Shown piece after piece: positions 1-64,000 of a DNA stretch of 64,000 nucleotides (position 1 is the stretch's first letter; every line of letters begins with the position of its first letter). The stretch comes from Anthoceros angustus (Eukaryota > Plantae > Anthocerotophyta), in the NCBI GenBank assembly GCA_010909165.1, contig MU008182.1, positions 62,001-126,000 of the forward strand, read 5' to 3'. Position numbers and translations under genes: made by a program. The notes below the pieces were generated by a model. That model was not told the origin of the DNA. It worked only from the letters and a program-made list of their open reading frames with translations, and ran no database searches.

Positions 1-526
1 GAAGTTGGAGAGCCTGGCGAGAACAAGGTGGGGAGGCCTTGAGGCAGGAATGCGGCGGCCTATATGCAAGGCACAGGAGGCGGCTAAGGCCATGTCCACC
101 CAGGAGGCCTTAGTGAATCGAGGTCAAGGCGCATGATGATTGAGGAGCTTCAAGATGAGGTCTCATGAGAGGAACAATGGAAACAATGGCGCCTGCTGGA
201 AATTCAAGAAGGCGGCGGATATAGCGAGAGAGAGATGAAGCTAGGGCCGAGTCAAGAGGTGGCCAAGCAGAAGAAGGCGAGCCAGCAACAGATGGCAAGC
301 CACCAGTGGAACCACCACCACGGTGGCTAAACCCACCGTCGCGGAAGGAGGAACCGAGGTGGGGAAGTCAGCCAGGAGGCTGCGGTGGGGATCACGATCC
401 CCCAGATTCGGGAAGCGGCGCTCGGGATTGTCCACAGGGAGAGGTAAGAACCTCATGGCGAAGAAGGCGTGTTGCTCTGCGTGCGGATGAGGATGCTCAT
501 GTCCCAGCCCCACACGCATGGTGGCG

Positions 527-803
527 TGATGAGAATCATCATTGCTCTAGGTAGCAAAACATAGCGGATAGTGAAAGCTTTGCACAAAAGAGTTGTATGC
601 ATTGATTATAATAGAAAGTACAAAGCCTTTATATAGGCTAGGTGGTTATAACCATAAGGTGGTTGTAACCATAAGTAGTTCTAACCTCTAAGTGGTTGTA
701 ACAACTAACTACTCATTAAACTACCTAAAGCCCTAAGAACTAAATTAATTAATAGCCTTAGGTGCCCTAGTGAAGAGTGCCCTAAATAGGTCATATTTCA
801 TCA
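527..803 (-). repeat. 3' LTR of Copia-A
   Basis: TGATGAGAATC...ATTTCATCA, direct repeat of 7792-8074, adjacent to the PPT. Confidence 0.93.
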
Positions 804-815
804 CTCCCACTCACT
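804..815 (-). promoter_or_regulatory. Polypurine tract AGTGAGTGGGAG
   Basis: Abuts the LTR; the same motif occurs at 49727-49738 and 57550-57561. Confidence 0.85.
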
Positions 816-1071
816 ATGAACTAGGTGTGAAGAATCGCTTCAAAATGAGACTAAAAGGCTAGTTAGCTCCCACTAACTTGAAAGCTATCCACTAACTAAG
901 AAAACAATTAAAACTGGCTTAAGTTACATTTAAGCAGAATTTAATGTAATCAAAATTAATTACCAAAAACTTAATTAGGAAATGGTAAATTCCTAAACAA
1001 GGTAAAAGGTAAAAGGTAAAAGAAAACCATTAAATGGGTTAAACCCATGGGGCATGTGATGCCGTCCGCCC

Positions 1072-2540
1072 ATGGGGGTCATCGTTAATGTACCCCCATA
1101 CGGTTTTATTCCTCCTCCCGCTCCCGCTCCTGCGCTCCCGCTCCTCCCGCTCATGAAGCACAAAGAACTTGCTATGGCGCCGGGGCACAAACTGGGCAAG
1201 GCGCGCGCCGTCGTGAGGGCCCAGCGGGCGCGCGCCCGCGCCGCCGCCATACTGGATCACTGCGGTGGTGCGGCGCCGATTCTGCAAGTAGATGGGTGCC
1301 AACCTGCGGTGGAAAAAGAAAGAAGAGTGCCGGGAGGGACGCGCCCGAGAGCAGACGCCCCCACTTGTGCAAACACGTGATCCTCTGCACCGTCTAAATG
1401 GATTCCAACCTTTGTGGAGAGCCCACCACGTTTTCGGTGGGATGAAGTGGTGAGCTCGTGTAGAGGTTGAAGTCACCGGGAGAGGTGGAATTTGTTCTGC
1501 AGGTCAAGATCGCCATTGATGTGTGAGTCGCCATATGCGAGTGTCTCACCCAAGCCGGAGATTAAAAGCGATCTTCCATGTCTTGTCTCAATTTCTCAAA
1601 AGTGCTGCTAATCCCAAGCCAAGCTCCAACTGCGGCATGTCGTCACCAGTTGTGCGGTGAGAGATCGTCGAGGAAGATTCAAAGCTCCTGTGGGAAGAAA
1701 TCGCCGAGATTGTTCTCTTATCGATACAAGTGCCTCGGAAGAATCTTCATTGAAGGGCTTCCACGCCTCGATGAAGGGAGGCTGAAATCTCAAGTAAGAT
1801 AGCGGCATGGTATAGCAGGCATTCCCCTTGTCGTGAAGGGAGGCACCTTTGCAGGATGCCCCCTTTGTCATGAGGAGAGGCACCTAGTTGTAAGCCCGTT
1901 TGTGGGCATCTTCAAATGACCATTTTCCAGTTCAAAATATTAATTGTGATGAATTTTCTGATACTATTTTCGCAGATTTATGTATGGAAAATTATGGGAA
2001 AAAGGAAAATGAAAATGAAAATGAAGAAAATGAGAAAATGAAAAGGTAGACATGCTTTTGTGACTCTAAAAGGTGTTCTAACTTATTTTCTCTTGCTAAA
2101 ATCTTGCCCATTTTAGGTTTCTTTTCCGCCCAAGAAAGACATAGAATAGGAAACATAGGATTCGAAACCGGCATATATCCCAAGGGTGATGATGTGAAGC
2201 TCATCTATATAATCACTAATATGAAAGGGGAATTCGGACGTACCTCCATGCTCCTATGTTTGCCGAAACTAAGATACATATGATACGGGTTATGTCTTGT
2301 TTGTGAAGAATTTCCGGGCATATGATCCATGTCTATCGTGAGTATTCTTGAGGTTAAGAAAATATGAAAAGTTTTAATTAGCAAAATATTATTTAATATT
2401 TTAATATTATTTTCTAGAGAGCACCTCAACTATGTATGAAGGAGGATGGACTACAGCCTATGTTAAGATTGAGGATGATTGTTCAAGACTTAGAATAGAA
2501 TATTGGATTACTAAGGTTATCTTAAGTAGACCAATTTAGC
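1072..2540 (+). pseudogene. Spliced antisense accessory gene of Copia-A (degenerate, unknown function)
   Basis: Putative GT..AG introns at 1890-1975, 2046-2116 and 2338-2417; short acidic exon; SYVC...CEEFPGHMIHVY resembles EYIC...CEEYEGHTKHLY of Copia-C; the 5' boundary is a guess. Confidence 0.55.
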
Positions 2541-2569
2541 TAGGATGAACTATGAACTCGGAGGCTTAG

Positions 2570-4030
2570 ACAGTGTCCAATATACCTAAACATTTCATAT
2601 GTTTCCTGCGTTCAATGCCTAGTGACTTTGTTAATAAATCACTGCATTATCTAAAGTTTGAACATAACTAATATCTATAGTTTTATCCTCTATTTTCTCT
2701 CGATATAATGATATTCGACAATATGTTTAGTTCTAGAGTGGAAGAGGTTCCTTGACAAGGCTATAGCTCACGACTATCACTCAACAACAAGGTGGGCTTT
2801 TCCCCTTGTGATGAAGTTCACTCAAGGTTAGCCTAGTCCATACTATGTCTTTATCTTTAGAGGTTAGTACTCTATACTCGACTCGGTCTTTGGACAAGGC
2901 TATGGTTGGTTGTTTCTTACTTGACCAGATATTGGTGCTCCCCAATAGCGATGACGCACGATACGGATCTGCGTGTCGGTCACCAGATAGTCGGCGTCGG
3001 TAATTTAATGTCAACGTCTTTATGCGGTGTATACTTGAATGTCAATCCTGTGCATGGTACCCTTGAGGTATCGAATATGCGCTTAGTTGACATCCGGTGT
3101 TCACGAGTTCTCGAATTGTGAGCAGGAGCGACGAAGATATATCCGTCGTGAAGTTGGATAAATATATAAGTGTGCCAACAGATGTCGATATGGGATGCGA
3201 CATTTCCAACTTATCTTGTCTTGTCTTTGGACTCATATCCATGGTAAGCCCCACTAGCAAAGGTGTAGGCGTTTCATCTTCAAGTCCAAACTTGGTTAAA
3301 CTTTCTTTAATGTACTTGGTTTGAACAATACTCGAGTCTTGTTTGCTCGATCTCTAATAATGTTGACACCAAGTGCATATGTCATTTCTCCTAAATCGGA
3401 CATTTCATAAAAGTCTTGAGCCGCTTTTGATCTCGGCTAGGAGTAAGAGTTTGTGGCCATGAATAAATCGTCGACGTAGAGCAATAAGTAAAAGGTATCA
3501 TTGCACGATATTAGGATATACATGCATGCATCGGCATCACTTTGCGGAAGCCTCTTTGATGAGTTTCACATGTATGTCCATATTCCAATTTTACCAGTTG
3601 CTTAAGGCCATACAAGCCTTTAATTAGTCGCATACCCAATCTTCCTTGCCTTTAACCTCATAACCTTGGGCTGTTTCATGTAGATTTCTTCTTGAAGACG
3701 GCCATAGAGATATGTTGTCTTCACATCCATCATATGGAGCTCAAGATCATGATGGGTATTAAGATTATTCTAAGGAAGCAAACTTTGCTCTGGGCGAATG
3801 TGGCCCATGGGAGGTAATCTAAACCCGGTATCTGGGTGAATCCCAGCCACAAGGCGTGCTTTGTATCTCTCAATGGAACCATCTCCTTTTCTCTTAATTT
3901 TGAATACCCATTTGCTGGTGACTATCTTCCTACCCTTAGGTGGCTTAACCAATTCCCATGTAGAGTTACTAATGAGAGAGTTATATTAATCTACTCTGAC
4001 TACCTTCCATAAGGCTTTTTAGGAAGAGAA
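2570..4030 (-). pseudogene. Copia RT + RNase H (frameshifted)
   Basis: [55 protein letters not shown]. Confidence 0.9.
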
Positions 4031-4052
4031 AGCTTGTTTTAAGGTAAGAGGT

Positions 4053-5830
4053 TCTTGGATCTATGGTTGCCTTGTATACGACTTGTGAGTAAAGTGATAC
4101 AGGGGAATAGGATCATCAAAACAGCTAGATATCCTAAAGGAGGTTCCTTCCATCCTGCGGGTCCGATTGCGGGGACGGGTTCTTAAGTTGTACCTTTGTG
4201 TAGGTTACGGTGCATCTTCCAGCGAACATCAATAGGATCATGGTGCTCCATGTCATTCACGGAGGGTCATCATGCTCTTCATAAAGAGTGTCTCTTGAAT
4301 GTTGTCGCCATCTGTGCCATGTGTTGGAATAGATGCTAACTCCTCCTCCTCCGGGTGAGGAGGAGGCGGCAGGAGAACGTGGATCGAGTATCACAAAGGA
4401 GTGTAGAGAGGGTATAATGTCAGACTATCTCTAAGGTGACTTGGCCCTTTGTGGAGATGGATTTTAAAGGTTCTGACGTGATGACACATGTGATCTAAGT
4501 TGTGAACCTTGGAGAGACAAGGTGTTCTATGATTGGCTCTAGACATTGTAACCTTAGGATGATAATCATAATGCGAGCATTGTGTGATTGTGTGCAATGT
4601 GAGGCTACATTGAGAAATGTGTGGCTTTGGACAATCTTGGATCTATGGTTGCCTTGTATACGACTTGTGAGTAAAGTGATACAGGGGAATAGGATCATCA
4701 AAACAGCTAGATATCCTAAAGGAGGTTCCTTCCATCCTGCGGGTCCGATTGCGGGGGGTTCTTAAGTTGTACCTTTGTGTAGGTTACGGTGCATCTTCCA
4801 GAGGAACATCAATAGGATCATGGTGCTCCATGTCATTCACGGAGGGTCATCATGCTCTTCATAAAGAGTGTCTGGCTCCTTGAGTTTGTGAATGTTGTCG
4901 CCATGCCATGTGTCCTTGAATAGATGCTAACTCCTCCTCCTCTTTTGGTGAGGATGTAGGAGAGGCGGAGGAGAGTGTATAAAAGGAGTATCTACAAGAA
5001 AGGAGGTGTAGAGATCCAAATGTCTGTGCTATCTCTAAAGGTGACTTGGCCCTTTGTGGAGATGGATTTTAAAGGTTCTGGTATTTGTGATGACACATGT
5101 TTGGATCTAAGTTGTGAACCTTGGAGAGACAAGGTGTTCTATGATTGGCTCTAGACATTGTAACCTTAGGATGATAATCATAATGCGAGCATTGTGTGAT
5201 TGTGTGCAATGTGAGGCTACATTGAGAAATGTGTGGCTTTGGACAATCTTGGATCTATGGTTGCCTTGTATACGACTTGTGAGTAAAGTGATACAGGGGA
5301 ATAGGATCATCAAAACAGCTAGATATCCTAAAGGAGGTTCCTTCCATCCTGCGGGTCCGATTGCGGACGGGTTCTTAAGTTGTACCTTTGTGTAGGTTAC
5401 GGTGCATCTTCCAGCAGAACATCAATAGGATCATGGTGCTCCATGTCATTCACGGAGGGTCATCATGCTCTTCATAACATGGCTCCTTACTTGAATGTTG
5501 TCGCCATCCTGGTGTTTGAATAGATGCTAACTCCTCCTCCCTCCAGGTGAGGTGTAAGGCGGCAGGAGAGTGGAAATTATCGGTATCATCACGAAAGGAG
5601 GTGTAGAGAGGGTCCTTCTGTGTACTATCTCTAAAGGTGACTTGGCCCTTTGTGGAGATGGATTTTAAAGGTTCACATGACGTGATGACCCATGTTTGCA
5701 TAAGTTGTGAACCTTGGAGAGATGTTTTCTGATTGCTCTAGACATTTGATAAGACTATTAGGATGACCTAATTACATGGAGCATTGTGTGATTTGTGCGA
5801 TGTGGGAGGCTACATTGAGATGTGTGGCTA
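4053..5830. repeat. Three tandem copies of a ~590-610 bp unit inside Copia-A pol
   Basis: TCTTGGATCTATGGTTGCCTTGTATACG... recurs near 4053, 4635 and 5247; identical ORFs at 4495-4701 and 5107-5313. Confidence 0.9.
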
Positions 5831-7000
5831 TGACAATCTATAGAGATCTTCTAAGATGCCAAAGATATTGTGTGTTCTATTCTTGAGGTAGGAAAGACTG
5901 TCTATGCAGCTGTGGTGGAGTGGCAAACTAGCGACACTATTTTGGAGGCGGAGACTTGAAGATGAAAGTCGCACATTGTGTACAAGGAACCTTGACATGG
6001 GAAGGTTGTGATCATCGCCAAAGAAACTCGATGTCTGTGTGTGAGAAGGAGTCTTTGTTAGAGAATGTGATGTTGCTCCGTCCGGTACCAATAAGCGGTG
6101 GCGGCTTAGGATGCAAGGCAAATAGTGAGCACGTGTTGTTGATGAAGAGTGTTTCTTGAAGCAACATGAGCGCAGGGCCTCGATCTAGGTTCCCATTCTT
6201 CTTCTTTCAGTCCTTTTCCATGTGATTAGGAATTCGCACCAATTACAAATAATTCCACTCTTTTTGTTACCACAGGTGTGGAAGAGTTGGATTCGCCATG
6301 ATATTTGTTTGGTGTGGAATGGCTCGATTGGAAGGAGAACTTTTGCGCGTCTCTTTCTTCGGTACATCACTGTTGTGGTGGACTTGGGCTCATGTGTTGG
6401 ACTCCTCTGAGGCTCAGATGAGTTCCGACCGATGAGTACGTGCATAGGCCGAGATTCTTTTGGGCTTGTCTAACCGTGTGAGTTGTGAAATGGTCAGGGG
6501 TGGGAGGGATATCAAGAGAACAAGGAATGCAACAAGTTCGGGACGGAGGTGTTGGTGGCGACTTCATATTGAGATCTAGCTTGTTGGAAAGTGTTGATAT
6601 GGTGTTAATTGATTCTTCTTGATTGAAGAAGTTGCAGCGGTCATCATACTCATCACATCTCTTGAAGAATATAAGCGAGCAAGGTGATCCCACATGTTTA
6701 GAAGTTTTGCTTGGCGCATTGTCTTACCATATTAAGTGCTAGTCCAGATCGGAGGTCTTGAGCTTTTTCATCCAGGCGTCCCGGTTTCTTTGCTCGGAGC
6801 GTGGTTTGGTGTGGACCCACTTACAACGTCCCATAGGTCTCGATTGCGGAAAAGTGCCCGCACATGCGTAAGCGTGTGCCCATTGAATCATCCTTCTCCT
6901 TAAAAGCTCACCATAGTTGTGATTCACCACGGAAGGTCGTACTTCATCTTTGGGTGGATCCTTCCTCTCCTCTTGTCACGTCGGAACCGCCATTGGTGGT
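5830..7000 (-). pseudogene. Copia gag (zinc knuckle) / protease remnant
   Basis: KKSGIICNWC zinc knuckle near 6200-6270 matches 52290-52350; GILEDLYRLS precedes the GAG-pre-integrase motif. Confidence 0.75.
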
Positions 7001-7223
7001 CACTATTGACTGCAGCGCCGCATTTCCTCATCATCATGCGAAATCTGGGCGCAAGGAGCAAACGAAGAAACCTTTTCATCTTGGCGTGTTTGTCGGGATG
7101 ACGGCGATGAGGAAAGTTTGTGATGAAGACATTTCGGCATGTTTGGATCGATGCTCAAGGAGGCGCTTATTGAGATCACGCACTTCTCTTGCTAACTCCT
7201 CTATGCTTGTTGCGTAGGGTGTG

Positions 7224-7589
7224 TTAGGCGTGGTTCTCTGGCGAGTCTTTATCGAGGAAGTTTCTTGCTTGTGTTGTTGTAAACGCATTGGAGAGGAGGA
7301 AGAGGACACCTTGTAGATTTGGGATATGATCAAGAGCGAGTTCAATTGCTTTCACTTGACTTAAACTAAAGATAGTAAGCAAGTTTCTTCTAGCAATTTC
7401 TATTTGCCTCCCTTGATCTTCTACTTTGATTAGAATAGAGCCAATGAAGTTAGCAATAAGTATGGAATCTCTTACTATCTGACTAGACTTCTTAGCAATT
7501 CTAATCTTTGCATTCCTATATTCTATCTCTTGTCTTGTAGCCTCAATCTTCTTCCAATAGCCTTGCTTGCGAGGATTGAAGGAATCCAT
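7224..7589 (-). CDS. Conserved ORF upstream of gag (ORF0 or N-terminal Gag extension)
   Basis: IANFIGSIL..DQG..KAIELALDHIPNL aligns with IANFIASIL..DQG..KALELALNHIPNL at 50880-51194. Confidence 0.65.
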   Translation of the reverse strand: MDSFNPRKQGYWKKIEATRQEIEYRNAKIRIAKKSSQIVRDSILIANFIGSILIKVEDQGRQIEIARRNLLTIFSLSQVKAIELALDHIPNLQGVLFLLSNAFTTTQARNFLDKDSPENHA

Positions 7590-7778
7590 CGCGTTGAAGC
7601 AAAGATTGGATGCACAGTGTGTGCATTATTGAAGATTAGGGAACCTGCAAACATGACAGCAATCTATGACATGCAATCTAAAGAATCTATACATCTTCTA
7701 AAAAAGAACTGAAGAAGAAGATGAAGAAGAAGAGTAGATCAGCATATCAAGTTGCGCAATGCAAGTAGAGAGCAGCAA

Positions 7779-7791
7779 TGCTCTGATACCA
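7779..7791 (-). promoter_or_regulatory. Primer-binding site (tRNA-iMet)
   Basis: Reverse complement is TGGTATCAGAGCA, immediately inside the 5' LTR. Confidence 0.92.
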
Positions 7792-8074
7792 TGATGAGAA
7801 TCATAGCTGCTCTAGGTAGCAAAACATAGCAAGCAGATAGTAGAAAGCTTTGCACAAAAAGAGTTGTATGCATTGATTATAATAGAAAGTACAAAGCCTT
7901 TATATAGGCTAGGTGGTTATAACCATAAGGTGGTTGTAACCATAAGTAGTTCTAACCTCTAAGTAGTTGTAACAACTAACTACTCATTAAACTACCTAAA
8001 GCCCTAAGAACTAAATTAATTAATAGCCTTAGGTGCCCTAGTGAAGAGTGCCCTAAATAGGTCATATTTCATCA
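7792..8074 (-). repeat. 5' LTR of Copia-A
   Basis: Direct repeat of 527-803. Confidence 0.93.
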
Positions 8075-8339
8075 GAGCGGGTGCTCACTCTAAATGTGTA
8101 TGTGGTTGTTGGGACGGAGGCGGCTCTGCACATCTTGACCGCAGGCGTTTACGATGGTTCTTCCGAGGAGGGCTGGGGCCTATCCCCAAGTGGTGATTAA
8201 GGAAATGGCGAGGCGTGGAGGCGGAGCACGGTGTAGCTTTCGGCGATGAGGCGGAATAGAGGCATGAGCCTGACGCAGCATGGCAGGAAGAGCCGGCCGG
8301 CGGCAGCAGTGGAGGTTTGGGGAGAAATCGCTCGGATCA

Positions 8340-11300
8340 GGCGGGCGGGGAGGCGGGCGAGACCCCTATCGGTCGCGGGGCTAGGCAGCAATCACGGGCC
8401 TTGGCCTGATTTTAGAGGGCGACATCATGAGCCAAGGGTTTCTTTTCGGGTTAGAGGATAGGATGTTTGAGGATCCACATGGGAGTTACCGAGGCAGTAG
8501 GTGCGCCCGTGGTAGTGTGTGGTAGGGAAAACCCGGGGCTTAGAGATCCTCCACTATAGCGCCACACTTATCCCACTATCGCCCGTCGTTGGGTTTCGTC
8601 CCATGAGACTTGTGTGAAAATTCGAGGTCCGTGACAACCGATCGCTACTGCAGACACAACTTCAGCCTTCTAAACAAGCAAGGCGCCCTCTCACCCCTCA
8701 CGGTGCACTTGCCTTGAAAATCACCAATCCTCGACCTACAGCGACACAACACAATTGCAGGCCACCTTTCAGAGGAGGAGCCTATCACGGGCAGGGACCC
8801 CCGATCCACACAGCGATTTCGTCCCTACCTAAGACCACTCTCTTCTCCACTCGGAGCGCTCTTTTACTTGCAGTTGGGATTAGTCCCTTAGGCTCGCTTG
8901 TGGCCTTCCACTAACACCTACACCTCTAATCCTCTACTGCCTTCTTCTCATCTTCTCATCCTCTTCCTCCTATTCTAACCTCGGTTCGGGCTTCTGCCGG
9001 CTAGCCTGCAGCTGGCCTGAGGTGGCCTCCACCAAAGAAGTTCTTCCTTGGGCCGGTTGCTATGAGTTTGACACTGACGAGAACCTCCAGAGTCTTTCAC
9101 AGTCTACCCCTCAAGCCGAGAGTTCACAGGCATTGCCACACACACCCAAGCAAAGCAATTTCACAGCAACCATTCACAAGGAGCAACTCGTTTAGTGAAG
9201 ATGATCCTTCCCCGGTCAGCCCTCTTTGTTGCAGCGCATGCAGAACACCGACAAATTATCACCAAGGTGATCCACCTTGGTGGCGGACCCGATGGACAAT
9301 GATCCGGGCTCTGACCTCACTGCTGTCCAGTCCGATATCAACCAGCCGTTGGTTGTCCGTGCGTTAAGACCTCGACGCCGCCGCCTTCTCTATCTTTCCT
9401 CGCCTTGAGGGGCTCGAAACTCCCCCATCTTCCTCCTTTGGGCGGTTGTAGGCATCTCGGACCTCAAGGTCCATCTGAGATCCTCCGGAGGTTCTTGGAC
9501 CGAACCTCCTTGTTGGTGCCCAACATCTTCCGGCGAACTCCGGACGGTATGCGTCAAACGCTCCGCAAGCTGGGCCGTCTAAGTGCCACTCCTCGACTAA
9601 TCCTCCCGCTTCCTCCGGCCATGGCCCAAAGTCCGGATAGCGCGGTCACAATGTTGCGCTCTACCAGTTCCATGGCTCCCGGACCTCTCCAGACCTTTTT
9701 GGGTGCCATCGCCTTCTTCTCCCTACTCGGCTGGCCCTTGCGAGAGGCCGGCACGATCGCCTCTTGGCCGCGTTGTTGCTCCAACCTCAGCGGTGAGCCG
9801 CGCGAAGATGCAGCGTTCAAAGAGATAGCGCGGAGGCGGGGGGACCCCTATCGTCAGGGCTAGGCAGCAATCACGAGGCGCTGAGGAGGAGCGACATCGC
9901 AGGCCAAGGGTTTCTTTTTCGGGTTAGAGGATAGGATGTTTGAGGATCCGCACATGTAGTTACGAACGAGGGTGCGCCTGCAGGTGTGTGGTAGGGAAAA
10001 CCCCGGGGCTTCCGAGATCCTCCCACTATAGCGGCCACACTTATCCCACTATCGCTTCGTACGTTGGGTTTCGTCCCATGAGACTTGTGTGAAAATTCGA
10101 GGTCCCGTGACAACCGATCGCTACTGCAGACACAACTTCTCACCTTCTAAACAAGCAAGGCGCCTCTCACCCCTCACGGCGCCGCTGCCTCAAAAATCAC
10201 CAATCCCCGACCACAACGACACAACACAATTGTGTGCCCCGCCTCAAGAGGCGAGGAGCCTATCACGGCGCCGGGACCCCCGATCCACACCGCGATTTCG
10301 TCCCTACCTAAGACCACTCTTCTCCACCTGTGAGCGCTCTTTTACTTGATTTGGGATTAGTCCCTTAGGCTGCTTGTGGCCTTCCACTAACACCTACACC
10401 TCTAATCCTCTACTGCCTTCTCTCATCTTCTCATCCTCTTCCTCCTATTCTAACCTCAAGACTGCCTGGCCGCCTTACGCAGACAACCTGAGGGGCCTCC
10501 ACCAAGTTCTTCCTTGGGCCGGTTGCTATGAGTTTGACACTGACGAGAACCTCCAGAGTCTTTCGTAGTCTACCCCTCAAGCCGAGTTCACAGGCATTGC
10601 CACACACACCCAAAGCAAAGCAATTTCACAGCAACCATTCACAAGGAGCAACTCGTTTAGGCGAAGATGATCCTTCCCACCGCCCTCTTCCCCACGCAAC
10701 GCATGCAGAACACCGACAAATTATCACCAAGGTGATCCACCTTGGTGAGTGTGTTCGTGGACAATGATCCGGCTCTGACCTCACTGCTGTCCGAGGTCCG
10801 ATATCAACCAGCCGTTGGTTGTCCGTCGGCTCGGCGATCCGCCGCCGCCGCTCTATCTTTCCCCGCCTTGAGGGGCCTGAACCACGCCCCATCTTCCTCC
10901 TTTGGGCGGTTGTAGGCGCCCCTCGGACCTCAAGGTCCATCGCCTGGATCCTGAGGTTCTTGGACCGAACCTCCTTGTTCGCCAACATCTTCCGGCGAAC
11001 TCCGGACCGTAGTGACACCGCCAAACGCTGCAGCCTCGAACACGCCTAAGTGCCACTCCTCGACTAATCCTCCCGCTTCCTCCGGCCATGGCCCAAAGTC
11101 CGGATAGCGCGGGTCACAATGTTGCGCTACCAGGGTTCCATGGCTCCAGACTCCGCAGCCTTTTTGGGTGCCATCGCCTTCTTCCCCTCCGCTCGTAGTC
11201 GCTGGGAGACTGCACGATCGCCTCTTGGCCGCGTTGTTGCTCCAACCTCAGTGAGCCGCGCGAAGATGCCTCGAGCGTTCAAAGAGATAGGCGCGAGAGC
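8340..11300. repeat. Tandem duplication, ~1.48-kb unit, plus a degraded third start at ~11900-12130
   Basis: GACCCCTATCG..GGGCTAGGCAGCAATCAC at ~8361 and ~9843; TATGAGTTTGACACTGACGAGAACC at 9061 and 10527. Confidence 0.85.
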
Positions 11301-12047
11301 CGGGTTGCGGGCGCAAGAGGCTGCGGTGTCTCGGTCGCGCGGAGAAATGACCCTCCCTCGTCGGCCAGCGGGTTGGAAATGTAAATGGGCGGGAAGGTGC
11401 CTCTTGCGTAAATAGCGCAGATGCGCATGGCTTACTGTCCTTCGCGCCTACTACGGCGCCTTACGGCTGCCGCGTACTGCGGCCTTACGTTGCCCACGGT
11501 CATGCGAGGCGTGAATACCTTATAACGGCCCACAGCAAGTTCGGTCTGACTGCTGTGCACGGCGACCTCCTCGGGACCCGTCCGTGGCGCCGCTTGAGTC
11601 GTCTCACTCACGACTCAACTACCTTACTGGGCGTACTTATCCTGTTTTGACCGGGTGGGGTCCGGACTTATCCGTTACCCGGTGCGTGATCCGGGCTTCG
11701 TCATAGTGATGCAGTCCGTTACCCTCCGAGTCCGGAGTATACTCCGGAGCCAGTCAAGACACCATCCGTACTTATTCCTCCCTTCGCCTTATTTTACTAT
11801 TCGAACCCTGAAAAACAAAACCCCACTTATTTCCTAACCCTCAAGGGAAGTCCATAGCCCACAACCCCTATGGGCCGTGAGGCTAAGCGGCAACACGGGC
11901 CAGCCGATTTTAGTGTGCCGCGACATCATAGGTCAAGGGGTTTCCTTTTGGAGTTAGGGATAGGTGTTACAGAGTTACGAGCACGAGTTGCTGGATTGGT
12001 AGGGGTGCTCGTGGTAGGAGCTACAATTTTAGACATCGGAGAAGTGA

Positions 12048-12107
12048 GTGTCTTGAACACAGCTTAGATGTATAAGAGACCTTTGAGTGTCTCTCTTATG
12101 AACAATT
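12048..12107. other. Possible degraded Nextera/Tn5 mosaic-end junction adapter (assembly artefact)
   Basis: GTGTCTTGAACACAGCTTAGATGTATAAGAGAC resembles CTGTCTCTTATACACATCTAGATGTGTATAAGAGACAG; a second TGTCTCTCTTAT follows. Confidence 0.55.
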
Positions 12108-12289
12108 TGGTGTGAACTTGTGTGTTGAAGCTATGCGCGAGGTTGGTTGGAGACGTCTGATCAGCATCAAACTCGTTCGATGCACTGCCTTCTCGTCACA
12201 AGAAGGCCAGGAAGATCCCTGGATGGTCGAGAGCGGAGTGGCCAAGCTCCACGTCTGGAAGTGGTGGAAGGTAACGGGCGCAGACGATT

Positions 12290-14519
12290 GTTAAAATTTT
12301 CAGGGATTTCCTCAGAGACTTCATGGAAGTCTTCCTTGACGACTTCTGCGTGTTTGGAGCAGTGAGGAATCATCTGGGCCACCTTCGCAAGTGCTTGGAG
12401 CGGTGTCGACAGACCCAATTGTGCCTACATCCAGAGAAGTGCTATTTCGGAATGCCAGAGGGCATCCTGTTGGGGCACCGCATCTCCGCCAGAGGGATAG
12501 AGGTGGACCCTGACAAGATCAAAATGATAGCCGCTCTTAAGCCACCCACAACGCTAAAGGAGCTTAGAGGATTCCTTGGAATGGTTGGCTATTACCGTAG
12601 GTTTGTGAAGAATTTCTCAAAGAGGGCAGCTCCACTACTTACGAGTTTACTTTGCAAGGATCAGGAGTGGGCATGGACGCGGGAGCGGGAGGACGCCTTC
12701 CAAGATCTTTGAACCACTTTAATCACAGCACCAACCCTGAGGGGTCCATACTGGAAAAAGAAATTTCATGTGTTCGTGGATGTATCAAAGATTTGCCATC
12801 GGATCGCCTCACCAATGGGAAGAGAAGAACAATGATTATCCATCTATTATGCGCAAAGCTCACCGATGCGGAACGGAAGTACACGACTACTAAAAGGGAG
12901 GCACTGGGAATGGTCTACTCGGTTCGCAAATTCCGTCACTATTTGCTCTCTTATGAGTTTGTCTTCCATATCGACCACTTCGCACTGAAACATCTGGTGA
13001 ACAAGATCGACCTATCTGGCCGCATAGCTCGTTGGATTCGATTGCTGCAGGAGTTCACATTTACAGTTGAGACATGGGAGGGCAACAAGCATGTTAATGC
13101 CGATTTTATATCGAGATTGAAGACGGAAGCGGTGACGCAGGCTCAGTACGATGATTTTCCCGATGAAGCTTTGTTCGCAGCAAAGATAGAGGGGGAAGCG
13201 GCCGGGCCGAATCGAAAGGTGGCAAATAATGGTGGTGCGGCAGGAAATGAGAAGGGGAGACCCGGATACACCAGGCCTACTTACTCAGAGATATTTGAGT
13301 TCCTGGGGTTGGGCAGCATCCCCCCGGACCTTTCGAGGCAACAACAGCATGCCTTCGTGCATTATTCACGTCCATTTATGTCCGCCCAGGGCACGGCTTA
13401 TACGTAGGACGGACGGAAGAGAAAGGTTGTAGAGGATGCACGATTCTCGCGTGTTATGGTTGCCAGCCGGAGGCGGGAGGACATTTCGCAGCACACATCA
13501 CGTGCAGGAAAATTCTCGAAACAGGATATTGGTGGCCAAGCATGCATCAAGATGCCAAAGAGTTTGTGAAACGATGCAACGCCTGTCAAAGGGTTGGCAA
13601 ACCCTCTGCCACAACCCAATGGCCATTGATACCGATCCTGGCACTGGCTCCATTTGAAAAATGGGGTGTAGACTTTGTTGGTCCCATCCAACCCAAAACG
13701 AGGAGCCGCCAAAATCAGTACATCCTGGTTGCCACCGACTATTGCACGCGTATGGTGGAGGCGCAAGCCCTCCAAGTAGACACAGCTCATGTTGTCACCA
13801 GGTTCCTCTATGAGCAGATTATTGCCCGTTATGGATGCCCCTTAGAGCTTGTCAGCGACAGGGGGTCGCATTTCGCAAATGAGGTCATTTCTCATATGAC
13901 GGTCTACTTCAATGTTCGCCACAGGAAAACAACTCCTTATAATCTGAAGGCGAATGGGTTGACAGAGAAGGAAAATGGGCTCTTATGCAAGATCCTGAAC
14001 AAACTCACGGTGGAATATGCATACGATTGGGATCTCAAGCTTCACTCGGCACTTTGGGCATATAGGACTGCGGAAAAAATAACGACTCAGCAAACACCGT
14101 ACTACCTCACCTACGGCCATTTTTCGGTAATGCCTGTTGAATTTGAAATTCCTACCCTGCGCATCCAGGAATTTAACCGCATGACAGTTGAAGAAAGTCA
14201 ACTGGAACGTCTTGTCAGCTTCGCCAAACACACCGAGGATAGGGAACAAGCGCTGGTTGTCATGCAGGAGGTCCAGGCAAAATGAAAGGCATGGCATGAT
14301 AACCGGTTGCGGAAACAAGAGTGGGTGGCACCTAGTGACTTGGCCTTATTGTATGACAATAGATATATGCACTTTCCAGGCAACCTTCACCTTCGATGGA
14401 TGGGCCCATATAAAGTCCTAGAGGTTTTCGCAAATGGCTCCATACAGCTCCAACAGTTAGACGGGCTGCCCCTACCAACCAGGATCAACGGTTGGAGAGT
14501 CAAGAAATACTACACATGA
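12290..14519 (+). pseudogene. Ty3/Gypsy pol, 5'-truncated (RT C-terminal part, RNase H, integrase, GPY/F)
   Basis: EVFLDDF, LRGFLGMVGYYRRF, ERKYTTTKREALGMVYSVRKFRHYL, CNACQR, WGVDFVGP, SDRGSHF, RWMGPYKV...INGWRVKKYY. Confidence 0.93.
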
Positions 14520-14717
14520 GTTGGCGAGGGCGCCAACAAATGAAAAAGGGAGTATGTAAACGATCTGGATTTCGAAACTCCCTGTTGGATTGTGTCTTTG
14601 AGTGATTTTTTGTTTTTTTCTGCTAAGTTTGGTGTCCAAGCGAGCTAGGTTGTCAGTAGAAGGGGGTATTTATACTAGAAAGTGTCCTTGGCCTATGGGT
14701 TTGAGTTGTTTTCTAGA

Positions 14718-16800
14718 TTAAATAATAATTGGTCCTTGGACTATAAACTCGATACTCCTGGGCCTTTGACCAGGAACATAAGACTCCTCATCCATGTGCC
14801 ACAACATAATAGGGCCTCCTACTGTAGATGAGGTGCTTACCCCCTCCTCCCGTGGGCTACCCCTGGCCGCCTGTTCCATGCCCTCGAAAGATGCCACGTC
14901 GCCTCCTGTTGCGCCGCTCATAGTTGCCTCAGAGGTGGGTTCTCCAATGTCGGTGGGAATTTCCGCTACCCCGGTAGTAGACTCCAAGACAGTCGTTTGT
15001 TCAACAACCATGGTAGGGATTTCTGCTACCGCGGTCGTCTCTCCCTTCCTTCCGGTAGTGCCTTCCACTACCTCGGTCGTGGACCTGCTGCTCCGCTTCC
15101 CTTTTCCCTTCTCCTTTCTGACTCGGCCACGCGTCTCGTCTCGTTCCCGCTTGTACCGGTCCGCCAACTTCCGGACCTTCTCCACAGAGGCTACCTCTTG
15201 CTCTTGGGCCATAGCAGTTCTCCACGCATTTCTGATTTGCTTCATGGGCATCCTTGATGCGGGCCATGGGCCTTCCTGTGACTCGTCATGGTGTAACTCC
15301 TCCGGGCCTGCGTAAATCCTCCTAAATTTTGATCCTCATCTCCTCCATTATGCCTTGTCTTCCTCCAACTGTTTTCGCCTAGCCTCCTCCTCATCAAATT
15401 TGGCCTTCACCACTTCCTCTCGTCACCCCTGCCCAGGCGGTGAGTGCCAGCGCCTTTGGTCCAGCATGTCCGACTGAGCCCGAATCATGGCTGTTGTTAG
15501 CTCCTGCAGATCCATTTGTTGAGGAGGGGCCGCGCCGGACGCCATTCAATGCCCTATCAACCACCTTTTTTCCCCAGCAAGGTGCGTACCCAAACTATCT
15601 CCACCACATCGACCTCAGTCGCCAAGGGAGCTCCTTTGAAGATTTCTTCCCACCCTGGTGAGGGTTTCGTTGCTGGGGCCAACCCTAATTCTTTCGGGGC
15701 CTGTTCATCACCTGCATCCAGGTCAACAAAATTGTCTTCCTCAGGTCGCGCCTCTTCATCTGACAAATCAATCCGTCGCTTGGCCTTCATCTTCTTCGCT
15801 TTTTCCTGCAGCGCGACCCCCGCCTTCGACCTAGTGACGTGCGCGTCCACCTTCCCCTCCTTTGTTGAGCCTCGCCTGACTCCCTCGGCCTTCCTTTTCT
15901 TGTCTGTGGTGACCTCCTTTTCTTCTCCAGAGCTTCCCGTTGCCGCAGACTCCCAGCTGCCAGATCCCTCCTCTATTTCTTCCTTGGGCTCTTAGCTTTC
16001 CACTTCACCTCCTAAACATGGAGGAGGCCACAATCTCTATCTCAGGCAAACAGTTAGAGTGTGCATACATGTGAACCAGGAAGGGCGAGATTAAGGAGGG
16101 GCGAGAAGGAAGGTCGTTGACCTCTCTTCGCACTTGTCAAAAATAATCCATTTAATGATCCTTGTACCCTTGACAACCTCATGGAGAAAAAGCAGCAAAT
16201 GGTCAGACAAATAATCATGCTTCTTGTGCTGCAGGAAACAAAGGAGCCATCTGGCCAGACCCATAAGCTGCGCAGAAACCATTTCTCGGGTCAACCATCC
16301 ATTGGGTTCCCGAATTACGCCCGTCTTGACCAGAGCCGCTGCTGCTGCCGTTGTGCTCCTCTTTCGGGAGGGCTCAATTACCAATCCTCCCGCTTCCTCC
16401 TCACTGTGCCCATACACCTCCCTGACCAACTCGACATCCCAATCCTGGGGCCTCGCCGTGAATCCTTCCCCTGGTTGCTTAGCCTTCAGCTGGCGAGCAC
16501 ACTTGTGCACCAAACTTGGGCTCACATAGTTCCATCGTTTCTCCATGAAGCTGAGCCTCAGCTCCCTCACCAATCCTCCAGCTCGGACCCTCCAATGGTC
16601 CATATTTGGCCATTGGGCGGTCAAAATTTCCGCTGCGGCCTTGGGCGCCATGCTCCCGCAACAACTTCACTGCCCACGGAGCCTCGAACTGCTGATAGCT
16701 CGCCTCAGAATTTCCAACTTGGTCAGTCCCCCAGGGTTCCTACCTCCACGACCTCGCTACGCCGCCGCCAGCGCCTTCCTTTTTCGGGCCCATGAGCCTC
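14718..16800 (-). pseudogene. Antisense accessory ORF downstream of the Gypsy integrase
   Basis: Minus-strand ORFs at 16091-16651, 15557-15850 and 14718-15251: a globular NGW-containing domain followed by acidic/coiled-coil low-complexity sequence; similar in kind to the ORF at 61919-62956. Confidence 0.6.
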
Positions 16801-18689
16801 TCACTTGCCACTGAGGAGGGTCCGAGCTACCTCCCTCGTCAGCGCCTCGCGCCTTCCTGCTGATTGCAGTGCTCCTCCTCGCCTTGGCTAAATGCGCCAC
16901 AGCTCACTCTAGTGCTTCACGCCCCGCTCCTCGACGCTCCGCCCCGTTACTTCAACTTGAATCGCCTCCGACCTTTCCGAGTTTTCTTAGGGTTATATCC
17001 CCCTGAAGTTCCCCGACCACCAGCCGGCTTCCGCTACCACTTCTCCCTTCCGCGACCGCCCTTCCAGTTCTTCGACCTCCTTCGGAGCCTAGCTCCCACA
17101 CTCCCCAGTCAATGACCACACAGTTCCCTCTGGCCCGGTTGGTATTCAGCGTTATCGGAGAGGCGGTGAAGAGAAACTCCACACTGCGGCCTCGGAGCCT
17201 TGACCTCGCTGACCAAGCATGGGGGTGTCTCTCACTAAGAGCAAGTGGCGGGATAAGGGCAAACACAAGGTGGCTGCGGTATAGAAGATGACGGCTTTGG
17301 AGTCTCATCGCTTCACCGACTACTCGATTAGAAATGCGTTGTGACCTCGTTGACGACTAAAGCTGGTGTGTGTGGCGTGTCTTCACCCCGGTGTCAAGGT
17401 GAGGATTATGGAGATCCCTCACGTATACGGTTCATAAGGTGGACGGAGGAAGAGGATGTGCCCGCAACATGGCTGGGGCATGATGTACGATCTGTGACGG
17501 TGCTTATGTAACACGGCCTTGCTCGCACCAATCGCCCAGGCTGTTATGCCCAAGTCCTTTGTGCCATTGTCACGGGAACTTCCATTCTCTCGTGGTGGAT
17601 CATTTGATGGAGGCTTTGGAGCCACCACAATCATCACAGGGGTTGGTAGGAACCATTCGAGTTCCGCCGTGCATGGTCAACTTTCGAGTTAGTACGAAGA
17701 TTGCAGGCTCCTTTGTTCCTTAGCGGATCCGGATGTTGGCGATCAATATGCTGCCACGCTTAGCAGTTGGTTGCTCGGACGGGGCCGTCCTCGGCGTACC
17801 ACCCGAGGTCTCTATACGGCCGGGCGGCTACAATTGGTCAAGGGCTTGGCAGGCGGTGGCTGGCAAGGAGGTGCGATGTCACAATTGGCTCGAGCTTCGC
17901 ATGGTCATCCCATGATCCAGCCTACTCGGCGGATCACAGTGCCTATCAACCATGCCGTGGTTGACAATCGAGGTGTATTCTCAATGGAGTAGCACCACGG
18001 GTGGTGCTCTTGGACACCGGAGCACAACCTTATCATCGGTCAAGCCTTGGCGGCCGCATTCTGAGGTGGGGATGCTCTCAAGAGTCGTGGAGTAGTCATT
18101 ACCGCCACAGGGCCATCGAGCAGTTCAAGGCGAGGCAGTGTCCGATTTCTATCGTCTTGAAACCTGGTACTAACGATGTTGTTCAGCTGGACTTGCCCTG
18201 TTTGGTATCAGCTGCCACCAACTATGACATCCTGCTTGGCGAGAATTTATTCCGCACGAGTTGGGATTGACTGGGGAGGCGAGCATATTATCGTCCGGAT
18301 TGGCGGCGGGGTGGTCGGCGTTTAGCCTACATTCCTTTGGACTTACATCATCAGCTAGCTGCCGGTGACGTTGCATTGGTTGACCGCCAAGCATGTCCGG
18401 CGTTACGTTATCCTTTGTTACCTCAGGATGATCATCACATCTCTTGGATTTTTACAGAGGATGATGCCAGTCCTGTTGTTTCTAATGATGTGGATACTAT
18501 TGCCCCTGATGCGAGTGCCCCGTTGTCGAGTCAGGCAGTATGGTATGCTGCCCGGCGGCATGTGGAGTATGCTTTACAGCAATTTCATGCGGCCGGGATT
18601 GAGGCCGGGACAAAGCCGTTTCTTGAGTCTGCTTCAACGTTGCTTCCACCTTTGAATCAACATACCATTATTTGGCCCGTGTGTACAGC

Positions 18690-19600
18690 GGGTTATGTGG
18701 TGTTGGAATTATTCGGGGGTTTGTGCACTGGCTTGGAGGCTCTATTACGTGCTGGCGTTTTGGTGCGTCAATATTATTACTGTGACAATTGTCCGGTCGC
18801 TCAACAGATTGCTGGGCATCGCTTGCAGCAGTTACATTCTCGCCATGCTAGTTTGTTTCCGATCTCTGCATTTGTGACTACGTTCACTGCTTTACCTCAA
18901 GATGTCGGTGACATTCACCAATCCCACATCCAGGCTTTGCCTCCGGTTGATCTGGTGATCGCTGGATGGGAGTGTCAGGGGTTTTCCCGTGCTGGCCAAG
19001 GTGCGGGTTTGCAGGATCCACGGAGCGGATCGTTTTTGTCGTTGGCTCGTATTTTGCATTGGCTTCAGCAGGTGCACCCTCATATGGTGTATGTTCGAGA
19101 ATACTCCGGCACATTTAGATCCTCGGCCGCACTTGTTTTGATGCTACGTTGATCCAACATGTGGTGGGATCTCCGTTTGTCATGGATCTTTCGCAGTCGG
19201 TAGCTTTGCCCACCGTTACGCGCTATTGGACCAATTGGGCTCCATGCACAATTTTGCAATTGGCACTTGACATCTGATTCGTGATGATCAGCTCCGGTTG
19301 CAAGATGTTTTGGAACCATATCATAGTCCGGTGAAGGCGTGGAGAAGTCTCCGTGGTTTCCAACTAATCGGCACCGGCATGCCGCGCCGGACTCTACCAC
19401 TGGTCGGTTTTCCGGTTCTTATGCGTATCGTGGGGGTCAATGGGCTGTTGTTGGAATGTTCGTGCTCAACGATGGGAGGAGCCCTCTTGGAAGAACGAGA
19501 ACGTATCATGGGGTTTGATACTCATACTCAGTTGGCGTCACTTACAGTCGGATTGCTGCTCTCGGGCGTGCTATGGATTTACGCTTACACGGCTTGTTAC
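18690..19600 (+). CDS. DNA (cytosine-5)-methyltransferase domain embedded in Gypsy pol
   Basis: Motif I VLELFGG..G; DV.DI; motif IV DLVIAGWECQGFS; DPRS..F; EN across a frameshift (~19097); AHR.R.YWTN; ERERIMGF; LGRAMD. Confidence 0.9.
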
Positions 19601-22479
19601 CATTTGTTTAGTGTTTCAAATCTTGTCGCGTGCTCCGTTTGTGGGTTTATTTCCTCAGTGCTGGAGCATGTCATCCGATGTCGCTCACTTGCCCTTTCCG
19701 GTTAGATCTCTCTTATACTGGATCTTTGGGGAGTCAATAGCTTTTCGTGTCCATCATTCGGTTTCGGCTTGTATGGTGAGCAATTCGGATTCGGAGACCA
19801 CGTTTATCATCACCGGCCGGTAGCCTCGATATGTTTCCACAATATGGGGTCTCGGTTGATGAAGATCGGAGGCAGTTAAGTGACCCTGGCTAAATCCGAG
19901 ATTGTTTTGCCTTCTCTATGAAGGAGCCGGGTACTTGTAATGTGATGAAGTTCCGTGTTCAGCTGACCACTAATGAGCCGGTTCTGACGCCCGGTACCGT
20001 CTTAGCCCTGCCGAGTGGGAGATCGTGGACGCACGTTGTAAGGAGTTACATGAAGTCGGGTTGATTCGCCATCCACGTCGATTTTTTTGCGCTCTTCCAC
20101 CCAAGAAGGATAGTCGATTGTGGGTGGCATGTGTGGTGATTATCGGCCTCACGACGCGATCCGCAGGATCGTTATCCTATGCCTACCGGAGGAGTTATTT
20201 GATCGATTGGACAATCTTCGCTTTTTTGTTGGACTGCGTGATTTAACCAGTGCCCATGGCGGATGAGGACATCAAGAAGATGGCGTTCCACGGCTCGCAA
20301 CAACTTTGGGAGTGGCTGTTCATGCCTTTTGGGTTCCGTAATGCTCCTGTTACGTTTCAGAGAATCATGGACAAGGTGTTGGCGGGTGCACCACATCTCT
20401 TGTGTTACATCGATGATGTGTTGGTTCACAGTCGAGACTTTCACACACATTTGATTCACTTGGAGGACCTATTTTGTCGGCTTCGCAAGGCAGCATTGAA
20501 GTGTCATCCCGCCAAGTGTGAGCTGGGTGTTGATACGATTGATTCTAGGTCATAGGATTGTGCCTAACGGCATTATGCCTCACGCTGCTAAGGTTCAGGC
20601 TATCTTGGAGGTACCTGCGCCTACTAGCGTGTCCATGTTAAGGGCATATCTGAGCCTCTGCCATTATTATCGCATTTACATTCAGGATTTTAGTCGTATT
20701 GCCAAGCCTCTCAATGAGTTGTTACGCAAGAATGTCGCTTGGGATTGGGCAGAAGCATGTGAGCAAGCGTTTCTTATGTTGAAGGACAGGTTCAACCTGT
20801 CATGGCTAGACCTGATTTTGACAAACCATTCGTTGTGCATACAGTTGAGTCGGTTTGGGTTTGGGTCTTGCTCGCCCAATTGATGATGCAGTCATGAAGC
20901 GTGTAATTGCGTATGCTTCGCAGATTGCAATAGAGCTGAGTAATTACCCTAGTTATGAAGGGAGTGTTTGGCTGTGGGTGTATGTCATTTTACTTACTTG
21001 TATGGTGATTTGGTGACGGACCATCAGCCTTTGAAGTGGTTGATGACTAACACCCAATTGAGTGGCAAGTTGGCTCGGTGGGCAATGACCTTACAAGATT
21101 ATGATTTTGAGGTTGTTCATCGTCCGGAGCTTGTCACCGAGAATCTTGATTTGTTATCACGGCATCCTGTGGAATCTAGCGAAGACCATACAGAGGCACG
21201 ATTTTGACGAGAATGGGATGGTGTGATGGCTTTATGCCGTGCCGGAGACTTGAGCATTGTGCTGTTTATCGGCTTGTTGGGCATGGCGAGACATTTGACA
21301 GTTCGGAACCATGCATTATTTACCAAGCTGGTTCATACCCGTAGGGTGTACAAGCTCTGAAAACACGCATTCGACGGGCGGCGGATACAATTGGCGAGAT
21401 GGTTATCTCGCGGTGGCGGCAGGCGTTGTGACACGCCGCCACGGGATCGGAAGTCGTTGGTCTTTGGCTCATGCCGACATGGGGCATTTTGGCGTCAAGC
21501 GAGCGTATAGTTTGTTGGCTCCTCATTTCCATTGGAGTGGCATGTATGGTCAAGTTCGTGATCCGATAGCCCAATGCGGCGGCGGCGGTAAAGGCTTCTT
21601 TTAATATCAAGCCATCTCAGCCGTTACCTATCGGTCTTTTCTTTTGGTCTTGCGATCTTATTGGTGAGTTGCCTAAGGCGGACGGGGTAATGTTTATGTG
21701 ATGGTGATGGTAGAACACTTTTCTAAGTGGGCTGAGATTGTTGCTTTGCCCGATAAGAGCTCGAAAGCCCAAGCCTTTTACTGCATGTGCTTAGTCGGTT
21801 TGGCGGTATGCGAGAATGTCTCACGATCGAGTGGAGTTCGTGGAGAATTTCGATTGTTGGATCATGCTTTCATTGATCATCGACGAACTAGTCGAGATCA
21901 TCCCCAAGCAGATGGGTTGGCTGAGCGTTTGGTTCAGACCATTAAGCAAGGTTTACGTAAACTGTTGTTGACAATGCCTCAAGCTGATTGGGACCTGGCG
22001 TTGCCGTATGTGGCGATGGGGTATCGTATGAGTAAGCACGCTGCTTTGGCCCATTTTTCTCCCTATTTCTTGCTCTTTGGGCGGGATCCTGTTCCTCCTG
22101 TCTCCATTGCCAAGGAAATGCATCGTAGTGGCCTGATGATGATCACACATGGGCCCGGCGGTTGGTGGCGGGCATTTTGGTGAGGCCATGCCTATGGCTG
22201 TAACCTAATCGATTGCTCGACGCATCGAGACACGTTGCGTTATGCTTACACTCGCGGTGGCCACCCTAAATTGAAGAAGTTTCACACGGAGACTATGTTT
22301 ATCTGACAGCCAATGTCTGGAACCTTCTACTCGAGAGACATGTATTGCGAGTTAAAGAGGTCTTTGACAGTGTGTTGGTGTTGCAAGTCGATGGACGGCG
22401 CTCAAGGAGCACATGAAGAATTGTGCTCCTTGCCATCTTCCTCTGGACCCCACGATCGTTCTGATTGGTTAGGTTCGAT

Positions 22480-22612
22480 TATCCATGCCAAGTCGCGGCG
22501 CATCGGCGATCCGGAGCTTATGTTGTTGTGTGGCGGATGCAATGGTGGATTCCATCTATTTTGTTTGTCTCCACCACTCAGAGGTGCAGGTGTTTGGTAT
22601 TGCCTGCCTCTC
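22480..22612 (+). CDS. PHD finger at the integrase C-terminus
   Basis: MLLCGGCNGGFHLFCLSPPL...WYC fits the C4HC3 pattern; the first Cys pair is frameshifted. Confidence 0.85.
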
Positions 22613-22725
22613 GGAGTAAGGGTACTCGGGAGCGGTTTGGCGCTGTTATGTGAGTCTTCTTGGTTGTTTGGTTCTCCTTGGCGGTGATGTTGCGACTTTG
22701 GGCTTGACGTCCTTCGCCCTGGGAA

Positions 22726-23010
22726 TGAGGTCGACAATTATGTCGATTCTTGTTTTGTTTTGTTGTTATAAACTTAGGCTGCGGAATGAGAGTAGCCGTG
22801 TGACTTAGCATGGTTTGGAAGGTGTGTTCGATGTGTCTTGAAATGCATGGTTGCTTTGGATGGTAGGATGAGGTCGACAATTATGTCGAGGATTCTTGTT
22901 TTGTTTTGTTGTTATAAACTTAGGCTAGAATGAGAGGTATTGGCCGACTTAGCATGGTTTTGGAAGGTGTGTTGCGATGTGTCCAGAAATGCATGGTTGC
23001 TTTGGATGGT
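22726..23010. repeat. ~140-bp tandem duplication
   Basis: ATGAGGTCGACAATTATGTCG..TTGTTTTGTTTTGTTGTTATAAACTTAGGCT occurs twice. Confidence 0.85.
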
Positions 23011-23044
23011 ATTATATGACACATGGTACGGCGTCACGATGTCA

Positions 23045-24060
23045 TCACGACAAGGGTCAAGGTCAAGGATCCACGGCATTGTTCTATGACTGATGAGGAT
23101 CTTGCGGCAGTCGAGAAAGGGCAAGAAAGGCCGTGTGGATACATGTTGGAGAATGTGCCCGGCATGCATGGCGTGAAGAAGCAAGTCGGGAGGACTTTGA
23201 TCCGAGTGTTGGGTCGGGAGCTTCTATTGGATGCGACTCAATTTGGTTCGAGGGCTCATAGGTTGAGGTCCATGTGGACTAACCTTGCTCCTTGGAACAT
23301 TTGAAGTGTCTTGGTCGTTCACCAAGCGACCTAATCATGTTGTCAAGGATGTGCTAGCATCGGAAGGCATGCCCAACAAGTCATCAAGGCGACAAGCTAC
23401 CACACTTCCACATGAACACGCTGGACACCCCATGGCTTGGCCAACCTTTGTGTCCAAGTCCAAGTCTTACGCCTTGAGAACCATGGCCCGGCGTTGTGGT
23501 GGGCCAGACATGGCGAGGCCTTGGGAGAGCCAACCACGAGAGGAGTTGGCCATGGGATTTCTTCAGCGAGACACAGTGGACCGAGAAGGCAGTGTCGATT
23601 GCTTGGGCAAGCATTTGACATGAACATGATGACTGGTTGTTTATGGGTACCAACTTAAAACCGAGAAGAAGGCGGGGTTGAAGCGGGTTCGGTGGGTGAA
23701 GGACATTCCGGCACTCGCATCTCAACAGAGAAGGCGAGTTTGGAGGGCAAGAGAGTGAGCACGTGGAAGGCGTGCAAGCCATCGAGCCACACATGAGTGG
23801 TTAACAGGTCGAGTTGAAGAGCAATCAGCGTCGGCTAAAGGAGTTGTTGGAGGCATCGCGACATGTGTTTGCTTTCACGCTTGCGGAGATGGGGAAGTAC
23901 ACCAAAGGGAAGTTCCACATAGAACTGACCACGGATGAAGGTGTTCCGTAGGAGGCACAAGCTCAGTAAGGGAAGAAGAAAATGACGAGCAACCAGCTGG
24001 GGGGGAGAGTAGTCCAGATGATATGTTGGCCATGCGCAGGAGGATGTTGAAGATAACCCT
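23045..24060 (+). pseudogene. Second, divergent DNMT C-terminal half followed by pre-RT linker (fragment of another DNMT-Gypsy)
   Basis: KDPR, YMLENVP, GSRAHRLRSMWTN, REELAMGF, LLGQAFDM; then LKELL...VFAF...FHIELTTD. Confidence 0.8.
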
Positions 24061-25149
24061 CCACTTATGGACAAGGTTCATAACCTCTGGATGACATTCC
24101 CGAAGAAGATTGGTTTTGTGTACAATGCGCTAACAAGAGGTGCGTACGTGTGTAGTCCTACTAATGATAATGTTTTGACTTGGAGTCTCACATTATCAGG
24201 GGGGGATTGGTTTGCACCTATATATCTGCGTATTAGATTTGTTTGCTTGGTTGTTGGTCGAGGAAGTGCTTATATGAATTCAAGTGCTTACCTCGTGCGA
24301 CACTTGAGACAGAGAAGTAGGCTCATCTGGAATGATGGGGCTGACAACTAGGTTAGTCCTAAAGTCAATAGATTGGTAACGGGGCTCTTCCCATTCAGAT
24401 GGTGGTGGACGATGGCGAGCAGATCGCCTCAATTCAGGTTCAGGGGGTTCTTCCTCAACAGGCTCAGCTTCGACATAGTCATGGAGAAGTCCTTCGACAA
24501 CATTCTATGGAAGATTCTCATGAACAGGAGCATCACCATTGGCTGGAAAATCATCTGGGTCAGGCTGTAAGTCCTGGTCAGCATCGGGGGCCTCCACAGG
24601 TTGCCAGTCATCGCCCAAAAGGAAATAGTTCTAGGGTTGATGATGACGAAGATGGCCGAACAAGCATGTGAAAGCGATCCTCTCCGGGAGAGCGATGGAG
24701 AGGCAAGGAAAAGGCGATTCGCAACCACGACCAAAGCACCATCATGTCTACGAATAGGGGCAATTCGAGGATTCAATGGAACAAAAAGCAGAGGTACTTG
24801 CGAGTATAGATATCTGGATGGATAGTGGAGAATATGAAGAGCATGAAACCGCAAATGAAGATGTTGAGGACGGCGATGTGCAGCGGACAATAAGCGAGTT
24901 GAAGCCGACAACAACAGAGGATATACATAGCGAGGGGCTCAAAACGTTCGTCTAATGTCCGAAGAATCGCCATGCATTGGAGGATGCCCAGCAGCTTCTA
25001 CAAAGTGGGCGGTAGGGTCAAAGAATGCATGAAGGAGCGAGCCGTGTACAACCAACCTCAAAGGAGGTAGCGGATGTTCGAGTTTCACTGCAAGGACAAA
25101 GGTAAACCGGCGGGGAAAAGAGGAAGAGGAATGACATTGGCGAGACACC

Positions 25150-26100
25150 GGCGGGCGCGTCATCACCAAAACTGCTAACGGACAACGACAGTGGAAGCGG
25201 CCGAGCATAAGGACCGTTACATCAAATTCGGTAGCACAAAAGAGGTGCATTCCATACGAGATATGGTTGCCATCACCAAGTTGAAGCGCGAGACTACATT
25301 ACTCGTCGGATCAGAAGAGTGGATGAATCGTGGGGAAAACATCTTCTCGAAATTAAAGGGACCTGCAGAGTACTTCCTGCTATGTATGATCGATCCAAGG
25401 GGTAGCGTGGAGGTCTTTGACAAAGACAAGTTGAAAAGGCAGCGGTACACCATGGGAGTATTGGGTGGGAACCACGGCTTATGCGTTCAACGCTGTCTGT
25501 GAAGACCGGAGAACTCACACTTCGATATGGAAGCTCATATATATCTTAACCTTGAGCGGAGATGCGGTGTCGGCCAGATCACAATGTCAAGGCAGATTTC
25601 CGGAAGAAGATGTCTTTCATTGAGCAAGTCCGGTATATTCACGATGAAATGAAAATTGCGGTGAGGAGGGTATTAGCATTACAATGGATTGGAAGTACAA
25701 TCTATATCGGATGCTAGGCGTCATCGGCGCATCGGATCGGGAAGAATCGCGACTTGTCGACGAGCTTCCGTCTATGCATTGCTAGTGTCCGCCTCATGTG
25801 TGGACACGGGTGGGAGTTTTCGATCTTTGGGAGAGGGGTGAGCTTCGAGCAAGGTAGGAAGAAAGGCAGCAAGAGGAAATCAAAGCGTGGGGGCCGGATA
25901 CGAGCGGTGTGGGATCAAATTTGATTATAAAGCCAATGCATGCGACCAATTGGAGAGTTTTCAGGCATGCCTCCGGTGAAGCGGTGAAAGGATTATGTTG
26001 TCTGCTTGGAGAAAGTGATTCAAGGCGAGTTGGTGGCGGCATGAAAGCGTGGATATGAAGGCCAAAGTTGAATGTCATCAGACGACATTTCTTTGGGGCG
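25150..26100 (+). pseudogene. ParB/Sulfiredoxin-like domain protein remnant
   Basis: YTMGVLGGNHG (25461-25475), AHIYLNL, HNVKADFRKKMSFIEQVRYIH; preceded by acidic low-complexity sequence. Confidence 0.5.
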
Positions 26101-26119
26101 AGGTGCAATTCATTATAGT

Positions 26120-27581
26120 TTCGATGATGATACATGAAACACATTGTGTGCAAAAAATCCATTCAGCATTTGTAACTTGTAAGCCACTTCTCCAATGCGC
26201 TTCAAGACTACAAATGGACCACCATATCTTGGCCTTAACTTAGAGTTAATCCTTGAGGTAATGGGAAATGCTTCAATTTCACCCATACTTTATCCCCAAT
26301 GTTGAAGACGGTTTCTCTCCTGCTATCGGCATATTTCTTGGCGTGCTTGAGCCTTGGCTAAAATTCCTTTGGCAATCTCATGCCTAGCCTTCAAGCTGCT
26401 CAATGAATCGGCGTGGATCTCTAGTGGTAGTATCGAAAACTTCAGCATTTAGCATGGATACCACGTCCGGTCTTGAATTTCCTCCCATCTCAAAGGACTA
26501 CATCAGAGGCGTATGCGGTGTTGTTATAACAAAATTACGCATCGTCTAGATGATCATCAATCCTCGATCAATACGCACATAATGCCTTAAGTATTCTTCT
26601 TGGATTCGGTTGACTCGCTCGGTTGAGCCATCGATGTGGATGGAAAAGGCGTGCTCATACATAATTCCACATTCAAGCATTTCATCAAATCTTGAAAATT
26701 CTCTGTGAACCTTGGATCCTGTCACTCACAATAGCATAGCCATGGTACTTGTATATATACTTCTTAAACAAGTGGCTACCTCGGAAGGCACTCGCTTCTT
26801 TGTAGGGATGAAATGTGCTTGTTTGGTGAATCTATCCACCACTTGTCATGATAGCACAACCATTCTTTGGGTGGCAAAGGCATGATAAAATCCATAGAGA
26901 TACTCTTCCAAGGTCCACTTGGAATAGGTAGTATGTAAACCTCTTGGTTTAGCTTGCTCCACCTTATCTTCTTGACAAGCACATGCCTTGACATAATCCA
27001 CTTTGTATCTGATACATTTCCGGCCGATAAAAGCGACTTCCTTAGCTTCTCATAAGTGGGGTCAATTCCACGGTGACACACGGCACATCATGACATTCAA
27101 CAAGCAATTTGCTCTTCAACAAAATTTGGGATCACAATCCCTCGGTTTGAACTTGCTTCCTTTACGCTCTATTCCATTAATCCGATCCAAACATCGGATC
27201 CTATATGCTTCCTTGATACATTTGTGAGTGTCCATAGGTTCAACCAGCCATTGCCTTTACTTCGACTCTTTTGCGACTCGGTATCCGCAACCTTATTCTC
27301 TTTTCGGGTTATACTTGAGAGTCACATCATACATAGCTAGGAAATCTTGCCATCTAGCTTGTCTTGCATTCAACTTCAACTCAACTGGTTAGAAGTATGT
27401 TGTCTTGATATTATCGATAAAAGCACAAAAGATCTGAAGATAGTGTCTCCATACCTTCAGACAATGAATGACAGCAGTCATTTCCTTCTCATTGGTGGGA
27501 TACTTCAACTTATAAGGATGCAATTTTCTTGACTCAAAAGCTATTGGCTTATGGTCTTGCATCAACACTCCGCCTATGGCC
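26120..27581 (-). pseudogene. Ty3/Gypsy (chromovirus-like) RNase H-integrase fragment
   Basis: AIGGVLMQDHKPIAFESRK, HCLKVWRHYL, PWKSISMDFI, KLRPRYGGPFVVLKRIGEVAYKL, HNVFHVS. Confidence 0.88.
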
Positions 27582-28400
27582 TGTTACCATAGTTTAGTAT
27601 CGTCTAGTTAAACCTAAACACATGGTTACATATATAGTGGTCATGTAAATTAGGGTTATACACGAAGGGTCGTGTAGATAGTATTTGAAACATTTTTGTG
27701 TATGCATTTTTATATTATTCAATCTAGCTATCAAGAGTTTATGCAAGCTTTCTCGTACCTGCTCGATAATTCACATGGTATCAGAGCATGGTGCTTTGCT
27801 TCCTACTAACAGATCCTAAGAATGCCGAGGCAGGGCGGCTGTAGGGGAAGTTGGCGAGTGCACTTCCAAGGAATCAAAATCAGGAAGTCCATTCACGAAG
27901 ACAAACATCAACTGTCCCTATCAACACATTGCTGGACCTCTACGAGCATGAATACCCTGCACTTTGGCTTAGGCGTTTTGTAGCCCAGCGCAGCACTCCT
28001 CCTAGACCGGCTTACATTCTCAATAGAAATCAGGAGATTGATCGCCTGTATGAGGGGCGCGCCCAAGAGAGAGACAGAACCGGTGTTCTCGACCTAGGCT
28101 GAGCATCCTCTTCCTGCATAAGTCCTCCTGTGCTACAACATCAAAGAAACAGCACCATCAGTGACTCCACACAACTCAGGAACGACACCAATGGAAGGAC
28201 TACATTGGCTACCTTAGCTCGTGCGGAGAAGGTGTTGACTTTATCGCTAGCCAACCAGGAATCTAACAGGAGCAGAGTTGAGAGCCTTAATCGCAACACA
28301 AAACGAGCCATCTCAAATTGCAAGCAGGAAATCAAGCAGGATCTCAATTACATTACTATTCCACCTTGTAGTGAATTTGCAGATCCCGGAGACTAGCTGC
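27582..28400 (+). mobile_element. 5' LTR (27582-27775), iMet PBS (27776-27788) and truncated gag region of an LTR element inserted into the Gypsy RNase H
   Basis: TGTT...TCACA followed by TGGTATCAGAGCA; abrupt junction in the RNase H coding sequence. Confidence 0.75.
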
Positions 28401-29099
28401 AATCATTCTGTTGTTGGACAGAAGGCCCAACAACGTCTGTTGTGAGGGTTTCTCCACAAACCCCTTTTTGCTTCAGACGTTTAGGACCCTTCACCGTGAA
28501 ATCCATGCTTGGAATCGTACTTTTTGGTATTTCTCCCGACATATCACCGCAAACATTTCAATTATTGTTGCGATACATGATGTTACATTGTGCATCGAAT
28601 TACGAGGAAAACCATCGAGACATTCACGATCGCTTTTTCCTTGGGCCATGCTATTTGTGCACAAACTTGTGCGCACTCACATTAAGCGATCTCAACGTTG
28701 ACAACGGTCTATGTTTCTAGCTAGTTTGGCGAATGTTGTCTTTTCCTCGGGACGACGATGTCATCGTTCTCTTGCGGTAGTTGCGGATCGTAAATAGCAA
28801 GAGGAAGATATGGCGTTTCTCCACCTTGGGATTGCCAAACCCAAAGCGTCTCCGGATGTTGGTTGTCCCAAGTAGTCGCTTTCTTACGGTCTTCGCACTT
28901 CTTTCCGTCACGGGTTCTTAGGGTTTCGGACCTTTTTGCCATCTTTCTCTTCTTCTTGGCCCTGTGATTGACTCAAGTCTTGAAGGTCGATGGGTGCGCA
29001 TGTTCCTTGAACCAAGTGTGGCGTTTGCCACAGGCTTAAGCGATCTCTCCTGCGCCATCTCTTTGGCAAAAACCGGATGTCCACGTTTGTGTGGTTTGG

Positions 29100-29950
29100 T
29101 GGTCAACTCTTCCTCAAATGCATGGAAACACTTCATGGCACATGTCTTATTCGATGAATATTGTGCTCCTCTGTTCTTGGTCAACACAATACAGTTCCTC
29201 CCTTCGATAATGCAAGTATTCCACTTCCGAGCATCCATCTATAACCCATTCCCTCTTTACGTGAATAGGTCGTATAGCGGGACCATCAACCCTATTGGCT
29301 TTTGGTAAGGAGAAACAACATGGCCATCGTTGGACACATTCAAAAGTTTCTTCACATTGCGCTATGTCGAATAAGCAGCATTGCTCCAATCTCGGTGCGC
29401 ACTATTGGACAATGCCGCGCACTTCCTCATATCTTCAGCAGTTGGGTGAACACCATACCCCACATCATGTACTCATGATTCTCGTAAAGTCCCTCGTCCA
29501 AAACCAAGTTGTCTTTCTCCCGGACCATTGTATAAACCCCTTTTCACACCATTTTAGCGGTGCATTTGGACATCCATCTGGTCGGTCCATGCATGAATAT
29601 CAGCGGAAAGTCTTGCATTCGGTGATTGTCATGAATCCATCCATTATCTTCTCCAAATCCTCACATGTCATCTCCTTATCCCATGTCTCCGATAAATTGC
29701 CCCTTGGTAAATCGGCGACCAACGACTTGTATTCTCTTTTCCCCAAGTAGGCAGCCATTTCACGAATATCACCGATTATTACAGTAGCGGACCTTTGCTT
29801 GCTTTTGAACATGGAAAATGTCTAGTTTTGCGTCGTTGTCTTCCTCTGACTCTCTCTGCAAATCTTCCACCCTCTTCCAATTTCTTGCCGCATTGATGTG
29901 CTCTTTGAAGCTATCGGGTATCATCTTCTCTTTGTACTCTTACTGATTAT
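29100..29950 (-). pseudogene. Beta-class N4-cytosine/N6-adenine DNA methyltransferase-like domain
   Basis: VIIGDIREM, SLVADLPRG..WD (motif IV-like), SPYQKPIGLM..LYDLFT, EWVIDGCS(G)SG (motif I-like), GRNCIVL, in beta order; read across frameshifts. Confidence 0.65.
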
Positions 29951-31420
29951 GCATGCGGGATGGAGGCGTTCATAGGTGAACACGTGACGAGTCGCAAACT
30001 AGTTTTGCGCTTGCTAACTCGAAGCGGACAATACCGTGTACTTACAATGTGATCAAATGCGGTTGAAATTTCGCTATATCTTACGGTGTCGATTAAGTAT
30101 TCTCGGCTCAATGTGCAGGGATGAAGTTGTCTGACATTATCGGATCTTGGGGAGGAACCGGATGACCCAAACTTCAGTACTGCATTTCTTGCAAGGTGCC
30201 GTCAACCTATTGCAAAGAGTGAGGCATACCTTCTGCAAGTGAGGACTCGAAGTGGATGCTTCTTCACATGCCGGGTATGGGCGACCCCTGATCTGAGGCG
30301 AGTCTGAGGCAGTTCCTCTTCCCTTTGTCGCGTATAGCGATTGTGTAGGTGACTCGGTTGGCCTGGTTCGACCATGGTTTGGGACGTTGACTTTGAAGAT
30401 TTGGCTGAGGCTGATAAACAAGCTGCAACAAATCCAGCTATCCATGCCCTAGATATAGGTGCCCAAAGGTGGTGGCGCTCGGGCGAGAGGAGAGGAGGGG
30501 CCCATCGGCGGCCGTTTGAGACACGATCCAGTGAAAGTCTTGGGCCGGAAAAATGGCCAAAACAACGAAACACAGCGGTGCATGACAAAACGGCACAATG
30601 CTTGGATGGAAACACGGCGAAGGATGGTCCTAGCGCGACAAGTGAGGTGGGCGCGCACATGGAGAATCGGATTAATTTGAAATGGAGGGTGGATGATCAT
30701 CGCGTGGAGCATGAGGCGGCAAGAGAGGTCTTGGTCTTTGGAGGAACAACTTCCTCACAGTGGAGTCTGCCGAAGATGAGGGCGATCTTTGAGAGAAAGC
30801 GGCGCAAGAGTGGATGTCTCTCCAATAGGTGGGGAAGACAGCTGGAGGTTTGCTATAGGAGAATCCAAAACTTTCGGAGGAGGAATGCGGGCGTGACATC
30901 GGAGGAGGAGGAATTTGGCGTGAGTCAGGAGAAAGAGGGCATGGTGATCGGGAGGGCATGGTGGTGTTGCGAAGGGCCGGCCGTGTTGGCGTGAGAGAGG
31001 CCATTGGTTTGTGGACCTTACATTCGGTGGCGATGGACAACCCCAACAAGCGTGGGAGGAGGTGCTGTGGAGAGGAGGCTGCCCTAAGGTGGGCAGTCTG
31101 CTGGAGGAGGCGGTTGCGGAGGGGCCAAGGGCACGCATATGATGGTCGGGAGGACGGTGAGGAGAAGGACACCAATGGCGTGATGATGGGAAAGCGCGGC
31201 GAGGCGAGATGTGGAGATGGCGGATGATGAGGTGGAGGCGGACATGCAAAGTGGATGTCTCCAATAGGTGGGAGCGACCTTTGGGCTGTTTGCTATAGGA
31301 GAATCCAAAACTTTGAGGAGGAGGGTCTGCCGTGACATCCGGAGGAGGAGGTGGCGTGAGTCCGGAGAAGAGGCGTGGTGATCGGGAGGAGCATGGAGGT
31401 GTTGCCGAGAGGCCGACCGT

Positions 31421-31700
31421 CCCTACTAGAAAAGGGCACCCTATGTTACACTTTATGTTAAGATTTGGACCCCTGGATGTAACACTCATGTTGCAATTTT
31501 GGGGTCATGTAACACTGTTGGGCCCCTTGTTACACTTTGGCTTGGAAACCATACCACGGCCGTTGTTGCAATCATGTTGCAATGGTGTTGCAATTATGTT
31601 AAGATGAAGAGAGGTGGTTTTGCCCTCTCTCAAAATTGCAACATGATTGCAACATCTAAAATGTTACAAGAGAGGTCTTGTAACACTTTTGGAGGCTTGA
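31421..31700 (+). repeat. Left TIR plus subterminal TGTTGCAA/TGTTACA repeats
   Basis: Multiple direct and inverted copies. Confidence 0.85.
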
Positions 31701-32499
31701 CGAACCTCCTCCCCATCCACTATTCCTTTTACTTTTGCCCTTGCAATACCACTTTTGGAATTACCTTCTTCAATCGACCATATATAAATACATGCGAATA
31801 CATCCTTATACTATACACATGTAGTCTCTGATAAATGTAATATATTATTCTAAGTGCTATAAGGGCGTATTCAATTTCATATAAAATAAGTTTGTATACT
31901 ATCGTATTCCATACGTACCTTTGCATACATATTCATGATGCGGTACTATGTATTTACTATACGTGTAAATAGCGCGGCTCTTTCTACCCCTACTTTATAG
32001 CATGCGGCGTGCGGTTTGTCCTTCACGTCACCAATAATAGCGGCTTCCATATGGCCCCCCCCACCTATCACCTTATTGTGACGCATCACGTGAGGTTATG
32101 CCCCTACAAGATTGTCTTTGTGCGGAGGAGTTTTGGTATGCTCGCTTATGACGCCTCCATGTAAGGCACTTCCTACTCGTCATCGTATGCACCTGAAACT
32201 TCCGCCCTCCGTTCGATTCCCAATTTTCTTCTTCCCCTCGCTTGCGTTGGCGGAGGCAAGCTTTGCCACTTCTACCGCTTCCCACACGCCTGCACGTTGC
32301 ACATACAAACCAACATGGCCATCATGAGTTACCCGCGTTAATGGGTGTACCAATCACCATAGTGACCATTTGCCTTACCTTAGTCCGGTCCCTCCTCGTA
32401 TCTTACGCCGCTTGGTGGGCTTTCCTCTCCGTCCTTCTTCCGGTACGCCGTGCCCTTGTCACTGCCCACCGCGGCCGCCTCTACTCCTCCTCCTCTTTT

Positions 32500-34960
32500 C
32501 CTCTTCGCCACCCTTTATCGCGGTGGCGTTGCCTCAAGCGGGCTCCACTATGTAGGTCCATGCTCTCGGCCGGAGGCTGCAAGATATGTGTCGGCACGAA
32601 ATTAGGCACATCGTCCTCTTGACTGCCTCTTGGATCGTCACATATCCCGCGTCCCCGTCTGTCCCCTTGCCACGCATGCCGGCCTTTGCCCATATCAAAG
32701 GCGCACGCATGATGCCCTCTTGAACCTCCTTCATTCTCTCTCCCCTGGACATCGCCTCATGCTAGTGCGCCTTTTGGCCCGAGCATGGATCTTTTGGGTG
32801 ATCCACCGTCCGTCCGCCACCCGCTCCTCCTACTCCCCTGCGTTTTTGGCTGTCACCCATGCACACAAGTGTGTTTCCTCACAGTGACGGATCGGTTGCC
32901 CCTCGTGGTCCACCACCCGACTCGCCCTCCACACTCATTGTTCCGCCATTCAGCGTCGTCAATCCATCGATCCCAACGGCCTCCACCCTCCGCAAACATG
33001 GCGTCACCTTCCGGTCTCGGGCACTCCTCCACCTCTTCTCCAGTGTTGCTTGCTGCCACGTGACCCTCGTCGCCTGCCTCCATCACACCATTCCGGGCAT
33101 GCGCTTCCACCAAACACAGGCGATCGTGGTGTCGCGGGCACCAATTTAAATCCTCTTGTCGGTCGTTTCCCCTCTGCTGCCTCCCTCACCTTGCGCCTCG
33201 TGAGCGTGGCCCGTCTCCACTTCACGCTCTTGTTTCATCGTCGCCTTTCCCCCTTCCAATACGTTGTGCCCGCCTCCTCTGTCCTCCTCCCAAGCCCCTT
33301 CCGTGCCATGCATTCCTTCCTAGCCTCTCACGTCCACATCGCCACCACGTGCACCACTGCCTCCCACCCCTTCCTTCCGTCGCCTCGGAAGGCCACCATA
33401 TCGGGATCCATCTCCAATTCAATGTCATTAAGCAAAATGGTCATTTCCTTGTTCTCCTTGCAATGGCATGAATCTACGGTGTCTTGTCACTCACTGCCTT
33501 ACCAGCTGTAGGAACTCGGCACAGAACCCCACTATCGCGGACCGCCCACAGAGGTTGCATGGAAATCGTCCTCTTCAACCTCCCATACTCTGCCTCTTCT
33601 TCCGTTGGAAACCGCCCATGTTGATTCTCAAACCTCACCACCCAGCCAGCACGCCCTCCCTTTCCCCATGGGTTTGGACCCATCCCCCGTTTTTGGCTAG
33701 CCTCTCTTTTGCTGCGATTTCGTACTTCGATGGCTCAAACTTCCCGTTCCTCTTCAGCTCCATCCGAGCCCATGCAAGTGCATCTTCCCACTCTTCGTCA
33801 TCCACCATGCTCGGTTTCTTCCCATGTCCTCCCCTCTACCATTTCCTCTAGCGCGCCTGCCGCAGCTTCCACATCGAGTGCGTGTCGCGTCATGCGAAGT
33901 GTCGGCTCTTGGACTTGACCACCACGGTGCAGGAATGCTTGAACCAGATTTCACTAACCGTGCTTTCTCTTCTTTGAACGTCCGCCATCTTGCAGTACCG
34001 AGTTCATTCACAACCTTCGTCCTCACGGTACATGATTGCTTCTGCCCGCTCGCCGAACAACATCGAGTCCCTCCCCACGCTTCATGTGGTTTTGCATGGC
34101 CTCCTTGACCATTTCACCCCATGCTTGTTTATCAAGGCTTTAACGGCATCGTTGTCCACCGCACTCACGGTATCGGACCTACGGCACATCATCACCATGG
34201 TTAGAACACCACCCCTTGCGAAATTGATTGCGCCATTCGAGATCAAGTGCACATGCGTCGGTCGGCTGTCCGCCTCTGCCCGGCTTGTCTTCCACGATTC
34301 CACTTTCCCTTCTTGCAATCGCCACCGCCCTCGAAGGTTGCCTCCCTTGTCCCCATGCTTAAACACCGCCTTGCTCTGTGTTACCCGTGTCACCATGCCC
34401 ACCATGCCACTGCACCCCTTGCGTGTGCACTTTGCGGCGTCACTTGCGGCAAAGTGTGCACTTGGTGTCACACTTTGCCGGCATCACTTGCCTAAATCGA
34501 CGCGACGACAACCAACCTCATCCAAGCGTAAATAGCTCCTCCTCTATGTCGTTCAATTCTTGCGCAATGCTCCAACTCCATCCGGTGGGAGGTTCCGATC
34601 TCGGCGTCGTCAAAATCAACTCCTCCGGTTGACCATCTCTCGCCTCTTACCTTCTGGCCGTCTTGATGAGGCCGCTTCTTGGTCGCCGATATGCGAATGA
34701 AGACGCGGTGGTGCGGGATGGCACCCGAGGCGGTTGCCCCCATCCTCCCCACCCGGTCGGTCCATCGTCGTCGCGCGTCGCGCGCCGCTTGCCCGTGTGG
34801 TACGCGACTGGCAAGCCTCGGTGCCATACTCTCCACCTTGAACCGGTTGTCCACCGCCTTGTTCCATCTTGAAGGCAATGGCTTCCTCTCTCGGAAGGCG
34901 CGGGCCATGAGTCCTACCGTGCATTCAAGGCACCATTTTGAAAAACTTGTTTGCAAAGGC
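32500..34960 (-). pseudogene. CACTA second gene (TnpA / Transposase_24-like), fragmented
   Basis: Lies downstream of TnpD; WRTFKEEKARL..., NPWGKGGRAGW..RFENQHGRFPT. Confidence 0.45.
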
Positions 34961-35299
34961 CGGCGGTGGTCATTCAGCTATCGGCGGGACCCGCTGCTGC
35001 ACTTGCTACTTGCCCATAATCACAACATTTTCGACCACAACCTCGACTGTGGAGCAATTTTCATGTCCCATTGGTTACGTTGTTACTCGTGATGTATGAT
35101 ATTGCCCAAATGGCGCGGCTCTCAATGCCCCCATTACTCCATTTTAACTAATCATCGACTTCCTCGACCATTCCACACGTCACTTGGGTATTGGCACATT
35201 CCGCCATTGGATCGTGCTTGTTTGTTTGGAAATACTTTAATGCCCACTTGGCATCTTGGTTTTGCCCATCCGTTGCTACTCAAACGACATGCCACAATC

Positions 35300-38200
35300 T
35301 ATGTGCCGGTAGCATGGGTTCCTCCTCTCCATCCCTCGCCGAGTAGGCACGGCCAAGGCCCACCCTGTTTCCATCCACTCTCCGGATGCATCATGCCTTG
35401 AGTTACTGCGATGGCCACACAAATGGACCATCGATGGAGTGCACCACACACGAAACCTTCTCGGTATTCACAAGGTCAAACCCGGTATCGACTTAGCGAT
35501 GGCCTTGTCCCTCTGGCCGACACTCGTACCATCCAACCTTCAGCACGGATTATACTCCTCCGAGCGCATCCGCGATGTTGCTCTATGTGGCCGTGAAGGC
35601 GCTCCTCTTGAGCTCCCGGCAGCCCCTGTCCCACCATGATAAACTTTGCGCTGCTATCTTTTGTGCTCGCCTCCGCTGACGAGGTGGCTGCCTTTGTTCC
35701 ACATGTGACTATGTGCGATGCGCGAGGCCATCCATTATAGCCCTCACTGTGGTCATAGCAGGATGCCCCTCCCATGCGCTCACCCCCCTTCTTGCATGCA
35801 CCCACCTCTTGAAAGTTCGTCGTTCTTCATGGGCACCGTACATCCTCACCTCTTCGTCGTATATGTCCAAAAACGGCTACATCACCTTAGTGTGATACAG
35901 CACATAAGTATGGGCTTGGCGCACCTCAGCGGCATCCATTGTGTCTGGGGCCGACACCCAACTTTTCTCCCACACGGTCCTCGGGACTCCATGATCCACG
36001 TGACCATAATGCGGAGGAATGACATGCCATGCATACTCTCTCTCTCATATACCCCACGGCTATCTTGGACTCTGGTTTGTGTGGCTATGCTTCTGGATCC
36101 TAAGTATCTCTCCACCGGGTACATCCACAGTGTGTGCCCAGCAATCGACCTCGTCCACTAAATGTATTATGAGGTGGGTTGATATATCAAAGACCTTTGG
36201 AGGAATTGCTTTTCCGAGCACATCACCCATGACCTCTTCTCGTTGTGCTTGAATTTCATGGCCCGGTATTGTCCGTGGCAAATCCATCCATGATCGACCC
36301 AATTTCACAACCGCCTTGTACACCTCTGGTCTATGCACCCCGAAGGACGATGGGAAGATGATTTCCAGCATGATGTGCCGATCATGGCACTTCTGCCACT
36401 TTGCCCCCTCTAATTTCGCTCCTATGTTAGACCCATAGCACTGGCGCTTTATGCGTTTAATTCTCTCTATGACTTGGAGGTCGTCTTTCGCCAAAGCGTA
36501 AGGCGCCTCGGGCAATGGATCCTCTCCTACCGCCACAACCACCTTTTCCCTCCATTGGCTTCCATGTCCATCCTTGATGCTAGGTCGTCGCTCTCCCGTC
36601 AAAGTGTGCCATATGGCCTCTGCATTGTTCTTTTCCACGTGCATGACATCCTTTGGCGCCATCACAAGAAGGTGGCGCCAATATGGGAGCACCCTAAGCA
36701 GAAGACATCCGCGTTCCAAAATTTCCTCTGCGGATCTCGGCGTGGCACCTTCTCTGCGTACCATATCATCACCACATCATCAAGCGTTGGTGGCACGGGT
36801 GGGGGGAGTTCCCCGTCCATCGTCATCACATCCTTCTCCCTTGAACCACCTCTGCCCAACATAAACCTTTTTAATTGATGAGAATAGCGGGAATCCAGTC
36901 CACCAGAATCCACACGCCGGGTCCCTTTCACTTGCAATCCGGTGGTGCCCAACCACAGGTAGTCGGCAATGACGTTGACACGCCGCACCTAAAATGCCTC
37001 CTAGGATCGTTCACGGTATTGAAAAGTCTTCCATGTCCACCCCTCTCCACAACTCTTCCGGTTCTTCTACCGGGCGCCATATAAACATCAAAATTTTTAC
37101 CATGCCCGGTCACAGGTACAATGAGAGGCATGATGACATGGCGTCCTTTGCAAGCCGAGGAGGCATGTTGTTGAGCGAATAGCATAACTGGCCATATGGA
37201 CGTGTTGACACTGTGACCAAAGGGGTTGAAGCCGTCGTGCATAATGCCAACCTCAAGTTGCGAGGTTCATCCCGAACCCTTCAAGCGCATCAAATACTCT
37301 CCATGTTGGGGTGTCTCGCCATCATGGACATGTCCCCATTCTCGCTTTGCCTCCCGACGTACCAAGTCATCATCATGCTATTTCATTGAACATGCGTTTC
37401 AATCGTCTTGAAATGAGGACCTTGAAACGACATCTCGCTCATCAAACCCTTCCTTGTACGCGTGCCACTGCGAGGGCAATGGGCTGCCAGCGTACTCACC
37501 CCGAATAGAATACAATCTTTTTCACAAGCATGGATTTTCACGTATCTTGGCCCAAACATGTACAACACGACTTTGCCTCGCACATGTCCTTCGGCTTGTT
37601 TGGGCGCAAAATATCCACACTTAAGAGCTTTAAAAGTGCGTCACGGCGGCGTCGCGATGTCATACATCGTTTGCCAAGCAATAACAACGATTATTTAGCC
37701 TTTCTTTCGATTGGACTTCCTCTTCAATGTGGTATACGTTTTGGCTCAAGCATCTGGACTCCATCCTGCCCCTTGCAACATCCGTGGCTTCCGAACTCGT
37801 CCACTGCGCCGGGCATATCATCACCTCCGAACCCTCATCCATACTTTCGTCGTCGGAACTACTAGTGTGGTCGGTAGGATGGCCACGCTTTCGTTCCGAG
37901 ACCATCGAGCCGTATCCAATCCTGCGTGGAGGCGCCGTCAAAACGCTCTTCTATGCCACCGTGTCTCGCCGACCGCAAAAGCCACCTTAAAGCTAGAATT
38001 GGAGTGCATTTGCTGGCCATTGATGCGAGAGAACTCACCACCGCGGTGTACACAGGCGGTGGCGGTGAATTCTTGAAATGTGTGCGAATACGAGCTGCGA
38101 GCTCGCGAGCTCATGGTGGCGGGGACAATACATGTACACCACATGCATTTCGTGGCATCCTCCCGGTCGTGATCTGGTAGGCACGGCAACCACAGACAAA

Positions 38201-38300
38201 GGTGGTACATCCGTTATCCGAACGCCCGTCCCCACGTGTGCAATCATGACTTCATGACCCATAAAACAGACGACACGTAGGACTGGAGCGTGCTTGCGAA
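35300..38300 (-). pseudogene. CACTA TnpD-like DDE transposase (frameshifted)
   Basis: YVKIHACEKDCILF, DGFNPFG..SIWPV, DVMHVEKN, KCHDRHIML, HLIIHL, MYPVERYL, GFDLVN..PFV..SQ. Confidence 0.9.
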
Positions 38301-41300
38301 ACCATGGGCCAGCACAGCGTCACGCTTGGAGATCCGCCGTCGATGACCGGCGGGTAAGTCGGCCGACGATCGGGGCAAAGCGGCTACGCGATGCAGACGG
38401 CGGCATCAGATGGGACAAGAACCTCGCGCCTGGACGCACAGCGAATTTGCGCAGGAGCCACCACCGTCTTCCAATCCCAACTCGGTAGGAGAGCACGGTT
38501 GGCGAGCACGCCATATGCACGCAATGTTCGCGACAGCGTACGCGCGGCGGTGGAAGCTGCCGGCGTTATGTCAGCGTGGTAGCCGACTCTTACGGGGCCG
38601 GAGATTGGGCGTGTGGGGTGACACGCAATGGAAAGGGAGGATGTCTTGTGGCTAGCTAGGTGGTCGGCACCAGCGGTCGGGATGGTTGACACGCGTGATC
38701 ATTGCATTTGGGGATGCGTGTTTTGATTTAAAGTTGATTACACACAATCCAAAAGTTCGACAACGGCCTTGATCGTCCTAAGCTTGCAAGCATATGCGAA
38801 CAAAGCGTTCGGAGGCGCCTTCCCCTTGGTGTAAACAACCTCCTTCATGTCCACTTGTCTCGGCAAGGAATAGTGTTGAGCTCATTGTCTCAAAGTCTGT
38901 GACTCCCATGTTGCGTCGCCATTCACGTGAAAGGGCACTTGAACGGTGCGCAGATCGTTCCATCTTTGTCTCGTCCAACGCATCCCAATTCCATTCACGT
39001 GAAGTGTGTAGCTTGAGCCCACGGTGGCAGCGCTTGTGAAGCCCCACATCGGCGGTTGTTCTATCCAAGCAGGACTCAATTTAGAACCTCCTCCTTGGAT
39101 CGTGGCCTCTGCAAATTGTAGCTCCGAATGCGGTTCGCCTCTTCTTCCCATGGAGGAAATGTGGCTTGGGCTGGCACTCCGTCGGCGCCCGGATGCGCCA
39201 CAGGCGATTGCTCCTCCACTTTCCTCTTGCCCTTCGCATCACCCGGGGCGGATCGGTCCCTACGGGAGGGGTGTACATCCCTTACCCTTCTCTCTCTCCC
39301 TCTCGCCTTCAACTTCCGAGGCTTGCGGCGCCCGCAATCCTTGCCAATTCTCTCCATCGAGGTATGCAATGGACCGGAATCTAGAGAATGCCTTGTGCAT
39401 CTAGGAGGAGAAGACAAAGAGCTATAGCACCAATCACCATACTTTGTTTATTACGCGTGACTCGGAAGGCGTGCAAGCGGTGACTTGTCATGTCGGTCAG
39501 CGGTATGAGCGGGCACCAAACCATACCCATCCATTCCGCCAGCGAGGCAGGGGCGAGTCCGAGTTTTGGGTGACATGAGAAGTACACGTAGTGATCAAAG
39601 AAGAAGGACTTTCCCATCCCAGTTTAATTACGGTAATCATATACCCACATTGTGAGGTATAAACCGTCCCTAGTCACACGACGGAAGTGATCCGAGGCGG
39701 CAAGAGCCAAGCGGGCGGCACTCCATACCAGGTCCTTGATGGCCGACAAGAGGAGAGCAACCTCCGTCCATCATCCTTGATGGCCATCGTCATTGACGAG
39801 GCAGCCCTCGTCCTTGATGGGCATCGTCGGTTTCAGCACGAGCAACAACGATGTGCAAACACTTCGCAATGATCCACAAGCAGACGGTGAGGGAGCGGAA
39901 TGTTGCGGTTCGTCTCACGGATTCCACAACACCTGCAGCATGAACTTGCGGGTTGGAGAAAAGGGCCAAACAAAAGTGTTCACATGCGGCGCCTCCGAGC
40001 ACCCAATCCATACCGTGTGCGGTCACGAACACCATGCCCGCACGGTAGAAGGGACCACCTCGCTAGAGAAGGAACCACCGCCACCGACGGCAAGACGCCG
40101 TGAGGGATATGAGAGCGCTCCGCCGTGAAGGGCGGGGACACGCGCCATTCCCATATGATCCTTGATGGCCATCGGCGGTTTCCGTTGGCGGTGAAGATGG
40201 AGACATGCACACACGCCTCGTCTTTGCGAGCTACCGATGGATACCCACGGTGGTTTCGGCGGAAGCTCGTTGCGGCATGCACATGTCCGTCATAGAGGCA
40301 CAAGGTAGAGCGGCGAGGCGTGTTTCCGGGAAGACAAGCTCGCCTCGGATGCGAAGATGACCAAAACAAAGGTAGTAGCGTGAAGCGAGGGCAAGGTGGT
40401 GACATTTAAAGCGGAACACGACGACCTTAGGCAGCCTCTTGTCCTCCGGCCACATCGGGTTGCGGATGAGAGGATCTTGAATTTCAGCCGTTCCTTACAT
40501 GTGAGAAAGGAGACATGGCGGTGGCATGGCGCGTCGTCGACGATGGCGGTTGGCGGTAAATTCATGGAGGCGGTGGCGCGGGCAAAGCGAGCGGAACACG
40601 GTAGATGTCATGTCTCCCAAGGTCCGGATATCCTTTGCAGTGCGGCCGAGTGACGCCGTCACATTGGCGTCTGCCGGTGTGAATACATGACACGTTACGC
40701 CATGTGGCGCGTTTGATTGGTGGACTGCACAACGGGAGTCTCGAACGATGCACATCATTATATGGGAGAACGGGAATTGGCATATATATGGCAAATTCAC
40801 ATACGGACGGTCCTTCATTCATGGCATAATGAATGGGGGCATTTAGTTTGCTTGAATGGCTCTCATGTGCCACCTACTGTCCTTGCACAATGGGGTAGAA
40901 GAAGCAGATACCGAAACAGAGAACGGGCGCGTCCGTCAATGCACACGACCTTCAGACATGGCATGTTTTCTACCATGCCCTGGCTTTTCAAATATTCTAA
41001 TGGCTTGCAGACACCTTTCTTGGACAACGGTGGAGAAGACAAGTTTATGCGAGAGAAAGGGAGCCATTGTCCTTGGTTCATGGCGTTATAAGGCCATGAC
41101 ATTGTCATGGCCTTCAACATAGGGACCATACATGGCATGCATGGAGGAATGGCATACGTTGACACAAGGTTTGCATACAACAAGTATCACGGTGCATGCA
41201 GGTTGCTGGCATGGCACGAAGTCTCCTCCTCTCTCCTCTTTCCTCCCTCCCCACACCGCGCCGCCCCACGCCGGCACCACTCCCCACACACCATGGCCAC

Positions 41301-41499
41301 CGCCATCACCACGGCTCCACGGTGCGGACATCGTCGCATCGGCTGGATCGGTAGGCAATGTGGTATGCAGAACGGGCAAAGCATAAAAATAGCAAATTAA
41401 CACATGCATGGTCCGTGGAGCATGGCAGTTCTAAGCTGGTCTTGCCCTTGAAATGGCATGCCACATCCGGGCATTACCAGACGAAATGGCATTGCGAAC

Positions 41500-41835
41500 A
41501 CTTGTCCTTGGGTCGCCAATGGGGGATGATTAAATGGCAAAATTGTCTTATTGGAGGGAAGGGCTGGTCTACAGAATCATTTGTCCTTGTGTCACGAAAT
41601 GGTAATCCATAATGGGCTAAATTTGTCCTTGGCTCTCCAAATGGTCATCCGAATGGCCAAAATTGACATGAGGCGAAGACATGGTCATGACGAGGAACAT
41701 TTGTCCTTGGGTCACGAAATGACCATACATGATGAATGTTTTGTCCTTGGACCACGAAATGCGCATGAGCAAAGGGAAATTATTTTCCTTGATGCGAGAT
41801 ATGGTAATCCATAATGGGCTAAATTTGTCCTTGGA
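41500..41835 (+). repeat. Array of TTGTCCTTGG(N)CACGAAATG motifs, ~40-bp spacing
   Basis: About 6-7 copies, including a duplicated GGTAATCCATAATGGGCTAAATTTGTCCTTGG. Confidence 0.7.
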
Positions 41836-42149
41836 CGAAAATCGATAAACGGGATGCCTATATATGCCAAACATGCATGGATGCCATATGCCGTAATGGT
41901 GTGGTGGACAATCGGAAGTTGCGCGGTGTTTTAGGCATGTGAATGCCACATGTACACATATAGGTGGTGGGCAAACTCCGAGTTTGTGCCCGGAAATCGG
42001 CATGCATGGCACATGAGCCGGTGGCATGCCCTAGGACTTATGCCTCGCCTCTCTTCTCCTCTTGCCCCTCTTCCCCATCACGGGGTTACCTCACCGCCTT
42101 GTCGCCATCGTCACCGGAGTTCCTGCTCACTTTGTCGCGGTTATCGGTT

Positions 42150-44650
42150 GTGCATGCGGGTGACTCGGTTGGCCTTCCTCGACCATGGTTTGGGACGTTG
42201 ACTTTGAGGATTTGGTCAAGGCTCGCTTAAGCACGAACAACGCCGCCAATCCGGCCGGATGTCCGTGCCCATAACGTCGCCGGGAAGGAGGGATGGGGGC
42301 CCATCGGCGCTTGCGCCAGCCGAGAGGAGAGTCGAAGCCGGAAAATGGTCCACAAGGGACTTGGCGCGAGGAGGCGAGCGGCCCAACGGATGGAAGCACG
42401 GGCGCGGATGGTGGAAGCGGCAAGTGAGGTGGGCGCCGTGGAGAAAGCCGATTCCACAAGTGGAGGGTGGATGCCCATGGCGTGGAGCGGGAAGCGGCGA
42501 GAGGTGGAGGTGCCGAGGAGAACCTTCATGAGTGGAGTCTGCAAGAGGCGGGCGATGCTCGGCGGCCGGAAGTGGAGTGGGTGTCTCCACAGTGGGGAGC
42601 TAACGCTACAATGCTTCAGGAGAGATTCCAAAGTCGGAGGAGGGATCGCCAGGCGGCGACATCCGGAGGAGGACATTGGCCTTAGTCCGGAGCTTGAGGG
42701 CATGTCCAACTTGAGGAGCATGGTGGTGGTGCACAAGAGGGTGACCACCGTGGCTGGGAGAGATGGCATACGTTTGTGGACCTTACGCCGGTGGCGACGG
42801 ACAACCCCAACAACGTGGCGGAGGGAGCCTTTGGAGGGGAGGAGACTCCTGCGGTGGGAGTGGGCGTGGTGGGCGCGGTTGCGGAGGAGGGCCAAGGAGC
42901 GCATGCCTATGATGGTGAGGAGGGCGGTGAGGAGGAGGACACCAGCGGCGAGGATGGGGAGGCGGGAGCGAGGAGGAAGATGTGGAGATGGCGGATCGAG
43001 GTCGAGGAAGACATGCCGACTACATTGCCAGCACATGAAATTGGAGAATTGATTGGCGGTAAGCCATTAGACGATGTCATAGCCGTGTTGTGCTACATGG
43101 GCGTGGTGGCGTGTACATGGTGAGCCGGTTATGCGATGGAGGGTGGATAGAGAATGAGGAGGAGGATGAAGAGTCGTCCGATGAGGAAGGACGAGTGAGG
43201 AAGGCCTTCCACCGCGTGTGTTGGAGCTAGTGTGTGCAAAATGGAGTGATGGTGCCATGGTCGAGCCACGACGAAAGTTTGCGAAAGACCGGTGAGGAAG
43301 GTAGAGTATGAGTTTGCAAGTATAGAGCGCGAGGATATTGTGGCCAGTTTGCGGTGCATCGCGGACAAGGAACCACAATGTGGGCAAGAAGGTGCGCAAG
43401 CGCAATTCGTGGAGGGAGAAGGGAAGGATGCAAAATGGTTGCATCCGCCTAATGTGAGCACGAAGGCATGGAGAAAGGTATGCGGCAAGCCGTGGTGACG
43501 TTGCAAGCATGGGGTGTGTGGCCAACACCACGCGCCGCAACGCCGGCAAGAATTGCACGAGCATGGGACGAATCCCTTTGGTCCAAGAGGAGCAAAGGAG
43601 TTCGAAACGGTATGTCCAACGGGAGGAGCGCAACTGGATGAGTTGAAGTGGGCAGCAAGGCATGGATTGGACAGATCGAGATCGAGTGGTAAAATAGTCG
43701 TTGTGGTTAATGGAATGCTTGGTTGTGATATGTAGGTTTCGCTATGTAGGGGCGTGGATGAGTGATGCGTGTGCATGATGCAGGAAGAAGGGAAGGAAAA
43801 CGGTGGAAGGTGAAGGCCAGTCGTGAAGGAAGGCACAGAACCCGGTGGAGAGAAGGAAGATGGAGGAAGGTGCCAAGCAGGGGCGTCACCGTCAAGTGAT
43901 GCCGGAGGCAACGTGGATGGTGGGGATCCGGAGGTGTGATGGCGTGCCAAAAGGCGTATCACGATCCGTGTCAAAAGCGTGAGTAGGGTGGCAACCCGAT
44001 CGAGAGATTGAATGCTATTCGTTTGCCGTCGTAATTGTGGAAGTGGTGATTTGGCAGCCTATGGGGCCGGAGTGAAGGGCTAGCCATTGAGGCTAGTGGG
44101 TCGAATGCCGCCCACGTAAGGTGGACCACACCAGACGAAACGAGGAGGTGCCGAGCGAAGAGGGTCAAGCAAAAGACAACGGGTGTTGAAGCCGCAAGAG
44201 GAGTCGAGTCGGACGGTGGCGAAGGGTGTAGGCGCAAGTGACATAGGAATGGTTGGTACGTCTATGGGTAGGGGCGTTTGTGGAGGGGAATGTAAATGGT
44301 CGAGATGTTTTCCTGGACGATGGAGTCGCCCGGCATGGGTGGACGGTGATGGTCAATTAGCAACAAACAAGAGGGAATTGGTCCCACCTTTGTAGCCTGG
44401 CATTGACATGTCTAATTGTGAAAGTGGTTATAGAGGTCTGGATAGGTGTAGGAAGATGTGGAGGAACCACGAAACCATTGGTGTTGGTCCAAGAGTCACC
44501 AAGTGACGTCGCGTCGCTTGTGAGGCACATGTTGGTGGTGCACGCGACGACTATGCCCATATCACGTGGAGTTCGTATTGCATCGGTGGAAACAAAGTGC
44601 AAGGGATAGAGGACGATTGAAGTGTCCAAAAATTTGATTTAAATTGTCAA
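42150..44650 (+). pseudogene. Divergently oriented accessory gene in the CACTA element (unknown; second copy at 30340-31420 plus 45488-48000)
   Basis: VRKVEYEF.SI.REDIVA...AKW.H.PNVSTKAWR is shared by 43292-43498 and 46504-46908. Confidence 0.55.
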
Positions 44651-45463
44651 TAAAATCAAACACTTAGATATGTAAGGTATGAGAGTGACGTAAGGGTTAG
44701 CACATATATATTATTATATAAACAAGTCTTGATGCCTATATATACGTGCGTACATACGTATACAAAGAGGCCTGTAAATACACTAATATAATAGAAGTAT
44801 AACAGATGGATGTGTACATATAAACGTACACATACTTATGTCTTGAAGCCTACAAACATATATATGTATATTGAGTATATGCAAAGGAGGTAAAAAGGGA
44901 AGGGAAGGACAGCCCCCCGGGGCAGAGAGAGGTCATTGTAACAAGCAAGTTGAAAGAGGAATAGTGGAAGAGTATAAAATGGCTGTGATAGGGGAGGTCC
45001 TTCTCACAGTCATGAAGGAGGAGGAGAAGTGAAAGAGTATAAAAAGGGTGTGATAAGGGGGGCAATAAATAGGAGGGTGAGGTGAGAGGAGAGAGACCAA
45101 GTATTGTGTTAAGATGGGGTGAGAAGCTGGATAAGAAAAGGACACCTTGAACACCAAGCCACCATAAAGTGTTGCAATATTGAAGTGGTACATGAAGTGA
45201 GAGACCAAGCATTGTGTTAGGATGGTGGGAGAAGGAAGAGAAAGAATGGACCAACTTAACACCAAGCCATCAAACCATCTTTGGAAGTTGGAAGTGGAAA
45301 TTATTAACAATGCTTGTGAGAGAGGGGTGTACCGGAAGGGGAGGGGAAGAGATAGTGTCGTTCGTGTTAAGATGGCACCAAACGGGAGAACTAACAAACT
45401 TAATACCAACCCTCCAAAACATGTTGCAATGTGGAAGTGTAACAAAAATTGCAACATCCACGT

Positions 45464-45487
45464 ATAGGGTGCCCTTTTCTAGTAGGG
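45464..45487 (-). repeat. Right TIR of the inner CACTA element
   Basis: Exact reverse complement of 31421-31444. Confidence 0.95.
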
Positions 45488-45807
45488 CGTGTGGTGATGT
45501 CATTGGTTTGTGGACCTTACTTGGGTGGCGATGGACAACCCCAACAACGTGGGAGGAGGTGCCTGTGGAGAGGAGACTGCGCCTAAGGTGGACAGTGCTG
45601 TGGAGGAGGCGGTTGCGGGGGCCAAGGCACATATGATGGTCGGGAGGCGGTGAGGAGAGGACACCAATGGCGCGATGATGGGAAGCGCGAGGCGAATGTG
45701 GAGATGGCGGATGATGAGGTGGAGCGGACATACCGACTACATTGCCACTACACGATTGAAGAATTGGGAGCGGTTGGCGGTGGCCACTAGACAACGTCAT
45801 TCGACGG

Positions 45808-46416
45808 TAAGCACTTGAATTCACATAAGCACTTCCTCAACAACCAAGCAAACAAATCTAATACATCTAGATATATATGTGCAACCAATAACAATGTGAG
45901 GAGTAGCTACATGTCGCAGCACAACACACTCTTCCACGAGAACAAGACGCAAAATTTCTCACATCGCTCTCGAGTCATAGCTTTGGCCTCCTCACAACGC
46001 TCTCGCTTGCATATCTAGAGGACAAGCTATGATCTGAGCTTGTCCTCAATGGAAGGGTCTATATACTAGCCTTAGCATCGGCATATTCCTAAGATATCCT
46101 ATTGGCATCAGCATATGCCGGAAATATCCTAAGAATACACTATAATATGCAAGGAATATGCCCAAGCATATTACTTGAGCTTATCCACTTAGCTATTGTA
46201 TTCTAAGAATTTACTATTATATGCAAGAAATATGCCAAAGCATATTACTTGAGCTTATCCACTTAGCTATTGCTAACCATATTTAATTAACACTAATAAA
46301 TGATTAATTAGCATAAGCACCTTAGATTAATTAAAACTAATTACTTACTTAAAGATAAGTAATTACATTAATTAATGCTAATCAAACACTAAACCCAAGT
46401 GCAGAGATTAGTATCA
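45808..46416 (-). mobile_element. Probable solo LTR
   Basis: AT-rich insert absent from the homologous copy at ~43070; ends ...TATCA; flanks GACGG/TACGG; internal ~60-75 bp duplication. Confidence 0.6.
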
Positions 46417-48130
46417 TACGGCATGACATTGCCGTGTTGTGCAGGCTGCATGGGCGTGGTGGAGTGTACATGGCTGTGAGCCCAGTTATGCGATGGAGGT
46501 TGGGTGGAGAATGAGGAGGAGGAGGAAGAGTCGTCCGATGAGGAAGGACGGTTGAGGAAGGCCTTCCACCAACGTGTGTTGGAGCTAGTGTGCGCAAAAA
46601 TTTCGAGCCACGACGACAGTTTGAGGGACAGACTGGTGAGGAAGGTAGAGTATGAGTTCCCAAGTATAGATCGCGAGGATATTGTGGCCATGTTTGCAAG
46701 TGCATCACGGACAAGGAACCACAATGTGGGAAAGAAGGTGTGGCAAGCTGCAATTATCCGGAGGGAGAAGGGGAAGGATGCAAAATGGCCACATTCGCCA
46801 AATGTGAGCACGAAGGCATGGAGATGGGCTGTAGAGCAAGCTGTGGTGACATTGCAGAAGCATGGTGGTGTGTGGCCAACACCACAGCAAGCAGCCGCAA
46901 CTAAGTGATGTGTGTGCATGACTGCAGGGAAGAAGGGGAAGGGAAAGCTGGTGGAAGGTGAAGGCCATGTCAGGAAGGAAGGCAAAGATCCCAGTGGAGA
47001 GAAGGAAGATGGAGGAAAGGTGGCAAACAGGGGGGCATCACCGTCAAGTGATGCCGAAGGCAACGTAGATGGTGGGGAACCTGGATGTGTGATGGCATTG
47101 CCACCGACAAGGCATATCACACGACCTGTGTCTAAAAGCGTGAGTAGGGTGGCAAAGCGGGTACTGAGGGATTGAATGCTATTCGTTTGCCGTCTGTAAC
47201 TGTGAAAGTGGTGTTTTGGCAGCCTATGGGGCCAGGAGTGAAGGGGCTAGCCATGGAGGCCAGTGGGTCAAATGCGAGCCCACAAAAGGTGGACCACACC
47301 AGGAGGAAACGAGGAGGTGCTGAGCAAAGAGGGTCAAGCAAAAGACAACGGGTGTTGAAGCTGCAAGAGGAGTCTGAGTCGGATGGTGGCGAAGGGGTGT
47401 AGGCGCGGCTGACATAGGAATGGTTCATGGCTAATGGCTGGCGGAGACCCTTGATCTTTGCAGCGATGGTGGGATGTAATGATGCCAGGATGTTCAGACC
47501 ATGCATGCAGAGGTTGGAAACCATGGTGAACGAGGGAGAGAATGCGGGAGCGCATGCCGAATGCAATCTGGAAAACAACCGTGGCAGGTGGGCCGTCTGT
47601 GGAGGGGGAATGTGAATGTTCAAAGCCATTTTCTTGCAGACGCTAGAGTCGCCAATGCATGGGTGGACCGGTGATGGTTAATCAGCAACAAACAGAGGGA
47701 ATTGGTCTTCCCACCTTTGTAGCCTAGCATTTACAGGGGTCCTCTGCCGTCAAAGTGGTAAATGAGGTCGCTGGATAGGTCTAGGAAGTTGTGGAGGAAC
47801 CTTGAAAACAATGGTGTTTGTCTGAAGAGTCACCAAGTGACGTCGCGTCCCTTCAGTTCAGAGGCACATGTTCGTATTGCACGCAAGACGCATATGTTCA
47901 TATCACTTGGAAGACGCACATGTTCGTAGTTAAAGCCAATGGCATTAGTGGCAACAAAGCTGAAAGGGATAGAGGACGCTTGAAGTGTCCAAAAATTCCA
48001 ATTAATTTGTCAATAAAATCAAACATATATATATGCAAGGTATGAGAGTGACGTAAGCGTTAGCACATACATATTAGTACATAAACAAGTCTTGAAGCCT
48101 ATATACATATATACATATACAAAGGAGGTA

Positions 48131-48400
48131 AATATAAGTACACTTATATAATATAAGTACACTTATATAATATAAGTACACTTATATAATATAAGTACAC
48201 TAATATAATATAAGTACACTAATATAATATAAGTATACGAAGGATGTGTACATACATATTAGTACATAAACAAGTCTTGAAGCCTATATACATATACAAA
48301 GGAGGTAAAATATAGTACACTTATATAATATAAGTACACTTATATAATATAAGTACACTTATATAAGTACACTAATATAAGTACACTAATATATAAGTAT
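48131..48400. repeat. 19-bp minisatellite AATATAAGTACACTTATAT in two blocks within a ~185-bp duplication
   Basis: Direct inspection. Confidence 0.85.
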
Positions 48401-49426
48401 ACGAAGGATGTGTACATATATATGTACACATACTTACACATACTTATGTCTTGAAGCCTATATACATATATACGTATACAAAGGATATGCAAAGGAGGTA
48501 AAATAGGAAGAGAAGGATACCCTCCGGGGGCGAGAGAGGTCCTTGTTACAATCATGTTGCAAGAGGAAGAGGGAAAGAGCATGAAATGGTTGTGATAGGG
48601 GAGCTCCTTCTCACAGTCATGATGGGAGGAGAAGAAGTGAAAGAGTATAAAAAGGGTGTGATAAGGGGAGCAATAACTAGCAGGGTGAGGTGAGAGGAGA
48701 GAGACCAAGCATTGTGTTAAGATGGTGTGAGAAGGTGGATAAGAAATCGACACCCTTAACACCAAGCCACCAAAGAGTGTTGCAATTTTGAAGTGGTACA
48801 TGAAGTGAGAGACCAAGCATTGCGTTAGGATGGTGGGAGAAGGAAGAGAAAAAATTGACCAACTGAACACCAAGCCATCAAAATGTGTTGCAAGTTGGAA
48901 GTGTTACATAAAATTACAACAACGACTGTAACAAGGGCAGGTGGGAAATTATCAACAATGCTTGTGAGAGAGGGGGTGTACCCATAAGGGTGAGGTGGGA
49001 AGAGGGAGTGCCAGGTTCGCGTTAAGATGGCTGCACCAAACGGGGACAGAATTGACAAACTTAATACCAAGCCTCCAAAACATGTTGCAATATGGAAGTG
49101 TAACAAAAAATTGCAACATCGACTGTAACATAGGCTGCCCTTTTCTAATAGGGGTTGGTTCCCTCCATGAGAGTGATTCCATCGTCTTCGCTAGCCGGTC
49201 ACTCATACACTTGCTTTATGCTCCTCAGTGTCCAGCATCTCGGATTCGTCCTAGCGTTCTGTTTGGGCAAAGCCGCCAATTCCTCCTCTATCTGATGTAG
49301 ATTCACATAACACTCCTCGATTAATTACAAATTGGAGTATGTACAATGTTTCATGTACATCCATTCTAGCTGGATATTCTTCTCCGTTGCCCAAGGCCCA
49401 AAATGTGCGAGATCCTTAGAAGACAA

Positions 49427-49726
49427 TGATGAGAATCAATAGCTCTTAGGCAGAAGAGATACAATACAATGAATTGATTAAAGAGTAAAGTACAAACCTT
49501 TATATAGGCTAAGTGGTTAGGTGGTTAGGTGGTTAGGTGGTTAGGTGGTTAGGTGGTTAGGTGGTTATAACAATATGTTGTTATAACCACCAAGTTGTTA
49601 TAACTAATATAACAACTAACTACCTAGAGCAACTAAATAGATAACTACCTAATGCCCTAGGCATAAATTAATGTTTAAGTAATGTGGCCCTAATGAATAG
49701 TGCCCTAAACTAGATATATTTCATCA
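49427..49726 (-). repeat. 3' LTR of Copia-C containing (GTGGTTAG)n
   Basis: TGATGAGAATC...TTTCATCA followed by CTCCCACTCACT. Confidence 0.88.
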
Positions 49727-50461
49727 CTCCCACTCACTATGAACGTAGGGGTGAACTCTAGCTTTTAAATGAGGCTTAAAACATTAATAGGCTCCCACTT
49801 AATCAAAAGTTATAAGCTTAAGAAGAAATAAGCCTATTCTAAAAACTGAAAAAGTAAAAATAATATACCAAACCTGTACAAGGTTATTTCGTGGTGTGGT
49901 CATATGTGTGTCCAAATGGCCTAGGCCAAATGGACACACATTTATAAGAACGCCGTGATTAAGCATCCTGAGCTTGGATCGGTACTTAGATGGGGTGCCT
50001 AGATGGGGTGCCTAAAGGGAGTGGATGCCCTTGGTGCAAGTAGCTTAGGCACACCATGGTACAAGTAGTTAAGTACCAAGTCCCATGACGGAAATCCGTC
50101 CTTAGTAGACTTAAATAAAATTCTTCTTCTTCTTCTTCACGGCACATCTGCTGTCCTATCATAACTCAAGCGCCCTAGCCCGGACCAAGACGGATGGGGT
50201 GACCTCTCCGGAAGTCGCTGCTACACGGTGTCCCATCATAACTCCACTGTTAAGCGCCCCTAGCCCGGATCAGTACCGGGATGGGTGACCTCTCCGGAAG
50301 TCATTTTGAATTAAATCTTCAACTTGAAATGGACTTATCCGTTCCAACTACCCTGCCCACCAATTGGTGGATGGGGTGGAAGAAGTCACTTGCGACCCCC
50401 GCAGGGATCACCCTCCTGGGCACGCCTGGCCGTCATGATTTGCCCCCTTTGCGCCTGCACA

Positions 50462-50720
50462 TGATGAAATAGGTCTAGATTAGGCACTATTCATTAGGGC
50501 CTCATAACTTAAACATTATTATCTACCTAGGGTTATTTAGGTAGTTAGTAGTTATATTAGTTATATTGGTTACAACAACTTACGGTTGCAACTACTTATG
50601 GTTGCAACCATTTATGGTTGTAACCACCCAACTACCAGCCTATTTAAAGGCTTGTACTTTACTCATTAATTACTTACATTGTTTCTTCTTCTTCTAATCT
50701 AAGAGCTCTGATTCTCATCA
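50462..50720 (+). repeat. 5' LTR of Copia-B
   Basis: TGATGAAATAGG...TTCTCATCA. Confidence 0.93.
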
Positions 50721-50732
50721 TGGTATCGAGCA
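50721..50732 (+). promoter_or_regulatory. PBS (tRNA-iMet, one base missing)
   Basis: TGGTATC-GAGCA. Confidence 0.85.
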
Positions 50733-50879
50733 TCGTTGCTCTCTTGCATGCTTATGTTTCTTATATATGAGGAGATTATTTACAAGGCACTCTTAAATCT
50801 AGCATTCGTCTAGATGGAGTGCTATTGTTCTACATTCTCTATTTCACCAATTCTTCATCTCTTCCTTTAACATGCTTAT

Positions 50880-51194
50880 ATGTTTCAATCTTCTATAATT
50901 TCTCCATGGACTTCAATTCTATTAGAAGGAGAAAGCAAGGTTAAAAGGAAAGAGAATCTCATTAGGCAACAAGCTATTGAGAGTGAAATAGAACAAATCT
51001 CTTCATCTATAGCAAATTTCATTGCATCAATTTTATTTCCAAAACCGGATCAAGGGAAGCTTATCAAGTTATCAAGATGTCATTTACTTGAATACTTCAG
51101 CCCTATTCATATTAAAGCTTTGGAATTGGCCCTTAACCATATTCCAAATTTAATAATTGGATTAAGTTCTTCCGTACTCTGTTTTGACAAATAA
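50880..51194 (+). CDS. Conserved ORF upstream of gag
   Basis: Homologous to 7224-7589. Confidence 0.6.
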   Translation: MFQSSIISPWTSILLEGESKVKRKENLIRQQAIESEIEQISSSIANFIASILFPKPDQGKLIKLSRCHLLEYFSPIHIKALELALNHIPNLIIGLSSSVLCFDK

Positions 51195-51451
51195 AAATAG
51201 AATTCAAACTCCATCTCTTCATGATTTTTATAATCAATTTTCATCTCTTAAAATTGGTCTCTAATCTTCAAACTGAATTATTTGATTTGAAATCAAAATT
51301 TTCTTTGCTTTCGAGTTTAATACTAATCAAGGATTAGAGAGTATGTCATCATCTCCCCGAAAAGCGATGGATGAATTCTATATGTGCAATAAAATTGAGC
51401 ATAAGCCTTACATATGACTTTGTCCTTTAAGGACGATTAGCTATGGAGTGA

Positions 51452-54400
51452 TTGAAGAAGAATTTGAAGCTACCCAAAACTCGCCTATGGGGTAATGATA
51501 ATGTCCATCCTCCCACACATTATCATTTTGGTGATGGTTTCAAAGAGAAAGATAGATTCAACGGGAAAGATTATGATATTTGGGCATTACGTATGCGAGG
51601 AGCATTGAGACAAAGAGCATTATGGGGTATTGTTGATGGATCCATAACGAGACCAAGGTCCGATGATGAACGAGAACTTCAGATTTCCTGGGACGCCAGG
51701 GATGAGAAGGCACAAGATTTATTAATAAGTGGACTCTCTCAACAAATGGTCAGGCATGTTGCACGCAAAAACATCTCATGAAATGTGGTCTCACCTTACT
51801 CAATTATATTCATCACAAGATGTAATGAGCATTGTGGCAGCTTCTCGTAACTTTCGTAATTTATTTATGAAAGAATCCGATACTATCGAACATCATATTA
51901 ATGCTTTTAGACAAGCACGTTCCCAAGTTGAATCGAATCGGTGTACCTATATCCGAGATGGAAGCTTATGTCACCCTTCTATCTTCATTGCCTCCCTCCT
52001 ATCGTCCATTCATCACTACTCAAACGCAGCTTATTCGCAATTCACGGAGAACCGCAGATGATGGCACAAAGGGTTTGACATAAGTGTTTAATCGATCGAG
52101 CACTTCTCCGTGAGGAGGCAAGTAGGCGCCATTCTCACTGGCCTAATAAACAACAAGTAATGTACTTGCAGAGGGGTAGAGGAAGAGGACGAGGCAGGCC
52201 GAGGTTACTCTTCCCAACGCCTCCATATTCTTCGCCAAGTACGAACATTGGAGAAAGCTCTTCATCGACACCTTCAAAGGGTAAGAAGAAGAGCGGCATT
52301 ATATGCAATTGGTGTAGGATCCCTAACCATATGGAAAAGGATTGTCACAAAGAAGAATGGTGAACCTCGCAAGGAGGCTTCACATGGAGTTAATGTAGCA
52401 TCTAAAAAGCAAACTTCATCAACTCCAATGTTGCTCACCGTATGTTTGGCATCATCCAAGCCTCGCTAATACCTCATGGTATTTAGACGGAGCAACATCA
52501 CATATATGTTACAACAAAAGTTATTTTCAATCATACTCACCAACCACGTGGCACCAAGTCGTCCTCTTGGGAGATGATCACAACCTCGCCTATCAAGGTA
52601 CGGGTTACATTGTCGACATGTGATTCGGACAAGTCCTTCACCTCCACCAAGTACTCCATGTTCCATTAATGTGCAAGAATTTATTATCGCTTGCAAGTAT
52701 TTGTCAAACCCATTCCATGCGGTGACCCTTTTACGATAGTTGCTTTCTCTCTCATGTAGGTGATAGCAATCATATTATTTGTAGTGGTACTTTAGAAGAT
52801 GGCCTTTATAGATTGTCCGTCCTAGTAGGAGGTCAACAATCTTATGTCACCGCTTCTTCTCAAAGTCCCCTCCATCAATGTTATGGCATTGTCGCCTTGG
52901 TCACCCAAATAGTCAAAAACTCACCCGGATGTCTAAGGAAACTTTTACGAAACCCATGTCTTGCAAATGTTGGGCATTTATCACAGTGCGAAACTTGTGT
53001 CCTCACAAAGCGTCACCAAGAGCCTTTTAAAACAAATCTCCACAAAGGGCAAAGAAACCTTTAGAGATAGTGCATAGACATCCTGGACCTCTATCTACAT
53101 CTTCTTTAGTGGAAGTAGGTATTTTTGACTTTTATAGATGATTTTTCCCGTTTGTCTCCTCCTATGTCTTGCAAAACAAGTCTGATGCTTTTCAATTTTT
53201 CAAAGATTATATGAAATGGGCGAGAGACTTACAGATTGCAAACCGAAAACATTACGCTCGACAATGGAGGTGAATTTACATCTAATCGATTTGAGGAGTT
53301 TTGTCGAAGGTATTGCTCAACAACTCACCGTTGTCTATACTCCTCAACAAAATGGGATAGCCGAAAATAAAAATCTGCGTTTACAGAGATAACAGTTGCT
53401 TATTAACACAGTGCCAAGTTGCCTAAGGTTTATTTGAGGCCCTTCTTACCGCAACCTATCTTATCAATCGCTTACCTACATCAAGACATGATGACGCCTT
53501 ATGAAGGCGTTTATTGGCAAGAAACCGTCCATTGATCATCTTCGTATTTTTGGATCACCGCATATGTTTTCATTCCTAAAGCATTACGTAAGAAGTTGGA
53601 TCCCAAGGCAGCCAAGTATCTTTTCATAGGATATATCAAGGCATTAAAGGGTATAAGTTATATAACCCTTCAACAAGACAACTTCTTTATGCTCGGAGTG
53701 TTACATTCCATGAGTCTTACCTCTTTTCTCCAACAGTGGGAGTTGAAGTTGTCGCCGATGATGCTAATGATTTTCTACATTTGATGATCCTAATCCCTTC
53801 CTTTCCTTGTCCCTACTCCTCGTGTTCCTTCTGTGACCCCATGCTGCAGGAGGAGGAGGAGCCTCTTCCACCTTCATCCGATCCCCTTGAGGCCATTTCA
53901 AGATGCTATACCTCCTGCTCAAGATGATAATGATCTTGGAAGTCGCGATAATCAAGAAATGGATCCCTTAGAACAAGAAGATGAACCAGCCTGTGGAAGA
54001 CACACCGCACCAAGGTACAACCTTAGATCACGTCCACTCATCTCGGCCTGCTGGTTGGAAAGAACCCCTTTGGGATACCTTGCTATTTTTCCCGATTCTA
54101 ATTCTCCGAGTCCCTTTATAATCAAGCTATGTGCCACCGAGACTTAGAAGAGCCTCTTACCCTAAAACAAGCCTTCTCTTCTCCTCCAAACATCTATGGA
54201 AGGAAGTCAGATTCGAGTATAATTCCCTCATTAGTAATTCTACATGGGAATTAGTTGAACCTCCTAAGGGTAGAAAAATAGTAACCAGCAAATGGGTATT
54301 TAAGATAAAGAGAAAGGAGATGGATCCGTGGAAAGGTATAAAGCACGCCTAGTTGCTAGAGGTTTTACCCAAATCGGACTAGACTATATACCTTGGGCCA

Positions 54401-55667
54401 CTTATGCTCCTGTAGCCAAGTTTGCCACTCTTCGCATGATCGCTATATGCCCGAGACGATCTTGAACTTCATATGATGGATGTGAAGACAACATATTTGT
54501 ATGGGCGCTTGAAAGAAGAAATATACATGAAGCAACGAGGGTTATGAAGTAAAAGGCAAGGAGCATTTAGTATGTAAATTGATCAAGGGTCTATATGGAC
54601 TCAAGCAATCCGCAAAAATTGGAACTTGACCATCCATATACAACTCTCGAATAAGGGATTTAAGCAAAGTAAAAGGCGATGCTTGCTTATATATTTACCT
54701 TAAGGAAATGATATATTTTACCTTCTATTATCGTCGATGACGCCTTTATGGCAACAAACTCTCTTATTCTCCTAATGAGATAAAAGCATGGCTTGGACAT
54801 TATATGAAAATGACCGACACAGGAGAAAATGAATTATGCACTTGGTGTAAATATTATCCGCGATAGGAGTAATAAAAAGTGAGCATAGTTCAAACCAAGT
54901 ATATAAAGGAGAGTTTAGCAAAATTGGAATGGAAGATGCAAAGCTGCACCCACACCTTTTGCTAGTGGCATCAGCTTACTTGATATGAGTCCTAAGAGTG
55001 CTCAAGAGAAAATGGAGATGGCATCCGTCCCATATCGACATGTCTCGGCACTCTCATATATTTAAGCAATTTTACTAGACACGATATTTCTTTTGAAGTC
55101 GGCCTCACGCTTTTGGAGAACCCGACATCAACACCGGATGTCGGTTAAGCGTATTTTTCGATACCTTAAAGGGACTATGCAACAGGTGACATTTAAGCAT
55201 ACACCGAATCAAAACATTAACACTTACGGCATATGCCGATGCCGATTATCTTGGTGATCCCGATACTCAAAATCCGTATCGTTATGTTTTACTTCTTGGA
55301 GGAGCTCCAATATCATGGTCGAGTAAGAAACACCTACCATTGCCTTGTCTAGTCGAATCAATATAGAGTACTAACATCTATTTCCAAGGATATAGTATGG
55401 TCTAGGCTAATTTTGAGTGAACTTAATCACCCTCAAGAAACCCAACATCTCTTTTAGTGATAGTAGCCATAGCACTTGCTAGAAACCCATTCCATTCCAA
55501 CCAACACATAGTTGAGTATCACTATATCGTAGAGAAGTTGGAAGATAACACTATAGATATCACTTATATACCAACACAAAACAATCCAAATTGATTTGTT
55601 AACTAAGTCATTAGGGAGAGATTTGCATTTAAGACACATGAAAATGTTAGGTATTCAAGAGGTTTAA
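51452..55667 (+). pseudogene. Copia gag-pol (many frameshifts)
   Basis: FNGKDYDIWALRM..LWGIVDG, CNWCRIPNHMEKDC, WYLD, LGHPN, TFIDDFSR, DNGGEF, TPQQNG, KWVFKIK, GAPISWSSKK. Confidence 0.92.
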
Positions 55668-55697
55668 GTCACTAGCTAGTATGTGTCAATGTATTTT

Positions 55698-57100
55698 CTA
55701 TAGTCCACACATCTTGTCTAGCATAGAAATTTCCTCTCCTAACTCTATGTAGTCCTCACTGTACTGCTTATCCTCTCTTTCTAATACCCAGAAGGATCCT
55801 ACAATACACACCATGGGTTATAAAGTGAAAATGATGAAAAGATAGTACTTAAGTCGTTAGGTTACTTACTGTACAAGTGTTTGGTGTGTCCTTCATATTT
55901 TTCACATGGGGAAGCACCTAACCACATCATCTTAATCCCTCTCTTTTCACATACATACTCCATGGGAACTTCATGGTCATCCTTTCCTCCGGAAGAACCA
56001 AGTAGGTTGCCTTGCATAAGTTTCCGGTGGCGGTAGGAACTAGGAATTTTCCTTTTGCACTTGCTCTCTCTTGAGTAGGTCGTAGAGGTAGGGCAAATCT
56101 CACATGGCTTGTGCCCACACTCTTATCTACACCGCAAAATAGAGATATTATTAGGAAAATGTTAGTTTAGTTTACGGTTTTTGGTATCATCTTTCCTACT
56201 CACTCCTTGGCTCTTCTATTGTTGCTATTACATCCTCTATGCGGTCATTTACACAAGGATGTGATCTCCGCTTGGCTACCCTCACAAATAGCTCTGAGGG
56301 TCTCTTGGTTTTATAGAGTCCTCGACTCTTCCGAATCTTCATTCATTTTGAAGTCATCATATTCGGCCTCGATTGGTGATGCTTGGCTTTATCGGATTAT
56401 CTACATCCATATTTATTAGCATTTTATGCACTCAAAATTTTTATGCAATTTATTTTGCAATTTATTGACTTACCAAGAACTTTGACTTCTCTCACAACGA
56501 CCTTGGATTTTTCCATGAGCGTCTGCACCACCAGGATATCATCCTCTTCATAAGTGGTGCACGGCTGCACGTTTTCCTTCTTTCTTTCTTCCGCAAGTAT
56601 CCTCCTTCCGCCACCAAGTGCTTGTTTGATTTTATCAAGACCCATGTTTCTCGCCTCACGAGACACGGACCCTCCACTCGGCCAATCAGATATTTATCAA
56701 GCAACTCCAGCAATTTATTTAGCAATTTATTTCAGCTATTTCCAGCATATAAATCCAGCAAATATTTCAAAATTTGATTCGAGCGAGCACCTTTTTATCG
56801 GCACGGCTGGATTCGCCAAATTCGCTATTTTCTCACCGATCTTGGCAAGTTAGGCACCGGTGACTTGATCGCTACGGATCGGCTGTGATCAACAAGCGAA
56901 ATTTTTGGAGTGATGGATCTCCGGATCGATGCGATGGCCGGGCCGGATGGCGCGAGGCTGGATGGCGCGAGGCTGGATGGCGCGCAGCTGGCTGGATGGC
57001 GGCCCGGCCGATCAGGAGATCGAGCGGATGGCGAGGATTGCACCCGAGGTGCGCGGAGCGCGGAGGGTCGGGCCGATGGCGCGAATGGATGGCATGGATG
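55698..57100 (-). CDS. Spliced antisense accessory gene of Copia-B
   Basis: Exons 55870-56132 and 55698-55798; 71-nt introns at 56133-56203 and 55799-55869; last exon reads RSFWVLEREDKQYSEDYIELGEEISMLDKMCGL*; upstream exons not resolved. Confidence 0.75.
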
Positions 57101-57269
57101 GCGAGCGATGGCGATCGGAGATGGCGCGGCGATCACGAGGATTGAGCACCCGAGGTGCGCGGAGCGCGATGCGGGGGGGAGAAGACGGTTTTTGTCTCCC
57201 CCGTTTCGTAAACCGCCGGGCGGCCGTTAACGCCGAACCGCCCCTACCCGCTCACAGGCGCGAGAGGGG

Positions 57270-57375
57270 CCGTCAGATTTATAGGCCGAAATGGGCCTAT
57301 CCTGGCTTTTATTTATAGGCCGAAATGGGCCTATCTGTTTTAGCTTTTATTTATAGGCCATTTTGTGGCCCGCCT
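57270..57375 (-). promoter_or_regulatory. Candidate promoter of the antisense gene
   Basis: Repeated ATAGGCCCATTTCGGCCTATAAAT on the minus strand (site II-like GGCCCA plus TATA). Confidence 0.4.
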
Positions 57376-57561
57376 ATTTTGTTTTTCATTTTCTTTATGC
57401 CTATATTAAGTCCTTATTTATGACTTGATTATATGTTAGATGCTTAAGTTTTTAAGACCTTTTCTTAAGCGAGATAACTTTAGGTTTAGTGGGAGCCTAT
57501 TTAACATTTAGGCCTCATTTTAAAGGCTAGACTTCACCCCTATATTCATAGTGAGTGGGAG

Positions 57562-57821
57562 TGATGAAATAGGTCTAGATTAGGGCACTATTCATTAGGG
57601 CCTCATAACTTAAACATTATTATCTACCTAGGGTTATTTAGGTAGTTAGTAGTTATATATTATATTGGTTACAACAACTTACGGTTGCAACTACTTATGG
57701 TTGCAACCATTTATGGTTGTAACCACCCAACCACCCAGCCTATTTAAAGGCTTGTACTTTACTCATTAATTACTTACATTGTTTCTTCTTCTTCTAATCT
57801 AAGAGCTACAGATTCTCATCA
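57562..57821 (+). repeat. 3' LTR of Copia-B
   Basis: Direct repeat of 50462-50720. Confidence 0.93.
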
Positions 57822-57826
57822 AGACA

Positions 57827-59277
57827 GGCAGCGATGGCGCGCCCTCGGCCTTCTTCCTCAGCGCGTACCATCCGGGCATGGAAGGGCCATGCTGCTGCCT
57901 CGCCGAACGCAGCCCCGAGCCTTGCGCAGCTGCGCGTAATGGTGTCGCTGACGCGCTGCAGCGTGCGATCTTTAACCCAGCAGGATCGATCCGATCTGAA
58001 TTCTCGCCACCGTACTCGCCTCCAATCCTAATAAGAATCTTGGTGAAGATCAACAAAACGCCTATCCTTCTGCTGAAGCTGCTGAAGATGAGGATGAATT
58101 CATGGTTGTCCAGACCCAATTGCATGGATCGGGTGTTGTTCTTCAACAAATTGATGCTCCTCCAAATAGTGGTAAGTTTGATCAATACCTAATTTTTGGT
58201 TTTATTAAATTACCAAAAGAAAATGCTTGATGTTGCATATGCATTTTCTTAATGCATAAATGCTTATTGCCATGGGTGGTGGTGTCGATGATGATATCCC
58301 TTGCCGATGGAAGGAGACCACGTGGGCGAGAGGCCCCTCCCCATGCCGACGACGACCTTCTCCTACTCCATCCAGGAGCCGGAGTCAGGATAACGGGGTG
58401 CCAGGTTTGCCTGATTTCTGGAAGTACCCCAATATTCCTCCACCTGTGTCCACAGATCCACCTGGTTACGACGACTTTGACATCGAGATTGATGAGGAAG
58501 AATCCGCCAAGGAGTCCGGAGATTCGATGAAGACCGATGTCACCTCCCGCCGAGCAGTTTGTGAGGGCAGGCCTAGCTGGAGGTCTCAACCTTGTGTTGA
58601 TGGAGGATTTGAGGACGCCAATGGTGCCGACGCCCTCAACAAGCTTGTATCAGGTAAGCCTGTTTGCATAGTTATGAAAACATAGAAACATAACAACATG
58701 GTTTCTGATGGCGATTTCCATTGCAGACTGGGAAGGTAGCAAGTCGCAACCAGAGGTGGCCGCGAAGAGCAATGTAGCAGAGACTAGTGAGGAGAAGTGT
58801 GAGTAGGAAGATAGGGTGGTGACCTATATATGTAAGCTAGCTACTAGCACTTTATAATTAATAAAAACTACTTCTATTGCAGATGTAGATAAATGTGTGG
58901 GCACAAGCCATGTGAGGTTTGCCCTGCCACTACATGCAACCCAAGAGAAAACAAGTACAAGAAGGAAAATACCAAATTCCTACCTACCAGCTGGGAATCT
59001 ATTTAAGGCTACCTACTTGATATTCCCAGGGGAACCAAATGACCATGAGGCTCCCATGGAGTATATATGTGACAAGAAAGGGATAAAAATGATGTGGTTA
59101 GGTGCATCCCCATGTGAGGAGTATGAAGGACATACAAAACACCTATATAGTAAGTGACCTATAGTGTTTGTTGTAGGATCCTTTTGGGCATTAGAGAGAG
59201 ACACTAAGGAATACAGTGAAGACTACCTGGAGCTAGAAGAAGAACTAGAAACGCTTGACAAACTTTGTGGCTTGTAG
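57827..59277 (+). CDS. Spliced antisense accessory gene of Copia-C (5' part probably left of 50462)
   Basis: Donors at 58172, 58654, 58799 and 59150; acceptors at 58726, 58882 and 59176; phase-1 exons of 72 and 267 nt splice in frame; last exon reads RSFWALERDTKEYSEDYLELEEELETLDKLCGL*. Confidence 0.8.
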
Positions 59278-59295
59278 TTTTCTAAGTTATTTCCA

Positions 59296-60650
59296 CTAGC
59301 TTGATGGGCTTATTTTAACCTCTTGTATTCCTAAACTCTTCATATGTTTTAAATGCAAATCTCTTCCCAATGGATTTGTTAACAGATCAGCTGGATTCTC
59401 ATGGGTTTGGATGTAATTTATATCTATTGTTTTATTTTCTAACATCTCGCGTATGTAATGATATTCTACTGCTATATGCTTAGTCCTTGAGTGGAAGACA
59501 GGGTTTCTGGCTAAAGCTATAGCTTCCCGACTATCACTGAAAAGAGGTGTGGGGTCATTTTGAGGATAGCTTAGCTCGCTCAATGCTAACCTACTCCAGA
59601 CTATATCTTTGGAGACTGAGGTTAGGACCCTATACTCTGACTCAGTACTTGACAAAGCAATTGTTGGTTATTTCTTACTTGACCATGAGATGGGAGCCCC
59701 TCCTAGCAGTAGTACATAGCCGGATACAGATTTACGGCTATCTGGGTCTCCGGCATAGTCAGCATCAGCATATGCTTTTAAGGTTAACTTTGATATGCCG
59801 GGTACATGTTTGTACATCAATCCTGTGTGCATAGTCCCCTTTAGATACCTGAATACTCTCTTGACACATTGCCAATGTTGTCTTCTAGGGTTCTCCAAAA
59901 ATTGTGAGACTGCACTAACTTCAAAAGATATGTCTGGTCTAGTGAAGTTGCTTAAATATATTAATGTACCAACAGCATGTCTGTATGGTACTGCTGACAT
60001 TTCTTCTTTCTCAGCATCTGTCTTAGGGCTCATATCTGAAGTGAGCCTAGTGCCACTAGGAAATGGTGTGGCAACTGGTTTAGCGTCTTCAAGTCCAAAC
60101 TTGTCTAAACTTTCTTTTATATATTTTGTCTGTACTAGACTGATGGATTTGTTATTTCTATCCCTTATAACTTTGACGCCAAGGGCATATGTTAGCTCTC
60201 CTAAGTCCGTCATTTCATAGTGACTTCTTAGCCAAGCTTTAACTTCAGCTAGGTGGGAGAGTGAAGATGATGCTAGGAATAAATCATCCACATAAAGCAA
60301 GAGGTAAAGTGTATGATGGTTTGACTTTAAGACATACATACTTGCATCAGCTTTGCTTTGTATAAAGCCATACTTGATAAGCTTGTCATGTATATCCTTG
60401 TTCCATTCCTTACCAGATTGCTTTAGGCCATACAGACCTTTGATTAGCCTACATACCATATCTTCTTTGCCCTTGACCTCATAACCCTCGGGTTGTTTCA
60501 TGTATATTTCTTCTTGAATGCGTCCATGCAAGTAAGCAGTTTTGACGTCCATCATATGAAGCTGTAAATCATGTTGAGCGGTCAAGGCTATTATCATTCT
60601 TGAGGAGGCAAATTTTGCTACTGGAGCATAAGTAGCCCAGGGTATGTAAT
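59296..60650 (-). CDS. Copia RT + RNase H, nearly intact
   Basis: MDVKTAYLHG, LYGLKQSG, LLLYVDDL, YADADYAG, SSTESEY, RTKHI, ADLLT. Confidence 0.95.
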
Positions 60651-63600
60651 TGTGGAACGCAAAAGTTTGGGCAACCAGCCCAAAAGAGCCCGAAGGCAAA
60701 CAAGTTTGATTCTTTTTGGCTAGGAACGATTGAAGGGAAGCATGCCAAGAAATTTTCTGAGGATCTTGAAGCTAGAGTCGTAGGATATTGTTAGGAAGGC
60801 GAAGAGGATATCCCAGGAAAAAGAACGGGTCAAAACAACCTCCTGGCAAGGCGCGTAAGGGTCCAAAGGCGAGGTCGCGCATCACCGTAGGGTCGCCACA
60901 CTACGCCGAGGTCGAGAAGGCGGACTACGCGGTGGTGGTAGACTACCGCGTAGGTCGACGATCTCGCAGAAAAGAAATTAATATAAGAGGGATATCCACT
61001 ATATATGCCCACCAATAGGGGAATAAATATATAGAGTAATTAGTAAGCGATTAATTAGCGACAGCGAGCAGGATAAGAAAGTAGGCAGGGTTAAGTAATT
61101 TGGAATGATGAACCAAATCTAGGGTTGTGAAGCCTCCAGGTGGCGGTCATCCAAGGAAGGCAAAGTGCAGTTTGGGCAACACCAACTTTCTCTCCGAATT
61201 GTGGCGGCTTCACTTCGTGACAGACTGAAGCTGGAGCATAAGAGCTAGGCGCAACGAAGAAGGAAAGGGAGGCTACCATCGCCACGCTGCCGCCGCGACT
61301 TGTGACCAAGGGAAGGACGGAGCACGCGCTGAAACAGGGGAGGAAACCCTAGCTAGGCGCAAGGAAGAAGAAAAGGAGGCAGGCACTAAGTGCTCTAGAA
61401 CACCGAGGAGCTTCCCGGACACTGTGAAGTGGCGAGGAGCGCGTTACGAGTGCTGGCAGCAGAGAGCGAAGGGAGGAGGCGCCAAGTCGGAGCGCATGCG
61501 ACCTCGCGATTGTGAAAGGAAGAACCGCGAAGAAGAGGTTGTCAGCAGCTGAAAAACTCGAGCCAGGGCTAACGTGTATTCCAGGGCGCGTGTTGTTCCC
61601 ACAATTGGAAGCGGAGCAGAGGGCACAAGGGCGCAACAGCGAGGCAGCGTCGAAATTGGCGGGAAGGATTGAAGGAAGGTGCAAGTCACCCACGCGAAAC
61701 GCCCTCGCGTTGAAGAAAAAGGAGAAAAGAAATTGGTGGGAAGCAAGCCAGGTCTAACCTTGAATTTGTGTGATAGAGTTGCTTTCCACCAAGGGTGTTT
61801 GCTGAGCTGAGGCACTAAAAGGGCGAGAGAAATCGCAATTGGGAAGTAGCTTCCTCCTTTGACAGCACTTGGGAAGTAATTCACTCCCCTAGCAACAGTT
61901 GGGAAGAAGAACGCCACCATGCCTCGAGCAGGAAAAGGCAAGGGGAAGGAACCGCCTACCAAGGGCTCCTCCTCGAGAGGACGTAAAGGAAAAAAGGCGG
62001 CAGCGGAGGATGCGCCGCCAGGAGGGGGCGAGCTTTTGATGCCGCAATTTACGTGCTTTGCAGGGCAGCTCAACCCCAGGGATTTGGTCGATTTTCGATT
62101 TTCGGTGGGCGGAGGAGAACATCAATTGGGATGGGTGTATGGCGCCAATGGGCCTACACTAATTTAGAAGCGATTGAGTGTTTCATCAACCTCCATCAAT
62201 CGAAGCCCTTGCGCGTTAGGAAGAAATGCTCACGATCCTCATTCTTTGAATAGTAAGGAGCATCTGGCGAGTGTATGGGAGGCGGAAGAGGAGAGCTCGA
62301 ATTGCTCTCCTCGAAAGGTCGAATGGAGGGAAGAGGCCCTCTAGAAATCCGCAAGAGTTCCTTGACATGATGGACGGAGGAGTGAAGGCCCACGCCAAGA
62401 ATGGCTGGAAAACAGAGAGCATCAAGGAGCTGAAGTGGAGGCTCTTTGCAAAGATTGTGCTGGGGTTGGTAAATTACCAACGAACTTCTTATTTTAGCAC
62501 CAACTTCCTCCAGTTTTTGTGGAAGATTTTCATGGGAGCCAAACCGGATTGGGGAACCATTATGTATGAAGCATACATCCACCACCGGGAGAAGCTCCTC
62601 AAGCCAAATTCAGTGGATGAGGAAGGCCCAAGGCTACCTTAGCACCTATTTGGTGCATTTGTGGGAAACAGGGACTTCTCACAAGCAAGGAGTTGAAGAT
62701 GCATGGCATCCTTTGAGATAATCCATCTCCACCAAGTTTGGAAAGGCCTTTGCCTTTTGCATTGAGGAAGATGGAGGTCGACTCCACAAGCATGCTAGAG
62801 AGCAAGAGGAGGAGGCAACAAGGTCCGGAGTGGGAACTTTTCCCACAAGAGCAAGCAAGGAGAGGAAGAACCGCCGAGGAAGGCCGAATGGTAGTCTATG
62901 AGAGAAGGACCACGGGCCCAGAGTGGGGGAGTCCCCACCATCTCATTTGTGCCTAGGAAGAGGCACCCCACTCACCCGGGAGGCACCCCACCTGTGGGTG
63001 CACCACTGGTAGGCGGCCACCACCATGGTAGGTAGGCGGACTACCGCGGGGGGGAGCAGCCACCATGTAGGCACCCCACGCCAGAACAGCCTCACGCGGT
63101 GGAAGGGAAGGAGAAGCACATGAGGCGCCGGGCGCCGGCCACCATCACCCGCTACCGGGTGGGAGAGCGGATGGAGGGGACCTCACCGGATGGCCGGAGT
63201 GCAAGGAGCTGAGATTTCCAAGAAGAAGAGAGGGGTGAATTAGGACCCCTAGGAGAATTGGCCGAGTGCTTGTGAAGCACTCACCTGTGGATTGAAGGGG
63301 CTAGGAGCTAGCAGCCTCCTTGTGGGCATGCCAAGAGGAAGTGAAAGCCCAAGACATGGCCGGAGGAAAGCAGGACCAAATGGCAATTGGAGGCCATGGA
63401 GTCCGACGAAAAGGCAAGGGAAGGAACCGCTACCAAGGGCCTCCTCGAGAGGAAAGGAAAAAAGGCGGCAGAGGATGCGCCGCCAGAGGGGGCGAGCTTT
63501 TGATGCCCAATTCACTTGCTTTGCGGCAGCTCAACCCTGTGGATTGAAGGGGCTAAGAGGAGAACATCCAATTGGGATGGGTGTATGGCCGCCAATGGCC

Positions 63601-64000
63601 TACACTAATTTGGAATTGATTGAGGAGTTTCATCAACCTCCATCAATCGAAGCCCTTGCACGAAAGGAATGCTCGAACGGATCCTACCTGGGACAAGGAG
63701 CATTCTGTGTGTATGGAGACCGGAGGAGAGAGCTCGAATTGCTCCTCGAAAGGTCGAATGGAGGAAGAGGACGGCCCTCTCCGAAATTCCGCAAGAGTTC
63801 CTCGACATGATGGATGGAGGAGTGAAGGCCCACGCCAAGAATGGCTGGAAGACCGAGAGCATCAAGGAGTCAAGTGGAGGCTCTTGCAAAGATTGTGCTG
63901 TTGGTAAATTACCAACGACTTTATTTCAAAGACCAACTTCCTCCAATTTTGTGGAAGATTTCCATGGGAGCCAAGCCGGATTGGGGAACCATTATGTATG
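60651..64000 (-). mobile_element. End of an LTR element (probably Gypsy) inserted into Copia-C RT
   Basis: RT homology stops at ...GTAAT|TGTGG; TG start; followed by an accessory-type ORF; orientation inferred by analogy with 12290-16800. Confidence 0.55.
61919..62956 (+). pseudogene. Retroelement accessory ORF, duplicated from ~63410 to the window end
   Basis: GKGKEPP...PQFTCFA...KNGWKTESIKELKWRL...KPDWGTIMY occurs twice, ~1.48 kb apart. Confidence 0.6.

Follow-up and report, generated by a model that had tools for sequence, protein, structure and literature searches.

A homologous antisense gene, apparently spliced, in three Copia retrotransposons of an Anthoceros angustus contig

The Copia-A retrotransposon carries, between its RNase H domain and its 3′ LTR, a plus-strand region that an initial annotation read as a third, distant copy of an antisense gene with the same exon architecture as its two counterparts. 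The question is whether this error-prone stretch is a gene at all, how much of its architecture is shared, and whether it has followed the same history as the reverse transcriptase (RT) of its element. The window, which is the whole 64,000-nt stretch of DNA analysed, contains three related Copia elements (A, B and C), and they provide the material for the comparison.

The Copia-A element and its antisense region

Copia-A is a Ty1/Copia LTR retrotransposon spanning 527-8074 with gag-pol on the minus strand. It has paired LTRs (the 3′ LTR at 527-803 is 96% identical to the 5′ LTR at 7792-8074), a polypurine tract adjoining the 3′ LTR (804-811; AGTGGGAG on the minus strand, the same in B and C) and a primer binding site at 7780-7791, and its integrase precedes its RT. 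The primer binding site is of the plant initiator-tRNA type. The RT is of the Copia type; in particular, that of Copia-C matches RVT_2 (E = 2.7e-51), and Copia-A is identical to C at 212 of 288 positions. The RT and RNase H of Copia-A (2575-3900, minus strand) lie tail to tail with the antisense gene and have identities of 73-76% among A, B and C. The three RTs form one branch (SH-aLRT 100) with at most 48% identity to database RTs, and because the closest database RT is just 48% identical, the host is poorly sampled. Across 390 aligned codons, the frame of the RT/RNase H is broken at 28 places in Copia-A (26 short breaks and 2 long) and by 19 short and 3 long breaks in Copia-B. The sequence is error-rich and RT is also broken, so the frame breaks in the extra gene of Copia-A are not peculiar to that gene.

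Copia-B is on the plus strand (LTRs at 50462-50720 and 57562-57821). Copia-C extends from its 3′ LTR (49427-49726) to an RT at about 60648; it is split by Copia-B (50462-57821), which is nested in the 5′ region of the Copia-C antisense gene in the opposite orientation, and its RT is interrupted near 60646 by the insertion of another element.

The antisense gene of Copia-A lies on the plus strand and has three GT..AG introns. Introns had been annotated at 1890-1975, 2046-2116 and 2338-2417, and GT..AG ends are found at exactly those coordinates, with AT contents of 0.65-0.82. Upstream of the gene is a GC- and CpG-rich block (1040-1380, plus strand; GC 0.64, CpG observed/expected 1.00) that may be a promoter or 5′ region, and similar CpG-rich blocks precede the B and C genes. 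One or more predicted upstream exons (1500-1889) end at the donor at 1890. Predicted intron 1 (86 nt, GTAAGC..GCAG) has a branch-like CTGAT 18 nt before its end, and it is followed by a small Glu/Asn-rich exon (1976-2045; 70 nt in the window and 72 nt in another copy), intron 2 (71 nt, GTAGAC..TTAG), the conserved exon 3 (2117-2337), whose frame is broken at 8 places in the window copy, and intron 3 (80 nt, GTGAGT..CTAG). The last exon (2418-2536) is covered with gaps by contigs from X1 and X2, two public runs of the same coded organism from two studies, each with 5% of the sampled words; indels make its true stop uncertain.

Elsewhere in the window, a Gypsy-type element (17900-22650, plus strand) has a C5 DNA methyltransferase (PF00145) between its protease and RT and, by motif order, a PHD finger (PF00628) after its integrase. 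Motif IV of C5 DNA methyltransferases usually reads PC; the motif IV region here reads WECQG. The element resembles KnitGypsy-Dnmt3 of Klebsormidium nitens, as far as the accessible part of PMC5890265 describes it. A further Gypsy-type pol with RVT_1, RNase H and integrase is located at 12275-14285 (plus strand), duplicated segments about 3.4-3.6 kb apart occupy 44598-49110 with a 19-bp tandem array near 48095-48366, and an ORF-like stretch that begins with a basic, Lys-rich segment and matches no Pfam family occurs twice in 61900-64000 (plus strand), the copies lying about 1.44 kb from each other.

Homology, reading frame and splice junctions

The counterparts of the Copia-A gene are the antisense genes of Copia-B (55698-56650, minus strand), which has three introns and no 72-nt exon, and of Copia-C (58012-59277, plus strand), which has donors at 58172, 58654, 58799 and 59150 and an intact exon at 58883-59149. 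Searches with Copia-C by tblastn and blastn did not detect the Copia-A gene. A frameshift-tolerant alignment of a B+C profile to the raw window gave an outcome that depends on the frameshift penalty: at one penalty, the score was reached by 0/300 dinucleotide shuffles, 0/192 window tiles and 0/100 query shuffles; at a stricter one, by 12/300, 6/192 and 0/100; and with the full-length profile, by 8/300, 3/192 and 2/100. The peptide similarity, originally described as weak, is marginal when the window is taken alone (0-12 of 300 shuffles across the three settings) and becomes clear once the public runs place the frame breaks.

In particular, the frameshifts of the window copy are absent from the X1 and X2 contigs. 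Over exon 3, the X1 contig has 13 extra letters at 8 places, and the two X2 contigs have the same total (10 and 3 gaps); three of the places observed in the runs (2264, 2297 and 2313) match breaks that had already been predicted by homology (2264, 2301 and 2314). With X inserted at the breaks, exon 3 is 234 nt long and has no stops in the homologous frame, compared to 7 and 6 in the others, and when these breaks were instead placed at random, the frame opened in 17 of 1000 trials and the exon 3 score was reached in none of 1000. The frame-repaired exon scores 75 against the B+C profile, 14 standard deviations above its shuffles (maximum 44.5, with 0/1000 reaching the score), and 21 of 51 residues are identical to the B/C genes. 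The idea that the Copia-A region is decayed or chance sequence, matched only through flexible frameshifting, could draw on the raw scores that were marginal at stricter penalties (12/300 shuffles) and on the upstream and last exons that have no match; however, independent runs fixed the positions of the breaks, the frame then opens, the repaired score stands far outside the shuffled distribution, and two introns appear spliced. That idea is largely refuted and hardly credible, and the region is almost certainly a real, homologous coding gene, the third and distant copy that had been proposed, with its homology to B and C residing in the core exon.

How far the exon architecture is shared differs along the gene. 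A profile alignment of the three copies is significant for the core exon, places intron 3 at the same codon and is non-significant for the other exons. The donor after HVY was said to fall in the same codon phase, and it does so, in phase 1 and at the homologous codon in B (55869) and C (59150); a C-x14-C-x5-H-x2-H arrangement, at 2261-2330 in Copia-A, and the phase-1 intron that follows it are common to all three genes. Comparisons with B and C stay at chance level for the upstream exons (141-213 of 300 shuffles reach the score) and for the last exon (171-221 of 1000), and the position of intron 2 is not alignable between copies. By eye, a 'CE..PSRR..PC'-like stretch at about 1530-1590 and a Cys-containing repeat at about 1815-1885 resemble the B/C upstream exon; both were set aside as non-significant. 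The short acidic exon of about 70 nt is borne out in its length (70 nt, and 72 nt in an X2 variant) and its Glu-richness, but not as a sequence match between A and C: compared to the C exon (58727-58798), length and phase are shared and no sequence similarity is found beyond Glu-richness. Likewise, the proposal of one common architecture applies to A and C, but not to B, which lacks the 72-nt exon and has one intron fewer. Overall, a shared architecture is found for the core exon and intron 3 and, judging from exon length and phase, is likely for the 72-nt exon. The last intron of Copia-C (59150-59176) is 27 nt long, compared to 71 nt in B, and is in frame with a stop; it is probably too short to splice, which points to either a deletion in the Copia-C copy or a misassembly.

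The X2 run also contains candidate splice products. One contig (depth 2, with 24 letters on its short side) omits 2338-2417 exactly, at its GT..AG ends, and a second (depth 14.2) has a loose end that passes directly from the last letters of exon 2 to the first of exon 3, in phase 1, a reading made by eye from 10 visible letters of exon 2. The X2 variant has two extra letters at the end of exon 2, giving 72 nt and phases 1-1 as in the C exon. The acceptor AG of intron 1 is retained in the X1 and X2 variants, and no spliced form of this intron occurs among the X1/X2 contigs shown. Splice support therefore consists of one contig each for introns 2 and 3, from the single run X2, whose status as RNA is a guess. 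X2 also has unspliced contigs, as expected of genomic RNA or DNA; X1 spans the introns with no splice joint and so resembles DNA; and a third run, X3, has barely any cover of Copia-A. Since the contigs are strandless, the antisense direction of splicing is read from the GT..AG polarity. The spliced junctions of X2 imply a plus-strand RNA, to the extent that this guess about the run and this reading of strandless contigs hold.

The antisense gene is present in 3/3 of the Copia elements analysed in the window and is conserved as coding sequence. Between B and C, dN/dS is 0.10 over the last two exons (108 codons) and 0.25 over the upstream exon (37 codons). Between the window copy and X1, among the 40 of 44 entries listed, 11 of 17 substitutions in exon 3 fall at third positions, and 8 are synonymous and 4 non-synonymous, with 5 left unscored that lie at breaks or in multiply changed codons (p = 0.008 and 0.003 for third-position and synonymous bias). 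By these substitution counts, present-day selection on the Copia-A gene is purifying. The gene had been called old. This agrees with its being homologous in three element families that have diverged until the third positions of their RTs are close to saturated (pS 0.76-0.77).

The gene was further said to be kept despite the loss of integrase. The integrase of Copia-A retains its start, after which about 650 nt are skipped up to the linker that precedes RT; the LEIVH integrase start is found upstream of RT in A and B, and the core motifs are present in B and absent from A. The window copy of Copia-A thus lacks the intact integrase core of an autonomous Copia element, as had been noted, but its retention of the gene is no proof of selection. 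Given how many errors the sequence contains, an LTR identity of 96% indicates a young copy. A copy that has recently suffered a deletion retains its remaining parts in any case, and the loss of integrase therefore does not speak for selection on the gene. The deletion junction is contained in each of three tandem units of about 600 bp (4053-5839, minus strand). Long identical stretches alternate with indel-rich ones across this repeat, and one unit is skipped by an X1 contig; the repeat may be a real duplication or an assembly artefact.

Gene history and RT history

The RT/RNase H sequences of the three elements are nearly equidistant (identities over 288 shared codons: A-B 218, A-C 212, B-C 210), and their informative sites are near even (32, 26 and 24). 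The RT tree, built by a quick search in which 40 of the 120 database RTs listed were included, joins A with B (SH-aLRT 97); its outgroup is distant and drew a long-branch warning. The gene, in contrast, joins B with C: over 60 shared columns of exon 3, the identities are 46 for B-C, 24 for A-C and 19 for A-B. The comparison of gene tree and RT tree, which had been proposed as a check, therefore ends in groupings that disagree. The accompanying claim that the gene evolves faster than RT fails for the B-C pair, where the gene is as conserved as RT (82/108 codons compared to 210/288; Fisher p = 0.61); the long branch is specific to A, where identity of the A-C gene core (21/51) is far lower than that of the A-C RT (212/288; p = 1e-5).

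The conflict between gene and RT groupings makes a cassette swap or a burst of change in the A lineage likely. For the Copia-A gene, the analysis leans slightly toward a swap over a speed-up. Template switching is a known property of reverse transcription, and the Copia-A version might have been acquired through it from a more distant family. By blastn, nothing in B or C matches the Copia-A spacer (904-2581), and both of its flanks match at about 70-73%; sliding DNA identity among the elements, inflated by gapped alignment, is uninformative. However, the B-C upstream spacer is also unalignable by blastn, so that fast change of spacers alone is common here. The rather less probable course is vertical inheritance together with RT, with an adaptive burst in family A during an arms race with a host partner and a gene that is slow in, or was exchanged between, B and C. 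In its favor, the LTR and RT of Copia-A are equally close to B and C, selection on the gene in A is now purifying, and third-position differences between B and C are lower in the gene (40/108) than in RT (143/272; p = 0.006), as an exchange would produce. It must nevertheless account for differences in the whole spacer, the introns and the exon lengths of A, beyond the amino acids, and for a local speed-up of several-fold, because the B-C gene changes at the pace of RT. With three copies only, a swap and an A-lineage burst are indistinguishable.

Proposed function and known systems

Overall, the reading that the analysis favors, by a modest margin over even chances, is that the spliced antisense gene encodes a likely zinc- and nucleic-acid-binding regulator of its own element and that it has likely been swapped as a cassette between families. 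Introns that face away from the genomic RNA of an element are not spliced from it and hence survive reverse transcription, and a gene with such introns needs an antisense transcript of its own. A promoter in the 3′ LTR or in the adjoining CpG-rich block would drive this transcript. At about 250-330 residues, the protein would begin with an acidic stretch of low complexity, and zinc would be held by two Cys and two His within a beta-rich core. The four residues, whose identity and spacing are alike in A, B and C, probably form a zinc site, as suggested by the retention of 4/4 scorable Cys/His of the aligned core across copies; the motif was chosen after inspection of the alignment. To our knowledge, its spacing matches no known zinc finger. 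The protein may act in trans on the DNA or RNA of its own element, favoring its expression through activation or relief of silencing. Its role as a nucleic-acid regulator is more tentative, falling somewhat below an even chance, because no homologue, Pfam family or usable model stands behind the function.

In particular, four exon pieces from Copia-C and two from Copia-A gave no Pfam match below E = 0.18, and Transposase_28, the plant mobile domain and ATHILA ORF-1 were absent from the pieces scanned. Exon 3 of Copia-C had no homologues among proteins of 155-2000 aa or 48-154 aa, in metagenome contigs (150 pattern matches) or in viral contigs, and 0 matches among PDB sequences. The single match among 1.84 billion representatives (E = 2.4e-5), a 1232-aa protein of LRR and cadherin-like repeats, was rejected, as it is 21-27% identical, summed over repeats, and does not have the Cys/His motif. 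A protein atlas gave a best score of 0.86 to an unnamed protein, a lead only, and two single-sequence structure models (pLDDT 41.7 and 32.5) were too poor for a fold search. Among 46 metagenome Copia loci (RT 28-48% identical), many of which hold little DNA beyond RT, a search of both strands gave a best score of 47, located upstream of RT, with no motif and no tblastn match.

Two other roles can be weighed with these results. The protein could have the particle or a host protein as its target, through Gag assembly, nuclear import, self-control of copy number or integration targeting, instead of nucleic acid. The low-confidence models contain a beta-rich core and a C-terminal acidic helix, the sole sequence match lies in the beta-sandwich repeats of a surface protein of bacterial type, and accessory-factor roles are proposed in the accessible text of PMC7264820; however, that same match is 21-27% identical, is a sum over repeats and does not extend to the Cys/His motif, and the role is unlikely, if not strongly so. 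Alternatively, the gene may have been captured from the host and ride along with no service to the element. Its intron-exon structure is host-like, but purifying selection, the same position in three diverged families and the lack of a cellular homologue in three protein searches make this very improbable. A regulator of the element itself stays the favored role.

Grande and RIRE2 are Gypsy elements. According to the accessible parts of PMC7264820, PMC11963269 and PMC4093653, antisense extra ORFs between pol and the 3′ LTR (aORF-3R) are found in maize Grande (gene23), rice RIRE2, Silene Retand and bean pvRetro13, and the bean elements (including pvRetro13) and Retand are Ty3/Gypsy. The Copia-A gene likewise lies between pol and the 3′ LTR, antisense to gag-pol. 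As those parts describe the class, it shares with the Copia-A gene its position, antisense orientation, presence in multiple families, pol-like conservation and undefined function, and its ORFs are long, many with Transposase_28, SMC-like or plant mobile domains. The gene here differs in its Copia host element, in having 3-4 introns and in lacking those domains in the exons scanned.

Zhao et al. reportedly described brtn of Boty-like elements in 2011. The citing papers PMC8365987 and PMC7264820, in their accessible parts, present it as an extra antisense gene of Boty-like Gypsy elements of Botrytis cinerea; it belongs to a fungal Gypsy, and the likeness is by description alone. In the plant Copia element SIRE, an env-like extra ORF is sense in 74% of elements and antisense in 1% (PMC6317226, accessible part), whereas the gene here is antisense and spliced. 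The accessible part of this plant reference survey reports antisense extra ORFs as common in Gypsy (Retand 86%, Ogre 60%) and lists them as absent from 13/16 Copia groups, with two rows whose columns are ambiguous, using a cut-off of at least 250 codons. Antisense extra genes are thus already known in Gypsy and, as far as these accessible parts extend, seldom recorded in surveys of plant Copia. At that cut-off, multi-exon genes of this kind would be missed, the conserved exon here being 89 codons long. The literature searched describes no antisense gene of plant Copia that is spliced; subscription papers and file 1 of PMC6317226 may list some.

The VANC anti-silencing proteins of Arabidopsis VANDAL transposons (PMC6719617, accessible part) offer a functional analogy only, that of an element-encoded accessory protein that varies between families. 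VANC proteins come from DNA transposons, with demethylation and motif arrays, and the likeness here is drawn with no sequence comparison. A bolder and improbable reading is that an entire Copia lineage, so far unsampled, has a multi-exon antisense cassette that can be swapped. The cassette would encode a novel fold that binds zinc, and its product would serve each family as its own anti-silencing or activating factor, the counterpart of VANC among retrotransposons. If true, cassette genes would be widespread in plant-type Copia and invisible to surveys that demand single 250-codon ORFs.

A 2020 review, in its accessible part (PMC7264820), called for a search for spliced antisense transcripts and described the function of such genes as undefined. 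Beside these systems, the present case is a Copia example that has splice evidence, selection, a four-residue motif that can be mutated, and an indication that its gene travels separately from RT.

Follow-up and report, generated by a model that had tools for sequence, protein, structure and literature searches.

An antisense gene with predicted introns, under purifying selection between two Ty1/Copia retrotransposon families in Anthoceros angustus

What the antisense extra genes of LTR retrotransposons do is a standing question, and in Copia elements such genes are considered to be all but absent; the reference survey counted unspliced ORFs only. In the 64,000-nucleotide stretch of Anthoceros angustus contig MU008182.1 analyzed here (the window), the initial annotation had described a gene of at least five exons, conserved and split by introns, on the opposite strand of two Copia elements, and had proposed that it might be an anti-silencing or targeting factor. 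Is there such a gene, and what could it do for the element? LTR elements are copied from sense RNA, where antisense introns are read backwards and are not removed, and because of this the introns of an antisense gene persist.

The host elements are Ty1/Copia LTR retrotransposons, as indicated by the RT of Copia-B (profile match to Pfam RVT_2, E = 2.7e-51) and by the gag and domain order of Copia-C (Retrotran_gag_2, then SH3_retrovirus, then RT/RNase H); the nearest full-length RT match was 51% identical. TG...CA LTRs, PBS and PPT were located in Copia-A and Copia-C, only the 3' LTR and PPT in Copia-B, and an identical 12-nt PPT is common to all three. The two LTRs of Copia-C align with 254 matches and 3 substitutions, and the flanks of Copia-C and of Copia-A each match imperfectly as 5-bp target-site duplications. 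Copia-C sits nested within the first antisense exon of Copia-B. Elements are densely nested in the window, and the assembly is deletion-rich, with local duplications.

Table 1. Positions in the window of the three Copia elements and of their antisense genes (exons and introns predicted)
Element	Feature	Position	Strand	Remark
Copia-A	3' LTR and PPT	527-815	-	LTR 527-803, PPT 804-815; 5' LTR at 7792-8074
Copia-A	Antisense exon	2118-2337	+	distantly homologous to B exon 4; assembly has it frameshifted
Copia-A	Last intron	2338-2417	+	GTGAGT...TTCTAG, 84% AT; shares site and phase with B and C
Copia-A	Last antisense exon	2418-2540	+	approximate end
Copia-B	3' LTR and PPT	49427-49738	-	LTR 49427-49726, PPT 49727-49738
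Copia-B	3' region, far side of nested C	49739-50461	+	candidate ATG (putative start) and CxxC at 50435-50461
Copia-B	Exon 1, portion past C insertion	57822-58171	+	Cys-rich start, acidic end, frameshifted
Copia-B	Intron 1	58172-58269	+	GTAAGT donor, 75% AT; approximate end, acceptor without AG
Copia-B	Exon 2	58270-58653	+	acidic, Pro-rich; approximate start
Copia-B	Intron 2	58654-58726	+	73 nt, GTAAGC...TTGCAG
Copia-B	Exon 3	58727-58798	+	72 nt
Copia-B	Intron 3	58799-58882	+	84 nt, GTGAGT...TTGCAG
Copia-B	Exon 4	58883-59149	+	open frame; Y-x-C ... C-x5-H-x2-H-x-Y motif within a conserved domain
Copia-B	Last intron	59150-59176	+	27 nt in this copy
Copia-B	Last exon	59177-59277	+	101 nt, ends CGL-stop
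Copia-B	RT and RNase H	59296-60640	-	one in-frame stop; cut by another insertion at ~60645
Copia-C	5' LTR	50462-50720	+	TG...CA; tRNA-Met-type PBS then at 50721
Copia-C	gag-pol	51452-55667	+	frameshifted in assembly; gag/SH3 matches, RT/RNase H aligned to B
Copia-C	Last exon	55698-55798	-	101 nt, ends CGL-stop
Copia-C	Last intron	55799-55869	-	71 nt, GTAAGT...TGTAG, phase 1
Copia-C	Conserved exon	55870-56132	-	homologue of B exon 4
Copia-C	Intron	56133-56203	-	GTGAGTAGGA donor; matching acceptor without AG
Copia-C	Acidic exon	56204-56400	-	homologous to B exon 2 (score 73, mean of shuffles 24, z = 12.6)
Copia-C	First intron	56401-56473	-	AT-rich, GTAAGT donor
Copia-C	3' part of exon 1	56474-56660	-	homologue of B exon 1 end, z = 7.3
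Copia-C	Promoter-like repeats (putative)	57277-57356	-	two GGCCCAWW+CTATAAAT units and a third CTATAAAT
Copia-C	PPT and 3' LTR	57550-57821	+	PPT 57550-57561, LTR 57562-57821

In both Copia-B and Copia-C, the antisense gene lies between RNase H and the PPT, on the opposite strand to gag-pol (Table 1). The structural details given by the initial annotation were largely reproduced, i.e., the common GTGAGTAGGA donor (B 58799, C 56203), the GTAAGT donor that directly follows HLY (B 59150, C 55869), the 101-nt last exons ending CGL-stop (B 59177-59277, C 55798-55698) and the tail-to-tail stops of the antisense gene and pol, which are 18 nt apart in B and 30 nt apart in C. The count of at least five exons holds for B, which has five, but only four were found in C, and no counterpart of B exon 3 was detected in Copia-C (z = 0.1). 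The possibility that exon 3 is a duplicate of exon 2 was unsupported (z = -0.4). The introns, described as diverged, differ in length, but intron 3 (84 vs. 71 nt) still aligns at 72% outside gaps; at the place of the last intron of B, 27 nt long here, two contigs of the sequencing run X1 have about 74-76 nt. Two antisense-gene acceptors lack the AG, namely the first one of B and the one in C that matches B 58882, where an in-frame AG is present 6 nt on in both B and C. No antisense copy in the window reads intact: B is split by C and has the 27-nt last intron, while A and C are frameshifted, the C homologue of B exon 4 having four single-base losses relative to B. On the sequence data, Copia-A appears to carry a distant homologue of the same gene, with its last intron at the same site: none of 150 shuffles and one of 150 random segments attained its alignment score with B exon 4 (39), the A-B homology by sequence alone being modest (z about 3.5) and the similarity of the last exons not significant alone (z = 0.7). 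The layout is present in all three Copia elements examined.

Purifying selection on the antisense gene between Copia-B and Copia-C, as the initial annotation had proposed, was confirmed, with a dN/dS of 0.107 on the last two exons (117 gap-free codons; pS 0.58, pN 0.11), a value based on this single sequence pair from an error-rich assembly. Over these codons we counted 41 synonymous and 31 non-synonymous differences (Fisher p = 9e-16), with a bootstrap pN/pS of 0.12-0.30 and with 19, 12 and 41 substitutions at the three codon positions. Over the same stretch, the other two same-strand frames gave 1.4 and 1.9, and the opposite-strand frames 1.9, 1.6 and 0.29, the last one being the reverse-strand shadow frame. 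The description of the exon differences as mostly synonymous needs tempering, as 30 of the 57 differing codons are synonymous. GTRAGY donors are also distributed unevenly, with 13 on the antisense and none on the sense strand in 5051 nt (4.2 expected per strand), while a control set of 46 Copia-type loci had 39 antisense vs. 47 sense and the pattern in none of the loci; among 81 fetched loci, no exon matches were found at E up to 1. Frames that arose by chance where repeats were duplicated or wrongly assembled could be expected in an assembly with so many deletions and local duplications, but such an origin is largely refuted by the frame-specific synonymous excess, and the conserved intron sites, the donor strand bias absent in controls and the presence of the region in the short-read-type X1 contigs also count against it; we regard it as highly improbable.

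The X1 contigs, which are of RNA or DNA origin and may come from the window's own organism, contain further B-type and A-type variants of the antisense region, and 8 of the 18 exon substitutions relative to B, among those listed, are synonymous (p = 0.03). These contigs keep the predicted introns, and no joint with splice-site ends was found in them at the predicted junctions; this result was counted neither way, as contigs from DNA or from unspliced genomic RNA would show the same. The run X2 contributed almost nothing. Overall, a functional antisense gene borne by the element is very probable.

The divergence of the antisense gene (the cargo) was then set against that of pol. Between B and C, amino-acid identity is 77% for the cargo vs. 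74% for RT/RNase H, and third-position divergence is 0.33 for the cargo vs. 0.52 for pol (p = 0.005). The three pols are about equidistant (nucleotide identities of 72, 74 and 75% on 218 shared codons), whereas cargo identity drops from 77% for B-C to about 35% for B-A, and the nucleotide identity of exon 4 from 81% for B-C to shuffle level for A. This mismatch suggests that the cassette was swapped between families or that it evolves fast or in bursts; module swapping or fast evolution would be expected in host conflict. A single ancient capture, in antisense, of a host or other mobile-element gene, of benefit to the host or a mere passenger, with a selection signal that predates or is independent of element function, would account for the short AT-rich introns and host-type splice sites, which point to a nuclear-gene origin, and captures on separate occasions from two host paralogues could give the appearance of the B and C cargo being younger than their pols. 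However, no cellular homologue or source gene was found in the public proteins searched, in three families whose pols differ at about 50% of third positions the gene keeps one location, 18-30 nt from the pol stop, and it is present in several X1 variants, so that capture seems improbable to us.

The absence of a recognised family was borne out by the searches for relatives, domains and fold. For exon 4, a HMMER scan of 1.84 billion representatives gave no real homologue, its sole hit (P0121, E = 2.4e-5) being rejected as summed weak matches to bacterial-type surface protein repeats; none of 7 candidates from a word-based search of longer proteins and none of 13 from aligned near-length proteins was confirmed. 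Neither any of 150 stretches from a metagenome scan nor the one from a viral contig scan was confirmed. No antisense exon piece matched Pfam at E up to 1 or 10, with no hit to Transposase_28, the plant mobile domain or a related DUF, nor to DUF3716, the cargo of fungal elements, or to a chromatin-reader domain. PDB sequence searches were empty, the best ESM Atlas scores (0.80 and 0.83) were at noise level, Rfam over 49400-60700 yielded nothing, and two AlphaFold runs (pLDDT 34 and 33) produced unusable models. A match to PHROG 25507 (E = 2.6e-4), a group of unknown function, extends over residues translated from intron sequence and was treated as chance. The possible zinc ligands kept in B and C are C, C, H and H plus one upstream H, with one more C in A, and their spacing is one that we take to resemble the UBR box. 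Binuclear B-box, ZZ and UBR-box fingers have eight ligands ending in HH (CC/HCCCCHH, CCCCCCHH), according to the available part of PMC4506424; B and C keep four or five possible ligands, with no Pfam or PDB match, and none of the known binuclear fingers is complete in them.

The mechanism that we favour starts from a second gene, with predicted introns, that this Copia lineage carries on its opposite strand between pol and the PPT. It would likely have a promoter of its own near the 3' LTR; on the antisense strand of C, TATA and GGCCCAWW repeats are found upstream of it, a repeat pattern that was picked after being seen. Its spliced transcript would encode an accessory protein of some 380-400 aa, with a Cys-rich start, an acidic linker and a C-terminal domain that likely holds a single C/C/H/H zinc site; the protein is predicted to be nuclear and would favour the element, most likely against host silencing. 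Given a functional element-borne gene, a nuclear anti-silencing or regulatory role seems slightly favoured, while the complete reading (own promoter, splicing, nuclear protein, most likely action against silencing) is about evenly balanced between right and wrong. The initial reading of an antisense coding gene with predicted introns, under selection and without a recognised family, is supported and extends to a third element; for the function that it guessed, no homologue, domain or usable fold was found that would speak for it directly.

A real gene could also serve the particle or integration, as a chaperone, in nuclear import of the pre-integration complex or in insertion targeting. The sequence evidence for this is identical to that for anti-silencing, antisense ORFs and the accessory proteins of retroviruses have been suggested to have such roles (in the accessible portion of PMC7264820), and the dense nesting in the window fits targeting to repeat-rich chromatin; on the other hand, if the protein were a partner of Gag or integrase, its divergence should follow that of pol, which the cargo does not, and Pfam detected no chromatin-reader domain, so we judge this role unlikely. 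Self-restraint, in which copy number is kept down by antisense RNA (through double-stranded RNA or transcriptional interference) or by the protein, draws on the stops being 18-30 nt apart, since the antisense 3' UTR must therefore run into RNase H, and on the multi-exonic antisense non-coding RNAs of Arabidopsis Copia described in the part available of bioRxiv 10.1101/2024.04.02.587720. Restraint by RNA alone leaves the dN/dS of 0.11 unexplained, and we consider self-restraint quite unlikely. The anti-silencing reading can be extended to a swappable, intron-containing antisense cassette, i.e., an effector that acts against silencing or on chromatin, would have a zinc-binding domain of a new kind and is exchanged between families independently of pol, an extension that we put forward as tentative and rather doubtful.

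Antisense extra ORFs in Gypsy and spliced but non-coding antisense RNAs in Arabidopsis Copia are already known. The former, called aORF-3R or eORF-3'R, include maize Grande gene 23, rice RIRE2, the Retand TRP28 ORFs and Ogre (available parts of PMC7264820, PMC11963269 and PMC6317226), and Grande gene 23 is described as nuclear and with its own promoter (PMC7264820, same portion). An antisense gene between pol and the 3' LTR, which characterizes aORF-3R, was found in Copia-B and Copia-C, as is the orientation, and the likeness may extend to spread over related elements (all three examined, plus X1 variants), pol-like conservation (77% vs. 74% identity for B-C) and a candidate internal promoter; the Copia gene differs in sitting in Ty1/Copia, in being split by 3-4 predicted introns and, compared with Retand and Ogre, in being without Transposase_28 or a plant mobile domain. 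In the part of the REXdb table available, 3'-reverse ORFs occur in 86% of Retand, 60% of Ogre and 1% of SIRE and are absent in most Copia lineages, with Bianca and Ikeros at most 6% in columns not assignable to ORF type. As described there, the survey screened for unspliced ORFs of at least 250 codons, and a gene split by introns would therefore be missed. A literature search, largely of journals outside subscription, found no protein-coding spliced antisense gene in Copia, and the available part of a review of antisense extra genes calls for spliced antisense transcripts to be looked for (PMC7264820). The Arabidopsis transcripts share with the present gene the Copia host, antisense orientation, multiple exons and occurrence in related families, but they are reported, in the accessible part of the preprint (bioRxiv 10.1101/2024.04.02.587720), as non-coding and generally starting from the 3' LTR, while the present exons show purifying selection on the protein, with promoter-like motifs that are internal.

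A gene with predicted introns in three Copia families, with selection seen for B-C, suggests a class of overlooked cargo, and it offers a new protein family with exact predicted junctions. The env-like ORF of SIRE is sense and downstream of pol, whereas the Copia-B/C gene is antisense. HBZ of HTLV-1 is spliced, and VANC proteins evolve fast. HBZ is an antisense nuclear regulatory protein from the 3' part of an LTR retroelement, as far as the available part of PMC11963269 describes it, but from a retrovirus, with a bZIP protein, an LTR promoter and no homology. The brtn gene of Boty, a fungal Ty3/Gypsy element of Botrytis, is an extra antisense gene too, compared here by its partial description only. 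The VANC genes of VANDAL, which are DNA transposons, are, in the partial account used here, element-borne anti-silencing accessory genes that diverge between families; no sequence similarity to the Copia gene was detected, and the analogy is a functional one. Similar pols with very different cargo offer a natural comparison for asking if antisense genes are weapons against host silencing. The swappable cassette, if it exists, would be to retrotransposons what VANC is to VANDAL, and it would belong to a hidden class of spliced cargo genes that is invisible to ORF-based surveys of LTR elements.

LTR retrotransposons are nested in this deletion-rich assembly, among them three related Copia elements (A, B and C) that have a single 12-nt PPT in common and LTR identities of 78-81%. 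Since C is inserted in the 3' region of B (50461/57822), within exon 1 of B's antisense gene, the interval 55698..59277, for which the initial annotation claimed a conserved antisense gene, covers 3' regions that belong to two distinct elements. A ~600-nt triple tandem in the pol of A and a 1.5-kb duplication (3910-5839 and 8345-11304) show indel-rich differences and are possibly assembly artefacts. The insertion that cuts B's RT contains a duplicated unit (61932-62568 vs. 63408-64000, 83% alike), and its tested ORFs had no Pfam match.

Transposable elements and associated features in the window
Feature	Positions	Strand	Content
Copia-A	LTRs 7792-8074 and 527-803	minus	
Copia-B	3' LTR 49427-49726	minus	RT and RNase H 59296-60640
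Copia-C	LTRs 50462-50720 and 57562-57821	plus	PBS Met; 7.36 kb
Within the insertion that cuts B's RT	61932-64000		duplicated unit
Gypsy-type element	17965-22690	plus	C5 DNA methyltransferase domain 18271-19149 (upstream of RT); RT 20247-20552; integrase zinc finger 21299-21601; PHD finger 22307-22684
Antisense ORFs	14721-16666	minus	several, 144-205 aa; downstream of Gypsy RT, RNase H, integrase (12275-14285)
LTR element, apparently truncated	27787-30100	plus	further TGGTATCAGAGC primer-binding site, then gag-like sequence

The antisense gene between RNase H and the PPT (hereafter cargo) was found in B and C as first described, with donors present in both copies, last exons of 101 nt ending in CGL-stop, and an antisense stop separated from that of pol by 18 nt (B) or 30 nt (C). 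The proposed minimum of five exons holds for B (five) but not for C (four). As to the claimed intron divergence, intron 3 of the two copies retains 72% similarity where it aligns without gaps. B and C are homologous at the end of exon 1 (z 7.3) and in exon 2 (z 12.6), and the exon comparison revealed no counterpart of B exon 3 in C. By inspection, all predicted introns of both genes (58172-59176 and 55799-56473) are in phase 1, making the exons symmetric; the reading frame would be kept if the 72-nt exon 3 of B were gained, lost or skipped. AG is absent at two predicted acceptors, and the last intron of B measures 27 nt in the window. In X1, a sequencing run whose contigs overlap the cargo, two contigs have about 74-76 nt at this place.

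Selection was assessed on the last two exons of B and C, for which 117 codons remained once those with gaps had been dropped; 41 synonymous and 31 non-synonymous differences gave a dS of 1.13 and a dN of 0.12 (dN/dS 0.107, p 9e-16). This ratio, far from 1, bears out the suggested purifying selection; the other frames gave 1.4-1.9, except for the reverse shadow frame, opposite the antisense coding frame (0.29). The description of the exon differences as mostly synonymous applies to 30 of the 57 differing codons but not to the remaining 27. The cargo may have been captured passively; the selection found between families shows that the protein played some role for its carrier elements.

Copia-A carries a distant homologue at 2118-2337 (about 20 of 54 core residues identical), the score of which was matched by 0/150 shuffles and 1/150 random segments. 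As in B and C, the intron of A comes after the HxxHxY motif, with identical phase; the last exon of A alone was not significant (z 0.7). No cargo homologue was detected in the 81 distant loci fetched. The 3' regions of the three elements contain 13 strong donor motifs (GTRAGY) on the antisense strand vs. none on the sense strand (4.2 expected per strand), while the 46 of 81 distant loci with enough downstream DNA had 39 and 47, respectively, none of them with an antisense-only pattern.

Introns on the strand opposite to the sense RNA are not spliced from it and are inherited. Sense RNA from the 5' LTR serves as the copying template, and because opposite-strand introns stay in this RNA they are heritable through retrotransposition, with which the absence of sense-strand donors agrees. 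The protein would be translated from a separate antisense RNA once the introns had been spliced out; through its overlap with RNase H the gene may alternatively serve self-restraint. Upstream of the gene, the antisense strand of C has two GGCCCAWW-TATA units, a pattern selected post hoc after inspection of the sequence, and a third TATA-like box; we take these units to be plant promoter-like.

Over the 218 pol codons shared by all three elements, nucleotide identity was 72% (B-C), 74% (B-A) and 75% (C-A), whereas exon 4 was 81% identical between B and C and at shuffle level against A (118 and 120 matches, with shuffles averaging 116). Third positions also differed less between B and C in the cargo (25/76) than in pol (112/214, p 0.005); cargo and pol have different histories. 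Judging from three sequences in a noisy assembly, families may have exchanged a 3' cassette, or the A gene may have changed in a burst. X1 contigs span B-type cargo (58473-59443, variants about 85-96% alike) and A-type cargo (1874-2608), which shows a multi-copy family; X1 possibly derives from the window's own organism and possibly from DNA, and has no bearing on expression. Many A frameshifts are probably assembly errors, as 11 of the 12 length differences listed against X1 are letters missing from the window. Among the substitutions listed between B exons and X1, 8/18 were synonymous (p 0.03).

The B protein, about 380-400 aa by exon sum, is predicted to begin with a Cys-rich part, to continue with an acidic linker and to end in a conserved domain of ~120 aa, in which Y-x-C precedes C-x5-H-x2-H-x-Y and which also has an acidic helix. 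The earlier failure to recognise a family was corroborated: Pfam, PDB sequences, the ESM Atlas and word-based searches yielded no relatives, a full scan of 1.84 billion representatives no true one (its one match was spurious), and a single weak PHROGs match was rejected. Two structure predictions gave no usable fold. The spacing of the C-terminal motif resembles the tail of a B-box/ZZ/UBR-box finger. By the ligand patterns in PMC4506424, the motif is reminiscent of that tail but does not belong to these fingers, half of the ligands being absent from B and C. The residues make a single zinc site likely. The original observation stands, and its interpretation is supported in part. Analogies to Grande gene 23 and VANC, together with the uneven divergence, lead us to prefer a family-specific role in the nucleus, either regulatory or anti-silencing; the protein may instead act in the particle or in targeting.

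The Gypsy-type element resembles KnitGypsy-Dnmt3 of the charophyte Klebsormidium in its C5 methyltransferase; as to its PHD finger, the term PHD is absent from the main text on that element (PMC5890265). The methyltransferase domain may point to a host among the streptophyte algae or early land plants. The antisense ORFs downstream of the other Gypsy domains had no Pfam match and may be a further extra gene in antisense. In the stretch from the PPT to the antisense coding region, C has GC-rich short tandem repeats (56930-57170) and B a 75-nt repeat (50152-50302), similar to the tandem arrays described for Retand 3' regions in PMC11963269. Antisense ORFs at the corresponding position are known from Gypsy lineages (PMC7264820; PMC11963269) and, according to REXdb, are nearly absent from Copia in a count limited to unspliced ORFs of at least 250 codons (PMC6317226). 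Multi-exonic antisense RNAs of Arabidopsis Copia are described as non-coding in bioRxiv 10.1101/2024.04.02.587720. The literature searched, mostly without subscription journals, contained no report of a spliced antisense gene that codes for a protein in Copia; the novelty of the present case is an orphan gene under selection, borne by Copia in three diverged members.
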